Virus record (IMG/VR): IMGVR_UViG_3300031910_000021 | Coordinates: 1 to 41,862 of that record | DNA from: a virus | Taxonomy: Duplodnaviria; Caudoviricetes | Length of the DNA: 41,862 nt | Strand: one strand, 5' to 3' | In this document: positions 1-41,862 of the stretch, piece after piece | Numbering within the stretch: the stretch's first letter is position 1 | Layout: each line of letters begins with the position of its first letter | Position numbers and translations under genes: made by a program | Notes under the pieces: generated by a model | What the model saw: only the letters and a program-made list of their open reading frames with translations | Database searches by the model: none | Told to the model about the DNA's origin: nothing

Positions 1-1
1 G

Positions 2-835
2 TGGCGTGATGGTGAAATGCACAGCCGTGGCGGTGGCCGTCGCCGGGTTGGAGATAGTCGCAGCCGTGGCGCTGGTCATCTCGGTGATCACCGTGCCAGG
101 TGGAATGCCTGGACCGGTGATCGTGCCGCCCTCATCGGACTCGGTGAAGTTGGCCGTGGCCGACGTGATCGCGGTCGACGCCGTCGTGGTCACACCGTCA
201 GTGACACTGCGACTCGTGGGAAGGGCGGCGCTCAGGTCGGTCAGGTTGATGTACTTCGACCCGGTCCAGGGGTTGTTGACGATAGGGATCGCATAGTTCG
301 CCTGGCCCAGGTTGGTGGACCCCTGGGTCATGGACAGATCCGGCCAGGTCTCTACGACATTCGTAGGACCGTTGCCCTGGTACTTCACCACGATGGTGAA
401 GGTCTCCACCTCCCCCAGGGAGGTCTTGACATTGCCAGGCAGGATGTCGATCCACAGGTTGTTGCCCCAGGCCCCAGGATTGGAGGCGTTGATCTGAAGC
501 GTCGGTACCGCGGTGGTGGCCTGGTCGTTGAACGACGACTGGGCGATGGTCGGACCTGAGGCGTCCAGACGATAGGCGCGGATGATCACGGCGCTGGTGC
601 CGCCGGCAGAGAAGAAGCTGTACACCGCCAAGTGCAGATTGCTAGGCGGGAAGGCGGTCTCAAACCCTCCGAACCAGGAGGTGAACTCTCTCCAGGAGTT
701 GACACGAGTGGGAACCAGCGGGCCACGAGGGCACGGTCCTACGAAGCATGCCGCCGCCGTACCCGGCGAGGCACTGACGTAGGTGGGGAACGCCGACATG
801 TCGACGTAGACCCCTGGCCTGGTCAAGGTTGGCAT
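2..835 (-). CDS. Tail sheath protein (N-terminal part, runs off the left edge)
   Basis: Manual translation from ATG at 835 (GGAGGA RBS): MPTLTRPGVYVDMSAFPT...ACFVGPCPRGPLVPTRVNSWREFTSWFGG...LAVYSFFSAGG...INASNPGAWGN, a typical contractile sheath N-terminus. Absent from the ORF track because it has no stop in the window. Confidence 0.9.
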   Translation of the reverse strand, partial: MPTLTRPGVYVDMSAFPTYVSASPGTAAACFVGPCPRGPLVPTRVNSWREFTSWFGGFETAFPPSNLHLAVYSFFSAGGTSAVIIRAYRLDASGPTIAQSSFNDQATTAVPTLQINASNPGAWGNNLWIDILPGNVKTSLGEVETFTIVVKYQGNGPTNVVETWPDLSMTQGSTNLGQANYAIPIVNNPWTGSKYINLTDLSAALPTSRSVTDGVTTTASTAITSATANFTESDEGGTITGPGIPPGTVITEMTSATAATISNPATATATAVHFTITP

Positions 836-838
836 TGG

Positions 839-1576
839 CTATTCCTCCGATGCTTTGTACTGGCCGGGTATTCCAGAGTCGAGATAACCGCCTGGAGCGA
901 TGGCGCTGATATTTGCTGGACCCCACAGTTGGTGCTGCGGGGAGTCCATGTCCATGATCCGCAGGACGGCCTGGCGCACCCTGGTAGTGAGAGTGGTGAC
1001 CATGTCCTCGATCTCAGTGCAGACGCGGATCTGGTAGATCTGCCGGAAGATCCGCTTGTCCTGATCGAGGCTGTTGGCACGGGTCGTGCCGAGCACGGTG
1101 ATCCGGCGTACCGTGCCGGCGGGACAGGTCATCTGAGCGAAGCGCGGATGCAGCTTGCTCATCGCCAGGTGGCCCGAGATCTGGGAGATGTGCTGGTTGA
1201 TCCTGGCGCTGGCGGTGACCGTGTAATCGAAGTCCATCGGCAGGGGGTATTCGATGGAGGGAAGATCCTTCATCTGAGGATCGAAGGGGGTCCACTGAAG
1301 GTAGTAGTAAGCGATCTGCACCCAACCGCGGTGCTCGCGCTCGTGGGCCACCCGTTCACCGTCGAACCGGATCGTAATGTTCGGGTATGTGATGCGCCTT
1401 TCCTCACGCTCTGGGTTGTGAAACCACACCGGCACCGGGCGGGTCTCGTTGGGGGCATTGAGGTCACTGACCATGATCCCCTGGAGCAGATTCTTGAGGC
1501 CCATGTCCTCTTCGGTGTAGAGGCCCAGGAAAGGAGGATTGGGTACTACATCGTTGGGCGGGGGAGTCATGGTCAT
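839..1576 (-). CDS. Putative tail terminator/completion protein
   Basis: 245 aa directly upstream of the sheath gene; VPVWFHNPE...YPNITI...PMDFDYTVT layout; GC3-rich codons. Confidence 0.6.
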   Translation of the reverse strand: MTMTPPPNDVVPNPPFLGLYTEEDMGLKNLLQGIMVSDLNAPNETRPVPVWFHNPEREERRITYPNITIRFDGERVAHEREHRGWVQIAYYYLQWTPFDPQMKDLPSIEYPLPMDFDYTVTASARINQHISQISGHLAMSKLHPRFAQMTCPAGTVRRITVLGTTRANSLDQDKRIFRQIYQIRVCTEIEDMVTTLTTRVRQAVLRIMDMDSPQHQLWGPANISAIAPGGYLDSGIPGQYKASEE

Positions 1577-1998
1577 CCGAGCGCACCCTTCATGCCCAGG
1601 AACTTCTGATACCAGGCCCGCGACTCGTTCTGCAATCTCGCGATGAACTCGTCCTCGATCTCACCGCTCTGCTTCGCCAGATCCATCGCCGCGTCGGAGA
1701 CCGGGAAGTTCTGATGCATCGCTTCGGCCTGCTGGATCATCGGGTGGTCCGGATGGAGGCCAACGTGGACGTTGCCCTCGTCCTGCCAGACGCGGAGAGA
1801 GTCAGCCAGAGAGTGGTAATCCCTGAGGGTGGGTTCACCCTTGATCATGCTCGCCATGTTGTTGCAAAGTGTCCCGCCGGCCCCTCTTGCCGCCTTCCTG
1901 ACCGTGCCTGCCTTGGACATCCTCTGATATTGGGCGATGACTTTTCCCAGTTTGTCCACGTCTGATTTTTTGACGCAGTCGAACGACGAGGAAGGCAT
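1573..1998 (-). CDS. Hypothetical virion/neck protein
   Basis: 141 aa, GAGG RBS, ATGA overlap with the next gene, first gene of the tail operon. Confidence 0.55.
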   Translation of the reverse strand: MPSSSFDCVKKSDVDKLGKVIAQYQRMSKAGTVRKAARGAGGTLCNNMASMIKGEPTLRDYHSLADSLRVWQDEGNVHVGLHPDHPMIQQAEAMHQNFPVSDAAMDLAKQSGEIEDEFIARLQNESRAWYQKFLGMKGALG

Positions 1999-2068
1999 TT
2001 TTCCTCACAAGAACTGGGCATTTTCTGGCTGCACTGCTTGACCGGCGTTAGCGGGCCGGATGAGGTCA

Positions 2069-2116
2069 ATGCTAGGTCAGGGTGTCGCGTCCCCCCTGAC
2101 CACCCAGACCTAGCCT
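2069..2116. promoter_or_regulatory. Divergent putative late promoters (CCTAGCAT on minus 2069-2076; CCTAGCCT on plus 2109-2116)
   Basis: TAnnnT -10 boxes between divergent structural operons; the plus-strand box lies 6 nt before GTG 2123 (leaderless geometry). The motif recurs at 15587, 17440 and 38015. Confidence 0.6.
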
Positions 2117-2122
2117 TGAGGT

Positions 2123-3241
2123 GTGTCGATGACTGGGCCGGTCTCCGGACTTCCGAACCCGACTGACACCACGGCAGGCCAGCCGGGGCAGTACCCCGAT
2201 ACCGATCAGGGGTTGCCGTATCCGCCCGTCGACCCCTCCTCGACACAGCGGATCGCACAGATGGCGAGACTGCGACTTCGGGATCTGCCCCGGCCTTTCA
2301 TCTGCCGGCAGACCTGCTCCGGTGTGGCCTTTCGGTTTGAGCTTCCTGTCGAGAACGTGTCGTCACCCAATCTCCAGGTGGTCTTGACCGACACCACCGC
2401 GGGAGGTACTACCCAGGCTGTTCTGGGTACCGACTTCATCCTGGACGAGCACGGCGGCGTCCTGGTCTTCGCCAACGCCCCATCAGTCGGCATCCTCATG
2501 GTGGCTCAGGGCACCTACTACCGCGACTTGCTGCCACCCGAGATGGATCTCTACGTGCGGACGGCCTTCATCCAGCACACCTACGGAATGGATCAGCAGT
2601 GGGAGGGCCAGATCGATACCGGCTACCCGCCGATCTATCCACCTCCTCTGGGTACTACCGGACAGCCCATCACCTACGGCACGCCGGCACCCCACATGCT
2701 GAGCGAAGTCGAGGAGTACCCGGTCTCGATCCTGGTCACGATCATGGCGCTTTGGGACATCGCCACCGGACTCGCACAGCAACATGATGTCCACACCCCT
2801 GACGGGGTCACCATTCCCATAAGCCAGTCATGGAATCAGATCATGCGAATGATCGATGCCCTCGACGCCCAGTACAAGGCGTTGTCAGCAGCCCTGGGAG
2901 TGGGCCTCTACCGCATCACCCAGAGCCGGCTACGCCGCGTGTCGCGCACTACCAAGAGGCTCGTGCCCATCTACCGGTCGAAGGAGTACGACGACATCAC
3001 CTGGCCCCAGCGGGAGATGCCAGAGATCGATGTGACCCAGAAGATGTACACCTATCAGGGCACCTGGGATCCCACTCGCAACTACGCGGTCCAGGATCTC
3101 ATCGACTACCAGAACCACCGCTACGTGGCCCTCCAGCCCAGTCTGAACGTCGACCCGACAAGAGATGTAGATCCCAAGACCGGCACCGGGTATTGGTGGC
3201 AGTACACAACTTTGAATACAGGCTGGGTGGGTTGGTGGTAG
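2123..3241 (+). CDS. Head-tail adaptor-like virion protein with C-terminal CBM5/12-like module
   Basis: 372 aa; C-terminal YQGTWDPTRNYAVQDLIDYQNHRYVALQ...W resembles a ChtBD3/CBM5-12 repeat; sits upstream of a neck gene. Confidence 0.55.
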   Translation: MSMTGPVSGLPNPTDTTAGQPGQYPDTDQGLPYPPVDPSSTQRIAQMARLRLRDLPRPFICRQTCSGVAFRFELPVENVSSPNLQVVLTDTTAGGTTQAVLGTDFILDEHGGVLVFANAPSVGILMVAQGTYYRDLLPPEMDLYVRTAFIQHTYGMDQQWEGQIDTGYPPIYPPPLGTTGQPITYGTPAPHMLSEVEEYPVSILVTIMALWDIATGLAQQHDVHTPDGVTIPISQSWNQIMRMIDALDAQYKALSAALGVGLYRITQSRLRRVSRTTKRLVPIYRSKEYDDITWPQREMPEIDVTQKMYTYQGTWDPTRNYAVQDLIDYQNHRYVALQPSLNVDPTRDVDPKTGTGYWWQYTTLNTGWVGWW

Positions 3242-3888
3242 CTCCCGAGAACCTCAACAGCACTCAGTTTGCCAACCATGTCCATCCTCACCAGTTGGCG
3301 ATTCCCGGCATGGAGAGCATGGCTCACCCCTTCGCCACCCACCTGGCCCGCGGCTTCATGCTGGACTTCTCCTCCTCCAAGCGAGAGCACCATCTCTCGG
3401 CCCTGGACGTGTCGGACCCCAAGTACCCCGAAGAGGCAGCCAGCCTGGACTGGAGAAGGGGGCCTGGAGAGGAGCGGAACATAAGCCATCCCGGTGAGAT
3501 CACGATGGTGCAGAACTACCAGGCCGGCGACAAGCCGAGCGCCGCCTCCAGGAACCCAGCCAGGGGCCTCGCCAGTGCGCTGATGAAGTCAGCCCACCAC
3601 TGGGACTTCGGCCAGGAGACCCTACCGATCCACTCCCCGCTACGTACCGAAGCCGGTGAGCACTTCGCCAACAAGGTCATGCCCGAACTCAAGCCTGATG
3701 TCTGGCAACACGTCCCCACTGGGCGGGTGATGGAGGGCAGGCGAGAAGACACACCTAGGTGGAAGGGAGTAGGGGAGAACTTCCATCCCTACCAACAGGA
3801 AGAGGCGAAGCAAGTCAACGACCGGCTCACCAAGATCAGAGGCCAGGTCAAGCGACGGGACTCAGGCCAGAAGACGCTATGGGAATAA
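3235..3888 (+). CDS. Hypothetical protein with GNAT-like motif
   Basis: Probable start GTG 3235 (MVAPENLNSTQF); ARGLASALMKSA...IHSPLRTEAGEHFA resembles acetyl-CoA-binding motifs A/B of phage GNAT-fold proteins. Confidence 0.45.
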   Translation: MVAPENLNSTQFANHVHPHQLAIPGMESMAHPFATHLARGFMLDFSSSKREHHLSALDVSDPKYPEEAASLDWRRGPGEERNISHPGEITMVQNYQAGDKPSAASRNPARGLASALMKSAHHWDFGQETLPIHSPLRTEAGEHFANKVMPELKPDVWQHVPTGRVMEGRREDTPRWKGVGENFHPYQQEEAKQVNDRLTKIRGQVKRRDSGQKTLWE

Positions 3889-3895
3889 GTAGCTG

Positions 3896-4402
3896 ATGCC
3901 CCTCTACACGCCGGCCTGGTTCCAGAAGGATCAGATCATACGCATGAACGAAGTCATGCAGAACTACCAGCGGTACTGGGGCGAGAACGTGCTATGGGCC
4001 GAGTACGACGCCATGTCCTCATCCAAGAACGAAGTCTATGATGAAGGCCCGAGCCGCGCCTGGTATCCCCCGGTAGTGCTGCCGGTCATGTTCGTGGACT
4101 TTCGTCAGGATGATCCCCAGGACACTGACCAAGGCTTCTATGTGCTATCCACGGCCAGCATCTGCTTCCAGGTAACCGCGGCCATGGACCGGTTCCGTAC
4201 CAGCCCGCTCTACACCGCTGCACACTTCCGCGACCGGTTCTCTTATGACAACACGGTCTACAGAGTTACAAAGTACGAGAAGCAGGGATTCGTACATGGC
4301 AGTTATTTAACAATCAGTGCTCTGGGCGAGCAGATAAAGGCGGAAGAGGTCGTCAATGACGCCCAGCAACAGGACTTCTTCGTGCAGACCCTGACATGGT
4401 AG
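3896..4402 (+). CDS. Putative head closure/neck protein
   Basis: 168 aa; WGENVLWAEYD...VYDEG...HFRDRFSYDNTVYRV; structural gene context. Confidence 0.55.
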   Translation: MPLYTPAWFQKDQIIRMNEVMQNYQRYWGENVLWAEYDAMSSSKNEVYDEGPSRAWYPPVVLPVMFVDFRQDDPQDTDQGFYVLSTASICFQVTAAMDRFRTSPLYTAAHFRDRFSYDNTVYRVTKYEKQGFVHGSYLTISALGEQIKAEEVVNDAQQQDFFVQTLTW

Positions 4403-4417
4403 ATATATGATACGAGT

Positions 4418-5053
4418 ATGGGCATCTCTCAGCAGTTCGGGTGGTGGACAGTGATAGACCCTGCCATCCAGGACAGACGCACGAACCAGAAGGTGTTGTG
4501 TCGTTGCCGTTGTGGCAACGAAAAGTACGTCTACCTGGGGAATCTCCGATCAGGTAAATCGAAATCATGCGGGTGTTTCCGAGATGAGCGCGTCAGGGCA
4601 ACGAACAGCACGCACGGTTGGTCACGTACCAAGCTCCACCGATGCTGGACTGGCATCCTGACCCGTTGTGACAATCCAAAGAACAGCCACTACCACCGTT
4701 ACGGAGGCCGGGGAATCACAGTCTGTCCCGAGTGGCGTGATTTTCGCACCTTCATGACCTGGGCGTTGTCTCACGGGTATGAGGAAGATCTCACCATCGA
4801 ACGCATCGACAACGATGGTCCCTACTCTCCCGACAACTGCCACTCATGTCTCAGGGGAGAAAACCTTGCCGTTAGGAATCTACGACTTCTATCTCGACTC
4901 CTGGGCCGACTGGCAGAGGACAGTGGCGATCAAGGATGCCACCACCAACCTCCTGGTGCCAATGAGCGCCGCTGTCATGGAGATTCGGAACCAAAACTTC
5001 GTCCTGGTGATGCGCCTCGACGCCGCCTCCAGTCGCTGCACGATCCTGAGTGA
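4418..5053 (+). CDS. HNH homing-endonuclease-like gene, probably C-terminally truncated
   Basis: WTVI...CRCRCG...NLRSGKSKSCGC...RYGGRGITVCPEW...TIERIDNDGPYSPDNC. The usual RWAT..EQ..N end is missing and the frame reads 188 nt into the next gene. It has its own TATGAT -10 box 6 nt before the ATG. Confidence 0.8.
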   Translation: MGISQQFGWWTVIDPAIQDRRTNQKVLCRCRCGNEKYVYLGNLRSGKSKSCGCFRDERVRATNSTHGWSRTKLHRCWTGILTRCDNPKNSHYHRYGGRGITVCPEWRDFRTFMTWALSHGYEEDLTIERIDNDGPYSPDNCHSCLRGENLAVRNLRLLSRLLGRLAEDSGDQGCHHQPPGANERRCHGDSEPKLRPGDAPRRRLQSLHDPE

Positions 5054-5318
5054 CGGGGCCACTATCGCCCTTCATATCACTGCTGCGGACTCGCTGACCT
5101 ACTTCAGCCAGGGCAACTTTCCAGGAGCGGTGCAGGCAGTCGGGTTCTGGGGCATCGGGCGGTCTTACCTGTACGACCTCTTTGCCACCTACACCGCCAG
5201 CGGAGTACAGGACCGCATCATGCGCGGCTTCTTCAACGTCGACCCCAACATCAGCCGGCCACTGGACCCAAAGACCAACCTGGCCCTGACCATCGGACAG
5301 CGAGGCAGCTATGAGTGA
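4866..5318 (+). CDS. Putative baseplate/fibre-associated Ig-like protein
   Basis: TTG start after GGGGAGA RBS; [20 protein letters not shown]...YLYDL...[14 protein letters not shown]; precedes the collagen fibre gene. Confidence 0.55.
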
Positions 5319-6087
5319 CATCACGGTCACCGGGCCGACTACCGAAGTGATCGAGATCACCATCCCTGGTGCGCCTGGTCCCCCAGGACAACCAGGGCCT
5401 CAAGGTGCCGGCGGGGTGCAGGGACCAACCGGGCCGGCTGGTCCCATCGGTCCTACAGGATTCCACGGTCCTCCAGGCGGCTTCACCGTCGCCGCGGTGG
5501 TGCCTGACACCAGTCATCTGCCAGCGGCTCCCACCCCCGCCCAGGCAGGCATGGTCTGGCTGGTCGGTACTACCAGCTACGTCGTCTACTGGTGGAACGG
5601 CACCGCCTGGCAGACCCTGAACATTGCTGCTGGCCCCCAGGGGCCTACCGGCCTAACAGGACCGACTGGGCCTGCCGGTCCTCAAGGTGTTGTCGGACCA
5701 ACTGGAGCACAGGGACCAGTGGGATCTACTGGGCCGGCTGGAGCCACACCAACATCTCCACTCTGGCAGCCCCTGCCGGCACTGACATCGCCCTGGGCCG
5801 TAGTGGCTGGATCGACATGCCAGTACCTGTCTGACGCCTGGGGCCGGGTGCAGTTACGCGGTGAGGTCTACTACCCAGGCGCTAACCCTCCTGACCTATC
5901 GATCATCACCACCTGTCCGGTGGGAGCGCCCACTCATAACACCACCCAGTTCGCCGTCGAGGATGTCATCCCAACGCGGGTGTACCGGGTCGACGTACAC
6001 ACAGATGGCAATATCTACTTACGGTTTCCCGCCCTCAACACGACAGGGCAGCTATTCCTCGACACCATTAGCTGGCAGACCCAGTAA
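5311..6087 (+). CDS. Collagen-repeat fibre protein
   Basis: Two (GXY)n tracts, a YWWNGTAW linker, and a C-terminal GRVQLRG beta domain typical of fibre tips. Confidence 0.75.
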
Positions 6088-6096
6088 GGAGTAACC

Positions 6097-6273
6097 ATGT
6101 CCACTACCGAACCCCCCGCCGAACCCCAGCCCGGTATCTCCCACGAGACTGAGACTGAACTCGTTACCGAAGAAGGTACTGAGATCGCTCACGAAGAAAG
6201 GATCGAAGTCACGCCGGCCCCCGAACCTGCCGAAGAGCAGAGCCACGGGGACACCACACCCGACGAGGAGTAG
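6097..6273 (+). CDS. Small acidic hypothetical protein (58 aa)
   Basis: AAGGAG RBS; MSTTEPPAEPQ...TPDEE fills the gap before the endolysin. Confidence 0.6.
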   Translation: MSTTEPPAEPQPGISHETETELVTEEGTEIAHEERIEVTPAPEPAEEQSHGDTTPDEE

Positions 6274-6275
6274 CT

Positions 6276-7115
6276 ATGGCGCTCAAGCGCATCTGGATAC
6301 CCAGTCCGAACTATTCATCTAGGGGTGGGGCAGCAGTCAGATTGCTGGTGCTGCATACCGCTGAAGGATCGAGAACTATCGAGAGCCTTGGCTCGTTTTT
6401 TCAGTCCCCCAGTGCCGGCGTGAGCAGCCATACGGGTGCTGATGACAAGGTCAACACCGTGGGGGAGTATGTCTCCAGGGGCAATAAAAGCTGGACGTGC
6501 GCGAACTTCAACCCGGTGGCCTGCCAGATAGAGATGTGTGCCTTTGCCGCCTGGGACAACGCCGAGTGGCACAGGCATCCCAACATGCTCCAGAACGTGG
6601 CGTCCTGGTTGGCTGAGGAGTCCAAGGCGTTTGGCATCCCTCTCACCATCCTCTCCGACGCCCAGGCCCAGGGCAGCGGGCGAGGTGTCTGCCAACACCG
6701 CCAGTTAGGAGCCGCAGGGGGCGGTCACTCCGACTGTGGGAACGGGTTCCCCATCTCGGAGGTCGTGGCGATGGCCGGCGGCTCGCCAGCACCTCCGCAA
6801 CCATCACAACCACCATCAGGGGGTACGGGGGGCGTTCCTGCTCCCCCATTTCCTTATCCCTCAGACCACTACCTGGGGAGGCCAGACCCTGATCCAAAAT
6901 GCCATTCCGGCTTCTACGGCGGCGTGGATACGACGAATGTACGGACGTGGCAACAGAGGATGCGGGACCGCGGTTGGTCGATCTCAGTTGATGGACAGTA
7001 TGGCGATCAGAGCTACTCGATCTGCCGGCAGTACCAATCTGAAAAGGGACTATCGGTGGACGGTCTGACCGGACCAGCCACTTGGAAAAGTACCTGGGAA
7101 TCCCCTATCACGTAG
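6276..7115 (+). CDS. Endolysin: Amidase_2 domain plus peptidoglycan-binding domain
   Basis: LVLHTAEG...SSH...IEMCAFA...HRQLG...HSDCG zinc amidase motifs; Pro/Gly linker; WQQRM...VDGQYG...YQSEKGLSVDGLTGPATW PG_binding_1. Confidence 0.92.
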   Translation: MALKRIWIPSPNYSSRGGAAVRLLVLHTAEGSRTIESLGSFFQSPSAGVSSHTGADDKVNTVGEYVSRGNKSWTCANFNPVACQIEMCAFAAWDNAEWHRHPNMLQNVASWLAEESKAFGIPLTILSDAQAQGSGRGVCQHRQLGAAGGGHSDCGNGFPISEVVAMAGGSPAPPQPSQPPSGGTGGVPAPPFPYPSDHYLGRPDPDPKCHSGFYGGVDTTNVRTWQQRMRDRGWSISVDGQYGDQSYSICRQYQSEKGLSVDGLTGPATWKSTWESPIT

Positions 7116-7129
7116 ATGAGGCTTGACAC

Positions 7130-7393
7130 ATTGACGTAGCCGATCTCGTCGCACTGCTCACCGGTATTGCCGGGATCGTCACTGCCGTTGGGGGCATTTT
7201 CCTGGCAGTCAGATCAGTTCGTAGTAAGGAGCGTAAAGCCGCCAAGGAAGATCTGGACACTGTGAACTCGATGTTGGCTGACGAACGAAAGTTACGGATC
7301 CAGGCGGAAGAACACAACTACGAACTGATGGTCATGCTGGCGAAGCACGGCATCGAACCACCAAGACCAAGACCAGATGAGAATCCTTCGTAG
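7130..7393 (+). CDS. Holin-like membrane protein with apparent ATT start
   Basis: [36 protein letters not shown]...: one TM segment plus coiled coil, between the endolysin and a membrane collagen gene; GAGG 8 nt upstream of the ATT. Confidence 0.65.
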
Positions 7394-8051
7394 GATCGGC
7401 AGACTCTTCCTCACCGGCTGGTTCTGGCTCATCTTGGCCGGGGGGCTGCTTCTAACGTCATCACTCTTCCTGGCCTATGGCAGCACACCAGCACCCAAGC
7501 CAGAGCCAGCCGTCGTAGTAGGGCCGGCGGGACAGGCAGGGCCAGCGGGGCCAGCAGGGCCGGCGGGACCACCAGGACCGAAAGGGGACAAAGGTGCAAC
7601 CGGAACCGCTGGAACCAACGGAAGCTCAAGCTCAGGCAGTGGAGGCGGAACTGGAAGCACAGGAGCTACGGGCCAGACGGGAGGCGTGGGAGCAACAGGA
7701 GGAACAGGGGCCACCGGCTCAACGGGTCAGGCAGGAGCGACGGGCGGCACTGGAGCAACGGGCGCAACGGGCGGCACTGGAGCGACGGGTGGGACGGGTG
7801 CAGTTGGCCCGCCTGGAAGTACCGGACCTCCTGGCCCTCCTGGGCCTGCCGGTGCCACAGGTGAGACCGGACCCGCCGGGGCTAGTGGTATTCAGGGTCC
7901 AGCGGGGGCTGTAGGGCCACGAGGGCCGCAGGGGCCAGAGGGACCACCGGGGCCGGCAGGGATGACGTGCCCACCTGGATATACCGCTCAAGCCTTCACC
8001 ATCAAGGAGAAAGGCAGCAGCATCAATATCTTCGGATGCGTGCAGAGCTAG
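7377..8051 (+). CDS. Membrane-anchored collagen-repeat protein (lysis cassette, spanin-like position)
   Basis: N-terminal TM, long GXY tract, C-terminal CPPGY...FGCV disulfide module. Confidence 0.7.
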
Positions 8052-8239
8052 TTGATGTCCCCCACCAACCGCGTCGTATACACCTCGTCCACATAACCCT
8101 GGGCACCGATCAAAGCTGGGTCTTGGTCGACAACCGCGGTGATCTGCTGGAGCAACGTGGGCGTGGTGATGTGCGAGTTGCCCGTGACGACCATGGAGGT
8201 CGTGGCCGACATGGTGACCGCCGCGCCGACGACCGCCAC
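8048..8239 (-). CDS. Small hypothetical virion protein
   Basis: 63 aa, coupled to the upstream gene, last gene of the head operon. Confidence 0.5.
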
Positions 8240-8631
8240 TAGCTCATCGCTTTTGAGTACGACCCTACCGAGACCGAGAAGGTGTCACCTTGGTTGGTCG
8301 ATTTGATTGTGGAGAGCGCACCGAACCAACGCCTGACTGGCGTCGTGGCACTGTCAAACTCATCGATGCCCACGATTGTGGTCGCCGGCATATTGACGAA
8401 CGTCAGGGCATTGTTGGAGGTGATGGTGCCACCACTGGGAACCGCGAAGGTGATCTGTTGGCGGGCGTACTGACTACCACCTGAGTTCACTACCTCCGTA
8501 CCAGGAGTGCTGGCTGTGCCCATCACAGTCACCAGAGCCACCATGACCGGCGGGACCACGGCCACATAAGAAGCCTGGCCCGAGCTAGCCGCCAGGAGGT
8601 TATTGCTCTCGGTTTGAACGAGATTGCTCAC
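8239..8631 (-). CDS. Putative virion decoration/fibre-type protein
   Basis: GTEV...YARQQITF...SNNALTF.NMPATTIVGI..FDS pattern seen in small phage structural proteins. Confidence 0.6.
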   Translation of the reverse strand: MSNLVQTESNNLLAASSGQASYVAVVPPVMVALVTVMGTASTPGTEVVNSGGSQYARQQITFAVPSGGTITSNNALTFVNMPATTIVGIDEFDSATTPVRRWFGALSTIKSTNQGDTFSVSVGSYSKAMS

Positions 8632-8945
8632 TACCCCTCCTGGTCGACAGTAGCGACTCCGAGTTTGGACAGCTTCGCCAGATGATCAGGGGGACGGTTC
8701 TGGAGAAAGTCCCTGAGCCGGGAAGGATCAGTGCCATCCTGGGCGGCGCGCTCGACATCAGCCGAGCAGATCGGGCACCCGTCTTCGGCACAGCACTGGA
8801 CGTGCTTAGACACCGAGAGGTCGGTCCCCTCACCAGTCACCGGATGCTTCAGAGCGACATACTGAACGTGGTGCGGCTCAGTGTCAGTGGCCCCACACTT
8901 GGCGCAGGTTCGTTCCTGTAGCTCTGGCTCAGTGGTAGATGACAC
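8631..8945 (-). CDS. Small Cys/His-rich protein
   Basis: CAKCG.TDTEPHH...HVQCC..DGCPIC putative metal-binding pattern. Confidence 0.6.
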   Translation of the reverse strand: MSSTTEPELQERTCAKCGATDTEPHHVQYVALKHPVTGEGTDLSVSKHVQCCAEDGCPICSADVERAAQDGTDPSRLRDFLQNRPPDHLAKLSKLGVATVDQEG

Positions 8946-9462
8946 CGCGGCTCTCCAGCCATTGGTAGAGATGCTTGGACACCCGGTAGCGCCGGCCTCT
9001 CAGGAAGGTATAGCTGGTACCGATGCCGTAGGTCATGTCCTCGATGTCGGTGTTGACCCTGATAACGCGGTACTCGTCCTCGACGGTCACCGGCTCTGGA
9101 CCCAGGTCTTCCACCTCCAGAGGATTCCTGGTCATGACCCTGGTTTGCTGCTGTATGCCCACTGGCTGGAGATCCCTCATTGGGTCATAACCTGGGACCG
9201 GTACCGCCGGGTCCAGGATTGGATCGGTGTCGACCGTGACTGGTTCCTCAAGCTGACGGATCCTCTGCTCAGCTTCCGGAGATAGCTCCATGACCTGGCC
9301 GGTCTCAGGATCAAAGATGCCCTGCTCTTCGCGGACGACATCCACCTGATTAACCAGGCCGATCTCCTGCTGACGATCAGCTAGCTCAGCGGCCTTCTCC
9401 TCAGTCAGCCGCTGACGCTCAGAGCCAGTGAAATCCCCTCGTTGCGGTGTACCTCGTGGCAT
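8929..9462 (-). CDS. Capsid-associated hypothetical protein
   Basis: Follows the capsid gene; C-terminal IRVNTDIEDMTYG...F.RGRRYRV...LESRG domain. Confidence 0.6.
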   Translation of the reverse strand: MPRGTPQRGDFTGSERQRLTEEKAAELADRQQEIGLVNQVDVVREEQGIFDPETGQVMELSPEAEQRIRQLEEPVTVDTDPILDPAVPVPGYDPMRDLQPVGIQQQTRVMTRNPLEVEDLGPEPVTVEDEYRVIRVNTDIEDMTYGIGTSYTFLRGRRYRVSKHLYQWLESRGVIYH

Positions 9463-9465
9463 TTC

Positions 9466-10482
9466 CTAGTTTGTCCAGGCTATTACTACACTTTGATCTG
9501 TTATCAAACCGAATCCCCAGATGGCATACCAACAAAGTGCATGTTCTCTACCGAAATCCAATACACCACCATCACGTAGCTCGACAGGCAACGCAATAGC
9601 ATGACCAAACGCATTGTCCCCCAGGTACATGGCCCCGTGGACGACGCCGGCATTGGTGACCGCGCCCATGCCTGGAGGCCCGGTGTTGATGGCGTACTGA
9701 CGAACCTGCGTAGTTTCAATGTATACTACGTCATTTAGACGACCGATCTCGCCTATCATGAAGTTTCCCGCACTGGCGTATTTCGTCATCTCGATGAACT
9801 CAGGGTTGTCACGCAGGCGGCGGGACTGGTGAGGGTCGATGAAGCAGACGTAGGTCTCACCGATCCTGGGGACGTTCTTGGTCGCCAGGGTCTCGACGGC
9901 GTCCTTGCTGACGTTCACCGACATGTAGAAGGTGCCGGCCAGGGCGCTGTAGTTCGCTGCCACGGTGCCAGCGTCGTAGGGCGACAGCGGTGTCCTGGTA
10001 GCGGTAGGAGCGGGAAGCTGGTAGCCGAAGATGGCGCTAGAGGCGGCGTACAGGGTGTCCCTGGCGCTGCCGTCCAGATACTTCGCCATGTTCCTGCCCA
10101 GGAGCCGCGAGGACGAGGCCATCACGTCATCGAAGCTGGCGTTCAGGAGCAACTCGCTCACGGCCACGGCGTAGCCCTGCTCAGCCACTGTGATGGCATA
10201 TTGTGATGCCGTAAGGGCTGCCGTCTGCATTCGTACACCTTCAACGAGTTGTGATGCATCTCCTAGGTTATTATATCTCATGAAGTTCACCTGGAGTCCA
10301 GGCTGAACGCCCAACTCGGTCTTTTTCACCGCAAACTGCTCATATCTGAGCACAGGCATGCTCTGGAACAGGATCTCCTTGCTCCAGATCACCTGGATGG
10401 CCGGCGAAAGCTGCGAGTTCGTCCCTGGGTAGCCCGTGGGGCTGGCACTCAGCAGCGGGGTTCCTGTGATGCTGGATGGCAC
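9466..10482 (-). CDS. Major capsid protein (N4-gp56 family)
   Basis: 338 aa after the scaffold; LRYEQFAVKKTEL...FMRYNNL...GEIGRL...DFGREHALCWY. Confidence 0.92.
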   Translation of the reverse strand: MPSSITGTPLLSASPTGYPGTNSQLSPAIQVIWSKEILFQSMPVLRYEQFAVKKTELGVQPGLQVNFMRYNNLGDASQLVEGVRMQTAALTASQYAITVAEQGYAVAVSELLLNASFDDVMASSSRLLGRNMAKYLDGSARDTLYAASSAIFGYQLPAPTATRTPLSPYDAGTVAANYSALAGTFYMSVNVSKDAVETLATKNVPRIGETYVCFIDPHQSRRLRDNPEFIEMTKYASAGNFMIGEIGRLNDVVYIETTQVRQYAINTGPPGMGAVTNAGVVHGAMYLGDNAFGHAIALPVELRDGGVLDFGREHALCWYAIWGFGLITDQSVVIAWTN

Positions 10483-10511
10483 TAGCCAACCTCCTTATTT
10501 CGGGTACTACC

Positions 10512-11315
10512 TCACTGTCCTCTACGACTAGCTGACGCTGCACGCAAGAGATCTTCTCGTTGAGAAGCGTAATCTTCCGCGGACATCGCCTTGAGTTCAT
10601 CTGCCGTATAGGTACGGCTTGTTTGACTGGATTCCATAGGACCGACTGGGGGCGCGGTTACGCCAACCATGGGACGACCGGCCTGGAGATTTCTCATGGC
10701 CTGGACGCTGTCACTTTTCATGTGTTCGGATTTTTGGACGAGCATGGCGATGGAAGAGTCGATCTCTTCCTTGCTGTTACCGCCCACGAGGTCACGAAGA
10801 ATGGGGACGATATTGTCGCCCTGCTCTGCCATGCGCTGAGCCATGTAGGTCTGGAGAGAGGCGTGATGACGCTCTTGCTCCAGGAGGGCAAAGGCTCTTT
10901 CCCTCTCCTGGCGCTCCTCCAGGAGGCGGGCCTCCCACTCCTCATCCTTCTTCTGGATGAGGTCGCGGAGTTCCATCTCTTCCTCTTCTTTTTTCTTCGC
11001 CACCCTGGCGGCATCCCGTTGGGTCTTGGCCTCCGCGGCCTGCCGGTCCTCCTCAGCCTTGCGGAACTGGGCCAGTTCATTTTCCAGGCCGTCCGCACGG
11101 GTCTGCTCTGCCAGCACCCGAGCACGCTCTTCCTGGCGGATGCGCTCGACATCCTCCTGGGTAAACGCCTGGGGCGGCTCTTCACTAGTGCGTTGGTTCC
11201 GATTGCCGCTGGTGGCCGGCGGCGGGGTGACCGGGACCGTGATGGTGTTGGGGTCAGGCGCGGGTGGATCGCCTTCAGGGGGCGCTGCGTTGGGGTCAGG
11301 TTCAACCGCGGTCAC
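10512..11315 (-). CDS. Capsid scaffolding protein
   Basis: Between portal and capsid; Pro-rich N-terminus, FTQEDVERIR coiled coil, C-terminal LKAMSAEDYA. Confidence 0.85.
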   Translation of the reverse strand: MTAVEPDPNAAPPEGDPPAPDPNTITVPVTPPPATSGNRNQRTSEEPPQAFTQEDVERIRQEERARVLAEQTRADGLENELAQFRKAEEDRQAAEAKTQRDAARVAKKKEEEEMELRDLIQKKDEEWEARLLEERQERERAFALLEQERHHASLQTYMAQRMAEQGDNIVPILRDLVGGNSKEEIDSSIAMLVQKSEHMKSDSVQAMRNLQAGRPMVGVTAPPVGPMESSQTSRTYTADELKAMSAEDYASQREDLLRAASASRRGQ

Positions 11316-13072
11316 GATTCATCCTCCTCTGGGAGTCGTCGTTGGGGGATCGTGGTGCCATGGGCCAAGGTCACGATCCGTTGGTACATCTTCGCCACGT
11401 CGGCGTTGTCTTTGAGGTCTAGACCAGGAGCCTGGGCGATCTTGGCGGCGGGAGCGGTGTTCACCTGGGGACCGCCGGCTGACTTGACACCACCGTTGCC
11501 GTTGCCCTTGCCACTGTTCCCCTGGGCGCTGGCCGGCGGGGGCGGCATGGGCTGAGGGCCTTCGGGGCTGACCATACCGGTCATGTTGGTGATGAGGGAG
11601 GCCACCTGGGCGCGCAGCATCTCCAGAGCAGCCTGTTGCTCCGCGTCGGCAACAAGCTCCTTGAAGAGTTCCTCCAGCTTCTCGTCGGGGAACTCCTCCC
11701 CCAGTTCCTCCAGGGCACCACGCTTGGACTCCAGACCCAGGGCCATCTTGACCTGTAGCTCGTTGAGCAGCACCAGCTTGTCCACCGGCAGCGGGGGCTG
11801 GAAGTGACAGGTGTTCTCGTAGCTCACCGGGTCCATGGGGTCCAGCATCGGAAGCGAGTCATCCCGCATGGGTGGGTCGAAGGTGTCGTTCCAGGTGAGG
11901 GTCTCAGGCTCCTTCATGAACATGGTCTTCAGCGCCAACCGGTTGATCTCTGCGATGCCCTCCCCGTACTGGGTGGACTTCAGCTTGAAGCGATTCATCA
12001 ACGGCTGGTACTGGATCGCCAGGGCCACGCCTGAGGTGTTGGAGATCGCTTGCTCCTCCCCAAGGGCCGTTTTAGGCACCCCGGTCATTTCGTGCATGGC
12101 GCTCTTGAGCACCTCTAGCAGCTTGATGGCCTGCTCGATGCCCCTTGGGTCGAAGAGCAAGTTCTCGACACGCGCATCCTTGTTCGGCACGCTCCACGTC
12201 TGATGTGTGCCCTTCTCCAGGTTGCTTGCTCTTGCCCCTATGACCACGGTTACCGGAGCGGCATGGTAGTTGACGATGTCGGCTATATCCGTAGCCGTTT
12301 CGTTGTACTGCCGGTTGAGCGGTGTGATGTCCTGTATGTCGGGCATGCCCCAGGGGGACGAGGCTATCGGCATGTTGCTGATGTGAACGATAGGGATCTC
12401 ACCCAGAGGGTTCTCCCTAGCGTCGATGAGTTCGTCATTGACGTACTCTTCGATCTGCTCTTCGGTCAATAGCTCCGTGTACGTGAAAACTTGACGGGTT
12501 CCCTCACTAGTTGTCCCCCAAAATCTGTACTTCAACTTAAAACGGATCAGGCGCTTCCTATCATGGGGATGCCATTCTGGAAATGCGAACGCGCTATTTA
12601 GAGGGAGGATGCGGACCCGTCCAGGGTGCGGCATTCCGGACGGGTCCACCCAGGGTTCTTCGTAAGCCACTTTGACGAAGCAGTCGCCAGTGACCGACCC
12701 CATACTCCCCATCTCCCAGAGCAAGGAATCCTTCTTGTTGTCCTTCTCCCAGATCCTCTGTAACCGCGTAGGTACAATGGCTGACGTAGCGTCAGGGGAG
12801 CGGAAAGACACGCCCTTACCGAAGACAAAGTTGGTCGTAAAATCGCTCAGAGCACGTACCCAGTTAAACGTAAGCTGTGGATCACCAAGGTCTGGGCGTT
12901 GCGCCCAGTGGTATCCCAGATAGAAGGCCCAGTTCATGGCATAACGATTGAGCCTGGGGCCATGCACCTCAAACTCTTCGTCAGCTAGCTCAACCAGCCC
13001 GAGCGGGGATATCTGGATCGTTAGATCACTGGATGCCGCTCTATAACTGGGAGACTGGAACTGGATTGACAT
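11312..13072 (-). CDS. Portal protein (SPP1 gp6-like)
   Basis: 586 aa; ENPLGEIPIVH, SNTSGVAL motifs; position upstream of scaffold and capsid. Confidence 0.9.
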   Translation of the reverse strand: MSIQFQSPSYRAASSDLTIQISPLGLVELADEEFEVHGPRLNRYAMNWAFYLGYHWAQRPDLGDPQLTFNWVRALSDFTTNFVFGKGVSFRSPDATSAIVPTRLQRIWEKDNKKDSLLWEMGSMGSVTGDCFVKVAYEEPWVDPSGMPHPGRVRILPLNSAFAFPEWHPHDRKRLIRFKLKYRFWGTTSEGTRQVFTYTELLTEEQIEEYVNDELIDARENPLGEIPIVHISNMPIASSPWGMPDIQDITPLNRQYNETATDIADIVNYHAAPVTVVIGARASNLEKGTHQTWSVPNKDARVENLLFDPRGIEQAIKLLEVLKSAMHEMTGVPKTALGEEQAISNTSGVALAIQYQPLMNRFKLKSTQYGEGIAEINRLALKTMFMKEPETLTWNDTFDPPMRDDSLPMLDPMDPVSYENTCHFQPPLPVDKLVLLNELQVKMALGLESKRGALEELGEEFPDEKLEELFKELVADAEQQAALEMLRAQVASLITNMTGMVSPEGPQPMPPPPASAQGNSGKGNGNGGVKSAGGPQVNTAPAAKIAQAPGLDLKDNADVAKMYQRIVTLAHGTTIPQRRLPEEDES

Positions 13073-13306
13073 TTACTTCTCTGTGACCGGGGAAGCCTGC
13101 TTGAGGTACTTCTCCTGGGTGATGGGTAGCCGGCGGCGCTGTTGCTGACGTAGTTGGCGGCGGGCGTCCTGCTTGGCAAGCTGCACTGTCTCAGACTGGG
13201 TGGCTATCGAGGCGTGTCGGGGCTTGACCCGGTTAGCGAGGACCGACGACGCCAGGATGGTAGGAGGCGGTGAACCGGCGAAGGGCTGGACACCAATGTC
13301 ACTCAT
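13073..13306 (-). CDS. Hypothetical protein
   Basis: MSDIGVQPF... from ATG 13306, abutting the portal start. Confidence 0.45.
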   Translation of the reverse strand: MSDIGVQPFAGSPPPTILASSVLANRVKPRHASIATQSETVQLAKQDARRQLRQQQRRRLPITQEKYLKQASPVTEK

Positions 13307-13511
13307 CGCCGGCACGGTGGGTGGGGTTACCGCGATACACACCGTCGATGGCCTGGCCCAGGTCACTCATTTTGGGAGCGCGACCACCTTCCCGCCTGGG
13401 GGAGGTCGACAGCGGGCTGGCGTGTGGATCACGCCGGTCGTTCCACAGCGTCTGCACGTCCATGTACTCGACGTTCACACCATGGGTTGGGTAGTCGTGT
13501 ACCTCTGCCAT
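13299..13511 (-). CDS. Hypothetical protein
   Basis: MAEVHDYPTHG... with TGATG coupling to the upstream gene. Confidence 0.45.
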   Translation of the reverse strand: MAEVHDYPTHGVNVEYMDVQTLWNDRRDPHASPLSTSPRREGGRAPKMSDLGQAIDGVYRGNPTHRAGDE

Positions 13512-14761
13512 CAGAACAAACTCCCTTGCTGGCCGTGTTGGGCCTCGTGCTGCCTGGCTTGCAGGATCGGGTTCACCATCGCTTCGTCGGGGGCCTTGGC
13601 CCCCTTCTTCTTGCTGCTGTAGGAGGTGATCTTCTGCTCGTACCAATGGACCGGTTGAGCCACATGGGAGGGCAGGCCCCGCTGCTGAGCCGCGGTCTTC
13701 AGGGCGTGAGAGAAGTAGAGGTTCATGGCGTCGATGCTCGCCCCAGGCTCAAAGGGATGCTCGACGTTGTGAACCTTGGTGTTGTGGCTACCGCTCATCA
13801 CATCGGCACGGGTGTCCTCACCGAAGTCCTTGATGCCGGCACCACCACGCCACTCGTGCCGGTCGATCACCGGGTTGGCGTCCACCACCCTGGGGAACTC
13901 CTGGGCATCTCCGTAGGTGCCGGCCTTCACCGCCCAGTCCGACGCAGCTACAGCACTGCGTACCGGGGCACCCCTCGATCTCGACTTGGTGGCACCGGCA
14001 CTCTCCCCCGGTACGTCGAGTGGGTGGACGCCAGATCCCTCGTTGTGGATGATCCTGGCTGCATTCCTGGCGGTGGTGTGGAACCCACCTGTGCCCACCG
14101 GGGGCGACTCGCCCTCAGGTTCTTTCACTGGATCTCGGAACTGATTGATGTCGGGGTTGTGTACCAACTGCTGAGCGATCCGACCCGTGCGGTTGAGGTC
14201 GGTGTCAGGGTCCGAGTTGTGACTCAAGGCAGCCCTGGCGTAGTGGACCGTCGAGGTGTTCAGCCCCAGGTGAGCAGCAAGCTGGCCGCTCCTACGCTGG
14301 TCAGTACCAGGCCCTCCGGTGTAGTAGTCCTGGCCGGTAGCGACGTTGGAACCGCGGTTGTGGGCGCGGATGTAAGCGTTGTCGAGATCGGCTCCGTAGT
14401 GATGGACGATGTCACCGAAGTGCAGCCCGAGCCTCTTGTGAACATCGGCCTCGACACCGGCCCGAACATGGTCAGGGAGGTCGTCCCAGGTCGCCTGGCG
14501 CTTCATGTCGATGGGAGTGTGTTGTTGGCCTAGATCCAACCTCCCCTGAGTGCGCTGCTTCTCCTGCATCGTGGCGTGGGTAGGGAAGTGCTCCTCCTGG
14601 GACCACTTGGGATCGAGCCAGCCGTGGGCCTGGTAGTCCTCTTGGGTGTACTGGCCTGGCTCCTTGTCGAAGCTGCCGGCACGAGCAGGCCGCGGCGTGC
14701 CAGTGCCCTGGGCCATAGCGGCCATCTCATGAGGGCCAGGAACGCTGGAGCGTTTGTTCAC
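13511..14761 (-). CDS. Hypothetical protein, possible HhH-GPD/DUF7178-like domain
   Basis: 416 aa; GQDYY...AALS...NAARII...K...PVIDRH...AAQQRGL...QPVHW layout recalled from DUF7178-type phage proteins; ends QQGSLF. Confidence 0.5.
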   Translation of the reverse strand: MNKRSSVPGPHEMAAMAQGTGTPRPARAGSFDKEPGQYTQEDYQAHGWLDPKWSQEEHFPTHATMQEKQRTQGRLDLGQQHTPIDMKRQATWDDLPDHVRAGVEADVHKRLGLHFGDIVHHYGADLDNAYIRAHNRGSNVATGQDYYTGGPGTDQRRSGQLAAHLGLNTSTVHYARAALSHNSDPDTDLNRTGRIAQQLVHNPDINQFRDPVKEPEGESPPVGTGGFHTTARNAARIIHNEGSGVHPLDVPGESAGATKSRSRGAPVRSAVAASDWAVKAGTYGDAQEFPRVVDANPVIDRHEWRGGAGIKDFGEDTRADVMSGSHNTKVHNVEHPFEPGASIDAMNLYFSHALKTAAQQRGLPSHVAQPVHWYEQKITSYSSKKKGAKAPDEAMVNPILQARQHEAQHGQQGSLF

Positions 14762-14961
14762 GACCCTCCCCAGGTGGAGTGTCGCCAGGCCCCCCTGCCA
14801 CGTACCACGTCAGCGCCACACTGCTTGCACTGGGCAGCTATCAGGCTCGTACCCCTGGGACCGGCCCTGACTGGACCCTGGGCCTCAGCCGCGTGACTGA
14901 CGGGAGCGGTGCGCCGGCCTTCTTGCCGGCGGTCAGGGAAGAGGTCTGGGCGAAGATCCAT
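14758..14961 (-). CDS. Small hypothetical protein (CxxC...WRH)
   Basis: TAATG coupling; CKQCG...WRH motif. Confidence 0.45.
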   Translation of the reverse strand: MDLRPDLFPDRRQEGRRTAPVSHAAEAQGPVRAGPRGTSLIAAQCKQCGADVVRGRGAWRHSTWGGS

Positions 14962-15152
14962 TACCAGTTGTGCCTCCCGCCCTTGGTGTTGGCGTACATG
15001 GCCGCGGCCTGGCCGAGTGTCCTGTCGCTCTGCTTCTCGTCCCAACCCACGTTCGGGTCATCGAGGGCGGTCTTGACCTCCTCTGGGTTGGCTCCGTAGT
15101 GCTGGACAGCATGGGTCAGGATGCGGACCTTCCGGCCCTCCTCCAGGGCCAT
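14961..15152 (-). CDS. Small hypothetical protein
   Basis: 63 aa, tightly packed in the operon. Confidence 0.5.
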   Translation of the reverse strand: MALEEGRKVRILTHAVQHYGANPEEVKTALDDPNVGWDEKQSDRTLGQAAAMYANTKGGRHNW

Positions 15153-15154
15153 GA

Positions 15155-15556
15155 TCAGTCGGTGACGACTTCGGGAGACCGCCTCTTCTGGATACCGCCC
15201 GAGCGGAACACCTCCTCGTAGCGGACCTCAGCCTGGTCAGTAAATGAGCCGTGGGCGAACTCACCCAGCATTGTGGGGGCGTCGATCCAGGCTGCCGAGC
15301 CGACGTGTGCCCGCTCCTGCATGGTCTCGTCGGGCATCTTGAACTGCACCTGAGGGTCGACGTGATTTATGCGGCCAGGGGCGCTGACCATGAACTCGAT
15401 CATGCCCCGCTGGAAGTCGGTGGGAATGTCGGTGTCAGTACTCAAACCCTCCTCGAATCGCAGCGGGCCGCGCCCACCTGGGGCGTTCGGCCCCATGGTC
15501 TCGTCGTAGGCGTACCGGCCGCGTTCGGGAAACTGCGGTTCGGGGGCCAAACTCAT
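15155..15556 (-). CDS. Conserved-looking virion hypothetical protein
   Basis: GGAGG RBS; GPLRFEEG..TDTDIP...ERAHVGSAAW; first gene after the late promoter at 15587. Confidence 0.65.
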   Translation of the reverse strand: MSLAPEPQFPERGRYAYDETMGPNAPGGRGPLRFEEGLSTDTDIPTDFQRGMIEFMVSAPGRINHVDPQVQFKMPDETMQERAHVGSAAWIDAPTMLGEFAHGSFTDQAEVRYEEVFRSGGIQKRRSPEVVTD

Positions 15557-15586
15557 CGGCTTTCCTCCCTCGTCGGGTTGTATCTC

Positions 15587-15594
15587 AGGCTAGG
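15587..15594 (-). promoter_or_regulatory. Putative late promoter -10 (CCTAGCCT)
   Basis: Same octamer as at 2109 and 17440; upstream of the head operon. Confidence 0.55.
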
Positions 15595-15702
15595 CTGTGC
15601 GGCACTTCCCCCCTAGACCACCCGACGGGCCATGCCTCGCCGTACCTCGTCGTGCCGAGCCAGTCCCCATCTCCCCTCACCAAACCGACGTACCAGGGTG
15701 AA

Positions 15703-15729
15703 CACGCCTCCAGCTAGCCTGGAGGCGTG
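15703..15729. terminator. Hairpin downstream of terL
   Basis: CACGCCTCCAG-ctagc-CTGGAGGCGTG, perfect 11-bp stem, no U-tract. Confidence 0.45.
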
Positions 15730-15793
15730 AGCGCGTCCGAGACCTGGGCACATAACACCTCGATGAACCGGGCCATCGGCTCCGACGCCGCGG

Positions 15794-17431
15794 CTAAGCC
15801 GGCTGTCGGCGCTGACGAGGACGAGCAGTCCTCGCCCGACGCGCCCCAGCCGCCCACGGGGTCGACTGGATCTCAACCTCAGGGACCATCAACACCTGGG
15901 ACATGATGGTGGCGCAGGACAGTGAATCGACGTAGTCGTCATGCACGCCGGCCTCGTTCGGGGCAGCTACCACGAGGTGAGCACCCTTGTAAGTCTTCTC
16001 CACATCCACCATCTGGGTTCGGAACCGACGCCAGGTCTTGGTCCGCTTGGCCCTGGGATGCGCCGGCCACGACAGCAAGCCCCGCTGGAGTAACTGCTGG
16101 AGGTGCTTCCACCTGGCACTTTGATCCTGGATCTGTGACGACAGTGGTTCCACCTGGATACGTGGCAGCAGTCGCTTCAGCCGATCAGCAGCTACGTCGC
16201 CAACTCCTTGAGCGTCAACGCCGCAGGCCACGATGGAGTAGTTGCTGAAGAAATCCACGATCCGCCAGTACTGATCCTCCCATTCTTCCCCGTGCATCTC
16301 CAGCCAGTTCAGGATGCGACAGTCGTATAGCCCCAGTTCGTCCGGTCGGTCCCAGTCTACGAAAAGCACCGTGACCACGGTGGAGTCCATGCGGCGGGCA
16401 AAATCTATGCCGGCCACCAGGGGAGAACGCCAGTAGCTCTGGACGATGGGCATGGTGGGGTCACCAAGCTCGTCCATACGAGTCTCTGTGACCAACATGC
16501 CCCGTTCCAGGAGCCACTCCAACCTGTAGTTGAGCCTGAACTCATCGCTGTCCTCCCCGATCCGCATGGCCTCACCGCGGATGTAGGCCGCGTAGTTCTT
16601 GTTGAACCGGGCGCAGTAGTGCCAGTCGAACCGGAAGTGGTTCTTCTTGCCACCCCGGCGTAGCTCCATGCGCCGGTTCATCTGGATGGTCTTGAAGAAG
16701 GCCCCTTTAATGATGTCAGGAGTGCCGGTCATGACCATGGTCGCCAAATAAAAGGCTCCCATCGGAGCGATGGATTTATTCAAAACGTACTCGTCCACCG
16801 ACTGGGATTCGTCTACAAAGATGACATGGTACGACTTGGACTCGATCTTGGCCCTGGGGTTGGCGGTCTGCATGGCGCAAAAGCTCTGGCATTTTTTCAA
16901 GCGGACCTTCCGCGACCCTGGGCGCACCACGTCATCGATCTCTGGGTCTTCCAGCATCTCCAGCGCCCGCTCTGAGGTCAGACGGTCCACCACACGTCCA
17001 AACAGAGTCTCAACCTGCTGCTCAACTGGAGCGAAGCAACCGACCATGACCCCCTTGCGGAACTTCGCGAGCATGCCCACGTCAGGGAACATCTCAGCTA
17101 ACCGCGGTAACAAGATCATCAGGCTGGCGGCGACGTTGGCGATGACCTCTGTCTTGCCGCTCTGGCGGGAGCATTCCCCAGTGATAGTGGCCCCATCTCC
17201 GCTGATGACGCTCTCGATGATGCGCCGGCCCAGGGTCTCCTGGTAGGGGAACATATCCACCCCGCTGAAGATGAGCGTGAACTCCCACACCTTGTCCACA
17301 AGGCGGTCCACAAACTGCTGGTCGTTGGGGTCCAGGACAGGCGGGGCGTACTGGGCCAGGTCGTCGGAGAGGCCATCCTCACCTGGCTCCAGGTCGTCTT
17401 CCCCCAGGGTGGGGTCATCCACGTAGGTCAT
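15794..17431 (-). CDS. terL: Terminase large subunit
   Basis: YQ motif, Walker A SRQSGKT, Walker B IFVDESQ, motif III TGT, nuclease AGIDFA and HDDYVDS. Confidence 0.95.
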   Translation of the reverse strand: MTYVDDPTLGEDDLEPGEDGLSDDLAQYAPPVLDPNDQQFVDRLVDKVWEFTLIFSGVDMFPYQETLGRRIIESVISGDGATITGECSRQSGKTEVIANVAASLMILLPRLAEMFPDVGMLAKFRKGVMVGCFAPVEQQVETLFGRVVDRLTSERALEMLEDPEIDDVVRPGSRKVRLKKCQSFCAMQTANPRAKIESKSYHVIFVDESQSVDEYVLNKSIAPMGAFYLATMVMTGTPDIIKGAFFKTIQMNRRMELRRGGKKNHFRFDWHYCARFNKNYAAYIRGEAMRIGEDSDEFRLNYRLEWLLERGMLVTETRMDELGDPTMPIVQSYWRSPLVAGIDFARRMDSTVVTVLFVDWDRPDELGLYDCRILNWLEMHGEEWEDQYWRIVDFFSNYSIVACGVDAQGVGDVAADRLKRLLPRIQVEPLSSQIQDQSARWKHLQQLLQRGLLSWPAHPRAKRTKTWRRFRTQMVDVEKTYKGAHLVVAAPNEAGVHDDYVDSLSCATIMSQVLMVPEVEIQSTPWAAGARRARTARPRQRRQPA

Positions 17432-17439
17432 CCCCAACC

Positions 17440-17702
17440 AGGCTAGGAGGGCCGCGGAACCTGTGGAAAACTCCCCCTTGCGGAGGGTCCGGAACTACGC
17501 TAGTGTTTTTTCCGGAGAAGGTACCCGGCGGGGGAAGTGCGTGTAAATGATCCGCGCCTCTAGTCGGTCGTAGGCGGCGCTGTAGAAAACAGCCTCCATT
17601 TGCAATCTTCGCCGGGGTAACGGCTTCACTCATGTAGTTACAAAGGCGCGCCCAAATCTCCGGAGATTCGGGCTTGACAGCCGCCTGGGGCGGGTGCAAA
17701 GT
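17440..17702. promoter_or_regulatory. Divergent control region between terL and the early arm
   Basis: CCTAGCCT (minus, 17440-17447); TTGACA-17 nt-CAAAGT (plus, 17674-17702); perfect palindrome AATCTCCGGAGATT at 17655-17668. Confidence 0.55.
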
Positions 17703-18515
17703 ACGGGGTTACCGCCCTGGCTCAGGCCGAGCGGGCTGGAATCGAGGAGGTGGAGGGTGGACAAAGGCTTGGTACCACCATGCCTGGAACTGGGTGACGG
17801 CCCCGAGCATGTGCTCCTGGCCTGGATGTCGAAGAAGGCTGGGAGCAGGGGTTTAGTGAAGCTGGACCCTGCCGGATTGATCGAGCAGGGTGCCAAGAGA
17901 GCCTTCCAGGATCATCACGCCACCAGGAGAACAGAGGCGGCGATGAGGCATCTCCTCGATGGTGACTACATCGAGAGGACCGACATCGGCTTTGAGATCT
18001 CGGACCCCTGTTCTTGTTGGAAGGGAGGTAATCCCCAAAACCCCCTCGCCGCCAGGCGACCCGTAGGTATCGTAATGCGCGGAGCGCATGGAGATGCCGA
18101 AGCACAGTTGTCTGGATTGGTGTCTCCTGTGTCTTCCCTGGGAGTTAAGTCGGAGTCTGTCCAAAATCCAGTCAGCCTCCTGGCGAGGGATTTTTTCCCC
18201 ACGGTTTTCTCAGGAGACATGCGGCCCCAGTTGAACTGGCAGGCCCTGGCAAGGGGCCTCAAGATCTGGAGGTCCGACCACAGCATCAGCCTCAACACCA
18301 TGAGGTTGATGATGGTGGAGTTTGGCCGGCATCCTGAGTGGTGGCGGCGATCAGACAAACCAGTCTGGGTGGTCTTCCTGGGCCGGCGTGACAAGTTGGC
18401 TGCCTTGGTGGAGAGTCGTCGGAAGCGCCATCCTGGCGACCGGAGGTACAGCGCCGGCCAGGGCCGTGACTACTGGCTTGGCCGTCACACCCCCCGTTCA
18501 TACTCCCCGGCATGA
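17694..18515 (+). CDS. Hypothetical protein (possible replication initiator); start uncertain
   Basis: First gene of the replication arm, ATGA-coupled to whiB, upstream of loader and helicase. Confidence 0.45.
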   Translation: MQSTGLPPWLRPSGLESRRWRVDKGLVPPCLELGDGPEHVLLAWMSKKAGSRGLVKLDPAGLIEQGAKRAFQDHHATRRTEAAMRHLLDGDYIERTDIGFEISDPCSCWKGGNPQNPLAARRPVGIVMRGAHGDAEAQLSGLVSPVSSLGVKSESVQNPVSLLARDFFPTVFSGDMRPQLNWQALARGLKIWRSDHSISLNTMRLMMVEFGRHPEWWRRSDKPVWVVFLGRRDKLAALVESRRKRHPGDRRYSAGQGRDYWLGRHTPRSYSPA

Positions 18516-19042
18516 CCAGGCGCACCCCGCTCTGGGTCCGCGGTCGACTGGACCCTGACTTCGACATCGACCCCAGGCGAGGCTGCCTGACCCCTACCGG
18601 TCGTGTCAACGAGTTGTACTTCGACACCAGCATCGAGGCCCTGGCTGCCTGCCAGGCCATCTGCGTCCGCTGCCCGGTGTTCAGAGACTGCACCCGCTGG
18701 ACCCTGGCGAACTACCAGGACTTCCCCTATGGGATTTTCGCCGGCATGACCGAAGAGGTCAGACGGCGCATCCATGAAGGGAAGGAGGTGTACTACGACT
18801 GGCGGCAGGAGTGGACCCGCCGGCACCTCCAGGAGCGCATCGCAACCCGCAAGCTACGGGAGCAATACCAGGCCGGCGAGCGCAAACGAGCCGCGGCCAA
18901 AGCTGAGATGCCACCCTGCCCCCTCTGTGGGCAACGAGATAGTGTCTCCCGCAACGGACGCCAGGTGAACCTCGTGCTCCCTGACCGTCAACGCTACCAC
19001 TGCCGTACCTGTAACCGGAACTTCCTGGGAGAGGAACTATGA
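18512..19042 (+). CDS. whiB: WhiB-family regulator with C-terminal zinc ribbon
   Basis: C...C-VRC-PVFRDC...YGIFAGMT; C-terminal CPLCG..SRNG..QRYHCRTC (InsA-like ribbon). Confidence 0.85.
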   Translation: MTRRTPLWVRGRLDPDFDIDPRRGCLTPTGRVNELYFDTSIEALAACQAICVRCPVFRDCTRWTLANYQDFPYGIFAGMTEEVRRRIHEGKEVYYDWRQEWTRRHLQERIATRKLREQYQAGERKRAAAKAEMPPCPLCGQRDSVSRNGRQVNLVLPDRQRYHCRTCNRNFLGEEL

Positions 19043-19638
19043 ACGACGTATTCCCGCACTATCGCAGCAAGACCCTGGAGCAGTTTGAGGCCAGTACACC
19101 AATCCTGAAGGAGGCAGTGAATACTGTCGAGGGCTATATCGGCAGGATCGCCCTGGCGAGAGCCATTGGCAAGGGCATCACCTTCATGGGCCAGAACGGG
19201 ACCGGTAAGACCCACCTGGCGTGCTGTGTACTAACCGCGGCCAGGGACACTGAGCACAAGATCGAGTGCATTGAACTAGCCACCTACATCGACCTGTACC
19301 TGGAGATGTTCCGCGTCCAGGATGCGGACCGGATCGAGTACATCAACGATCAGCTTCGCTACATCAAGCGGTGTCACTTCCTGCTCCTGGATGATTTGGG
19401 CCGCGAACATAGGTCAGGGTCAGGTTGGTCAGGCGAGCGCGTCTTCGACCTGATGCGCTACCGCTATAACCGCGGCACACCCACTCTGATCACCACCAAT
19501 CTGACGCTTGATGAACTGGATGAACGCTACGGCGAAGGGATGTCCAGCCATCTCCAGGGATCCAGCATCGTCGTGCTCGTGGATGGCGAGGACTACAGGG
19601 TGAGGAACGCCGATGCGTCGTGGTCAGATCGGGACTGA
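19039..19638 (+). CDS. DnaC/IstB-like helicase loader ATPase
   Basis: GQNGTGKTHLA, LLLDDLGRE, RY...TLITTNL. Confidence 0.9.
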   Translation: MNDVFPHYRSKTLEQFEASTPILKEAVNTVEGYIGRIALARAIGKGITFMGQNGTGKTHLACCVLTAARDTEHKIECIELATYIDLYLEMFRVQDADRIEYINDQLRYIKRCHFLLLDDLGREHRSGSGWSGERVFDLMRYRYNRGTPTLITTNLTLDELDERYGEGMSSHLQGSSIVVLVDGEDYRVRNADASWSDRD

Positions 19639-20062
19639 CGCAGAGGGCCGAGTCTTCTTCGTCTGGGAGGGCCTGGTGGCGGTCCTCCCAGACCACCGAC
19701 TGGTCAGGGGCCTGGAGCGACTGGCAACCACTACCGGCCAGTTCCGACGAGCCGTCGACTACTGGAAGGTGCAAGACCGGGCGCTGGCCCTGATGTGGTC
19801 ACTCAACCAACGCACCCCCTGGCGCATCGACCTCGTGGTCACCACCCGCGGTCCCGCCTTCACCAAGGCCCTGTCGGAGAAGGTCACCCAGGAGAACTGG
19901 CCGGTGCGCTACGTCACCTACGACACCCCTCAGAGCCTGGGGAGGGCGCTGAGCTACATGCCCGATGTCCAACGCGTGTACTACGGCCTGGAGGAACAGC
20001 GGTTCGCCTACGGGCCTCACGGGTTCTTCTGCGGGCCTGACACTCCTCTTACAGTGTCCTGA
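19613..20062 (+). CDS. Hypothetical protein (degenerate HAD-like)
   Basis: 149 aa, coupled between the loader and DnaB. Confidence 0.55.
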   Translation: MRRGQIGTDAEGRVFFVWEGLVAVLPDHRLVRGLERLATTTGQFRRAVDYWKVQDRALALMWSLNQRTPWRIDLVVTTRGPAFTKALSEKVTQENWPVRYVTYDTPQSLGRALSYMPDVQRVYYGLEEQRFAYGPHGFFCGPDTPLTVS

Positions 20063-21324
20063 TGCCTGACATCGAGTGGCAGGCTATATGCCGCACCATC
20101 CAGGACCGTAACTTTGATGCCCTGGCTCACGCCGGCATCACTACCACCTTCTTCTTGGACCCCGAGAACGCCGCCGTCTTCGACTGGATGCGGGAGCACT
20201 GGAACCGCTACGGCTCATCCCCCAGTGAGGACGCCTTCCAGCACGAGTACGGCAACACCCTGATCGAGACCCCTGAGCCGCTGGCTTACTACATCGATCA
20301 GCTACGCGACCAGCGCCGTTATGCCCTGCTCAGTGACATACTCGATAGCGTCAACGAGCCGTACAAGAACCAAGAGACCGACATCGCGGTAAAGCTCCTG
20401 GCGTCGGGCCTGGAGGGCCTCCACCAGGAGGTCACCGAGCTACTGGATCAAGACGCCATTGACACCATGGAGGAGCAGATGGCGATGTTCCGCTCTCTGG
20501 CAGCCAACCCCGGCATCGCCGGCTGGCCCACCGGGTTCCCGTCCATGGACCGGGCCACCTGGGGCCTCCAGGCGGGTCAACTAGTGACCCTGGTGGGCCT
20601 CCAGAAGGTGAAGAAGTCCATGCTGCTCATGATGATGAACATCGCCTCCCACACCGCAGGGGCCAAGACCATGTTCATCAGCTTTGAGATGACCAACCAG
20701 GAGCAGATCACCCGGTACAACGCCCTCCGCGCCGGCATCAGCCTGACCCACCTCCAGCACCCGAGTGCCATGGAGGACTGGGAGTGGAAGAAGCTGAGCC
20801 GGATGATGCACGGCGTGGAGGGCATGCAGCCCATGATCTTCGTGCATGACCCAGGCCGCACCACCACCGTGTCGGCCATCGCCGCCAGGATCGCGGTACA
20901 CCAGCCCCAGGTCGTGTTCATCGATGGCACCTACATGATGGAGAGCGAGCAGGACGTGCCCCAGGGCAGCCCCCAGGCCCTCACCTCGATCACCCGCTCT
21001 CTCAAGCAACTGGCAGATCGGGCTGAGATCCCCATCGTGCAAACCACGCAAGCCTTGTCCTGGAAAGCAAAACGTGGCGTGCTGTCCCTCGACTCCATAG
21101 GATATTCCTCCAGCTTCGCCCAGGACAGCGATGTTATTTTTGGAGTGGAGGAGGTGAAAGAGGAGGGGGAGGCCAAGCCCAACGACCTGAAGCTACGGAT
21201 CATCGCCTCCAGGAACTGCCCCATCCACGATGTCATGCTCCTGGTGGATCTTGACCACGGCTCCATCATGGAGACCGAAGAGATCGAGTACAAAGACGAC
21301 GACGACATGACCAGCCGTGATTGA
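20062..21324 (+). CDS. dnaB: Replicative DNA helicase DnaB-like
   Basis: PTGFPSMD...GQLVTL, ISFEM, VFIDG, ITRSLKQLA, SSSFAQDSD. Confidence 0.92.
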   Translation: MPDIEWQAICRTIQDRNFDALAHAGITTTFFLDPENAAVFDWMREHWNRYGSSPSEDAFQHEYGNTLIETPEPLAYYIDQLRDQRRYALLSDILDSVNEPYKNQETDIAVKLLASGLEGLHQEVTELLDQDAIDTMEEQMAMFRSLAANPGIAGWPTGFPSMDRATWGLQAGQLVTLVGLQKVKKSMLLMMMNIASHTAGAKTMFISFEMTNQEQITRYNALRAGISLTHLQHPSAMEDWEWKKLSRMMHGVEGMQPMIFVHDPGRTTTVSAIAARIAVHQPQVVFIDGTYMMESEQDVPQGSPQALTSITRSLKQLADRAEIPIVQTTQALSWKAKRGVLSLDSIGYSSSFAQDSDVIFGVEEVKEEGEAKPNDLKLRIIASRNCPIHDVMLLVDLDHGSIMETEEIEYKDDDDMTSRD

Positions 21325-22192
21325 GGATCTGCTGGAGCACATCGGGATCGAGGACATCCGGTCCCTGGGCGTCGAGGTGCAGGCGCGCTGCCCCATGCAC
21401 GAGAAGAGGACGGGGGAGCGAGAGCGCCGGCCAGACCATTGGTCGATCAACCGGCACTCAGGGGCCATGCACTGCTTCTCTTGCGAGTACTCAGGCTCCC
21501 TGACCAGGCTCATCATCGACGTAGCCGGCGTGAGCCTGTGGGACGCCAGGAAGATGATCCGCCAGTTCGATGTTGATCTCTCCGATGATGAGGCCCCCTG
21601 GGAGCCACCCATCGGCATGGCGGTGGAGAGTCGGCTGGAGGAGTTCGGGCCACCCCCGCCCCGTGCCCTGGCCCGCCGGCACCTGACCCCCCAGGTCTGC
21701 GACCGATTCCAGCTTCGGTGGGACTACGAGGAGGCTGCCTGGGTTATCCCCATCTTCTCCCCAGGTGGTGAGAAGTGGGGCTGGCAGACCAAAGGGGTCG
21801 ACATCCGCAACCATCCCCCTGGCATCAAGAAGGGCCGCACCTTGTTCGGCCTTGACGTGCTCGTCTGGAACCGGCCCCTCCTGGTGGAGAGTCCATTGGA
21901 CGTGGCTTACTTGGACACCCTGGGCATCCCCGCCGTGGCTGCCTTCGGCTGCCAGGTGTCCGACATGCAGATGAAGCTCCTGGTGGAACGGTGTGACCGC
22001 CTGACCCTGGCCCTGGACGACGACCGCGCCGGGCGGGCCGAGATGCGCCGGCTCCTCAAGGAGAAGTGGCACCATCGCATCCCCATGACCGTGTTCAACT
22101 ACCAGGGCCTGAGTGGCAAGGATCCCGGCGAGCTATCACCGGCCGAGGTCCGCAAGGGCCTGGAGTACGCGGTGCCGGCGGTGTTCTGGTGA
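21317..22192 (+). CDS. dnaG: DNA primase (zinc finger plus TOPRIM)
   Basis: CPMH...CFSC; LVESPLD; LALDDDRAG; KDPGE. Confidence 0.9.
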   Translation: MIEDLLEHIGIEDIRSLGVEVQARCPMHEKRTGERERRPDHWSINRHSGAMHCFSCEYSGSLTRLIIDVAGVSLWDARKMIRQFDVDLSDDEAPWEPPIGMAVESRLEEFGPPPPRALARRHLTPQVCDRFQLRWDYEEAAWVIPIFSPGGEKWGWQTKGVDIRNHPPGIKKGRTLFGLDVLVWNRPLLVESPLDVAYLDTLGIPAVAAFGCQVSDMQMKLLVERCDRLTLALDDDRAGRAEMRRLLKEKWHHRIPMTVFNYQGLSGKDPGELSPAEVRKGLEYAVPAVFW

Positions 22193-22369
22193 GGATCACT
22201 TGTGTGGACGCCCACCTGGAGGACGGCACCATCCGCCACTTCACTATGGAGGAGTTGTTCCTGTATCTGCGTGAGCAGGCGCAGGTAGAACGCCAGAAGG
22301 TAGTGGACCGGATAGAGGAACTGAAGGGCGATGTTTAAAGGCACCCTCATCCCGGCGGTGTTCTGGTGA
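22175..22369 (+). repeat. 18-bp direct repeat CCGGCGGTGTTCTGGTGA (22175-22192 and 22352-22369)
   Basis: Exact copy of the primase 3' end flanking a small ORF. Confidence 0.85.
22189..22338 (+). CDS. Small hypothetical protein
   Basis: GTGA overlap with the primase stop; 49 aa. Confidence 0.5.
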   Translation: MRITCVDAHLEDGTIRHFTMEELFLYLREQAQVERQKVVDRIEELKGDV

Positions 22370-22527
22370 CCTTTGATCGTGACCTGGCTGCCTTTCAGAA
22401 ATGGCTCGCCAGACAAGTTCGGGAGGCCGAGAAGCACCAGGGACATGTCAGCGATGAATATCAGCAGGGTTGGCTCGACGCCATGAATGACGTGCTGGCG
22501 GTGCTGGTAGAGGAGTTCGGGGCATGA
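22366..22527 (+). CDS. Small hypothetical protein
   Basis: MTFDRDLAAFQKWL...; ATGA overlap with the SNF2 gene. Confidence 0.5.
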   Translation: MTFDRDLAAFQKWLARQVREAEKHQGHVSDEYQQGWLDAMNDVLAVLVEEFGA

Positions 22528-24098
22528 CCTTCAAGGGGTCGTTGTACCCCTTCCAGGAAGAAGCGGTCGACGCCATGATCGACATGCAACACCTCCTGGT
22601 GGCCTACGAGATGGGCCTGGGCAAGACAGTTATCACTATCGCCGCGGTAGAAAAGCTGATCGAGGACGGCCAGGTGGGCGGGGGGCTGATCATCTGCCCT
22701 GCCTCCATCAAGTTGCAGTGGAAAAGGTTGATCGAGGACTTCGCCCCCGACGCCAACGTGATCGTGGTCAACGGCACAGCCCCTCAGCGCGAGGCCCAGT
22801 ACCAGCGGTACAAGCGCGGCGAGGGTGAGTACTGCATCATCAACCCCGAGCAGATGGTCAACGACTGGGAGATAGTCTCCCGGCTGCCTAGGGACTTCAT
22901 CGTGGCCGACGAGGCGACGTGGTTCAAGAACTTCAAGCCGCAGCGGTCCAAGAAGATCAAGCGGCTCAAGGCCACCTACCAATGGGCCTTGACGGGCCAG
23001 CCAGTGGAGAACCGGGCCGAAGAGGTCTACTCGATCATGTCCTGGATCAACCCCACCGTCCTGGGCAACTTCAAGACCTTCGACGCCGCCTTCATCAAGC
23101 GTGATCCCTGGGGCCGGGTCAGGGTCTATCGGAACCTGCCCACCCTGCACCGGCTCCTGTCCGAGCACATGGTCAGGCGCACCAGGAGCGAGGTAGCCGA
23201 CCAGCTACCCGCGGTAGTGGCACCGGCACCCATCCTGGTGGAAGCAGACCAGGGCACCAGGATGCTGTACCGGCGCATGGTGCATGACCTGGAGGCCGAA
23301 CTGGCTGAGGCCATGAACACCTGGGGGAACTTCAGCCTGAGTGGCTTCTACCGCGGTGAAGAGCAGGGCGAGGCCCGCGGTCGGATCATGTCGAAGATTA
23401 CCTGCATGAGGATGTTGGTTGACCACCCCGAGCTACTGCGGCTCTCCGCGGCGCACTACCGCGGGGTACTACCTGGCAACCGCATGGGCAGCGAGTACGC
23501 CCAGGAGCTACACGCCGCCGGCAGGCTGGAGGGCCTCAAGAAGGCTCCCAAGCTGGATGCCTTGGTGGGGACAGAGGACAAGCCAGGGCTGATCCGAGAG
23601 ATCCTGGAAGCCCACCCCGAGAACAAGATCGTTTTTTTCAGCTTCTTTAAGGACATGCTCGACATCGTGGCCGAGCGCACCAGGAGCCTGACCAAGTCGG
23701 TGCTCTTCACCGGGGCCGTGTCGATCACCAACCGGGACAAGGCCAAGCAGACCTTCGCCACCGATCCTGACACCCGACTCTTCCTCTCCTCCGATGCTGG
23801 CGGGATCGGATTGGATCTTCCTGTAGCAAACTACCTCATATCGTATGATTTGCCCTGGAGCAGCGGAGCGTTCGCCCAACGCCAGAGCAGGATCATCCGC
23901 CTGAGCAGCAAGTTTCCCCAGGTCACCCTGCTGACCATCCAGGTCGCCGGGAGCATCGAGGAGTACCAACACGCCTTGTTGGCCCAGAAGAAAAAGGTGG
24001 CGGAAGCAGTGGTCGACGGCAAGGGGATTAATACCCGAGGAAATCTGACGCTGGATCTCAGAAGCCTGACCGATTTTTTGGGGACCAGTCAGATATAG
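22524..24098 (+). CDS. SNF2-family helicase
   Basis: YPFQ, EMGLGKT, IVADEA, LTGQPVEN, SSDAGGIGLDL, YDLPW, QRQSRIIR. Confidence 0.93.
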   Translation: MTFKGSLYPFQEEAVDAMIDMQHLLVAYEMGLGKTVITIAAVEKLIEDGQVGGGLIICPASIKLQWKRLIEDFAPDANVIVVNGTAPQREAQYQRYKRGEGEYCIINPEQMVNDWEIVSRLPRDFIVADEATWFKNFKPQRSKKIKRLKATYQWALTGQPVENRAEEVYSIMSWINPTVLGNFKTFDAAFIKRDPWGRVRVYRNLPTLHRLLSEHMVRRTRSEVADQLPAVVAPAPILVEADQGTRMLYRRMVHDLEAELAEAMNTWGNFSLSGFYRGEEQGEARGRIMSKITCMRMLVDHPELLRLSAAHYRGVLPGNRMGSEYAQELHAAGRLEGLKKAPKLDALVGTEDKPGLIREILEAHPENKIVFFSFFKDMLDIVAERTRSLTKSVLFTGAVSITNRDKAKQTFATDPDTRLFLSSDAGGIGLDLPVANYLISYDLPWSSGAFAQRQSRIIRLSSKFPQVTLLTIQVAGSIEEYQHALLAQKKKVAEAVVDGKGINTRGNLTLDLRSLTDFLGTSQI

Positions 24099-24108
24099 TT
24101 GGCTCCTA

Positions 24109-24130
24109 CCTGCTCTACTCTTAGAGCAGG
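24109..24130. terminator. Hairpin bordering array 1
   Basis: CCTGCTCTA-ctct-TAGAGCAGG, 9-bp stem. Confidence 0.6.
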
Positions 24131-24583
24131 GATCCGAATCGACAAGCCAGTCCAGTCCAGATCCATACCGACGACCCCTGCCCCGTCTGGTCATCTCGCG
24201 TCGGGCCGCCCCTACCCGCCTCCAGCCGACATGCCTACCCGCACCATGCCCGATCTAGCCACGCCGACAAACCCTCCCAAGTCACGCCGTATCCCATCCC
24301 TCCGAGCCGACATACCCGACCTTGTCCTTCCGGCTCACACCGACATGCCTAACCGGACCATGCCGAGCCGAGCCATCCCGACTCGTCAGCCCAGGCCATG
24401 TTTCATCCCAGATCAGTCCGCGCCAGATCGACGTTCCATGCCGCACCCGATATCAAGCTTGACCCACCCGACTTGCCAACTCTCGATCCAGCCACCTCCA
24501 TTCTGACCGACACGCCCTGCTGCACCCTACCCATCCAAGCCGACTAGCCCCGCCTAAGCCTAGCCGTCCCATGCCGACGAACC
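24131..24583. ncRNA. Pentamer-periodic putative guide array 1: 11 units of (NN-RCC)n-GAC
   Basis: Example unit: gaccc ctgcc ccgtc tggtc atctc gcgtc gggcc gcccc taccc gcctc cagcc GAC. The minus strand reads GTC(GGY-NN)n. Transcribed strand unknown. Confidence 0.75.
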
Positions 24584-24596
24584 AAAGGAGAAAATA

Positions 24597-25325
24597 ATGC
24601 CGAGAACACCAGCAGAACCCGTCGAGGAAATCCCCGTCGCCCGCCTCAAGGAAGACCTTTCCCTCTATCCCCGTCGCAGGATCGACACCACTAACATCTC
24701 CACCCTGGTGGAGGCATATGAAGCCTTCAATGCCGGCGAGGGGGACGAACCTCCCCCAATCATCGTCACCCGCGGCAAAGTCATTGTCGACGGCGTCCAC
24801 CGGGCCAGGGCCAAGCGGAAGGTCTACGGGGATGACGCCACCATCTCCTGCATCGTGCGTCACTACCGGACCAAGGCCGAGATGTTCTACGACGCCTGCA
24901 TGCTCAACAGCGGGAGGGGTCACGACCTGTCGCGATGGGATCAGCTTCATTGTGTCGAACTAGCACGGGAACTCAAGCTGCCCATCGAGCGGCTCGCCAA
25001 GGCCCTGGGCTGGACTTCTGAGCGGCTCCTGTCCTTCAGCGAGAGGCGGGCCACCCAGACCCTGAGCGGCAAAAAGACGCACCTCAAGTCTTCTCTCCTG
25101 TCCCAGAAGAACGGCCCCATAAGCGAAGAGGTGGAAGCGATCAACGAGACACCTGGCGGTGTCGACGGCATGTCACCGGCCTACCACGCCCGCATGCTGC
25201 TGATGCACCTCCAGGCCGACAGTATCCCCTACGAGGCCAACCTGGCTCACAGGTTGGCTGACCTGGCAGCCGCCATCGAAGAGTGGCTGTCCAACTATGG
25301 GGCCGAAGAAGAAGAAGCCCAATAG
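24597..25325 (+). CDS. ParB/Srx N-terminal domain protein
   Basis: AAGGAG RBS; LYPRR...PPIIVT...IVDGVHRARA...LNSGRGHDLS. Confidence 0.8.
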   Translation: MPRTPAEPVEEIPVARLKEDLSLYPRRRIDTTNISTLVEAYEAFNAGEGDEPPPIIVTRGKVIVDGVHRARAKRKVYGDDATISCIVRHYRTKAEMFYDACMLNSGRGHDLSRWDQLHCVELARELKLPIERLAKALGWTSERLLSFSERRATQTLSGKKTHLKSSLLSQKNGPISEEVEAINETPGGVDGMSPAYHARMLLMHLQADSIPYEANLAHRLADLAAAIEEWLSNYGAEEEEAQ

Positions 25326-25337
25326 AAAGGAATCACC

Positions 25338-26117
25338 ATGTCCGCATCCGATATTTTCAAGTTCCAGTCCCGGTGGACGACCTACACCGGATCCCTCCAC
25401 ATCAACACCCTGGTCGGTGGCATCCCCAAGGACGGGGCCACCATCCACGCCTTCGTCAAGGCCCGCATCACCGACAACGCCTCCGAGATGAGCCGCATTG
25501 CCGAAGAGACCATGGTCGAAATGGGTCTTGACCCTGTTCTCGACAAGGATGAACTGAGCGCCGCCCAGGTCGATGAGATCGTGGACAAGGTGTCCAAGAA
25601 GGCCGTGGCCGGCAACGGCTTCAAGCAGATCAACGGTGAACTGGTCTGGGAGGGTCGCTGTCTCAAGGCTGCCCTGAACGAGGCGTGCAATGCCCTCTAC
25701 CCAGGCGTGGAATCCTTCCCCGGCAAGCCCGACAAAACCAAGAAGGGCCTCAAGAGCTACTTCATAGAGCGGGTGGAAGTCGTTGACTACTACATCCCCC
25801 TGGGCCGCACCGAGCCTGACATCAAGGGCGAGGAGCGCATCAAGCACATCAGCGGCCCCCAAGGCAAGCGCAGCGCCATCAACCTCGTGGACGTATGCAC
25901 TGACCTGGACATCACCTTCACCATCAAGGTGCTGAACGACTGGGTGCCACAGGAGTTGTGGCAGGAGCTTTTTGAGTACGTCGAGTTGGGTGGCGTATGG
26001 GCTGACCGCGCCCGCGGTGACGGGCGTTGCGAGCTAACCTCCTGGGAAAAATCGACCGACTCCAGGAGCGTCACCCGCTCCAACGGCAAGCGCCGGCTTG
26101 CCACCACCGCGTCATAG
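25338..26117 (+). CDS. Stand-alone Cas7/RAMP-like protein
   Basis: N-terminal strand TYTGSLHINTLVGGIP; ELVWEGRCLKAAL (cf. RAMP p.ipgssLKGal); LDITFTIKV; C-terminal G-rich loop GGVWADRARGDGRCEL (cf. GlGa.Rs.G.Grf). Confidence 0.75.
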   Translation: MSASDIFKFQSRWTTYTGSLHINTLVGGIPKDGATIHAFVKARITDNASEMSRIAEETMVEMGLDPVLDKDELSAAQVDEIVDKVSKKAVAGNGFKQINGELVWEGRCLKAALNEACNALYPGVESFPGKPDKTKKGLKSYFIERVEVVDYYIPLGRTEPDIKGEERIKHISGPQGKRSAINLVDVCTDLDITFTIKVLNDWVPQELWQELFEYVELGGVWADRARGDGRCELTSWEKSTDSRSVTRSNGKRRLATTAS

Positions 26118-26121
26118 CAGG

Positions 26122-26145
26122 GAGGGGCGGCTTAGACCGCCCCTC
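26122..26145. terminator. Hairpin bordering array 2
   Basis: GAGGGGCGG-cttaga-CCGCCCCTC, 9-bp stem. Confidence 0.6.
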
Positions 26146-26909
26146 ACACCAAACCAAACCGACTTGCCGTTTTCCTTGCCGTGCCTGACCCGATCACGCC
26201 TAGCTGACTCGCCAACCCATGTCTCCCCCAGCCGACTCGCTCCGACAACCCTGACTACCCGACCCTGGCCGTGCCCGCTCAGGCCCTGCCGACTAGCCTC
26301 ACCCGTCCCGGCCCCGTCCTGCCAACCCTTGCCGTGCCGACACGCCTGCCCCAGCCATCCCTCGCCGTTACGGGCCTCGCCTAGCCGACTATCCCCGCCT
26401 TCCCGTGCCAAGCCGCTCCGACATCTCCGGCCCGACCCCCTCAAGCCAATCCGACCCGCCATCCCCGTTCTTTTCTCTCTCAGGCCCAGCCGACTCGCCA
26501 CGCCTCGTCCCCCCCTTCCCGGCCTACCCCACCCTGACCGACCCGCCAAGCCTGCTCCGACCCAGCCGCGCCCTCGCCAGACCTTGCCATGCCGACACTC
26601 CAGTCCCTGCCCCCCTTGCCCCGAACCACCCCAGCCGACTGCCCTTGCCGCATCACGCCGACCCAGGCCAGACCTCGCCAAGCCGACTCGCCCATCCCTG
26701 TCCACCCATCTCATCCCGACTTGCCGTCCCGCGCCACGCCCCGCCGAGTCTTATCCCGCCGAGTCATGCCGACTCGCCACGCCGCGCCGGCCCGTGCCGC
26801 GCCTCGCCTCGCCCCGCCAAACCGACCCACCAATCTCCTGCCCAGTCAACCCGTGCCCCGCCGACTCGCCTCGCCGTGTCATGCCCTGCCCTTGCCTCGC
26901 CTAGCTGAC
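26146..26909. ncRNA. Pentamer-periodic putative guide array 2: about 18 units of (NN-RCC)n-GAC
   Basis: Example units: tagcc tcacc cgtcc cggcc ccgtc ctgcc aaccc ttgcc gtgcc GAC acgcc tgccc cagcc atccc tcgcc gttac gggcc tcgcc tagcc GAC. ORFs here are low-complexity artefacts. Confidence 0.8.
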
Positions 26910-26914
26910 TAACC

Positions 26915-27271
26915 ATGACCTTTCGCGGCCCTCAGTACCTTTTCTGCGGCAGCCGCCTTACCTCAGACACCCTGATCCTCCGACTCCTTCTCACGGGCCT
27001 GAACTCCCAGGCCCGTGAATGGAGCGAGGTCATCACCATCCAGGACAATGGCACCCTGGAGGGGTTAGAACACGAGGTGAGCATGTTCCGCCACCTGAAG
27101 CACCAGGAAGTAGGGGAGTGGTCTGATCCCAACGTCGTACTGTGCTTCATGGACCGGATGTCCATGAACCGCGGTACTGAGCGTCTCCTGCAACGTGCTG
27201 AGACAGAGAAGCGCCCCTGGTTCGTGATTGGCAACGCCAGCGACCGGAGGCAATCCCCGGTGGAGGGTTAA
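26915..27271 (+). CDS. Hypothetical protein, SLOG/YspA-like
   Basis: YLFCGSR N-terminus; PNVVLCF...RGTERLLQRA...PWFVI. Confidence 0.5.
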   Translation: MTFRGPQYLFCGSRLTSDTLILRLLLTGLNSQAREWSEVITIQDNGTLEGLEHEVSMFRHLKHQEVGEWSDPNVVLCFMDRMSMNRGTERLLQRAETEKRPWFVIGNASDRRQSPVEG

Positions 27272-27301
27272 CGGTCACACCCCCTCTGTACCCTTAGCAG
27301 C

Positions 27302-27769
27302 ATGGCAACCAAGACCAAGACCAAGCCGAAGCTGGATCTCAAGGGCCTGCGCCAGGAGGTGCGCGAGTGGTACGCCCTCAAGCGTCAGGATGCCCTGCTG
27401 GCACCCAAGCTGAAGAGAGGCACCGACCGGTTCAAGGAACTCCTGGGAATATATGGAGAGAAGGATCCCTCAGACGGCTCTATTTATCTGGATCTGGAAG
27501 AGCCGATGGGGGACCAGCGCATCCAGTTCTTGAAGAACCTGTGCGTGGTGTCCAAGAACATCGACGTGGAGGTGGCCCAGGAAATCCTGGAGTCAAAGGG
27601 CATCTGGGAGGAGATGTCGGAAGAGATCCGCGTCCCCGATGAGAGCCGGATCGCCGCTGCCTATTACGACAACCGCCTCAACGATGACGAGTTCGCCCGC
27701 ATGTTCCCAGCAGTCACTTCATATCGCTTCTTCCTGTTGGACGAAGATCGGAAGCCAGTTCGGGCATGA
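27302..27769 (+). CDS. Hypothetical protein
   Basis: 155 aa; TACCCT -10-like box 7 nt before the ATG (leaderless geometry). Confidence 0.7.
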   Translation: MATKTKTKPKLDLKGLRQEVREWYALKRQDALLAPKLKRGTDRFKELLGIYGEKDPSDGSIYLDLEEPMGDQRIQFLKNLCVVSKNIDVEVAQEILESKGIWEEMSEEIRVPDESRIAAAYYDNRLNDDEFARMFPAVTSYRFFLLDEDRKPVRA

Positions 27770-28260
27770 CCGGGAGCGCCCTCTGCCGGCCCGACTACGA
27801 GCACGAACTCATGGCTGCCTTCGGCACCCTCCAGGATGAGTACTACCCCGGCTCCAAGCGCAAGCGCCGGGAGTCCCTGGAGATGCGCCAGGAGCGGGTC
27901 AAGGCCGAGAAGGCCCAGGCCAGGGAGGAAGAGTCCTGGGACGCCCACCCCCTGAAGAAGTGGGTCAAGGGCGTCGAGTATGAGATGTTCCCCATCGGTG
28001 CCCTGGCGAAGGCCCTGGGCCGCGACAGCAACACCCTCCGCGCCTGGATACGGAAGGGCTGGCTACCACGCAACACCTATCAGACCGCCCCGGTCGTTGG
28101 GTCCAGGGGTGACGCCGGTCGTCGCCTCTGGACTCGGCGGCAGATCGAAGGGATCGTCCGGATAGCGAAGGAGGAGGGCCTCCTGGATCCCAAGCCACCG
28201 CGCCTGGTGGAGACCGCCTTCACCAGGCGGGTGGTAGCGGCCTGGAGGTCGTGGCTATGA
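27766..28260 (+). CDS. MerR-like HTH DNA-binding protein
   Basis: FPIGALAKALGRDSNTLRAWIRKGWLP...RRLWTRRQI. Confidence 0.8.
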   Translation: MTGSALCRPDYEHELMAAFGTLQDEYYPGSKRKRRESLEMRQERVKAEKAQAREEESWDAHPLKKWVKGVEYEMFPIGALAKALGRDSNTLRAWIRKGWLPRNTYQTAPVVGSRGDAGRRLWTRRQIEGIVRIAKEEGLLDPKPPRLVETAFTRRVVAAWRSWL

Positions 28261-28655
28261 AGCTCTCCAAGAACATCCGCTACCTCGTGAGGGTCCGCGA
28301 TTACGAGACCGTCCACGTCGAGGTGGGAGCAGAGGCAGACCACCACGACATGGGCTGGAGCGATGAGGACTGGGCCGCACTGGGCGAGACCAGGGCCTCC
28401 TGGATCGACCAGCTAGAGCTACTGGTCATCACCGAAGTGGAGAGGCTAGCCCGAGAAGAACTGTCCCAGATCGCTCGATGGAGCGAGATCTCACCCAACA
28501 TTGCCGAAGACTTCCTGTCCTCTGCACCCCTGTCCCCTGTACCACCACATGCAAGGAGCCAACATGGCACAGCCAAGAAGGCTGGTTCGACCGCGACCAG
28601 CAGAAGAGTACGACGAAGCCCCTCCGGAGGAAGGACGCCGCCGTCTGCGGCGTGA
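28257..28655 (+). CDS. Hypothetical protein
   Basis: MKLSKNIRYLVRVRDYETVHVEV; ATGA coupling. Confidence 0.6.
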   Translation: MKLSKNIRYLVRVRDYETVHVEVGAEADHHDMGWSDEDWAALGETRASWIDQLELLVITEVERLAREELSQIARWSEISPNIAEDFLSSAPLSPVPPHARSQHGTAKKAGSTATSRRVRRSPSGGRTPPSAA

Positions 28656-29310
28656 GGAGCCGCCCTCCACCCTCCGATCCAACCGCCCCCATCCCTCCGA
28701 GCGCCGGCCTACCCGTGACGAAGCCGATGACGACCGCGGTCTGGCCGTCGCCAAGGGTTGGGGTGGCTACAAGCGCACCAAGGCCAACGCCCCCTCCCAG
28801 TGGACGAAGCTGTACAAGGTGCCCGACGAAGAGGGCCTGATCATGTTCCTGGAGGACGGCCCATATGCGTCATTTTTGATGCATTGGTGCGAGTGGATGC
28901 CCAGAGGCAGCCGGCTCAGCTATGTGTGCCTCCAGGAGGATTGCCCGCTCGACGGTGTCGATCCCAAGCCTGCGGCCCGCATCCGGTTCAACATCCTGGA
29001 CTGCGGTGGTGACACGCCCATCCTGGTGACGTTTGAGTGTGGTGTCTCGGTGACCGAGATGCTGGAAGAGTATTCTGAGGATGAATCCCTGAGTGGCCGG
29101 TACTTCGCCGTAGCCATGAAGGGACCGAAGAACTCCAAGCGCACTCAGATCCGCCCCGTAAAAATCCGTGACCTCAAAGAGGACTGGGATTTTGAAGCAT
29201 TGACCGAAGACGAGGTCGCCAAGTTTGACGACCGTCTTTGGGACGACACATCCCTCGACGTTGCTTCCAAGGCAGAGCTACAAAAAGTGGCCGATGCCTT
29301 CAACGAGTAA
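28564..29310 (+). CDS. Putative single-stranded DNA-binding protein (gp32-like)
   Basis: AAGGAG RBS; IMFLEDGPYASFLMHW...YVCL..DCPL; acidic C-terminus; upstream of the polymerase. Confidence 0.65.
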   Translation: MAQPRRLVRPRPAEEYDEAPPEEGRRRLRREEPPSTLRSNRPHPSERRPTRDEADDDRGLAVAKGWGGYKRTKANAPSQWTKLYKVPDEEGLIMFLEDGPYASFLMHWCEWMPRGSRLSYVCLQEDCPLDGVDPKPAARIRFNILDCGGDTPILVTFECGVSVTEMLEEYSEDESLSGRYFAVAMKGPKNSKRTQIRPVKIRDLKEDWDFEALTEDEVAKFDDRLWDDTSLDVASKAELQKVADAFNE

Positions 29311-29321
29311 GGGTCCGAACG

Positions 29322-31685
29322 ATGGTGCCGGCAAGGCCCGCCGTCGTGTCGGAAAGGGGAGGGGGCCGGTACCCGCCACCGGCCCCTTCCCTCAACATCC
29401 CGAAGTGTGACCTTGTCTGGATCACACCGGGACAGACTGCGGGGGACTGGAACTACGGGGGCGGGGCGCAACATCGGCGCTGCATCCTGCTCATCGACCA
29501 CGAAGGGGATCACGATACTGGCGAGGGGGAGCGGGACCGCAACGTGGTCAACCGCTCCAGGTACAAGTGGGGGGCACGCGGCTTCACCACCGAGCAGGTC
29601 TATCGATCCGAGACCATCAGGATCGAATGGGAGGCGCGGAACCGCCCCCAACCCATCAAGAAGCTCAAGGACTTCCACGAGTTTGAGTCCTGGGTGGAGG
29701 CCGGCTGCCCAGGTGTGCGCCGGCCCGTCGAGCGGGGCTGCGGCCCCATCGCCACCATTCGCACCATGGAGCAGCTAAGAGAAGTGGTGGAGATCTACTC
29801 GGCATTTTCCGAGTTCGCCTTCGACGTAGAGACCCGCGGTAGCCGGCGGGTTCGCATGCTGCAACCGGGTCGGAGAGTGCTATCGAGATACGCGGAACAG
29901 ACCTCGCCCTGCCTGGCCTGTGGCAACCCCATCTCTTCCAGGCGGCGGGCCTACTGCTCCGACCTATGCCGCAAGACGGCTGACAAGGACAAGCCGGCCC
30001 TCGACACCCGAACCAACGAGGTTTGGTGTCTATCCCTCGCCGGCCCAGGCGTGTCTCACGTCATACCCATGGGGCACCCCGACAAACGCCAGCAGCTACA
30101 TCGGGCCGATGTTTTTGAGGCCCTGCGCCCGTTGTTCTTCTCCAGCCGGCGCAAGATCAATCAGAACGTCGGGTTCGACTTGTTGAGCATCGCCAAGTAC
30201 TACGAGGGCAAGATCCCACCCCCGCCCTACGCCGACATCATGACCATGGTGTTCTTGATCAACGAGAACCTTCAGTCCTACCGGCTGGAGGCCCTCACCA
30301 AGCACTACCTGGGCTACAAGTACGCCGAGAAGTTGGGCGAGGAAGCGTACAACGTCGAGTGGAAGCGGGCCATGAGGTACTCGATCATCGACGCCAAGAT
30401 GGCCTGGATGCTGTGGTGGAAGCTCCACCACGTCCTGGAGGACAAGCCGAAACTGGGCAACCTCTTCCGCCTGGAGATGGACGTGCTTCGGGTACTACTC
30501 GCCATGAAGCAGACGGGGGCCTACGTCGACATCGAGGGGTTCCGGACCCTGAGGCCCCAGTTGGAGACCCAACTGGCTGAGGTCACCAGCACCATCCGCG
30601 ATCTCGGCTTCACGGGCAATCTCAACAGCACCCACCAGCTAGCCAGGTTCCTCTACGACGAGAAGAAGCTGCCCTGCCTGTGGATGACCGAGACCGGCCA
30701 GCGGTCCACCGCGGCCAAGGCCCTCAAGTCCCTGGCTCGCCGGCACCAGGAGCCGCGCAAGATCCTGGAGTACAAGGACGTGAACAAGCTGCTCAGCACC
30801 TATGTGGCCGGGTTCATCCCCACCATCGATGACGACAGCCGGATCAGGGCCAGCTTCAACCAGGCCGTTGCCCGAACGGGCAGACTCTCGTGCAGCGGTC
30901 CCAACCTCCAGAACATCCCAGCCAGGTACAAGGAGTCGGTCGAGGCCACCCTGATACGACAACTTTTCGTGGCCCCACCTGGCCGGCTACTCATCGTGGC
31001 CGACTACAGCCAGATCGAGCTACGCGTCCTGGCCCACATGACCAGGGACAAGATGCTGATGTACGCCTACACCCACGGTCTCGATCTCCACACCCAGACG
31101 GCCAGCCTGGTCTACCGGGTGCCCCAGGGCGATGTCAGCGTCGAACAGCGGGCCATCGCAAAAAACTGCAACTTCAACTTCGCTTTTGAGGGCGGATTTA
31201 CCAGGGTCATGGACATGTCAGGCATCGGTGAGGCACAGGCTCGCGCCGTCTACGACGCCTGGCACCGGGCCTACCCCGGTGTCAAGAGGTGGGGGGCCGT
31301 GACCAAGCGGTCCTGCCTCCAGCACGGCTATGTGGAGACCCTCTATGGGCGAAAAAGACGTTTGAAAGACATCTCTTCCCGAGACCCCAAGGACCGCAGC
31401 TATGCCGAGCGCCAGGCGGTCAATCATCCAGTACAAGGCACCGCGGCTGACCTGGCGAAGATCGCCATCGTCCGCGTCCACCAGGCCCTCCAGGAGTTCC
31501 ATGCCGATCTCGTGCTTCAGATCCATGACGAGTTCGTGATCGAGTGCGACGAGGGGGAGGTGGACGAGGCCATACCGTTTATCAGAGAGGCCATGGAGGA
31601 CATCCGCCTGGATGACCGGCCAGTCCTCGATGTACCCCTGGAGGTCACCATCGGGGTCGGTAAGAACTGGAGCGAGGCGAAATGA
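29322..31685 (+). CDS. polA: Family A DNA polymerase (3'-5' exonuclease plus polymerase); start uncertain
   Basis: ExoI FDVET, ExoII NVGFDL, ExoIII YSIID; TGRLSCSGPNLQNIP; motif A ADYSQIELR; motif B; motif C QIHDE. Confidence 0.95.
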   Translation: MVPARPAVVSERGGGRYPPPAPSLNIPKCDLVWITPGQTAGDWNYGGGAQHRRCILLIDHEGDHDTGEGERDRNVVNRSRYKWGARGFTTEQVYRSETIRIEWEARNRPQPIKKLKDFHEFESWVEAGCPGVRRPVERGCGPIATIRTMEQLREVVEIYSAFSEFAFDVETRGSRRVRMLQPGRRVLSRYAEQTSPCLACGNPISSRRRAYCSDLCRKTADKDKPALDTRTNEVWCLSLAGPGVSHVIPMGHPDKRQQLHRADVFEALRPLFFSSRRKINQNVGFDLLSIAKYYEGKIPPPPYADIMTMVFLINENLQSYRLEALTKHYLGYKYAEKLGEEAYNVEWKRAMRYSIIDAKMAWMLWWKLHHVLEDKPKLGNLFRLEMDVLRVLLAMKQTGAYVDIEGFRTLRPQLETQLAEVTSTIRDLGFTGNLNSTHQLARFLYDEKKLPCLWMTETGQRSTAAKALKSLARRHQEPRKILEYKDVNKLLSTYVAGFIPTIDDDSRIRASFNQAVARTGRLSCSGPNLQNIPARYKESVEATLIRQLFVAPPGRLLIVADYSQIELRVLAHMTRDKMLMYAYTHGLDLHTQTASLVYRVPQGDVSVEQRAIAKNCNFNFAFEGGFTRVMDMSGIGEAQARAVYDAWHRAYPGVKRWGAVTKRSCLQHGYVETLYGRKRRLKDISSRDPKDRSYAERQAVNHPVQGTAADLAKIAIVRVHQALQEFHADLVLQIHDEFVIECDEGEVDEAIPFIREAMEDIRLDDRPVLDVPLEVTIGVGKNWSEAK

Positions 31686-31882
31686 GCAAGATCTATTCAG
31701 TGCAGGGGAAGGAAGGCTTGCCACCTCACTTCATCCTGGCCGTCATGCCGCCTGAAGGCCAGACTCATCTGGAGAACTTGGTCAACAACCACCTCAGCCA
31801 GTGCGTCGCCTGCCAGGCGTGGAAAGAGCAGCACCCAGGCAGCACTTGGCGCAGATTCGTCAGCAGGAAGGCTTACTCATGA
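31682..31882 (+). CDS. Small hypothetical protein
   Basis: ATGA-coupled at both ends; HLSQCVAC. Confidence 0.5.
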   Translation: MSKIYSVQGKEGLPPHFILAVMPPEGQTHLENLVNNHLSQCVACQAWKEQHPGSTWRRFVSRKAYS

Positions 31883-32391
31883 GTGATGTCGGTTGGTGGG
31901 AGAGGGCACTGGGCGGTGCTGTCGGAAGGCCAGCGGCTCCCGCACCACCCTCAGTCACCACCAACGGCTACCCCCAGAAGGCAGTGCGCTGGCAACCCGA
32001 GTACCCCCCGACTGGGCCTCGCCAGGAGGTGACGGAGATGACCCAGCCGGGAGGCGATGCTGACGATAACTGGCGGCGGGTCAACCGCCAGGGATACATC
32101 GAGAAGGCCCCGGCCAGCCTGGGCACCAGCGGGCGCTGCCCTCACTGCAACGGCGGTAGCTTCTTCAGGCGCAAGGGTCCGATGGGCATCGAGGCCGCGC
32201 CACTCTGTGTCGACTGCGGGTACAACGGCGATCTCTTTGAGCAGTCAGGCACCCTGCTGAACGCCGTGGGCATGAAGTCGTCTGGGCCGGTCAAGTTCGC
32301 CCGCTCCGACAACCCCCGCGGTGACAGCCACTTTGAAACCGACCAATCCCTATCCGGCAGCAGTGAGTTCAGTTGGAGCAATGTGAGGTGA
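31879..32391 (+). CDS. Zinc-ribbon hypothetical protein
   Basis: MSDVGWWERAL...CPHCNGG...CVDCGY. Confidence 0.65.
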   Translation: MSDVGWWERALGGAVGRPAAPAPPSVTTNGYPQKAVRWQPEYPPTGPRQEVTEMTQPGGDADDNWRRVNRQGYIEKAPASLGTSGRCPHCNGGSFFRRKGPMGIEAAPLCVDCGYNGDLFEQSGTLLNAVGMKSSGPVKFARSDNPRGDSHFETDQSLSGSSEFSWSNVR

Positions 32392-32394
32392 TCC

Positions 32395-32646
32395 ATGCCA
32401 GGAGGCAAGTCCCCAGGACCGTCCGTTAAAAAACCCGATACCTACGAAGCTCTGAAAGACCAGGGTTATTCCAAGAGCAAGGCAGCGTCTATCGCCAACG
32501 CCCAGGCCCAGGGCAAAGGCCGGCGCAGCGCCATGGGCAGGGAGGCAGCCGAAACCCGCGAATCGGGGGCCAAGCCGATGAGCAAGAAGGGCGAGGCCAA
32601 GCCCCAGAAGGCCACCAAGGGCTACAACAAGAAGGAGAACCGCTGA
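32395..32646 (+). CDS. Small basic protein
   Basis: GAGGTG RBS; PGPSVK..DTYEALKDQGYSKSKAASIANA, a motif seen in actinobacterial small proteins. Confidence 0.65.
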   Translation: MPGGKSPGPSVKKPDTYEALKDQGYSKSKAASIANAQAQGKGRRSAMGREAAETRESGAKPMSKKGEAKPQKATKGYNKKENR

Positions 32647-32783
32647 TGGCTGAGAAGAAGGAACCCTTTGGCGGTAAGCGGGCCGCGCCTTTTGGCAAGG
32701 GCGGCAAGCGCGAGGAGAAGAAGGAAGAGCCGGCCAAGAAGGCCCCGGCCAAGAAGACGACGGCCAAGAGTGCCAAGAAGTGA
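32646..32783 (+). CDS. Lys/Ala-rich histone-like peptide (45 aa)
   Basis: MAEKKEPFGGKRAAPFGKGG...PAKKAPAKKTTAKSAKK; TGATG coupling. Confidence 0.55.
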   Translation: MAEKKEPFGGKRAAPFGKGGKREEKKEEPAKKAPAKKTTAKSAKK

Positions 32784-32952
32784 CGGGTACAACCCGGTCC
32801 TCCAGCACTATCAGGTGGAGATCCGCGGCAACAGCTACTACGTGATCGACACCGCCAACCGGGCCATCGTGGGTGGCCCGTTCCGCGACCGGATCACAGC
32901 CCAGGAGAAGGCTGACCAGCTAGAGCGAAGGAGGCCCAGTCGTGTCTTCTGA
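32770..32952 (+). CDS. Small hypothetical protein
   Basis: GTG 32770; YYVIDT...IVGGPF...AQEKADQL. Confidence 0.5.
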   Translation: MPRSDGYNPVLQHYQVEIRGNSYYVIDTANRAIVGGPFRDRITAQEKADQLERRRPSRVF

Positions 32953-34036
32953 CAGGAAGACCATCGAGGCAGTCATGGCCGAGATCAACAAGGAGATGGG
33001 GCCTGAGACCGTGGTCTGGGGCAGCCAGATCCGCTACTCGGACCTGCCCAGGATCACCACCGGGAGCTATGCCCTCGACACCGCCCTGGGCGGGGGCTGG
33101 CAGACCAATGCCTTCCACGAGCTATACGGCGACGAGAGTTCAGGCAAGACCACCTTGATCCTCAAGACCATCGCGGCCCAGCAGGCCCTCAACCCCGAGC
33201 ACATGACCTTCTGGGTGGCCGCGGAGGAGTTCGTGCCGGCCTGGGCCACCCTCCTGGGGTGCAACACCGACAAGATCCTGGTGATGCAGACCAACGTCTT
33301 AGAGGAAGCGTGCAACGCCGCTATCACGGTTCTAGAGAGCAGAACCGCGGACGTTCTAGTGATCGACTCCATGCCGGCGCTATCACCGATAAGCGAGGGC
33401 GAAGGCACCATGGACGACACCCAGGTAGGGCTAGCCGCCAGGCTTATCGGTAAGTTCTTCAGGAAGAGCTACACCGCGATGAAACGCTCCCTGGTAGAGG
33501 ATGATCGGGCCATAACCTGCTTCATTGTCAACCAGTGGCGTGAGCGCATCGGGATCATGTTCGGTGACCCCAGGACGACCCCAGGGGGACGGGCCAAGAA
33601 CTACTGGATGACATCCAGGGTGGAGCTTCGTAGGGACGACTGGCTCACTGAGGGGGACCGCAAGAACCAGCGCAAGGTGGGAATCACCATCAAGGCGCGG
33701 ACCGCGAAGAACAAGAGCTATCCCCCTGAGCGGGTGGCCGTCGTAGACTTCTACTTTGATCACAACGAGACCAGTGTCCCTCCTGGGAGCTACGACGGGG
33801 CCAAGGAGTTGGTCACCCTGGGCCTCAGCCTGGAAGTCTTCCAGGTCAAGGGGGCCTACTACCACTTCGGCGGTGAGTCCTGGCACGGACGTGCGGCCCT
33901 GGAGGAACAGTGCCGTTGGGATCTTTCCTTGCAGCAGAAGCTGCGAGATGCTATTAGTGACCAACTAACCAAGGGACGCCGTCCGGACGAGTCTCGCCCC
34001 TCCCCCCGGCGGCTGACAAGGCAGAAGGCGAAGTGA
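32942..34036 (+). CDS. recA: RecA-like recombinase
   Basis: TGSYALDTALGGG, ELYGDESSGKTT, VIDS, VGLAARL, NQWRERIG, TTPGGRA. Confidence 0.95.
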   Translation: MSSDRKTIEAVMAEINKEMGPETVVWGSQIRYSDLPRITTGSYALDTALGGGWQTNAFHELYGDESSGKTTLILKTIAAQQALNPEHMTFWVAAEEFVPAWATLLGCNTDKILVMQTNVLEEACNAAITVLESRTADVLVIDSMPALSPISEGEGTMDDTQVGLAARLIGKFFRKSYTAMKRSLVEDDRAITCFIVNQWRERIGIMFGDPRTTPGGRAKNYWMTSRVELRRDDWLTEGDRKNQRKVGITIKARTAKNKSYPPERVAVVDFYFDHNETSVPPGSYDGAKELVTLGLSLEVFQVKGAYYHFGGESWHGRAALEEQCRWDLSLQQKLRDAISDQLTKGRRPDESRPSPRRLTRQKAK

Positions 34037-34641
34037 GAGCACGGCGGCTCCTGCTATCCAGGCAGCAGGAGCGTAAGGGGACGGCGAGGTTTGGAGGAGT
34101 TCAGAACGCACGTTCTGGTGCGGGTTGGAGCCGCAAGAACGACGGGCGCACCGATGACGAACTCATCGAGTTCAAGCGCACTGACAATCGAAGCTCGATC
34201 ACGCTCCGTTACGACGACCTCCACGCTCTCTGGCTCCACGCAGTGGCAGAGTGCCGCCGCCCTATTCTCGGCTTTGAGCTACGTGGAGAACACTGGGTCA
34301 CACTCCCAGAATCCGACTATCACGAACTGGTTCTTCGTGGACAGGCGGCAGACCCTGCCGGCGATCTACGAGCGGAAATCCCCCGACTGGCTCGCCCACG
34401 CAAAGTGCCACGGTCTACCGGGAAATCTCTTCTACAGCGACCACCAGCACAACAATACCCAGGTGCAGGAAGCACGCAGCGTGTGCCTGGGAACCCATCC
34501 GGACCACCCAGGCCGCTGCCCGGTCCTGGAGGCTTGTCTCGACTACGCCATCGAGAACGGGGAGAGGTGGGGCGTCTGGGGCGGAACCAGCGAAAGGGAA
34601 CGTCGGCGGATAGCACGAGCACGCCGCCAACAGCATCGTGA
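34033..34641 (+). CDS. PD-(D/E)XK Holliday-junction-resolvase-like nuclease
   Basis: QERK.....GG....RSGAGWSRKNDG....LIEFKRT; the C-terminal half is low complexity and overlaps whiB. Confidence 0.7.
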   Translation: MRARRLLLSRQQERKGTARFGGVQNARSGAGWSRKNDGRTDDELIEFKRTDNRSSITLRYDDLHALWLHAVAECRRPILGFELRGEHWVTLPESDYHELVLRGQAADPAGDLRAEIPRLARPRKVPRSTGKSLLQRPPAQQYPGAGSTQRVPGNPSGPPRPLPGPGGLSRLRHRERGEVGRLGRNQRKGTSADSTSTPPTAS

Positions 34642-34882
34642 GGAAGCTCTCCAGGCCGGGGACATCGTCCCGCCGGCCAGTGATCGACCCCAACTTGAGG
34701 GCGCTCCTGGACACGACCAAGAGGCCCACCCGACTCCTTGGGGACGTTCAAAGATTGCTCTTGCAGCCTGGCGGCGAGAACGGGCTGAGAGTCGACGCCT
34801 TGCATCCATCGGAGATCAGCCATTCGGACTGGTGCCCCAGGGCCAGCTACTACCGGCTGTCAGGGCGGGTAGCGCGTGTTGA
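34337..34882 (+). CDS. whiB: Second WhiB-family regulator
   Basis: DWLAHAKC...FY...ARSVC...CPVLEACLDYA...WGVWGGTSERERR. Confidence 0.88.
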   Translation: MDRRQTLPAIYERKSPDWLAHAKCHGLPGNLFYSDHQHNNTQVQEARSVCLGTHPDHPGRCPVLEACLDYAIENGERWGVWGGTSERERRRIARARRQQHREEALQAGDIVPPASDRPQLEGAPGHDQEAHPTPWGRSKIALAAWRRERAESRRLASIGDQPFGLVPQGQLLPAVRAGSAC

Positions 34883-35681
34883 ACAGGCAGGCAGCTACTG
34901 GCAGCTACAGATGGTCTTCGATGAAGGCAACGAGATCCATCGCAAGTGGCAAAAAAGGATCTGGGATCTAGGCCGGCTGGCTGGCACATTTTATTGCCGT
35001 GAGTGCCACTACGCCTTCCCCGCGGTAGCTCCCCAGGAGTGTGAGAAGTGTCATCGACCGCGGCAGTTCCTGGACTACCACGAGGTGCCTCTGTTCAACC
35101 AGAACCTGCACATGGCTGGGCATGCCGATGGGCTGGACACCTGGGACGGCCCCATCATCGAGATCAAGAGCGTGGGCCTGGGGACGCTGCGCTTTGAAGC
35201 GCCCAACCTGATCGCTCAGCACACCTACGACTTCCACATCAACGGAAAATCGAGGAAGTTTCTAGACTACGACGGGCTGTGGGATTCCATCCGGCACCCA
35301 TTCCCCTCACACGTTCGACAAGGTGATTTTTATTGCTACATGAGCCGCAAGTACCACGAGGTGCTCTTCCTGTACGAGTGCAAATGGAACCAGCGCACCA
35401 AGGAGATGATTGTCCAGTACCAGGAAGACCGCATCGCGGATCGACTAGACAAGTGCAGCCGCATCACCATGGCACTCCAGGGGGGCCGTGTTCCACCATG
35501 CCCCTTCAACGGTTGTGCCGATTGCCAACGCTACGAGGAGAAGCATGCAAACTCAGGAGGACGAGTCCTCATCCGTCGGTCGCCGGATCAGCCGCCGGCC
35601 CCCGCTCGATCTCAAGGAAACGCTGGCGAGAATGGTCAACGGCCAGCGCCGCGCCGTCTACACCGATCTGGGGATCGATGA
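34638..35681 (+). CDS. Cas4-like PD-(D/E)XK exonuclease
   Basis: HPSEI..WCPR..YY, GNEIH, GHADG, IEIKS, C-terminal CPFNGCADC; internal CREC..CEKC ribbon. Confidence 0.8.
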   Translation: MRKLSRPGTSSRRPVIDPNLRALLDTTKRPTRLLGDVQRLLLQPGGENGLRVDALHPSEISHSDWCPRASYYRLSGRVARVEQAGSYWQLQMVFDEGNEIHRKWQKRIWDLGRLAGTFYCRECHYAFPAVAPQECEKCHRPRQFLDYHEVPLFNQNLHMAGHADGLDTWDGPIIEIKSVGLGTLRFEAPNLIAQHTYDFHINGKSRKFLDYDGLWDSIRHPFPSHVRQGDFYCYMSRKYHEVLFLYECKWNQRTKEMIVQYQEDRIADRLDKCSRITMALQGGRVPPCPFNGCADCQRYEEKHANSGGRVLIRRSPDQPPAPARSQGNAGENGQRPAPRRLHRSGDR

Positions 35682-36111
35682 ACCTCAGGCCCCAGACCAT
35701 CAGCCTCCCACCCTGGGGACTGACATCGATGACCTCACCGACAAGCAACTCATGGATTTATTCGTCAAGTTCACCCGCTGGTGTGATTATTTTCAGAACC
35801 AGCTAGCCATCGAAGAGATATTTGAGCACCATGCAGAGATGGAAATCCGACGCCTGGAGGGGTTGTACCTCACACGCAATCGTCCTGAAAAAGCGAGCGA
35901 AGCGGTCACCTGGGTGCGGGCGGCGATGGAGACTGACTCCGAGATTCGTTCCGCGAGGGATGCCCTCAGGCTGTACTACGCCAGGCGAAAGCTGAAGCAG
36001 ATGCTCTTTGAGTCAGCCGAGCGGGACGCCGCGGTGGTGAGCCGAGAACTCACTAGGAGGACCGATACCAAGAACCCTGGATACCGTCGAGCAGATCGAG
36101 GAGCGCCATGA
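35545..36111 (+). CDS. Coiled-coil protein, possible UvsY-like recombination mediator
   Basis: GAGGAG RBS; helical; ends VSRELTRR; lies in the recombination cluster. Confidence 0.5.
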   Translation: MQTQEDESSSVGRRISRRPPLDLKETLARMVNGQRRAVYTDLGIDEPQAPDHQPPTLGTDIDDLTDKQLMDLFVKFTRWCDYFQNQLAIEEIFEHHAEMEIRRLEGLYLTRNRPEKASEAVTWVRAAMETDSEIRSARDALRLYYARRKLKQMLFESAERDAAVVSRELTRRTDTKNPGYRRADRGAP

Positions 36112-36281
36112 TCAAGTGTGTAGGCCAGACCAAGAAGGGGCCGTGTACCAACAAGGCCATGTACGTCGTCGGGGAGGAGGAGGTGTGCTTCATCCACCTC
36201 CAGACCTCCCTGAAGGAGCAGCTAGGCACTGACACGGGTATCGCCGCCAGGCAAGTGGTGGTGCGATTGGCGACTCCATGA
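36108..36281 (+). CDS. Small zinc-finger protein
   Basis: C.GQTKKGPC.NKA...CFIH; ATGA coupling. Confidence 0.55.
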   Translation: MIKCVGQTKKGPCTNKAMYVVGEEEVCFIHLQTSLKEQLGTDTGIAARQVVVRLATP

Positions 36282-36583
36282 CCCCGCCACCGAACGCCGA
36301 GAAGGGGGGGGCGTTATCAATGAGCCACGAAGTCGAAGAAGCGGCGCTGCGAATCAAGCGAATCGTTGAGGATGCCCACCAGTTGATGGGAAGAGGCATA
36401 ACGGAGGATGAAACCCGCCAGATATATGGAGTTCTGGACGAGTTGGAGTCCGATGCTGCGCTTTGGATGCTCTGGCAGCAGAGGAACTTGGGTTGCATTA
36501 TCAACGATGAGGGCGAGGTGGGGTGGAGGTCGATCACTCCGTACAGAGCACCCCCTACCGGCAGGTCAGGGATGAAGCCATGA
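36278..36583 (+). CDS. Hypothetical protein
   Basis: ORF in a packed cluster of small genes. Confidence 0.5.
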   Translation: MTPPPNAEKGGALSMSHEVEEAALRIKRIVEDAHQLMGRGITEDETRQIYGVLDELESDAALWMLWQQRNLGCIINDEGEVGWRSITPYRAPPTGRSGMKP

Positions 36584-36853
36584 CCTACTGGTGGCGTCCG
36601 TACATCGGCTGGGGCCGGCGGCAGTTCGTGGTGGGCATCCGCCGCAACCGTCGCGACCGTATCTGTCCTGAGCACCGCTTCATCCGCCTGGAGAATGAAC
36701 TGTGGTGAAAACCTGGGTGGTGGAGGGCAAGATGTTGGGGCGATTTTCCTTTGAGTGTGAGTACTGCGGGTACTGCGGAGGCAACTACGCCACCAGGGAG
36801 ACAGCCCAGGTCTATGCCGACATCCACGCCAAGTACGAAGTCCCCGAGCACCG

Positions 36854-37162
36854 ATGACCGACCTAGTCAATCATCCTCCGCACTACGGCAGCCACCCATC
36901 AGGTGTCGAGTGCATCCGCATCGTGGAGCACTACAACTTCAACGTGGGCAACGCCATCAAGTACCTGTGGCGGGCAGGCCTCAAGGATGGGGTGGACCCG
37001 GTGGAGGATCTGAGGAAGGCAGCCTGGTATGTCAACCGGGAGATCGAGAGGATCAGCGGTGAAGAAGCTAGGGCGGTACCCGATGTGGGAATCGAACGAG
37101 GGGCCACCTCACATGGTGTTCACGACCGACATACGACTGCCTTCAGCGGCCAACGCTCATGA
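36854..37162 (+). CDS. DUF3310 (SaV-like) protein
   Basis: DLVNHPPHY...ECI...FNVGNAIKYLWRAG.K..VEDLRKAAWY. Confidence 0.88.
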   Translation: MTDLVNHPPHYGSHPSGVECIRIVEHYNFNVGNAIKYLWRAGLKDGVDPVEDLRKAAWYVNREIERISGEEARAVPDVGIERGATSHGVHDRHTTAFSGQRS

Positions 37163-37422
37163 GCGACTCATCCGGCGGCACCTGGAAGTCTGCCCCCAGT
37201 GCCGCGAGTGGTCCGACGAACACGGCAATGACTGGGCCAGGTGGTTCTGGGTTGACTCTGACCTTTGACGAGTGGCTGGAGATCGGTATGAAGGAGGGGT
37301 ACTGCTCTAGCCCTGTCTGTAACACTCATGATGGGCTGCCCTCCAGCGAGGAAGAGGACGCTGAGTGGGAAGACGGGGGCGATCCCTGCGTCCCGGCAGT
37401 GAGGTTGTTCTGGCATGACTGA
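37159..37422 (+). CDS. Hypothetical protein
   Basis: TFDEWLEIG...GYCSSPVCNTHDGLP...DPCVPAVRL. Confidence 0.6.
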   Translation: MSDSSGGTWKSAPSAASGPTNTAMTGPGGSGLTLTFDEWLEIGMKEGYCSSPVCNTHDGLPSSEEEDAEWEDGGDPCVPAVRLFWHD

Positions 37423-38008
37423 CATCTACATCGGGATTGATCCTGGATCCAAGAACTGTGCCCTGGTGGCCTGGTCGCCCACCGGGGGCCTGGTGGCGGC
37501 GTGGAAGCCCAAAGGCACCATGCCCAAGGGGGTACTACGCCTGCGCCGGCTGATGACCGAGATCGGCGCAGAGCTAGAGAAGCTGGACACCAGGGGCAAC
37601 TGGATCAAGGGCATCGCCATGGAGGGATACTCGATGGCTGAACGCTACGGCCAACACGCCTCCGGTGAGGTGGGAGCAGCGATCAAGCTAGCCGTGCTGG
37701 GCCAGTTCGCCACCGACGACCGGAGGGCCTACCCGACCCTCGTCACCCCTCAGCAACTCAAGAAGTTCGTCACCGGCAACGGCAACTTCAAAGGCGAGAT
37801 GATGTCCAAGGAGGTGCTGAAGCGGTGGGGCGTCGACTTCCCCAACAACGACCTGGCGGTGGCCTACGGCCTGGCCCGCATAGCTCACGCCGTCGATGCC
37901 GATCCGGAGGGCCTGACCCAGTTCCAGAGGGACGTGGCCGTCGCCCTGGACGGCAGGACCGAGTTCGACCCCACCGCCACCCGCCGGCTGGTCAGGGTGG
38001 GCCGGTAG
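37415..38008 (+). CDS. ruvC: RuvC-like resolvase
   Basis: YIGIDPG, IAMEGY, PQQLKKFVTGNG, AYGLA. Confidence 0.85.
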   Translation: MTDIYIGIDPGSKNCALVAWSPTGGLVAAWKPKGTMPKGVLRLRRLMTEIGAELEKLDTRGNWIKGIAMEGYSMAERYGQHASGEVGAAIKLAVLGQFATDDRRAYPTLVTPQQLKKFVTGNGNFKGEMMSKEVLKRWGVDFPNNDLAVAYGLARIAHAVDADPEGLTQFQRDVAVALDGRTEFDPTATRRLVRVGR

Positions 38009-38014
38009 CCCCGC

Positions 38015-38022
38015 CCTAGGCT
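38015..38022 (+). promoter_or_regulatory. Putative late promoter -10 (CCTAGGCT), leaderless
   Basis: 7 nt before ATG 38030, at the switch from recombination genes to structural genes. Confidence 0.55.
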
Positions 38023-38029
38023 TTCGGGT

Positions 38030-38524
38030 ATGGCAGATCAACGCAGAGTTGGACACAGCGCACGACGCCGCATGGGTGCTTCCTCCAGCCATCTGGGTAT
38101 GGCTGGCGGTCCAGGCGGCTCCTGGAGTCCTCCGTATGCCGGCTCTCCTGGTGGAGAAGCTGCCCTCGCCGGGGCTGAGCAGACAGCCCAGGGCAACGTC
38201 CAGATCCCCATAGCAGGAGGTCGAGTCATGAGTTCAGAAGGACGAGCCAAGGGGGTGCCACCGGAATATCCGACCGCCACCAAGCCTCCCCTGGGTGACA
38301 GCAGCCACTTCGTGGCCGGCGTGGCAGCCGGCGTCCAGGCTGAGCCGCACCCACCCCGAACCCGCGGTGGTCCCGAGATGGCGAACGCCAGGCTCACGGT
38401 ATCCCCCTCCATGAAGGTGCCCCAGGAGTCCCCGGTGCCAACCCAGGGGGGAGGACGGCCCGTGCCCTCGACGCCCTCCCGCCAGGGCAGCTTCGGTGCC
38501 GGCCAGGGGGATGCATTCGGATGA
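38030..38524 (+). CDS. Gly/Pro-rich hypothetical virion protein
   Basis: First gene after the promoter motif. Confidence 0.55.
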   Translation: MADQRRVGHSARRRMGASSSHLGMAGGPGGSWSPPYAGSPGGEAALAGAEQTAQGNVQIPIAGGRVMSSEGRAKGVPPEYPTATKPPLGDSSHFVAGVAAGVQAEPHPPRTRGGPEMANARLTVSPSMKVPQESPVPTQGGGRPVPSTPSRQGSFGAGQGDAFG

Positions 38525-38769
38525 GCGACCGCGGAGTCTTCCAAGGCCCTGCCCCCATGAACACAGGGCAGGGTGAAGGAGGGTACGAGTACGCGGACCA
38601 CGTCCTCAAGGAGCCGCATGGCCCCACCTACGACATGGTCACGTCAGAAAAAGACGCGTCCACCAGGGATCCCCAGGACGCCCATTTTATGGGGCAGCTT
38701 CTGCCGGCAGCCCACTCCCGCTCAGAAGAGGTGCGCTCCTTCTTCAACGCCCAGTCGATCACCGGGTAA
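38521..38769 (+). CDS. Hypothetical protein
   Basis: ATGA coupling. Confidence 0.5.
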   Translation: MSDRGVFQGPAPMNTGQGEGGYEYADHVLKEPHGPTYDMVTSEKDASTRDPQDAHFMGQLLPAAHSRSEEVRSFFNAQSITG

Positions 38770-38772
38770 CCC

Positions 38773-39279
38773 GTGCCCAGGGGCGTCTTCACCCCATGGC
38801 AGTACCTGCCGCCGTATAACTACGGCGCGCCTGGGAACGCCAACACGGTTGGCGGTGGCGGTGGCATCGGGCCGTATTTCCGCGATGCCATGGATGCCAG
38901 GCGGTCTGCCTACAACCAGACGCCAGCCGCTCAGTGGCCCGATGGCTACCTGGGGACCATCAACACCAGGAGACAGGACCGCCTCCTCGACGCCATTAAG
39001 AACCGTGCCAATCAGAGGTCTTATGTCAGGGGGGTCCACAAGGGCGAGCGGATCGATCCGGCTGACTACATGTACCCGCCCACGCTCCAGCCCGAGCGGG
39101 GCATCCAGCGCCAGATGATGACCGCGGTGCCTTTTGACACCATGGTGCTGAACGACCGCGGTGCCCCTCAGCTAGAGCTAGTCCCCCAGTACAGCCCTCG
39201 TGAGCAGGCGATGATGGGGGCCGAGCCAGGTATCGGACGCACCACCCAACTCCGTAAGCTCGCACCCCCCTGGAGGTAA
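38773..39279 (+). CDS. Conserved-looking hypothetical virion protein
   Basis: PDGYLGTI..RRQDRLL...RSYVRGVHKGERID...PPW. Confidence 0.65.
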   Translation: MPRGVFTPWQYLPPYNYGAPGNANTVGGGGGIGPYFRDAMDARRSAYNQTPAAQWPDGYLGTINTRRQDRLLDAIKNRANQRSYVRGVHKGERIDPADYMYPPTLQPERGIQRQMMTAVPFDTMVLNDRGAPQLELVPQYSPREQAMMGAEPGIGRTTQLRKLAPPWR

Positions 39280-39281
39280 CG

Positions 39282-39803
39282 ATGTCCGACTGGTTCTTTC
39301 ACCCGGTAGGAGGTGAAGGAGAGGAAGCAGGAGGTGCCCCCGCCGGGGCCACGCCCAAGGCCCCAGGAGGAGACCAGGCCCCGCCCTTGCATCCTCTGAC
39401 TGGCATGCCCAGTTCCATGCCCCAGGTAGGCGCGACCAGCCCGGTCAATGATCCCAGCCGGAACGTCTACCGCGGCACCCAGTTTGCCCAGACCGGCCTG
39501 GGCCGGTACATGAACCGCAACAACAACGGGATGCAGTTCAACAAGCCGGCGATCATGGGGGCCGTCAGGAACGGTATCCAGATGTACGACGACGCCAAGT
39601 ACTACCGAACACACGGTATGGGAGCGGCGTTACGCACCGTCACCGGCTTGCCTCAGTTGCCATCCCACAGGAACGACGACATCAACTCCAGGTACCGTGC
39701 GAACACCGCCAGCACTCATGGGTCGTACCCCGGTCACATGGAGGCCGATGTTGCTACTCAGGCTGCTCACCCATCCGCCGATCCCAACGACCTTGTCTTC
39801 TGA
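39282..39803 (+). CDS. Hypothetical protein
   Basis: GGAGG RBS; TGATG coupling to the next gene. Confidence 0.55.
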   Translation: MSDWFFHPVGGEGEEAGGAPAGATPKAPGGDQAPPLHPLTGMPSSMPQVGATSPVNDPSRNVYRGTQFAQTGLGRYMNRNNNGMQFNKPAIMGAVRNGIQMYDDAKYYRTHGMGAALRTVTGLPQLPSHRNDDINSRYRANTASTHGSYPGHMEADVATQAAHPSADPNDLVF

Positions 39804-40648
39804 TGGGCAACTTTGACGAGTTCTTTCCGTTCGACCCAGGGTATGGGGCCTCTGCCAACGCGGCCCGGTGGCGGAAGATGGCGCAGCTATGGATGGCGGA
39901 TGGTGTCCTCGCCAACTACCTGAACCAAATGAACGCCAGCATCGCCGGCAGCGTGGTCACGGTGCAGACCGGGGCGGTCTTCATCCATGGGTACTACGCC
40001 GAGCTACAGAACAACCAGACCTTTACAGTGGGTACCAACGGCACCATCGTGGCCCAGGTCAACTTCGCCAACGAGGTCGTGGCCCTGGTCTACCGCGACA
40101 CCGTGGTGGATTACGGGACCGGGGGCTTTGAGCAGGACACCAACATCTGGGAGATCCCCATCTGGGGGGTGAGCGGCGGCACCACCCTCCTCGATTTACG
40201 GAACCTGATCAACCCGGCCACGGGGCTGCGCTGGACAGCCAACCAATCTGGGGCCACCTCTGTCGGCACTAGCTCTACCGCTCAGTTCAGCTTCGGCGTG
40301 GCTCGCATCCCCTACGCGGCTCTGGGATTCCTGCATGGCACCCTGCTCGTCCAGTTCAGTGACATGAGCGTGGCTCAGACCGTGGCCTGCTCACTGACTT
40401 ATCAATGGGGACAGACCGACCAACAGCCCAACCCGATCACAGCAGCCGACACCATCACGCCGGCCAACTCTGCCGGATTCCCTACAGGTTCCAGCATTTC
40501 AATGCCGGTCTCGTTGATGACGCCTGTGCCAGTAACTCAAGGAAAGAAGACGTTCGGATGGAGAGTGACAGCGGGGACAGGACCGGGGATCACGGTGTCA
40601 CAGATGACACTGAGCCTGTGGACGGGGGGCAGGCCCCCGGCAGCGTAG
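39803..40648 (+). CDS. Minor tail/baseplate protein
   Basis: FFPFD...WRKMAQLW..DGV...VTVQTGAVFIHGYY...WEIPIW. Confidence 0.7.
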   Translation: MGNFDEFFPFDPGYGASANAARWRKMAQLWMADGVLANYLNQMNASIAGSVVTVQTGAVFIHGYYAELQNNQTFTVGTNGTIVAQVNFANEVVALVYRDTVVDYGTGGFEQDTNIWEIPIWGVSGGTTLLDLRNLINPATGLRWTANQSGATSVGTSSTAQFSFGVARIPYAALGFLHGTLLVQFSDMSVAQTVACSLTYQWGQTDQQPNPITAADTITPANSAGFPTGSSISMPVSLMTPVPVTQGKKTFGWRVTAGTGPGITVSQMTLSLWTGGRPPAA

Positions 40649-40808
40649 TCACCTATGAGGTCAACGACGAGGGTCAGTTCGTGAACACCGAGACCGGCGA
40701 GGAATATCCCCCTGGGCCGGATCTGGCCCCTCACGAGGAAACCATGCCCGACTGGCTGTGGAGTCAGCATGCCGGCACCACTGAGGATCTCCGACAAGAG
40801 GCTGACCT

Positions 40809-41621
40809 GTGACTCTGCTCGACTCCTACTTTCCATTTGACCAGCCCCCTGGGAATATGGCTACGCCGGCCAACTGGCGACAGATGGCGCGGCTGTTCTA
40901 CGGAAGTGGGGTCGTCCCTGGTAATCAGAACCAGCTAGCCGCCACCATCTCCGGTGGCACGGTGACGATCCAGCCAGGAGCGGTCTGGGTCGACGGGTTC
41001 TTCGGGCAGAGCAACTCCAACAAGACCGTCAGCGGTGTCAGTTCTGGCCTCGTCGTGGCTCGCATGGATCTGACACAGCGGCAGATCTATTTTCTGTACC
41101 TCCCCGGCACGAGCACCCCTGGGCAGAACCCCCTAGCCAACACCTACGACATCCCGCTCTATCAGGTCGCGTCAGCTTCGGCCATGACCGATGTACGCCA
41201 GTGGTGCAATGCTGATCCGACCAAGGTCGCCCGCGGTCGGACACATCGCAACGCGGCCTACAACACCAGCACCACACTCTATCCCTATGGCTTCGACACC
41301 ATCGACTATGGCAGTAACTGGAGCGCGTACACCTTCGTCTGTCCTTACGCTGCGGACTATCTCTGCCTCTCTCAGGTCGGATTTGATGCCAACGCTGCCG
41401 GCCAGTGGTACAACATACGACTCGTACACAACACCACCCTGCAAGCCTGGAGCGGGACTCCCACCTCCACTGGAGGGGCCATCATGGTGGTTCAGATTCA
41501 GGACATCGTGCCGTGCAAAGCCGGCGACACGCTGTATATCCAGCACAACTGCTCCACCAACGGCCTTGCCGGCAGGGTTGGTAGCTACTACGCCTGGTTC
41601 ACGGTGAGGGCGCTGACGTGA
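40809..41621 (+). CDS. Minor tail protein, paralogue of 39803-40648, with C1q-like C-terminus
   Basis: YFPFD...WRQMARLF..GV...VTIQPGAVWVDGFF...YDIPLY; FVCPYAADY...CKAGDTLYI. Confidence 0.7.
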   Translation: MTLLDSYFPFDQPPGNMATPANWRQMARLFYGSGVVPGNQNQLAATISGGTVTIQPGAVWVDGFFGQSNSNKTVSGVSSGLVVARMDLTQRQIYFLYLPGTSTPGQNPLANTYDIPLYQVASASAMTDVRQWCNADPTKVARGRTHRNAAYNTSTTLYPYGFDTIDYGSNWSAYTFVCPYAADYLCLSQVGFDANAAGQWYNIRLVHNTTLQAWSGTPTSTGGAIMVVQIQDIVPCKAGDTLYIQHNCSTNGLAGRVGSYYAWFTVRALT

Positions 41622-41862
41622 CCTTCATAGTCCCGGCCAACTTCCGCCAGCTTCCCCCGGTCTGGGAGATCGCCCAACCATTTCAGATCGACTCCACCGG
41701 GGCCGTCGCCTTCGATGCCGATCCGCGGCGATGGGCCATCAATCACATCCTGGCGATCCTGCTGACCATCCCAGGAGAGCGGGTCATGCGACCTACGTAT
41801 GGCGTCGGCATCTACCGCTTCGTCTTTGAGAACGACGACCCCATCGAAGAGCAGAACATCAT
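41618..41862 (+). CDS. gp25/GPW-like baseplate wedge protein (partial)
   Basis: PFQIDSTGAV...ILLTIPGERVMRPTYGVGI..FVFE. Confidence 0.85.
   Translation, partial: MTFIVPANFRQLPPVWEIAQPFQIDSTGAVAFDADPRRWAINHILAILLTIPGERVMRPTYGVGIYRFVFENDDPIEEQNI

Follow-up and report, generated by a model that had tools for sequence, protein, structure and literature searches.

The window (the whole stretch of 41,862 nucleotides analysed here) comes from a soil phage with an actinobacterium as its likely host. Two uninterrupted genes, encoding the major capsid protein and the portal, contain patches of codons ending in A or T:

9466..10482, minus strand: major capsid protein gene, 338 aa (PHROG 1357, E 6.7e-58; Pfam Phage_capsid_4)
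11312..13072, minus strand: portal gene, 586 aa (Pfam SPP1_portal, E 7.2e-29)
12470..12605, minus strand: portal patch, codons 156-200, with intein sites after codons 162, 186, 196 and 198
12760..13070, minus strand: weak portal 5' patch, codons 1-103, with no known intein site

The codon strings quoted from these patches in the original prediction are found in both genes at the places given for them. Contigs from four other runs also carry the patch sequences, with no alternative letters, so the patches are not assembly errors. Clustering of third-position A/T (A/T3) is stronger in the capsid gene than in any other of the 26 genes tested (autocorrelation 1.23, p=0.0005, the lowest value that 2000 amino-acid-preserving shuffles can give; best window 13/15, p=0.003), whereas in the portal it is weak (autocorrelation 0.18, p=0.042; best window 10/15, p=0.25). 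Six further genes reach p<0.01, but with statistics of just 0.25-0.60. Hot windows per 1000 codons number 1.9 in capsid, 2.8 in scaffold, 2.7 in exonuclease, 0.65 in portal, 0.56 in terminase and 0-0.44 in replication genes, a genome-wide count that is just indicative because some alleles were counted twice and an out-of-frame sheath row was dropped.

The patches had been placed at the most conserved parts of both proteins, which is half right. Conservation and A/T3 are correlated in the portal (rho 0.52, p=0.002) but not in the capsid (rho 0.11, p=0.62). Conservation is 0.88-0.97 in every capsid patch window except the edge window 256-270, yet codons 31-45, 106-135 and 196-210 are equally conserved with A/T3 of 0.07-0.08. 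Conservation by itself fails to predict the capsid patches. The expectation that the protein is kept was borne out: amino-acid changes affect 5/120 capsid codons inside patches versus 16/218 outside, and silent changes 62/109 versus 54/195, a contrast that is partly circular since the patches were chosen for their AT richness. Most of the silent patch changes (53/62) are at the third position only; the DNA departs from the usual codons of the clade while the protein stays. Switches between Leu, Ser and Arg codon families, also predicted to mark the patches, are not enriched in the capsid (7/19 versus 11/45, p=0.37) or in the portal (8/34 versus 13/58, p=1.0). In the region of the portal 5' patch, relatives carry insertions of 4-16 nt.

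When 33 close relatives are compared, the capsid patches resolve into seven blocks of 27-66 nt with dense, mostly silent change:

10288..10314, minus strand: place of block A, codons 57-65; the window is without the block, which is present in 11/31 relatives
10246..10278, minus strand: block B, codons 69-79; 10/11 codons depart from the codon most common in the clade, in 9 cases silently; covers codon 70, the site of a 237-nt group I intron in the close relative L057
10201..10239, minus strand: block C, codons 82-94; 8 silent changes; no known element site inside
9790..9825, minus strand: place of block D, codons 220-231; the window is without the block, which is present in 9/31 relatives; adjoins intron site 232 (L265)
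9721..9756, minus strand: block E, codons 243-254; 4/5 derived codons in the window; covers intron site 247/248 of prophage L263
9532..9597, minus strand: block F, codons 296-317; 16 silent changes in 22 codons; covers intron site 311/312 (L264) and adjoins site 318 (L261, L307 and the distant L205 and L221)
9481..9513, minus strand: block G, codons 324-334; 9 silent changes; no known element site inside

Near-copies of the window and duplicate alleles were removed before counting. The four blocks tested are present all-or-none, the variance of the derived-codon count exceeding that of all 5000 column shuffles. On a tree of capsid codons 96-215 (31 alleles, L041 and L010 left out), monophyly of the carriers is rejected for A, B, D, E and F alike (p-AU between 2.6e-5 and 9.3e-3), so these blocks move sideways between lineages. 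The tests of lateral spread cover these five blocks, in the capsid only. All four combinations are seen in 8/10 block pairs. For instance, L097 and the window have 14/16 derived codons of block F in common against an ordinary background identity of 0.66.

Lateral spread fits recombination of any kind, and the blocks could be neutral or weakly selected introgressions from an unsampled close lineage of low GC3, or co-conversion scars of lost introns or inteins. Such introgression would be expected at conserved protein stretches because recombination is easiest there. The flanks of element-bearing alleles are indeed somewhat AT-rich (0.32 and 0.30 versus backgrounds of 0.15 and 0.16), some low-GC capsids reach third-position A fractions of 0.55-0.58, and the sampling of about 1800-2200 stretches is partial. 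However, the low-GC donor that the original prediction had itself set against selection did not appear: none of 125 distant capsids, 39 of them low-GC, qualifies. The best of them has 7/16 derived codons of block F, and the nucleotide identity of the patches to low-GC relatives is at most 0.75. The residues encoded by the blocks are those of the close clade, not those of the 39 low-GC capsids, and the codons are ones that even low-GC capsids avoid: ATA makes up 4/6 Ile codons in the blocks versus 8/747 in low-GC capsids, AAT at codon 71 occurs in 0/39 of the latter, and GAT at 309 and GAA at 313 in 6%. A 17-mer of block F was found in 14 IMG/VR stretches, 12 being capsids of phages of 60-61% GC and 2 unrelated chance matches. 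With regard to scars, the window resembles element-bearing flanks no more closely than do the codons most common in the clade. Introgression or scarring is regarded as improbable.

The capsid blocks are biased towards A and not merely towards A/T. At four-fold sites C>A changes are 11/18 in the blocks versus 46/175 outside (p=0.005). At four-fold and Ile sites together, A and T number 26 versus 16 in the blocks, 356 versus 771 in close relatives outside the blocks (p=8e-5) and 386 versus 490 in six low-GC capsids (p=0.026). This bias would suit an RNA-guided reader with gapless pairing to the sense strand or mRNA, such as a mismatch-tolerant host type III CRISPR or a phage antisense system, because a C-to-U change leaves a G-U pair and A would be favoured. 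Dense recoding also fits a mismatch-tolerant reader, and capsid mRNA is expected to be abundant. Against it, the portal patches have no A bias and the blocks were picked after the fact. CRISPR was among the agents originally proposed; a limited search found no spacer. A comparison of one common-type capsid allele with two samples of actinobacterial genomes gave short matches at E<=0.01 in 83/401 and 102/301 of them, which is chance level, and none of the 38 loci fetched from the best 20 of each sample has a repeat array. The first sample included three unpublished genomes, on which no claim is built. This negative is weak because the genomes are those of presumed hosts and two candidates were scored per genome. 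Escape from such a reader is judged rather unlikely, although it is the strongest of the alternatives considered.

Expression tuning, by less structured or more slowly read mRNA or by embedded promoters, could also produce AT-rich patches. Patch segments fold less stably than those of L007 (-29 versus -47, -31 versus -38 and -29 versus -33 kcal/mol), the 3' end of the scaffold gene just before the capsid start is also AT-rich, and the portal 5' patch may be partly an ordinary start-region effect. However, folding z-scores are near 0, so the folding effect is compositional, and promoter-like sites number 1 against 1.2 expected; promoters, terminators and special RNA structures were all at chance level. 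In addition, any given block is absent from most relatives and the blocks reassort freely. We consider such tuning very unlikely.

Homologues of both genes are invaded by mobile elements. Group I introns lie at capsid codons 38, 47, 52, 70, 232, 247/248, 311/312 and 318, and 7/8 of these sites fall in or at the edge of patches, with no strong block at 38, 47 and 52; site 70 alone comes from the close clade, all others belonging to relatives further off. The examined introns are short, most measuring about 230-300 nt and one about 400 nt, and apparently contain no endonuclease gene, so that any enzyme would need to act in trans. A search for longer capsid proteins found none, a weak negative. 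In the portal, 97 inteins of 310-362 aa each are present in 77 longer proteins, 72/97 of them (by hand count) at four sites within patch 156-200. Of the intein sites, 4/7 lie in or at the edge of patches, with no strong block at 125, 270 and 271. A precomputed LAGLIDADG match exists for 11/77 intein-bearing portals, and a contig entering an intein at site 198 was found in the same run as the window's allele (X11; same start as L123). HNH_3 is present in 9/41 relatives, in some directly behind the portal gene, with no match in the two most complete close genomes. HNH genes stand behind the portal in L003/L123 and L122 and downstream of the capsid in L120. The window has its own free-standing gene:

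4418..5053, plus strand: HNH-type endonuclease gene of low GC3 (PHROG 374, E 8.8e-53; no Pfam family)

Among the other carriers of block F, the fetched parts of the two largest contain no match to it, and no HNH gene is common to block-F carriers among the sequence parts compared, most contigs being fragments. Gene 13511-14761 was also considered as a nuclease, and nothing beyond a DUF7178 lead was obtained. When conservation is controlled for, AT richness at element sites exceeds that of other conserved places by no more than a borderline margin (p 0.03-0.46 in 16 variants of the test, most with p>0.05). Introns and inteins favour the same conserved motifs, and so would any weapon. The portal residue 163, usually Cys, is Ala in the window; the association between loss of Cys163 and flank recoding is not significant (p=0.20).

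The best explanation, to which we give a probability of about 0.45, is that the blocks are escape alleles against homing endonucleases of co-infecting relatives, spread by local gene conversion. The general idea of escape from sequence-specific targeting gains indirect support from the missing low-GC donor, the kept protein and the sideways spread; among the proposed agents, homing nucleases are favoured circumstantially by the introns, inteins and HNH genes of homologues. The responsible endonuclease is a candidate class suggested by these elements, and the blocks have no matched enzyme. Intein-encoded or free-standing endonucleases of kin would cut the usual GC-ending sequence at conserved motifs. 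Silent changes would then accumulate across the long recognition site because the protein cannot change. Most escapes would land on A or T since the usual codon ends in C or G, AT richness being a by-product. In mixed infections, the cut allele would be repaired from the resistant one, converting a short tract and spreading the block, as in marker exclusion, a form of local gene conversion (PMC2988022). The A bias of the capsid blocks is not predicted by endonuclease escape.

Known systems, as far as the available passages of these reports describe them, offer close parallels. T4 Seg enzymes, through marker exclusion or intronless homing, likewise let a single allele of a conserved gene spread through related phages by local gene conversion (PMC2988022), and free-standing HNH genes like those of Skunavirus (PMC12724721) also occur in the window's clade. 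Unlike in both, the capsid stacks several dense silent blocks that reassort independently, with a putative cognate enzyme and cleavage site. The PhiPA3 intron endonuclease gp210, an HNH homing enzyme, is aimed at a conserved motif at the intron site in interference competition, and an engineered gene copy with 17 silent changes, a density like that of block F (16), resists it (PMC11620839). The gp210 escapers isolated had an amino-acid change, whereas the window's clade has natural silent blocks in the population. Inteins of actinobacteriophage portals and terminases (10.1101/2025.01.02.630785) and group I introns of Cluster J capsid and tail genes (PMC3706429) are the same element types in the same gene classes, and replacement of Cys163, the +1 nucleophile, by Ala or Val parallels proline-resistant mcm alleles (PMC10643990). 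In the passages covered, these three reports describe the elements and not recoded empty alleles. No description of natural recoded blocks was found in the literature searched, most subscription papers being outside that search.

The window also carries a locus resembling VIPR, a guide system whose published guides mostly skip the third position (10.64898/2026.04.26.720920; 10.64898/2026.10.15.759431):

25338..26117, plus strand: Vipr-like RAMP gene
24597-25325: ParB-like gene beside it
about 24190-24580 and 26140-26910, minus strand: GGN-NN arrays flanking the Vipr-like gene
15624..15689, minus strand: solo VIPR-type guide of 12 GGN-NN units, bounded on each side by a GTC triplet
15422..15457, minus strand: target of the solo guide as it stands in the window, in gene 15155-15556; 21/24 read bases match

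The Vipr-like protein has an invariant glycine-rich C-terminal motif, and its model (pLDDT 83.5) has Csm complex chains as the best Foldseek match (E 7e-7). Judged from this modelled RAMP fold, the flanking GGY/NN arrays and the 1-nt-skip target, the locus is predicted to encode a VIPR system. No CRISPR array is present in the window. On the kin target, in a neighbour gene of the head module, the solo guide matches 24/24 with skip 1, against 17 and 18 with skips 0 and 2 (2.15 Mb), and the skip is aligned to the wobble base. All three mismatches of the window's copy arise from Leu TTG and Ser AGT, synonymous swaps of codon family by which the guide is predicted to discriminate between self and kin. 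It may already stand in the VIPR target tables of the bioRxiv supplements. The other 18 guide rows gave no convincing target in 2.15 Mb, the strict array pattern has one other locus in IMG/VR, and in 40 sequence pieces from 12 relatives, a search for guide systems of the repeat-array type gave just tandem repeats resembling coding repeats. As far as the published passages go, the RAMP protein, a DNA-binding-type partner gene, the GGY/NN arrays, the wobble-aligned 1-nt skip and a guide fitting kin better than self are shared with known VIPR; unlike there, the guide is aimed at a gene in the head module of close kin, from which self differs by synonymous Leu/Ser family swaps.

The patches could then serve to evade VIPR guides carried by rival phages, provided that these are read out of frame or act at Leu/Ser/Arg codons. 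In favour are the window's RAMP-fold protein and arrays and the 24/24 fit, which points to a VIPR-type weapon aimed at the clade. However, the silent capsid changes sit mostly at the third position, which an in-frame VIPR ignores, and family switches are not enriched, so in-frame gapped guides are disfavoured among the agents proposed. Twenty decoded guides score no better than shuffles on capsid and portal alleles (0.794 versus 0.788), and Vipr is in 0/31 capsid/portal relatives and 0/8 near-complete ones. The window's own arrays were rejected as the cause, with no capsid or portal target among 166 loci or for 20 guides. The patches of capsid and portal are not accounted for by VIPR, and guides read out of frame or at Leu/Ser/Arg codons are a quite improbable alternative.

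A single joint reading, bolder than endonuclease escape and improbable as a whole, would have the clade keep a shared pool of portable immunity cassettes of 30-70 nt, fully recoded copies of the capsid motifs attacked by the weapons of kin. An intron, an intein, a tiny bypassed insertion and silent recoding would be four interchangeable means of protecting conserved head-gene sites. The A bias would be the trace of a so far undescribed reader pairing with the sense strand, and wobble-skipping VIPR guides would naturally be dodged by swaps between Leu/Ser/Arg codon families.

The solo guide would be a natural case of a wobble-skipping guide separating self from kin by synonymous Leu/Ser swaps, and swaps of this kind would bypass a code that has been described as immune to synonymous escape. 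If endonuclease escape is true, local drops of GC3 in conserved genes would be a fossil map of the sites of DNA attack between phages, and each block would offer, ready-made, one sensitive and one resistant target with which to look for the cognate enzyme. The use of homing enzymes as weapons between related phages would then become a testable pattern at the population level.

A/T at the third codon position (A/T3) is more strongly clustered in the capsid gene (9466-10482, minus strand) than in any other of the 26 genes (autocorrelation 1.23, p=0.0005), its best window having A/T3 in 13 of 15 codons (p=0.003). Clustering is marginal in the portal gene (11312-13072, minus strand; p=0.042, with p=0.25 for its best window). 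Six further genes reach p<0.01 with statistics much smaller than that of the capsid. The codon strings quoted in the original prediction as AT-rich patches are present where it placed them and unchanged in contigs from other runs. The patches do lie in conserved protein, as it had claimed, but conserved capsid codons 31-45, 106-135 and 196-210 are unrecoded, and A/T3 tracks conservation in the portal (rho 0.52) but not in the capsid (rho 0.11). In 32-33 close relatives A/T3 rises and falls along the genes much as in the window (rho 0.71 and 0.85), indicating that the hot places are clade-wide. AT-rich third positions common to several relatives also occur at the scaffold 3' end (10512-10600) and at a terminase motif (codons ~404-416).

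Codon alignments of close capsid alleles define seven blocks of 9-22 codons each:

Block A, capsid codons 57-65, absent from the window
Block B, capsid codons 69-79, in the window
Block C, capsid codons 82-94, in the window
Block D, capsid codons 220-231, absent from the window
Block E, capsid codons 243-254, in the window
Block F, capsid codons 296-317, in the window
Block G, capsid codons 324-334, in the window

Per block, 5-16 codons depart from the clade's commonest (derived codons), nearly all silently, and these co-occur far beyond column shuffles in the four blocks tested (p=0.0002). A tree of capsid codons 96-215 from 31 alleles rejects monophyly of the carriers for each of the blocks A, B, D, E and F (p-AU 2.6e-5 to 9.3e-3); the carriers were grouped on that very alignment, and ordinary recombination within the gene may contribute. 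All four presence/absence combinations occur in 8/10 block pairs. Given the all-or-none derived codons, the rejected clades and these combinations, the alignments indicate that blocks move sideways as short units. The capsid blocks are A-biased (C>A 11/18 vs 46/175, p=0.005), which, for blocks chosen post hoc, would fit a reader pairing with the sense strand; the portal has no such bias.

Simple recombination with a low-GC donor would leave near-identical patches; among the matches listed, no patch is more than 0.75 identical to a low-GC relative. The best of 125 distant capsids (39 at GC3 0.31-0.61) among the matches listed has 7/16 derived codons of block F, and the residues encoded by the blocks are those of the close clade, not those of the 39 low-GC capsids. 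Blocks use codons avoided even by low-GC capsids: ATA makes up 4/6 Ile codons in blocks vs 8/747 in low-GC capsids, 0/39 of which have AAT at capsid codon 71. A block F 17-mer occurs in 14 IMG/VR stretches, 12 being capsids of 60-61% GC phages (several of them copies of the window's phage). Patch identity, derived-codon matches, residues and codon choice rule out a sampled low-GC donor; less probably, the blocks may derive from an unsampled close lineage.

Escape from some sequence-specific agent, as originally proposed, is our preferred reading of the patches (probability about 0.75). No CRISPR spacers matching the capsid were found in the 38 loci compared, taken from the best matches in sets of 401 and 301 actinobacterial genomes. 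VIPR, a phage system of a RAMP protein and GGN-NN guide arrays whose guides pair two bases and then skip one, is another candidate, represented in the window by the following features:

24190-24580, opposite strand, arrays
24597-26117, ParB-like and RAMP genes
26140-26910, opposite strand, arrays
15624-15689 (12 units, 15627-15686), minus strand, VIPR-type solo guide
15422-15457, minus strand, own copy of the guide target, same peptide as kin

The locus, with its RAMP-fold gene, ParB-like neighbour and GTC-delimited GGN-NN arrays, matches the available part of the VIPR description (10.64898/2026.04.26.720920). Similar arrays occur in relatives L128, L135, L137 and L141-L143; no array-guide targets were found among the relatives' sequences compared. 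The solo guide lies ~70 nt upstream of the conserved gene that it targets (15155-15556). With a 1-nt skip it matches that gene of relatives L113 and L093 at 24/24 bases, in frame (17 and 18 matches under skips 0 and 2). The window's own copy matches at 21/24 because Leu is TTG and Ser AGT. This is the codon-family signature that the original prediction envisaged, but it lies on a different gene. As a caution, 21/24 exceeds the 80% match counted as a hit in the accessible part of the VIPR paper (10.64898/2026.04.26.720920). At the target place many relatives have Ala or Gly, and one without a detected array has TTA AGC. The guide may serve autoregulation, or may have been selected because it already missed self. 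As to capsid and portal, decoded guides match their alleles no better than shuffles, no Vipr was detected in 31 relatives, and 53/62 silent capsid changes are third-position only, a position that in-frame guides skip according to the available part of 10.64898/2026.10.15.759431; this argues against VIPR escape.

Homing enzymes are the likeliest candidate for the agent, somewhat short of even odds. In the close relative L057, a 237-nt group I intron interrupts capsid Tyr70 (preceded by U, ending in G; Rfam score 26.4, under the gathering score), and more distant homologs have introns at codons 38, 47, 52, 232, 247/248, 311/312 and 318, four exceeding the gathering score; 7/8 positions lie in or at the edge of patches. 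Related short group I introns at eight different positions (capsids of L261, L263-L266, L307, L057, L205 and L221, two genes having two each) suggest transposition to new sites. All 77 longer portal homologs have inteins, 97 at seven sites, of which 72 (hand count) are at sites 162, 186, 196 and 198, inside patch 12470-12605; single portals hold up to three (P0090 and P0116 are among the intein-bearing examples). Portal residue 163 is Ala in the window and Cys in 27/34 close alleles, and one run contains both the window's allele and a contig that extends into an intein at site 198. Terminases of L025 and L073 have intein-sized insertions. Free-standing HNH genes occur in 9/41 relatives, immediately behind the portal gene in L003/L123 and L122. 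The window has a low-GC3 HNH gene (4418-5053, plus strand; 3' part overlapping ORF 4779-5318) with homologs in few relatives only.

Compared with conserved places elsewhere, the surroundings of element sites have higher A/T3 only at p 0.03-0.46; several element sites carry no block, and blocks C and G contain no known element site. Endonuclease genes are apparently missing from the capsid introns, and the block carriers compared have no HNH gene in common. Window DNA resembles element-bearing flanks no more than the clade's commonest codons do, which speaks against co-conversion from element-bearing alleles.

Portal codons 28-54 (and 175) show recurrent 4-16 nt insertions in relatives L005, L006, L010, L064, L073, L077, L080, L095, L111, L115, L116, L117 and L127 and prophages L252, L254, L258-L260 and L263-L265. 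They mostly begin TGA, TAG or TTA, often with the same codon on both sides, and resemble the UUA-linked bypassing proposed for Hau3 terminase in the available part of PMC10732093, differing from it in lying in the portal and having stop-codon versions. L010 (1045-1330) carries the 5' end of its portal gene twice: a GC-rich version of the first 23 codons comes first and, after an intervening ~70 nt, a recoded, AT-richer version follows, interrupted by two small insertions that contain TGA. Upstream of the portal, 13511-14761 (minus strand) is a highly variable gene slot, with three separate protein clusters among relatives and DUF7178 as the only lead.

The window, a 41.9-kb tailed-phage piece encoding WhiB, DNA polymerase A, a RecA-like protein and head proteins, has Streptomyces phages such as BRock (capsid DNA identity ~67%) as its named relatives; near-complete relatives have 100-117 kb. 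Prophage relatives are mostly in Streptomyces, Actinomadura, Nonomuraea and Herbidospora, and the host is probably actinobacterial; 24/24 listed holders of its sequence are soil metagenomes.

Homing-type elements and marker exclusion are already known; the literature, incompletely covered, yielded no description of natural, reassorting silent blocks. In the available part of PMC11620839, a gene copy with 17 engineered silent changes was shielded from a phage HNH enzyme, and block F has the same change density. The capsid recoding pattern is real, that of the portal is weaker, and the agents named are candidate drivers. Most likely, endonucleases of co-infecting kin would cut the common allele where motifs are conserved. 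Silent changes would then build up along the enzyme's long target, and when a resistant allele serves as repair template a short tract would be converted, as in T-even marker exclusion (PMC2988022, available part).

Follow-up and report, generated by a model that had tools for sequence, protein, structure and literature searches.

The window, by which we mean the whole stretch of 41,862 nucleotides that was analysed (IMG/VR record IMGVR_UViG_3300031910_000021, Caudoviricetes), carries what we believe, at roughly 75% probability, to be a phage-borne cassette of the VIPR type, in which a Cas7-fold protein would act on short C-rich units and silence double-stranded DNA at sites spelled by variable dinucleotides (NN). 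We regard it as a likely new variant among the recently described VIPR RNA-guided silencers. The cassette is 2.8 kb long and is composed of a hairpin, 12 units, a ParB-like gene, a stand-alone RAMP gene, a second hairpin and 19 units. An earlier note on this DNA had given the same order, which holds, with 11 and about 18 units; these counts are replaced by 12 and 19 from a Viterbi parse. The components are as follows.

24109-24130, plus strand: hairpin before array 1 (fold of 24099-24145, z -3.49 against shuffles)
24131-24578, plus strand: array 1, 12 GAC-closed units (one a stub of 2 pentamers) of NN-N-YC pentamers, 81 blocks
24597-25325, plus strand: ParB-like accessory gene, 242 aa, likely a vap-type partner (ParB_N clusters of the ESM Atlas)
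25338-26117, plus strand: Vipr-like stand-alone RAMP, 259 aa (structure model and profile match to the SUSP1 Vipr family)
26120-26145, plus strand: hairpin before array 2 (fold of 26115-26165, z -3.44 against shuffles)
26146-26909, plus strand: array 2, 19 GAC-closed units, 140 blocks; the next start codon is at 26915

This is the minimal layout of vipr plus vap in a phage or provirus. As the earlier note had stated, no cas genes are adjacent (none among 8 neighbouring proteins in a Pfam scan), nor is this a repeat-spacer CRISPR, since the combination of repeat-spacer array and cas operon that marks class 1 was not found. A ribosome-binding-like site and an ATG come after the last GAC of array 1, and the start codons lie 6-18 nt past the final GAC of the arrays.

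The cassette is an insertion in a replication operon. This follows from the junction between the helicase gene and ORF 26915 (window 24098-26915), where the flanking genes are at most 24 nt apart in 16 of 41 sister-phage loci (some on one contig), and where the RAMP was found only in copies of this phage, unrelated inserts being present in others. The RAMP was likewise not found in 9 sister-phage records, most of them partial. The junction is a hotspot, with different inserts of 1.3-3.4 kb in the sister phages, none with pentamer arrays (loci L082, L085, L087, L088, L090, L104, L108, L110, L112, L113, L115, L117, L129 and L131); genes within the inserts of L087, L090 and L129 look ParB-like by eye. 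Elsewhere in the window, a stretch with a 9-nt period and collagen-like repeats (7520-7954) probably belongs to a tail gene. ORF 27302 is found at 100% identity on a 115-kb metagenome contig (L157), and therefore the window is likely about one third of the phage genome. Because a WhiB-family gene is present (18512-19042, Pfam E 6e-10), we infer an actinobacterial host.

The arrays are built on a lattice of five nucleotides. The CC lattice peaks nowhere in the 41.9-kb window but at the two arrays proposed earlier, where the 5-nt autocorrelation is 0.13 and 0.24, while 1000 shuffles of each array reach no more than 0.11 and 0.08. GAC, previously suggested as the unit boundary, closes every unit of both arrays in the Viterbi parse. 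The constant triplet proposed with it did not survive: the pentamer is NN-N-YC rather than NN-RCC. Across the 207 window pentamers, position 3 is G in 54%, C in 20%, A in 16% and T in 10%, position 4 is C (81%) or T (18%), and position 5 is C in 97%. The 4105 pentamers of the non-duplicate related loci give similar values (position 3: G 46%, C 25%, A 14%, T 14%; position 4: C 72%; position 5: C 96%), and hexamers make up about 8% of the blocks in the clade (365/4519). Judged from these sequences, only two bases per pentamer are constant, and the third seems to track the target in part. The genes are flanked by pentamer repeats in which fixed and variable parts alternate, as in VIPR systems. 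The window units abut directly at GAC, without the structured 3' tail of type II (SUSP1).

Comparison of units between relatives is informative on which positions are kept. One unit shared by two prophages retains 18 of 20 NN bases against 3 of 10 triplets. When the choice of pairs did not favour NN, identity at positions 1-3 was 0.82, 0.84 and 0.82; since these unbiased pairs are equal across the three positions, the pattern of a conserved NN and a free triplet is partly a selection effect.

The earlier note had also proposed looking for homologues flanked by 5-periodic arrays, and such arrays are present at 44 of the 46 loci made up by 45 homologue loci and the window. After removal of 10 near-duplicates, arrays remain at 34 of 36 loci, and the C-rich strand is the gene strand in 34/34, with 0 reversed; these counts refer to the close homologue loci (46 with the window, 36 non-duplicate). 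No array was called in the DNA around L020 and L031, the former of which has a ParB-like partner. Some relatives carry very large arrays, as in L023 (1975-6697, 34 + 73 units), L027 (5867-7791, 48 units) and L030 (4053-7835, three arrays, 62 units), which offer a rich source of target lists. By eye, the L030 unit ending at 6231 and units of L012, L024, L042 and L013 resemble motifs of HmaC, helicases and ABC-ATPases, and many other units of relatives resemble helicase or ATPase motifs; none of these is counted among the targets given below. A member that had not been annotated is found in the cultured phage Mae-JY09 (L247, PP395641.1, 37713-38976), its gene followed by a C-rich array of GAC-closed units, and may serve as an experimental handle.

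The partner gene varies across the family. For 24597-25325, the ParB-like assignment made earlier is upheld by ParB_N clusters of the ESM Atlas (0.98), i.e. by language-model features and predicted structure, and is not echoed by Pfam, which gives no hit. In 34 related loci, the gene before the RAMP is ParB-like in 3 (L007, L009, L020), another partner of about 140 aa in 19 and something else in 2, with none called in 10. The partner of about 140 aa (L011-L044) is conserved, and in several such loci a common leader hairpin lies between RAMP and array. By likeness to vap1 and tasParB, our guess is that the ParB-like protein has an accessory role.

The RAMP fold suspected earlier for 25338-26117 is borne out by a structure model (pLDDT 80) of the Cas7/Csm3 type, which matches Csm3 and the type VII Cas7 with E about 1e-6 (Z 11.5, rmsd 3.9, 161 aligned residues) as well as three viral models, one of them named RAMP. 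The protein is thus a single one with RRM core, thumb and G-loop, encoded outside a CRISPR locus. Neither cassette protein was matched by Pfam or PADLOC; weak Cas6_C or RAMPs matches appear in 4 of 75 family members. The family comprises 46 close homologues and, by profile, 985 clusters at 50% identity.

To compare it with VIPR, we identified the SUSP1 locus described in the VIPR paper, whose protein agrees with the structure preprint at H17, R138, D177, W178 and R179, and built a family alignment from it. The likeness to VIPR pointed out in the earlier note is confirmed by a profile-profile match to the SUSP1 Vipr family (95%, E 2.4e-8, 132 columns); the close-family alignment against the single SUSP1 sequence gave no match, and only profile against profile worked. 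In the aligned G-loop, SUSP1 D177 and W178, which read two guanines, are replaced by A and D/x, while R179 of the SUSP1 pyrimidine pocket is invariant in the window RAMP family. The R138 region differs, and no conserved His is found in the H17 region of the family, H17 itself lying outside the aligned part. None of the G-reading residues of type II (H17, R138, D177, W178) is retained here.

What the units may recognise was evaluated with 27 window units of at least 6 blocks against 77 sister-phage sequences (1.1 Mb) and 40 shuffles. When one nucleotide is skipped between successive NN pairs, 4 of the 27 units reach scores attained by at most 2 of the 40 shuffles (2 of them by none); skips of 0, 2 and 3 give 1, 1 and 0 such units. 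For three of these four, the matches are in frame within conserved genes, and the phage's own copies score lower. The fourth has 12/12 at a single site, without gene assignment. The assigned units and two further ones are listed here.

24173-24230, plus strand: sister SNF2 helicase gene, 21/22 at 5 sites; own site 23847-23879, 17/22
26640-26687, plus strand: sister DNA polymerase gene, 17/18 at 3 sites; own site 30174-30200, 12/18
26866-26909, plus strand: sister homologues of ORF 27302-27769, 15/16 at 13 sites; own site 27665-27688, 13/16
26342-26389, plus strand: in-frame 17/18 match to a phage gene (L199) read by eye as portal, a weak assignment
26827-26865, plus strand: unit reading PNLQNVP, 13/14 in sister polymerases and in the phage's own (30900-30920), not above shuffles alone

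These matches support the earlier suggestion that NN are the targeting positions, and they are consistent with recognition that skips one nucleotide, the skipped base lying at the codon wobble position. They also predict an action against sister-phage replication genes. With the plus strand as guide, the single difference between the PNLQNVP unit and the phage's own polymerase would amount to a G-T wobble; it is possible that this unit serves autoregulation or has a host polymerase as its target. No target could be assigned to about 21 of the 28 longer window units. Viral contigs scanned for exact matches to two units of 9-10 blocks gave none, and a target scan inside the homologue loci gave no signal under any skip rule.

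The third base of the pentamer is not independent of the target. Over nine assigned units, two of which share a target, position 3 equals the target's skipped base at 45.5 of 83 positions against 34.1 expected (sd 2.8) when bases are permuted within each unit, with 0 of 20000 permutations reaching 45.5, the targets compared being relatives and not the true targets. Unit by unit, p ranges from 0.001 to 1.0. In SUSP1 pentamers, by comparison, the corresponding position is T in 32 of 36 blocks. We suppose that this base is in part a copy of the wobble base in the target, explained either by weak pairing (a 3+2 code) or by copying of guides in three-base blocks.

Whether the guide motif is one of those named for VIPR depends on the strand that serves as guide. 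Of the earlier proposal of a GGY strand antisense to the genes, the orientation holds, and the role as guide is now given rather to the C-rich strand running with the genes, which we consider probable because the orientation is fixed, the array is embedded in the operon, a terminator directly follows the L023 array, and the residue pattern fits. Less probably, the same code is carried by the antisense G-rich strand (GG-NNN, opened by GTC), which would make this a canonical VIPR of the NNNGG type. The arrays would then be transcribed in the direction opposite to the genes, and the hairpin would form the 3' tail. With NN-N-YC on the gene strand, a GGY/NN, NNNGG, YNNNG or NNNNG motif fits only in that case. 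NNNGG vrRNAs are indeed among the types in the VIPR paper, the skipped base of SUSP1 faces Y3, the position that the target-tracking base occupies on the minus strand, and DNA targets cannot distinguish the strands. Nevertheless, the orientation is the same whether the array precedes or follows the gene, the SUSP1 vrRNAs are sense to vipr, and the window RAMP lacks the G-reading residues. An antisense promoter would have no room here, given the start codons after the last GAC, or in L023, given the terminator. A promoter-like site precedes 1 of 41 arrays (L007; not listed by the standard scan), and none was seen in the window region. Folding was also compared, and two minus-strand units fold more stably than the plus strands, which likewise counts against a G-rich guide.

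With the C-rich strand as guide, the arrays would be co-transcribed with the replication operon on the plus strand, and one RAMP subunit per pentamer would form a filament on each short C-rich RNA unit, holding on to YC rather than to GGY. Between units, GAC, a 3-nt step that lacks NN, would break the lattice, ending one filament and starting the next, with or without cleavage. The complex would then bind double-stranded DNA at the first two codon positions within conserved motifs. As the cassette has no nuclease gene, the outcome would be a transcriptional roadblock as in SUSP1, which the ParB-like protein would strengthen or spread. The expected consequence is that sister phages are excluded and that a host operon for DNA-end resection is shut down.

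A complex that binds RNA targets, or that acts by ParB-like clamping or a partner nuclease instead of blocking transcription, seems quite improbable to us. Among solved folds, the nearest are those of Csm3 and type VII Cas7, which target RNA, and an Asp after strand 1 is near-invariant in the close family. This Asp is not conserved in the wider family, however, and the assigned targets lie on both gene strands (two or three sense, three or four antisense), as binding of double-stranded DNA predicts.

Host genes constitute a second group of matches. HerA-NurA carries out DNA-end resection that could attack phage DNA. One window unit (26721-26773, plus strand) matches the Walker A codons of bacterial herA at 18-19/20. 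Hits occur in 21 of 151 Actinomycetota genomes, compared with 1 for the control. One of the 21 hits is unrelated and four in unpublished genomes were left out; the other 16 loci were translated, and the HerA Walker A is read in 16/16 at 18-19/20. Every match has at least one mismatch, in the same block each time. HerA and NurA were identified against 7F6D (E 9e-144 and 2e-23, respectively), with SbcC- and SbcD-like neighbours.

A unit common to the prophages L017 and L039 matches 96 of 201 genomes of one actinomycete family with at most 2 mismatches, against 20 with a control hit. Its match is perfect in 13 genomes, and 12 of the 13 perfect sites are in ORFs of at least 1140 aa. The matches read (I/L)EQR(F/I/M)GRIHR, which we take to be a SNF2 helicase motif; all three target proteins tested are the defence helicase HmaA, one of them followed by HmaB and HmaC. 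A unit of L027 finds JAB genes in 2 of its 3 matches in the 201 genomes, with 0 control hits. In 16-151 genomes, five other window units (26294-26341, 26774-26826, 26495-26542, 24269-24311 and 26597-26639) gave no clear excess over the control. Taken at face value, the matches predict that the cassette is directed at the host in addition to rival viruses.

Such host matches might arise by chance wherever a codon-like pattern meets a conserved motif, the real targets being mobile elements only, a reading we hold to be slightly less probable than action on RNA or by other means. The reversed-pattern controls were not codon-like, the herA unit always has its one mismatch, and hma operons and JAB genes may themselves travel on mobile islands. 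Against chance, the herA unit reaches its 18-19/20 in one single-copy gene across the 16 loci, and the five other units give no such signal. Moreover, the hmaA unit has been kept in two prophages despite changed linkers, matches perfectly in the 13 genomes, and has third bases that spell the right codons (p 0.001). That the arrays are coding or structural low-complexity DNA without a guide role can practically be dismissed, since long Pro/Arg-rich frames do run across array 2 but the period of 5 with frame-breaking GAC, the hypervariable NN, the presence beside homologues and the target matches all speak against it.

Like the VIPR systems (bioRxiv 10.64898/2026.04.26.720920 and, for the parts available, 10.64898/2026.04.26.720927 and 10.64898/2026.10.15.759431), the cassette has a phage-borne single RAMP with one accessory gene and flanking 5-periodic RNAs, a 1-nt-skip code with skipping of the wobble base, and rival-phage targets with a lower self-match. 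It differs from SUSP1 in several respects. The GGY strand is sense in SUSP1, whereas the C-rich strand is sense to the genes here; the SUSP1 vrRNAs are about 100 nt with a pseudoknot tail, whereas the window units are 30-60 nt, GAC-closed and tail-less; SUSP1 has H17, R138, D177 and W178, which are missing in the window; and the third base that tracks the target sets the window apart. The available VIPR texts name satellites, prophages, other VIPRs and REP decoys as targets, in contrast to the host herA, hmaA and JAB genes matched by the window and its relatives. The word 'ParB' occurs 0 times in the supplement text of 10.64898/2026.04.26.720920 and in the main text of 10.64898/2026.10.15.759431, and was not seen in the former's main text. 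More broadly, the available running text of the VIPR papers (figures, tables and supplements aside) does not mention a C-rich strand, units chained by GAC, a trace in the third base, a ParB partner or targets in host genes.

Non-canonical VIPR arrays have been described (10.64898/2026.10.21.760802, main text) in which Vipr-like folds stand beside non-GGY cores such as GAC/NN and CAC/NN, which also end in C, as in the window. That main text names no GCC or RCC cores and leaves the strand unresolved, and the passages covered give no targets. The present clade may belong to the seven types of the VIPR paper or to the non-canonical clusters. Cas7/Csm3 of class 1 CRISPR share the RRM core, thumb and G-loop and a filament with periodic base flipping, but here the period is 5 instead of 6 and there is no repeat-spacer array or other cas gene nearby. 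TIGR-TasA with tasParB, in the available part of PMC12045711, is likewise a nuclease-free phage RNA-guided system with a ParB-like gene in the operon and arrays on either side; its effector, however, has a Nop domain and its array is different.

We tentatively propose, at somewhat less than even odds, that a widespread phage lineage rewrote the VIPR code: its C-rich, tail-less, GAC-chained guides would be copies of targets in three-base blocks plus a two-base linker, and would serve the phage as a programmable weapon against the host, silencing herA-nurA, hma and JAB genes at the codons of catalytic motifs. If this is true, the third-base trace is the first sequence record of guide acquisition and provides a handle on the open question of how guides arise. 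It would also imply that the scaffold code can shift from a G-rich to a C-rich form while the protein changes to match, and the tail-less units of 30-60 nt would constitute a compact multiplex format. The decoded arrays would list the host genes that restrict these phages, and VIPR would widen from conflict between viruses to the silencing, guided by RNA, of genes with which the host repairs its DNA and defends itself.

Follow-up and report, generated by a model that had tools for sequence, protein, structure and literature searches.

A phage VIPR cassette carries a predicted guide against a helicase motif of related phages

VIPR is a CRISPR-related RNA-guided DNA-binding system that was first described in 2026 (10.64898/2026.04.26.720920). 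It works with the Vipr protein, one accessory gene and pentamer guides that skip one base at the wobble position, and it represses rival phages; natural targets were called at an 80% cut-off, and the published phage type II VIPR represses only (10.64898/2026.04.26.720920). For comparison, we used the type II systems of Escherichia phage SUSP1 and a Pseudomonas fulva prophage, as far as the available parts of the sources describe them (10.64898/2026.04.26.720920; 10.64898/2026.04.26.720927; 10.64898/2026.10.15.759431).

A two-gene phage locus flanked by pentamer arrays

The analysed window is the entire 41.9-kb virus record IMGVR_UViG_3300031910_000021 (41,862 nucleotides), which encodes terminase, portal, capsid, WhiB, DnaB, primase, SNF2 helicase, PolA and RecA. 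It is probably a fragment of a larger phage genome, because near-complete relatives measure 114-118 kb. The presence of WhiB and the homologues of its RAMP protein in an Acidimicrobiaceae MAG (52%) and in Streptosporangiales genomes suggest an actinobacterial host. Among the matches listed, 24 soil metagenome runs hold the phage, and no RNA run is found among them. We also observed collagen-like tandem repeats of 9, 18, 27 and 45 bases in a tail-region gene (7520-7954). Between the primase and SNF2 genes lies a short insert (22192-22524) flanked by a 22-base sequence from the primase stop region, which occurs twice (~22173 and ~22352).

A 2.8-kb cassette is inserted between the SNF2 helicase gene (22524..24098, + strand; Pfam SNF2-rel_dom, E 2e-34), which forms its left border, and the gene at 26915. 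It consists of array 1 (24139..24578), a ParB-like gene (24597..25325, + strand), a RAMP-fold gene (25338..26117, + strand) and array 2 (26159..26909). In relatives, this junction is empty or filled with other inserts, and a RAMP gene is found there only in identical copies of the phage. Array 1 is identical in all 6 IMG/VR copies and array 2 likewise in 6 (three partial). Performing a profile search, we found a vipr homologue in 0/10 relative records (3 near complete, some fragments). Seven relatives carry differing inserts downstream of SNF2 (~1.5-3.4 kb in those with both borders present), marking an insertion hot spot.

The vipr-like gene encodes a 259-aa protein with a stand-alone RAMP/Cas7 fold and a glycine-rich C-terminal loop. 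Its AlphaFold2 model (pLDDT 80) gave type III Csm and type VII Cas complex subunits as the best Foldseek matches (E ~1e-6, TM ~0.4). The protein matched three viral RAMP-like models (viral RAMPs at E 2e-12) and had no PDB sequence match. We found 46 homologues of the gene, with the glycine-rich loop conserved across 45 sequences; GenBank phages hold one distant vipr homologue. The vap-like gene, presumably the accessory one, encodes 242 aa with a ParB-like N-terminal domain, in which the motif DGVHR can be read. It weakly matched phrog_1033 (E 1e-4) and ESM Atlas ParB_N clusters (score 0.98, TM 0.70-0.76), and a Pfam search gave no match; a ParB-like partner gene also exists in 4 homologous RAMP loci. 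No cas family was found among the 26 window proteins scanned, and no CRISPR repeats or Rfam matches in the window. A hairpin at 24110..24129, located after the SNF2 stop and before array 1, overlaps TACTCTTAG, a possible -10 element similar to the TACCCTTAG that precedes the gene at 27302; the sigma-70 scan gave no site. Another hairpin (26123..26146) lies between the vipr stop and array 2.

The window holds 29 units of five-base period: 11 head-to-tail units of 5-11 steps in array 1 (with (C/T)CGAC delimiters, five units having 1-2 extra bases), 17 in array 2 and the solo unit A0 (15622..15689; 12 steps). Their design is (NN + NYC)n, closed by a GAC delimiter that shifts the phase, and the units follow one another head to tail. 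Of 228 triplets, 101 are GCC and 220 have the NYC form (GRN on the opposite strand), which is related to GGY and not strictly GGY; in the GG-strand reading, about one-third end in a purine and about one-fifth have A at the second place. One or two extra bases occur in 11/29 units (A1.0, A1.6, A1.7, A1.8, A1.10, A2.0, A2.2, A2.7, A2.9, A2.15 and A2.16). In relatives, the corresponding intergenic region showed no such solo unit. The unit sits inside a promoter-like intergenic motif, intact in relatives, and is followed by a strong hairpin (~15700-15727). Three homologous RAMP loci have very long multi-block arrays, spanning several kb with dozens of units.

The locus shows several traits of VIPR: a stand-alone RAMP-fold protein that has a thumb and a G-loop and is not part of a CRISPR locus, two genes in a phage flanked by long intergenic arrays, pentamers alternating a related triplet with a variable NN, and targets matched at a 1-base wobble skip on either strand. 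Judged from its sequence, the locus is a VIPR system, and its predicted mechanism is the one already published, not a new code. Traits of class 1 CRISPR-Cas are absent from the locus; it has no identical direct repeats with contiguous spacers and no multi-gene cas operon, and a zero-skip reading gave no match.

Like type II VIPR of SUSP1 and Pseudomonas fulva, the system is a phage-borne stand-alone RAMP with one accessory gene and flanking pentamer arrays, and it shares the 1-base wobble skip, the targets on both strands in rivals and a self match lower than the rival match. Unlike SUSP1, it reads NYC and not GGY on the sense strand, and it has no detectable sequence link; an hhalign comparison to the SUSP1 Vipr, a gene picked by its position between GGY arrays, gave a probability of 0.1%. 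Several further features set it apart. Its triplets depart from the strict GGY pocket, its units are arranged head to tail, have a GAC delimiter and lack a per-guide tail, and its accessory gene is ParB-like, a term absent from the available parts of the VIPR texts. Moreover, the targets are core replication genes of sibling phages, homologous to those beside the cassette, and not satellites or lysogeny regulators, and some self matches lie above 80%. The 'staggered' VIPR arrays likewise have abutting, tail-less units that shift phase from one to the next (10.64898/2026.04.26.720920, fig. S18 legend). Departures from GGY have already been reported for non-canonical 5-mer VIPR arrays, according to the accessible part of that report (10.64898/2026.10.21.760802).

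Unit A1.1 and the SNF2 motif of related phages

Unit A1.1 (24168..24225) comprises a CCGAC delimiter and 11 NN/triplet steps. Cutting 24173-24230 as 2+3, we recovered the dinucleotides given in the preliminary description (GA CT CC TG AT GC GG GC TA GC CA), with the triplets CCC GCC GTC GTC CTC GTC GCC CCC CCC CTC GCC. The preliminary description had proposed that the dinucleotides spell codon positions 1-2, with the wobble base skipped, and that they target the homologous gene of a related phage; the predicted target is the kin SNF2 motif DLPWSAGAYAQ. The phage's own site (23847..23879, + strand; DLPWSSGAFAQ) is the best 1-base-skip match in the window, with 7/11 dinucleotides and 17/22 bases, in agreement with the four dinucleotide mismatches described before. 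It departs from the family motif by Leu as TTG, Ala to Ser and Tyr to Phe. This self match is marginal, as 17/500 dinucleotide-order shuffles reached at least 17/22 in the window.

The exact 22-base pattern, suggested earlier as a search, had no match in IMG/VR, JGI metagenomes or GTDB genomes. Its fifth dinucleotide, AT, fits no found target; the targets have TC (17/24) or AG (7/24) at this step. When the fifth dinucleotide was left free, all 24 IMG/VR matches were the in-frame SNF2 motif DLPWSAGAYAQR at 20-21/22, with varying skipped bases. The relaxed pattern gave a similar outcome in metagenomes, where 22/23 matches, overlapping the IMG/VR contigs, were the SNF2 motif in frame. The commonest SNF2 motif is DLPWSAGAYAQRQ, seen in 39/120 homologues among the matches listed.

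We also fetched 17 non-identical SNF2 loci with unrelated peptide patterns, not using the A1.1 motif. The site was present in 16 of them, at 20/22 in eight, 19/22 in six, and 18 and 17 in one each. In 43 related-phage records (1.10 Mb), a set partly selected with the A1.1 pattern and enriched around SNF2, the best match was 21/22 and the best of 500 shuffles was 19, all shuffle controls being run on the fetched records only. In an earlier set of 35 records, a skip of 1 base gave 21/22, and skips of 0, 2 or 3 bases gave 16-17/22. Conservation at the site is 0.97 at codon positions 1-2 and 0.68 at position 3. The gapped reading and a target in the homologous kin gene were thus supported.

The marginal self match by itself could arise if a GC-rich repeat happened to look like a widespread helicase motif. 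However, 0/500 shuffles reached 20 or 21 in relatives, all 24 collection matches fall on one motif, and a second unit, A0, reaches 24/24. These kin matches refute an accidental origin, and we regard its probability as negligible.

A relative bearing the 20/22 SNF2 site was found in 4/4 tested soil runs that hold this phage (at least 95% identity, 21-30/30 bins per run), with one contig spanning the site. In the same soils (4 runs compared with window 23600-27000), other contigs are partly like vap, vipr and the arrays; therefore, related VIPR systems co-occur there.

At the SNF2 site, the phage itself is the worst match, having 5 mismatches to A1.1 against 1-4 in 33 homologues. A 96%-identical sibling that lacks array 1 at the SNF2 junction is also at 17/22. 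Because kin match at 20-21/22 and the own copy at 17/22, A1.1 is predicted to silence close relatives while sparing self, which we consider likely. A/T-rich third-position patches in SNF2 (23785-23845 and 24020-24098; 9/20 codons versus 0-6 elsewhere) adjoin the A1.1 target site and the cassette border, and co-occurring siblings differ there. One close SNF2 relative (89%) has 828 aa, ~300 residues more than the family, possibly by an intein or a fusion.

We estimate a probability of about 80% that A1.1 is a VIPR guide RNA against the helicase motif of kin. The RAMP-fold protein would coat the guide RNA, bind kin DNA and silence the rival's gene during co-infection. The eleven dinucleotides would pair with codon positions 1-2 of the conserved motif in related phages. 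By analogy with the SUSP1 work, one Vipr would occupy each five-base step, pairing two bases and skipping one, and repression would proceed without cutting. The ParB-like partner may strengthen the block.

A1.1 could instead be a decayed or spent guide that formerly targeted kin but has little effect today, given its mismatch at position 5 and the co-occurring escape lineages. The misfit of AT at step 5, the 17/22 allele in a co-occurring sibling and the extra bases in 11/29 units speak for such decay. Yet 20-21/22 exceeds the 80% threshold for natural targets, the arrays are unchanged among the IMG/VR copies, and target-bearing kin co-occur. We find a spent guide distinctly improbable.

Further guides, their neighbouring targets and the phage's own alleles

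Testing all 29 units on the 43 records, we find that five (A0, A1.1, A2.11, A2.15 and A2.16) beat 100 shuffles (p 0.01-0.02), each converging on one peptide. Because that set is enriched around SNF2, we tested the units again on only the 8 largest records; these five units and, weakly, A2.9 scored above each of 40 shuffles. The five matching units are all wobble-aligned, two reading the coding strand and three its complement, as expected for DNA targeting. Their sites show a conservation of 0.90-0.97 at codon positions 1-2 and 0.68-0.82 at position 3, and skips of 0, 2 or 3 bases gave no signal for units matching at skip 1.

The predicted target peptide of A0 is FEEGLSTDTDIP (kin up to 24/24, self 21/24). 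In PolA, the predicted targets are FDLLSVAKY for A2.11 (26635-26682; kin up to 17/18) and PNLQNIP for A2.15 (26822-26860; 13/14), while that of A2.16 (26861-26904) is YD(K/N)RITDD (kin up to 15/16). The A0 and A2.16 targets lie in small genes. A2.15 and A2.16 match kin in frame despite their extra base, once it is ignored, hinting at bulge tolerance or inactivation. A2.9 (26538-26591) is a weak candidate in DnaB, with 4-8 mismatches of 20 and ~0.7 false positives expected among 29 tests. The other 24/29 units have no firm target, several being short or having additional bases. We discarded A1.4 (p 0.05), whose five matches converge on no single site, and A1.6 (16/18 in two relatives and self) was not significant. 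The exact 20-base patterns of A2.14 and A2.13 had 0 matches in IMG/VR. None of 26 guides from 39 homologous loci beat shuffles or found a target in 3.1 Mb, a set without those loci's own kin.

Each found target is a homologue of a gene beside its guide, at a distance of 165 bases for A0, 290 for A1.1, 760 for A2.16 and 3.5-4 kb for the PolA targets. The cassette targets, 4/4, are no more than 5 kb away from the insertion site, a range that takes in 19% of the conserved windows of a near-complete relative (P 0.0013), and 2.9% of such windows lie within 1 kb of the A0 site; these cut-offs were set post hoc, after seeing the matches, and P covers the assigned targets among the 29 units. The simplest reading of the linkage is selection that keeps guide and resistant allele together when kin recombine. 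We propose that the cassette is a mobile insert and that guides would persist best beside the phage's own resistant alleles, because kin recombination would then seldom part a guide from its immunity.

The linkage could also reflect RNA-guided homing or marker exclusion, in which the complex, perhaps via its ParB-like partner, nicks, cuts or stalls replication at genes next to the empty cassette site of a co-infecting relative, and repair copies the cassette together with the resistant alleles. The proximity of the four cassette targets and of A0 to its target gene copy would fit, as would the insertion hot spot at the SNF2 junction. Precedents are the T4 free-standing endonucleases, whose cuts fall hundreds to thousands of bases away from the endonuclease gene and which co-convert the flanks, as the consulted part of PMC2988022 describes. 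However, family searches found no nuclease family (GIY-YIG, HNH and the like) in either cassette gene, the partner matches ParB-like families only weakly, and the published phage type II VIPR represses only. In addition, selection against self-targeting recombinants also explains the linkage, its cut-offs are post hoc, and guides of homologous loci lacked close matches in the 4-6 kb flanking them. We consider homing unlikely.

The own alleles at these sites were compared with those of kin. The own A0 site (15422..15457, - strand) encodes the same peptide as the perfect targets and is mismatched only via TTG (Leu) and AGT (Ser). The own A2.11 site (30174..30200, + strand; DNA polymerase FDLLSIAKY) is at 12/18, with TTG TTG AGC, and the own A2.16 site (27665..27688, + strand; YDNRLNDD) at 13/16. 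The own A2.15 site (30900..30920, + strand; DNA polymerase PNLQNIP) is at 13/14, no better or worse than in relatives. Self has 6 mismatches to A2.11 (homologues 1-5), 3 to A0 (0-3), 3 to A2.16 (1-4) and 1 to A2.15 (1 in 16/17); it is thus also the worst match at the A2.11 site and tied worst at A0. With self matches of 21/24 and 13/14, A0 and A2.15 lie above the 80% cut-off for natural targets (10.64898/2026.04.26.720920), and the own A0 site may still be bound by its guide.

Own Leu codons are TTG at 4/5 guide positions and at 47/331 comparable positions (P 0.002, a small and post hoc test), and own Ser codons are AGY at both guide TC positions. A combined Leu and Ser Fisher test (6/7) was set aside because the Ser rows follow the consensus of relatives, and the A1.1 step-5 serine, not itself an escape, may be among them. 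The self deviation stands out at the SNF2 site only (rank 5/489 windows; 48/631, 46/121, 42/131 and 328/635 at the others). Because it lies beside an A/T-rich third-position patch, the own SNF2 site may be a recombined piece and not a targeted escape.

Guides that weakly bind the phage's own replication genes to time their expression, with the better kin match being the ancestral sequence, would account for self matches of 21/24, 13/14 and 13/16 and for cognate sites nearby. Against such self-regulation speak the SNF2 and A2.11 sites, where self is the poorest match, the A0 site, where it ties for the poorest, and the own rare-codon swaps, which fall on guide-read positions. This makes it very unlikely in our view, and silencing of kin remains the preferred reading, with resistance gained partly, we suppose, by silent Leu/Ser codon swaps at positions 1-2.

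The preliminary description had also held the guide to be insensitive to third-position synonymous escape. Such immunity holds for third positions only; at positions 1-2, Leu, Ser and Arg can change silently, as in the phage's own genes. Synonymous differences at first positions are frequent in the own copies, so the code does not guard against every synonymous escape. The October VIPR preprint, in its available part, states that escape requires amino-acid-determining changes. The own-allele codons suggest otherwise, silent Leu/Ser/Arg changes at positions 1-2 being possible.

Guide strand and biological meaning

In 39 loci of the clade, 68/70 runs read NYC (CC-rich) on the vipr-sense strand, 54/70 after GAC. 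The SUSP1 arrays are the opposite, with GGY on the vipr-sense strand. The CC strand of the arrays is likely transcribed, as arrays lie between co-oriented genes and often extend up to the following ribosome-binding site, and on that strand one locus carries a clear sigma-70 site immediately upstream of its array. Hexamers of the -10 type precede arrays in 10/46 cases on the CC strand and 3/46 on the GG strand.

The RCC triplet is the exact reverse complement of GGY. At the vipr-proximal array end downstream of vipr, 13 actinobacterial prophage loci carry the delimiter-bracketed hairpin motif GCGAC-GCCG-N-CGGC-TAGCC, which is absent from this window; the conserved hairpin would form a 3' tail on the GG strand. 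The guanine-reading G-loop residues D177/W178 of SUSP1 align, by eye, with Ala/Asp in this RAMP. The sigma-70 scan, folding z-scores and the G-T wobble direction of mismatches favoured neither strand. We give the CC and the GG strand about even odds of being the guide, and the predicted targets are identical either way.

The cassette resembles the T4-like free-standing homing endonucleases SegF, SegG and SegB, known for intronless homing and marker exclusion, in its predicted attack on a kin site hundreds to thousands of bases away, with a presumably resistant own allele, as far as the consulted part of the source goes (PMC2988022). Unlike those protein-guided nucleases, it is predicted to recognise DNA by RNA. 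It is doubtful that a mobile VIPR cassette acts here as an RNA-guided counterpart of intronless homing, attacking empty-site flanks in siblings and driving itself and its silently recoded alleles, perhaps with the CC strand as guide. A literature search found no paper that joins VIPR, homing and vrRNA. In the available VIPR text, we found neither the homology of all identified targets to genes beside their guides nor synonymous first-position changes in a carrier's own copies, the silent recoding discussed above, nor CC-rich vipr-sense arrays; the supplementary tables may already classify this clade.

The locus provides natural, co-occurring targets for a divergent VIPR clade. Its matched alleles (24/24 versus 21/24; 21/22 versus 17/22) allow the measurement of mismatch tolerance, which the available VIPR text does not give. 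Should the guide be the CC strand, there are Vipr proteins that prefer another scaffold, a point of importance for engineering. The published view of escape has a loophole, as six-codon residues open a silent route that the carrier's own genes appear to take. Finally, the linkage between guides and resistant alleles is relevant to the acquisition and spread of such guides.

What the first reader, a model, noticed from the sequence alone, without database searches (positions are those of the whole stretch)
26640..26687. Array 2 unit decodes to the PolA ExoII motif, and the phage's own copy uses escape codons
The minus strand reads GTC GGC-TT GGC-GA GGT-CT GGC-CT GGG-TC GGC-GT GAT-GC GGC-AA GGG-CA, giving TT GA CT CT TC GT GC AA CA = F-D-L-L-S-V-A-K-(H/Q). 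PolA has FDLLSIAKY at 30174-30200, encoded TTC GAC TTG TTG AGC ATC GCC AAG TAC. The Leu-Leu-Ser codons come from the alternative families (TTG, TTG, AGC), which is the only synonymous way to change codon positions 1-2. TTG TTG is atypical for this CTG/CTC-rich gene. This fits self-avoidance of a wobble-skipping guide.
Basis: partly seen in the sequence, partly recalled or inferred. Interest (0 to 1): 0.9.

Follow-up and report, generated by a model that had tools for sequence, protein, structure and literature searches.

The report
Silent codon swaps dodge own guide
This phage carries a predicted guide RNA of a VIPR system (a CRISPR relative described in 2026) that spells the proofreading motif of the DNA polymerase gene of related phages, while its own copy of that motif uses the alternative leucine and serine codons, which likely lets it hit rivals without silencing itself.

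Summary
Observation confirmed. 26640-26687 (minus strand) is one unit of a VIPR-type guide array beside a Cas7-fold gene (25338-26117) and a ParB-like partner. Its first 8 dinucleotides match polA ExoII of related phages up to 16/16; 9 of 14 exact IMG/VR matches are this site. The phage's own site scores 11/16, below all 24 aligned relatives. None of 43 other polA sequences has TTG TTG AGC. The pattern repeats at a solo guide (own gene: same 12 residues, mismatches only at TTG AGT), partly at a helicase guide, and twice in a distant VIPR phage. Conserved Leu codons are switched 4 of 5 times inside guide footprints, against 11% outside. Corrections: the ninth dinucleotide matches no target; AGC is the commonest Ser codon in this polA; one polA guide shows no recoding; and the third letter of each triplet tracks the skipped base, so these guides record the wobble position. 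VIPR is published; this silent Leu/Ser/Arg escape was not in the three VIPR preprint texts searched. This scan noted the same pattern before on other genomes (unchecked notes). Binding and silencing are untested.

The parts
26640..26687 (-). Guide unit against the polA ExoII site of related phages (GTC junction, then 9 pentamers; the first 8 are informative)
30174..30200 (+). Own polA site FDLLSIAKY; switched codons TTG TTG AGC at 30180-30188; 11/16 match to the guide
25338..26117 (+). Predicted Vipr: RAMP/Cas7-fold protein, 259 aa, C-terminal Gly-rich loop
   Evidence: model pLDDT 80.6; top Foldseek hits are CRISPR Csm and type VII complex chains, E 2e-6; homologues flanked by the same arrays
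24597..25325 (+). Accessory gene, ParB-N-like protein (candidate vap)
   Evidence: PHROG ParB-like E 1e-4; ESM Atlas ParB-N clusters 0.98
26146..26914 (-). Array 2: about 18 GTC-punctuated guide units, antisense to vipr
24131..24583 (-). Array 1: about 10 guide units between helicase and vap
15627..15689 (-). Solo guide (12 pentamers) inserted in an intergenic motif; absent from 10 of 10 relatives; spells FEEGLSTDTDIP
15422..15457 (-). Own copy of the solo guide's target in ORF 15155-15556: same 12 residues, 21/24, all three mismatches in TTG AGT
24173..24230 (-). Guide against the SNF2 helicase gene of relatives (antisense), up to 21/22
23846..23878 (+). Own helicase site, 17/22: silent TTG at 23850 plus Ala-to-Ser and Tyr-to-Phe differences
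26866..26909 (-). Guide against relatives' copy of ORF 27302-27769 (15/16); own site 27665-27688 is 13/16 through amino-acid differences
26827..26865 (-). Irregular guide spelling the antisense of a polA PNLQNVP allele; own site 30900-30920 is 13/14 like relatives, not recoded (counter-example)
26122..26145 (-). GC hairpin at the 3' end of array 2, possible transcript end
   Evidence: fold z -2.4; not found by the terminator scan

Best explanation
The unit is a predicted VIPR guide aimed at the polA proofreading motif of close relatives, and the phage's own polA site is a derived allele whose Leu-Leu-Ser codons were likely selected into the alternative codon families so that the guide would not bind it. 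Shown here: the array grammar, the Cas7-type fold of the neighbour, the match to relatives, the lowest match in the carrier, the derived state, and the excess of family switches inside footprints. Inferred from the published SUSP1 system: the array is transcribed and cut into units, Vipr coats each unit, the dinucleotides pair with double-stranded DNA every three bases, and the bound gene is silenced or blocked during co-infection. Because the protein motif cannot change freely and wobble changes alone may not suffice, six-codon residues give the one silent way to break positions 1-2; three in a row put four mismatches in the middle of an 8-unit guide. The order of events is not resolved: the resistant allele may have arisen under a rival's copy of this guide and then been joined to the cassette by recombination.
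For: Own site 11/16, relatives 12-16/16, 0 of 24 as low. In a quick tree the polA sits in a 10-row clade (SH-aLRT 98) whose other 9 members all use CTN CTN, 8 of them with TCN; both perfect targets are in that clade. It is the only fully switched triple among 35 adjacent switchable triples in this phage; relatives show 1 of 301. Solo guide: 24/24 allowing synonymous families, 21/24 as DNA. Distant phage G028: one guide 18/18 synonymous and 15/18 DNA, its three TTG being the only three among 15 Leu codons of that gene, with TTG/TTA at 24 of 1364 genome-wide; a second guide 16/16 against 12/16 on its own vipr gene with Arg, Leu and Ser all switched. True synonym table 7 hits, two decoy tables 2 each, over 285 guides. 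A second carrier (L124) matches 4 of the 30 records 18/18 and itself 15/18. Two recombinant strains keep cassette and recoded site and swap polA from 30428 on.
Against: No binding, silencing or expression data. The mismatch tolerance of VIPR was not found in the structure preprint (0 occurrences of 'mismatch' or 'seed'); the solo-guide self site at 21/24 (87.5%) is above the 80% used in print to call a natural target, and 3 of 10 relatives score as low there. The PNLQN guide matches self 13/14, as in 23 of 25 relatives, with its Leu unswitched. This phage has a fairly high background of family switches (13.9%; relatives 6-16%) and four other 3-in-9 clusters with no guide found. 22 of 27 scored units had no significant target among the relatives. 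No close rival of G028 was found, so its ancestral codons are not shown, and its vipr gene is itself rich in TTG and AGA. The four clear cases come from only 2 of 44 guide-bearing sequences.
Confidence: 0.72

Rival explanations
1. Guide-side filter: the codons drifted first, and among guides copied from rivals only those that happened to miss the carrier survived. Self-avoidance is real but the codons were never selected.
For: Background switching is 11% for Leu and 15% for Ser, so about 0.06 fully switched triples are expected among 35; other footprints differ by plain amino-acid changes; G005 has TTA AGC at the solo-guide site with no guide beside it.
Against: In G028 three TTG in nine codons at a 1.8% genome rate (about 5e-6) is unlikely to pre-exist. 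At the solo guide and both G028 sites every mismatch is silent while all other read positions match.
Confidence: 0.15
2. The guide is a relic or is tolerated: the carrier's site is still bound, or the unit is not made, and the swaps matter little; or partial binding tunes the phage's own genes.
For: Self matches of 21/24 and 13/14 exist; several units carry extra bases.
Against: The unit is regular, the third triplet letters still track the target, vipr and vap are intact, and the carrier is lowest or near lowest at 4 of 5 footprints.
Confidence: 0.1
3. Chance resemblance between a low-complexity repeat and a conserved polA motif.
For: 5 of 14 exact IMG/VR matches are unrelated sites, so 16 specified bases alone can match by chance in a large collection.
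Against: 9 of 14 are the same polA site; four guides independently hit genes of this phage family in codon phase; 0 of about 100 shuffles reach the score.
Confidence: 0.01

Closest known systems
VIPR systems (Vipr RAMP + vrRNA + vap), bioRxiv 10.64898/2026.04.26.720920 (whole main text read; supplement searched by term) and 10.64898/2026.04.26.720927 (part 1 read, rest searched by term)
   Same: Phage-borne RAMP gene with one accessory gene, 5-nt repeat arrays, 1-nt-skip decoding, skipped base on the wobble position, targets in competing phages on either strand.
   Different: Arrays are antisense to vipr and cut by GTC junctions without an evident tail; triplets are GGN/GAN with purines allowed, where SUSP1 excludes them; the third letter tracks the skipped base; targets are essential genes of close kin that the carrier also has. 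The paper lists NNNGG-type repeats and staggered arrays but the figures could not be seen, so the type is unassigned.
VIPR phage-satellite competition, bioRxiv 10.64898/2026.10.15.759431 (parts 1-3 of 8 read, rest searched by term)
   Same: Guides on catalytic motifs; vipr-targeting guides; lower self-match for vrRNA-targeting guides read as avoidance of autoimmunity.
   Different: It states that escape requires changing amino-acid-determining positions. Here Leu, Ser and Arg family switches change those positions silently in the carrier's own protein genes; 'leucine' and 'recod' occur 0 times in its text.
Free-standing homing endonucleases and marker exclusion in T4-like phages (PMC2988022; passages and section 7 read)
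   Same: A site-specific weapon against the homologous gene of co-infecting relatives, acting hundreds to thousands of bases from its own gene; the carrier's allele replaces the rival's.
   Different: Protein-guided cleavage there; RNA-guided binding here, and no nuclease activity is shown for the ParB-like partner.
Cleave and Rescue toxin-antidote elements (engineered; passage in PMC11432399; the recoded-rescue detail is recalled)
   Same: Guide against an essential gene, carried with a resistant copy.
   Different: Synthetic and in insects; here natural, in phages, and spread above Mendelian-type expectation is not shown.

Membership tests
VIPR | Stand-alone RAMP-fold protein outside a CRISPR locus | tested here: met
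   AlphaFold model matches Csm/type VII Cas7-type chains; conserved G-rich loop; no cas gene seen among the window proteins scanned. Not compared with a Vipr structure, none being in the PDB copy hits.
VIPR | Adjacent 5-nt repeats of fixed triplet plus variable dinucleotide | tested here: met
   Arrays on both sides of vap-vipr; same grammar beside most homologues.
VIPR | 1-nt-skip decoding finds targets in competing elements, skip on wobble | tested here: met
   Skip 1 alone works for three guides tested; codon phase fits.
VIPR | Accessory vap gene | tested here: met
   ParB-N-like gene directly upstream; its match to a named vap class not testable ('ParB' 0 times in the supplement).
VIPR type II (SUSP1) | Strict GGY triplets with uninformative Y | tested here: not met
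   GGG, GGA, GAN are common; third letter tracks the skipped base, 20.1 of 40 against 14.1 +- 1.6.
VIPR type II (SUSP1) | Conserved structured 3' tail on each guide | tested here: not met
   Units abut at GTC; the unit folds no better than shuffles, z 0.23.
VIPR | Guides are expressed, bind Vipr and silence the target | not testable with these tools
   Needs bench work.
CRISPR-Cas class 1 | Repeat-spacer array and several cas genes | tested here: not met
   No such array in repeat scans; a single RAMP gene.

The most novel reading that the evidence does not exclude
Lytic-type soil phages carry natural guide-plus-recoded-rescue modules: a VIPR guide copied base for base from a rival allele (two scaffold letters inserted every three bases, wobble included), inherited with a silently recoded copy of the same essential gene. 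Such modules would spread through phage populations like an RNA-guided drive and leave islands of rare Leu/Ser/Arg codons as their mark.
Probability: 0.4. Interest if true: 0.88.

Novelty: new variant of a known kind. Interest (0 to 1): 0.72.

Why it matters
The published case for VIPR's gapped code is that silent mutation cannot escape it. These phages show the loophole in use: six-codon amino acids change the read positions silently, and carriers appear to use this to aim guides at essential genes they share with their rivals. It gives a PAM-free route to self/non-self discrimination, a sequence signature for finding past and present targets, and natural allele pairs for measuring VIPR mismatch tolerance. 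The third-letter signal also bears on the open question of how guides are acquired.

Tried and rejected
Exact 9-unit pattern in IMG/VR: 0 matches; the ninth dinucleotide was then dropped because it matches no target. Search for the same guide in other viruses: 3 matches, all strains of this phage. Other skip lengths and parallel reading: rejected. Unit at 26720 (12/12 in one record, p 0.07): rejected, its third letters do not fit (z 0.1); it was left out of the Leu count as a footprint with no qualifying codon. Merged unit at 24472 (25/34, one record): rejected as a parsing artefact. Unit at 26208 (z 2.8): left open. Guides of L125-L127 found no target among these relatives. Prophage-type Vipr carriers gave no clear self-homologous site; G019, most of G032 and part of G029 were not scanned whole, and G012 and G013 lack their last few hundred bases. 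G028 vipr-guide pattern: 7 exact IMG/VR matches, none in a vipr gene; best other vipr 15/16. No RNA holder listed. No promoter or terminator consensus. Pfam, PHROG and Atlas gave no name for ORF 15155-15556. The careful tree did not finish; the quick tree is cited. One search ended in a script error and gave no counts. Literature: five searches found no paper on six-codon escape from VIPR; bioRxiv supplementary tables and all figures were not visible and may bear on novelty and type.

Full report
Setting. The window is a 41,862-base virus record of a tailed phage with portal, capsid, terminase, WhiB, primase, DnaB, SNF2 helicase, PolA and RecA genes. The flagged 48 bases lie in an intergenic array on the minus strand, next to ORF 25338-26117.

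Observation. The label ExoII (the NxxFD motif) is recalled; the site lies in the Pfam exonuclease domain. TTG is 7 of 64 Leu codons in polA; AGC is 14 of 34 Ser codons, the commonest.

The system. ORF 25338-26117 has no Pfam or PHROG hit but its model (pLDDT 80.6) matches Cas7-type chains of CRISPR complexes. The upstream gene is ParB-N-like. Three arrays of triplet-plus-dinucleotide units, cut by GTC, lie at 26146-26914, 24131-24583 and 15604-15694, and the same antisense grammar flanks most homologues. This fits the VIPR systems of bioRxiv 10.64898/2026.04.26.720920, in which the dinucleotides pair with DNA while every third target base is skipped. It fails two type II features (strict GGY, structured tail), so it is filed as a VIPR of unassigned type.

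The target is real. Among 30 related records the guide reaches 17/18, above all of about 100 shuffles. Only skip 1 in the antiparallel sense works. Of 14 exact IMG/VR matches to the first eight units, 9 are phage polA ExoII sites, all followed by a Tyr codon, so the ninth dinucleotide is not part of the match. Three more units hit genes of the same family above shuffles: the solo guide (23/24), a helicase guide (21/22) and the first unit of array 2 (15/16); 22 of 27 scored units had no significant target and one merged unit was rejected.

The own copy. Of 49 polA loci aligned at the site, 6 are strains of this phage and 43 are not; none of the 43 has TTG TTG AGC, and 21 of the 28 with Leu-Leu-Ser use CTN CTN TCN. 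The carrier scores 11/16; 24 relatives score 12-16. In a quick tree the state is derived within a 10-row clade that holds both perfect targets. Vipr was not found in 10 of 10 relatives (two near complete; no positive control in those calls), and the cassette position is empty in 9 and holds other genes in 7 of 16. The two perfect targets have too little flank for that test.

Is it more than drift? Where relatives conserve Leu as CTN, the carrier switches 51 of 460 codons outside footprints and 4 of 4 inside. The site is the only fully switched one of 35 adjacent triples; relatives show 1 of 301. The solo guide spells the carrier's own 12 residues, and its only mismatches fall in TTG AGT. A blind self-scan of 285 guides from 44 guide-bearing sequences gave 7 hits that use true synonym swaps against 2 for each of two decoy tables; the four with three or more swapped bases are two here and two in virus G028 (Vipr 33% identical). 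In G028 the three TTG in one footprint are the only three of 15 Leu codons in that gene, at a genome rate of 24 in 1364. L124, a second carrier in this family, avoids its own guide by amino-acid differences, 15/18 against 18/18 in four relatives.

Against. The PNLQN guide, shared with L124, matches the carrier as well as it matches relatives; it spells a Val allele and has an extra base. The solo-guide self site is still 87.5% matched. The carrier has four other switch clusters without a known guide. No close rival of G028 was found. Nothing here shows expression, binding or silencing.

A correction to the premise. Prompted by an earlier scan note, I tested the third triplet letter. It tracks the target's skipped base: 20.1 of 40 positions against 14.1 +- 1.6 in 20,000 within-guide permutations, none reaching it. 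Read as two scaffold letters plus three, the unit matches polA of L245 at 23 of 24 contiguous bases. In the SUSP1 structure that letter is held by protein and unpaired. Either this Vipr reads three bases, or the letter is a trace of templated copying. At this site the carrier's third-base match (4 of 8) equals the relatives' mean (4.3), so its escape rests on positions 1-2.

Mechanism. Most likely the guide directs Vipr to the polA of co-infecting relatives (inferred from SUSP1), and the carrier's allele was selected into the alternative codon families (shown statistically, not by experiment). Guides lie 0.15-3.5 kb from their own recoded genes, the solo guide is an insertion absent from 10 relatives, and two recombinant strains keep cassette and recoded site together while swapping the rest of polA. 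This resembles marker exclusion by free-standing homing endonucleases (PMC2988022), though no nuclease is shown.

Novelty. VIPR, wobble alignment, catalytic-motif targets and lower self-match for some guides are in print. Silent Leu/Ser/Arg family switching was not found in the three preprint texts or five searches, and one preprint states that escape needs amino-acid-determining changes. Their bioRxiv supplementary tables and figures were not visible. This scan's earlier notes report the same pattern in other genomes; they are unchecked and not counted as evidence. Verdict: new variant of a known kind, interest 0.72.

Noticed in passing
window 26146-26914, 24131-24583, 15627-15689: The third letter of each guide triplet tracks the target's skipped base, so guides look like contiguous copies of a rival allele with two scaffold letters inserted every three bases.
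   Followed up: yes
L010 and L011, at window position 30887-30900: Strains identical to the window up to 30427 carry a divergent polA 3' part with an in-frame insertion of about 285 residues that looks like an intein with an HNH domain, directly before the PNLQNIP site that one guide spells; L013 has an insertion at the same place.
   Followed up: partly
G028 77994-78148 and 81886-82032 (L080, L153): A distant VIPR phage has two guides about 150 bases from silently recoded sites in its own genes, one of them its own vipr gene.
   Followed up: yes
L124 503-1165: A related carrier (Vipr 83%) shares two guide units with the window, one with the same extra base, and has a guide that matches the window phage's ORF 27302-27769 at 17/18, so carriers may also target each other.
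   Followed up: partly
window 24099-26914 and the same position in relatives: The helicase-to-ORF 26915 interval is a cargo hotspot: empty in 9 relatives, 1.5-3.1 kb of unrelated genes in 7.
   Followed up: partly
window 17101-17113, 16522-16537, 21890-21911, 6318-6342: Other clusters of codon-family switches (one in terminase with TTG TTA and TTA) with no matching guide found; possible footprints of lost or unseen guides.
   Followed up: no
G005 and L013: Relatives with no Vipr found carry guide-mismatched alleles: G005 has TTA AGC at the solo-guide site; L013 shares the carrier's helicase changes.
   Followed up: no
L026 versus window 24579-24871: A strain has a divergent 5' part of the ParB-like gene but identical vipr and array 2.
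   Followed up: no
window 23784-23873 (helicase codons 421-450): Third-position identity to relatives drops to 0.34, against about 0.65 elsewhere, over the stretch that overlaps the helicase guide footprint.
   Followed up: no

What the first reader, a model, noticed from the sequence alone, without database searches (positions are those of the whole stretch)
26827..26865. Array 2 unit decodes to PolA PNLQN(V/I)P in the opposite orientation
The plus-strand NNs CC AA CT CA AA GT CC read P-N-L-Q-N-V-P, against the conserved family A motif PNLQNIP at 30900-30920 (6/7 dinucleotides match; self differs only at AT vs GT). One element is a hexamer (aatctc). This unit matches the coding strand as read on plus, whereas 26640-26687 matches it as read on minus. 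Whichever strand is transcribed, guides therefore address both strands, which suggests a dsDNA rather than an mRNA target. Host polA carries the same motif and is an alternative target.
Basis: partly seen in the sequence, partly recalled or inferred. Interest (0 to 1): 0.8.

Follow-up and report, generated by a model that had tools for sequence, protein, structure and literature searches.

The report
Phage VIPR guide against rival polymerases
This 39-base repeat unit is one of about two dozen likely guide RNAs of a phage RNA-guided silencing system (VIPR, first described in 2026); read two bases at a time, it matches a conserved DNA polymerase motif of related phages, which it likely silences, and the array may use a C-rich rather than the published G-rich guide scaffold.

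Summary
The unit reads CC AA CT CA AA GT CC and matches the phage's own polA motif (30900-30919) at 13 of 14 bases. The flanking RAMP gene is a Vipr: its five best AlphaFold DB matches are the five seeds of the VIPR paper. The 1-nt-skip code and the targeting of either DNA strand are therefore already published. The self match alone is weak (13 of 1260 orderings do as well). Across related phages the signal is strong: 4 of 18 units, this one included, hit conserved replication-gene sites in at least 5 of 10 relatives. This holds only with a 1-nt skip, in both orientations, and for 0 of 1080 shuffles. A sister phage keeps this unit's dinucleotides, GT included, while scaffold bases change. Exact 14/14 sites lie in more distant relatives with PNLQNVP, and in only 5 of 300 Actinomycetota genomes. 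Possibly new: on the vipr strand the scaffold is RCC/NN in short GAC-delimited units (35 of 43 loci, none GG), beside a ParB-like gene. Which strand is the RNA is untested.

The parts
26824..26862 (+). The finding's unit: GAC delimiter plus 7 NN (CC AA CT CA AA GT CC) alternating with RCC-like scaffolds, one of four bases; predicted guide to the family A polymerase PNLQN(V/I)P motif
   Evidence: six NN kept in sister locus L404
30900..30919 (+). Own polA site PNLQNIP, 13/14 match, skips on third codon positions
26146..26914 (+). Array 2: GAC-delimited (NN RCC)n units, ending at the start codon of the next gene (26915)
24138..24580 (+). Array 1: same architecture, ending at the ribosome-binding site of the ParB-like gene
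25338..26117 (+). vipr gene (259 aa RAMP; G-loop GGVWADRARGDG)
   Evidence: model pLDDT 80; PDB top hits Csm3/Cas7; AFDB top five = the VIPR paper's seeds
24597..25325 (+). ParB-N-like accessory gene (candidate vap)
   Evidence: PHROG 1033, E 1e-4; ESM Atlas ParB_N clusters, family on 12-38% of members; no Pfam hit
26122..26145 (+). Hairpin between the vipr stop and array 2
   Evidence: z -3.4
24109..24130 (+). Hairpin ahead of array 1
   Evidence: z -2.75 for the 51-nt stretch
26637..26684 (+). 9-NN unit matching the template strand of relatives' polA exonuclease motif FDLLSVAK (17/18); self 5 mismatches
24170..24227 (+). 11-NN unit matching the coding strand of relatives' SNF2 helicase motif DLPWSAGAYAQ (21/22); self 5 mismatches
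26863..26906 (+). 8-NN unit matching the template strand of relatives' homologue of ORF 27302 (14/16; 15/16 on an alternative parse); self 3-4 mismatches
24228..24265 (+). 7-NN unit shared 7/7 with sister locus L404; target not found
29238..31685 (+). Family A DNA polymerase ORF (longest frame; the true start may lie further in)
22524..24098 (+). SNF2 helicase; own version of the targeted motif at 23847
27302..27769 (+). Hypothetical gene whose homologues are matched by unit 26863 and by L404 unit 976

Best explanation
The unit lies in a repeat array beside a Vipr-fold gene and is likely a short VIPR guide RNA that would lead Vipr to the conserved polymerase motif in the double-stranded DNA of related, competing phages and likely silence that gene. 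Shown: the array, the Vipr fold, and the 1-nt-skip matches in both orientations to conserved replication-gene sites of relatives. Inferred from the published VIPR mechanism: Vipr subunits coat the RNA one per repeat, hold the scaffold trinucleotides and pair the NN bases with a target strand in which every third, wobble, base is skipped; the bound complex blocks transcription. Inferred here: the array is cut into 23-53 nt units at the GAC delimiters. The preferred targets are relatives that encode PNLQNVP, such as provirus G034 and record G035 (14/14), and the V/I base is what spares the phage's own gene. The guide strand is more likely the vipr-sense, C-rich one (about 65%).
For: Vipr identity. 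Skip-1 specificity: 4 of 18 window units hit at least 5 of 10 relatives with skip 1, none with skips 0, 2 or 3, and 0 of 1080 shuffles do. This unit hits 9 of 10 against at most 4 for 1259 other orderings. Sister locus L404 (Vipr 83% aa) keeps CC AA CT CA AA GT and the tctc scaffold; over the two shared units 0 of 26 NN bases against 7 of 40 scaffold bases differ, Fisher p 0.037. About 920 viral stretches hold the exact pattern; about 100 of the 120 listed are in-frame polA by eye, 91 by a strict motif test. A control unit gave about 170 stretches, with 4 of 123 matches in an open codon-phase frame. G034 and G035 match 14/14 and share the replication module with the window; G034 also shares capsid (62%), portal (51%) and terminase (50%). 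Vipr was found in none of the 5 records at least 90% complete and in 4 of 38 records in all. The other assigned guides differ from self by 4-5 bases, and by 3 for L404's own gene (read from its protein).
Against: Self and nearly all close relatives share AT at this position (AT in 33 of 34 aligned codons; no V among the motif matches). A one-base self/non-self margin is much thinner than for the other guides. No other window unit matches G034 or G035 convincingly. Fourteen of 18 window units have no assigned target. Across 178 units from all loci, skip 1 gave 7 hits against 2-5 in shuffles, so no clear excess outside this family. The self-escape signal is only suggestive: 3 of 26, 19 of 183 and 22 of 40 equally conserved windows diverge as much. 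The four-base scaffold could disturb the register. Expression, processing, binding and silencing were not observed.
Confidence: 0.6

Rival explanations
1. The C-rich strand is the RNA, so the guide's G faces a T in PNLQNIP sites as a tolerated G-T wobble. The unit then targets the whole close family and also the phage's own polA, as deliberate damping of its replication or at a tolerated cost.
For: 13/14 match in 9 of 10 relatives and in self. The single mismatch here and in unit 26637 is G for A, a wobble only for the + strand RNA. The other assigned guides aim at these close relatives.
Against: Self is identical to the relatives at all read positions, whereas other guides avoid self by 3-5 bases. 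The VIPR paper found no self hits at 80% or more in three guide sets. Mismatches in units 24170 and 26863 are not of this wobble type.
Confidence: 0.2
2. The target is the host's chromosomal polA, silenced to favour the phage polymerase.
For: An extended exact pattern is in host-type polA context in 112 of 120 listed genome hits, many of them Actinomycetota, about 1200 stretches in all. The phage encodes WhiB, pointing to an actinobacterial host.
Against: Only 5 of 300 sampled Actinomycetota genomes have the exact site. The host is unknown. All other assigned guides hit phage genes.
Confidence: 0.1
3. The complex acts on RNA (mRNA for some units, antisense or the other array strand for others) rather than on dsDNA.
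For: The fold is closest to Csm3/Cas7 of RNA-targeting complexes among solved structures. SUSP1 VIPR can pair with ssRNA in vitro.
Against: Guides match both orientations of genes from one array orientation. Characterised VIPR silences via dsDNA, and RNA gives mostly incomplete filaments.
Confidence: 0.06
4. The polA match of this unit is chance, or the unit is a decayed guide.
For: Only 14 informative bases; about 1% of orderings match self as well; p 0.12 by best mismatch; irregular scaffold.
Against: Hits the same conserved in-frame site in 9 of 10 relatives; a second unit hits the same gene; NN bases are kept in L404.
Confidence: 0.04

Closest known systems
VIPR systems (10.64898/2026.04.26.720920; structures 10.64898/2026.04.26.720927)
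   Same: Phage-borne two-gene locus with a stand-alone RAMP (Vipr), no CRISPR array or cas genes seen; flanking arrays of period 5; variable NN read with a 1-nt skip on the wobble position; targets on both strands; targets are other phages.
   Different: On the vipr strand the scaffold is RCC/NN, whereas SUSP1 has GGY/NN on the vipr strand (23 against 0 triples). Units have mostly 5-8 NN (mode 6) against 9-16 repeats. GAC delimiters give period 5n+3, with no per-unit structured tail. The G-loop is G-[AS]-D-R against G-D-W-R. The protein is 259 aa against about 20 kD. The accessory gene is ParB-like. The paper lists seven types and NNNGG variants whose figures I could not see, so this clade may already be one of them, read on the other strand.
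SUSP1 type II VIPR against satellites and relatives (10.64898/2026.10.15.759431)
   Same: Guides read codon positions 1-2 of conserved sites; conflict among related mobile elements; many relatives lack vipr.
   Different: Targets here are conserved motifs of core replication genes (polA twice, SNF2 helicase) of the phage's own family, and one site matches self at 93%.
Non-canonical VIPR-like arrays (10.64898/2026.10.21.760802)
   Same: Vipr-like folds beside 5-mer arrays whose fixed trinucleotide is not GGY (GAC/NN, CAC/NN, WGT/NN, TGH/NN are named).
   Different: RCC/NN with GAC delimiters is not named in the passages and section read; Fig. S10 could not be seen.
Class 1 CRISPR Csm3/Cas7
   Same: RAMP fold with G-loop.
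   Different: No repeats-spacers, no other cas gene seen in the window, non-contiguous pairing.

Membership tests
VIPR | Vipr-type RAMP protein outside a CRISPR locus | tested here: met
   AFDB top five hits are the five Vipr seeds, E 5e-13 to 4e-6, ahead of all CRISPR RAMPs; no cas Pfam among 43 ORFs scanned of 303 listed
VIPR | Minimal locus with an accessory gene and long flanking non-coding regions in a virus | tested here: met
   ParB-like ORF plus vipr between two arrays; virus record
VIPR | Pentanucleotide repeats alternating a fixed trinucleotide with variable NN | tested here: met
VIPR | Guide RNA with GGY/NN or a related consensus | tested here: inconclusive
   GG only on the strand opposite vipr (35 of 43 loci CC, 0 GG); the transcribed strand is unknown
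VIPR | 1-nt skip code with the skip on the wobble position | tested here: met
   4 of 18 units with skip 1, none with skips 0, 2, 3; 0 of 1080 shuffles; all four in codon phase
VIPR | Targets on either strand | tested here: met
   two coding-strand and two template-strand readings
VIPR | Vipr binds the array RNA and silences dsDNA targets | not testable with these tools
   needs pull-down, binding and reporter assays
VIPR type II (SUSP1) | 9-16 GGY repeats plus a structured 3' tail on the vipr strand; G-loop D177-W178-R179 | tested here: not met
   units mostly 5-8 NN; opposite orientation and G-loop A-D-R
CRISPR-Cas type III/IV | Direct-repeat/spacer array and multiple cas genes | tested here: not met
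   no such array seen in the tandem-repeat scan or the locus; no cas family; the record is 36% complete

The most novel reading that the evidence does not exclude
A large Vipr clade (985 proteins at E 0.001 among 50%-identity representatives) has switched its RNA code. It reads a C-rich scaffold transcribed with the vipr operon, cut at GAC delimiters into tail-less guides of only 12-18 informative bases, with G-loop residues changed to match. These phages use it to silence conserved replication motifs in their own relatives, including other VIPR carriers, and this unit either discriminates self by one base or throttles the phage's own polymerase.
Probability: 0.5. Interest if true: 0.72.

Novelty: new variant of a known kind. 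Interest (0 to 1): 0.5.

Why it matters
The added value is a clade with a different apparent scaffold, very short multiplexed guides and a ParB-like partner, plus concrete guide-target pairs in kin phages. If the C-rich strand is the guide, Vipr scaffold specificity is switchable through the G-loop, which would give an orthogonal programmable repressor and a test of how RAMP RNA recognition evolves. The one-base self margin makes this unit a ready test of mismatch tolerance and self-discrimination, which I did not find addressed in the parts of the papers I read (no 'mismatch' or 'seed' in the structure paper).

Tried and rejected
Exact scans of viral contigs for unit 26637 (18 bases) and unit 26718 (18 bases) found nothing. 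Unit 26291 (16 bases) gave 7 unrelated hits, and unit 24228 only background. GAC as a paired part of the guide was rejected: bases before assigned targets vary (TAC, CTG, TAG, AGG, CAG, GCT, TCG). Mismatch-type asymmetry as a strand test had too few and mixed cases. Promoter scans called none in the window locus or in L007, L019 and L030; the two calls in or at arrays of L407 and L017 are not telling. A TTGACA-18-TACCTT site just ahead of the L007 array on + is by eye only. No RNA holder was listed. Rfam found nothing. Sequence search of PDB gave nothing meaningful. Vipr was not found in the 301 Actinomycetota genomes searched. WhiB gave no match in named phages, so no host lead. Earlier scan findings: none returned. 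No complex prediction was run.

Full report
Setting. The window is a whole 41,862-base virus record, estimated 36% complete. It has terminase, portal, capsid, WhiB, DnaB, primase, SNF2 helicase, family A polymerase and RecA genes. Close relatives (capsid 94%, polymerase 79% for G001) are about 115 kb. Two C-skewed intergenic regions, about 24138-24580 and 26146-26914, flank two ORFs on +.

Observation. The finding's bases parse as CC acc AA tctc CT gcc CA gtc AA ccc GT gcc CC gcc GAC. The gapped pattern matches own polA at 30900-30919 with one mismatch, GT against AT. Taken alone this is weak: 13 of 1260 orderings do as well in the window, and best-mismatch against related phage DNA gave p 0.12.

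The protein. ORF 25338-26117 has no Pfam or PHROG hit. It has 46 close homologues, and a profile of 45 of them finds 985 representatives. Its model (pLDDT 80) matches Csm3/Cas7 in the PDB. In AlphaFold DB its first five hits are A0A1F4YLN4, A0A2D6XG06, X1U2U4, A0A0F9A1L0 and A0A661D0E2, exactly the five entries the VIPR paper names as its founding hits. The upstream ORF 24597-25325 is ParB-N-like. In VIPR, Vipr coats an RNA of GGY/NN repeats, the NN pair with dsDNA skipping one base, the skip falls on the wobble position, either strand can be targeted, and the outcome is transcriptional silencing of competing elements.

Decoding the arrays. My parser, which favours C-rich scaffolds, found 24 GAC-delimited units of 5 or more NN. 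I scanned the 18 units of 7-11 NN against ten related genomes (0.76 Mb; near-identical copies of the window phage left out, arrays masked). Four hit at least 5 of 10 genomes with a 1-nt skip, none with skips of 0, 2 or 3, and 0 of 1080 shuffled units did. The four are: 24170, helicase DLPWSAGAYAQ, best 21/22, coding reading; 26637, polA FDLLSVAK, best 17/18, template reading; 26824, polA PNLQNIP, 13/14, coding reading; 26863, homologue of ORF 27302, 14/16, template reading. For the finding's unit, 9 of 10 genomes are hit, against at most 4 for the other 1259 orderings. Against this: 14 of 18 units have no target, and 178 units pooled from all loci showed no clear excess in 4.8 Mb (both strands counted; 7 against 2-5), probably because their targets were not in my set (inference).

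Conservation of the unit. Sister locus L404 (Vipr 83% aa; 82% nt) shares only two units with the window. One is this unit, with CC AA CT CA AA GT and the tctc scaffold kept and the last NN absent. Over the two shared units, 0 of 26 NN bases and 7 of 40 scaffold bases differ (p 0.037). The GT is therefore not a recent slip. L404 unit 976 matches two relatives 18/18 and the window phage 17/18, so VIPR carriers may also target each other (inference).

What is the target? Close relatives have PNLQNIP like self. Exact sites are common in viral polA: about 920 stretches, about 100 of 120 listed in frame by eye and 91 by a strict test, against about 170 and 4 of 123 for one control unit. Two of them, G034 (provirus, 96% complete, no Vipr) and G035, are distant members of the same phage group. 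Host-type polA can also match: 112 of 120 listed hits of an extended pattern, but only 5 of 300 sampled Actinomycetota genomes. The other three assigned units differ from self at 4-5 bases. At the exonuclease site self has TTG TTG AGC where most relatives have CTN CTN TCN, the kind of synonymous change that would escape a wobble-skipping guide, though 19 of 183 equally conserved windows diverge as much. I therefore favour V-bearing relatives as the target, with one base sparing self, and keep wobble-tolerant family-plus-self targeting as the main rival.

Which strand is the RNA? In SUSP1 the GGY arrays are on the vipr strand (23 against 0). Here 35 of 43 loci examined have CC-periodic arrays on the vipr strand, none GG, and 8 have none (eight duplicate loci left out, and the rest are not independent). 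For the C-rich strand as RNA: arrays run up to the next gene's ribosome-binding site or start codon in the window and many loci. The third scaffold base is a pyrimidine in 199 of 199 window scaffolds on + but would be a purine in 58 of 199 on -, while the SUSP1 pocket excludes purines there. The Arg of that pocket is kept, while the Asp and Trp that read the two G's become Ala/Ser and Asp (read from the G-loop alignment, the rest aligns poorly). L407 has a + terminator after its array and L019 a - terminator between the array and the next gene. Against: the paper reports NNNGG variants, which fit the - reading; the hairpins beside both window arrays could be 3' ends of antisense RNAs; scans found no telling promoter. 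I put the C-rich reading at about 65%.

Literature seen. 10.64898/2026.04.26.720920: whole text with methods and figure legends and a term search of its supplement. Figures, tables S1-S3 and data S1-S4 were not visible and bear directly on whether this clade is one of its seven types. 10.64898/2026.04.26.720927: parts 1-2 of 6 and a term search. 10.64898/2026.10.15.759431: parts 1-2 of 8 and passages. 10.64898/2026.10.21.760802: passages and section 4.22. Five searches listed no paper on a C-scaffold, GAC-delimited or ParB-linked VIPR; this is limited to that library.

Verdict. A real feature and a guide of a known kind of system.

Noticed in passing
L042, L044, L055, L067, L075 polA: A long insertion ending in H-N-C sits directly before the S-x-PNLQNIP motif, which looks like an intein end (recalled pattern), next to the site this unit matches.
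   Followed up: no
L041, L042 against window 29751-31685: PolA agrees with the window until 30427 in the differences printed and then diverges sharply, suggesting recombination inside polA.
   Followed up: no
L027:10872-12807: A very long array of about 45 units after a Vipr homologue; L030 has three arrays.
   Followed up: partly
L011-L015, L017-L019, L021, L022, L024, L025, just after vipr: A conserved leader in which a small hairpin is inserted after the first CGAC and followed by TAGCC.
   Followed up: no
L020, L031, L028: Vipr homologues (55%, 29%, 26%) with no clear array within 2.5 kb on either side.
   Followed up: no
G027:C1:26942-27588: A Vipr-like match in two pieces on the - strand at the end of a related phage contig.
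   Followed up: no
L213:3001-4181 (Microcystis phage Mae-JY09, PP395641.1): The only named phage with a match (31%); it has the same CCGAC-delimited array and visibly G+C-rich DNA, odd for the stated host.
   Followed up: partly
window 25338-26117: Nearly invariant G-G-x-P-x-D (D32) after the first strand; whether it is catalytic and cuts the array at GAC is unknown.
   Followed up: no
window 8929-17437: The terminase-portal-capsid block is on the - strand between + strand modules; two collagen-repeat genes lie at 5311 and 7377.
   Followed up: no
window 27268-27292 and 29355-29394: Inverted-repeat-like stretches after ORFs 26915 and 28501, seen by eye.
   Followed up: no
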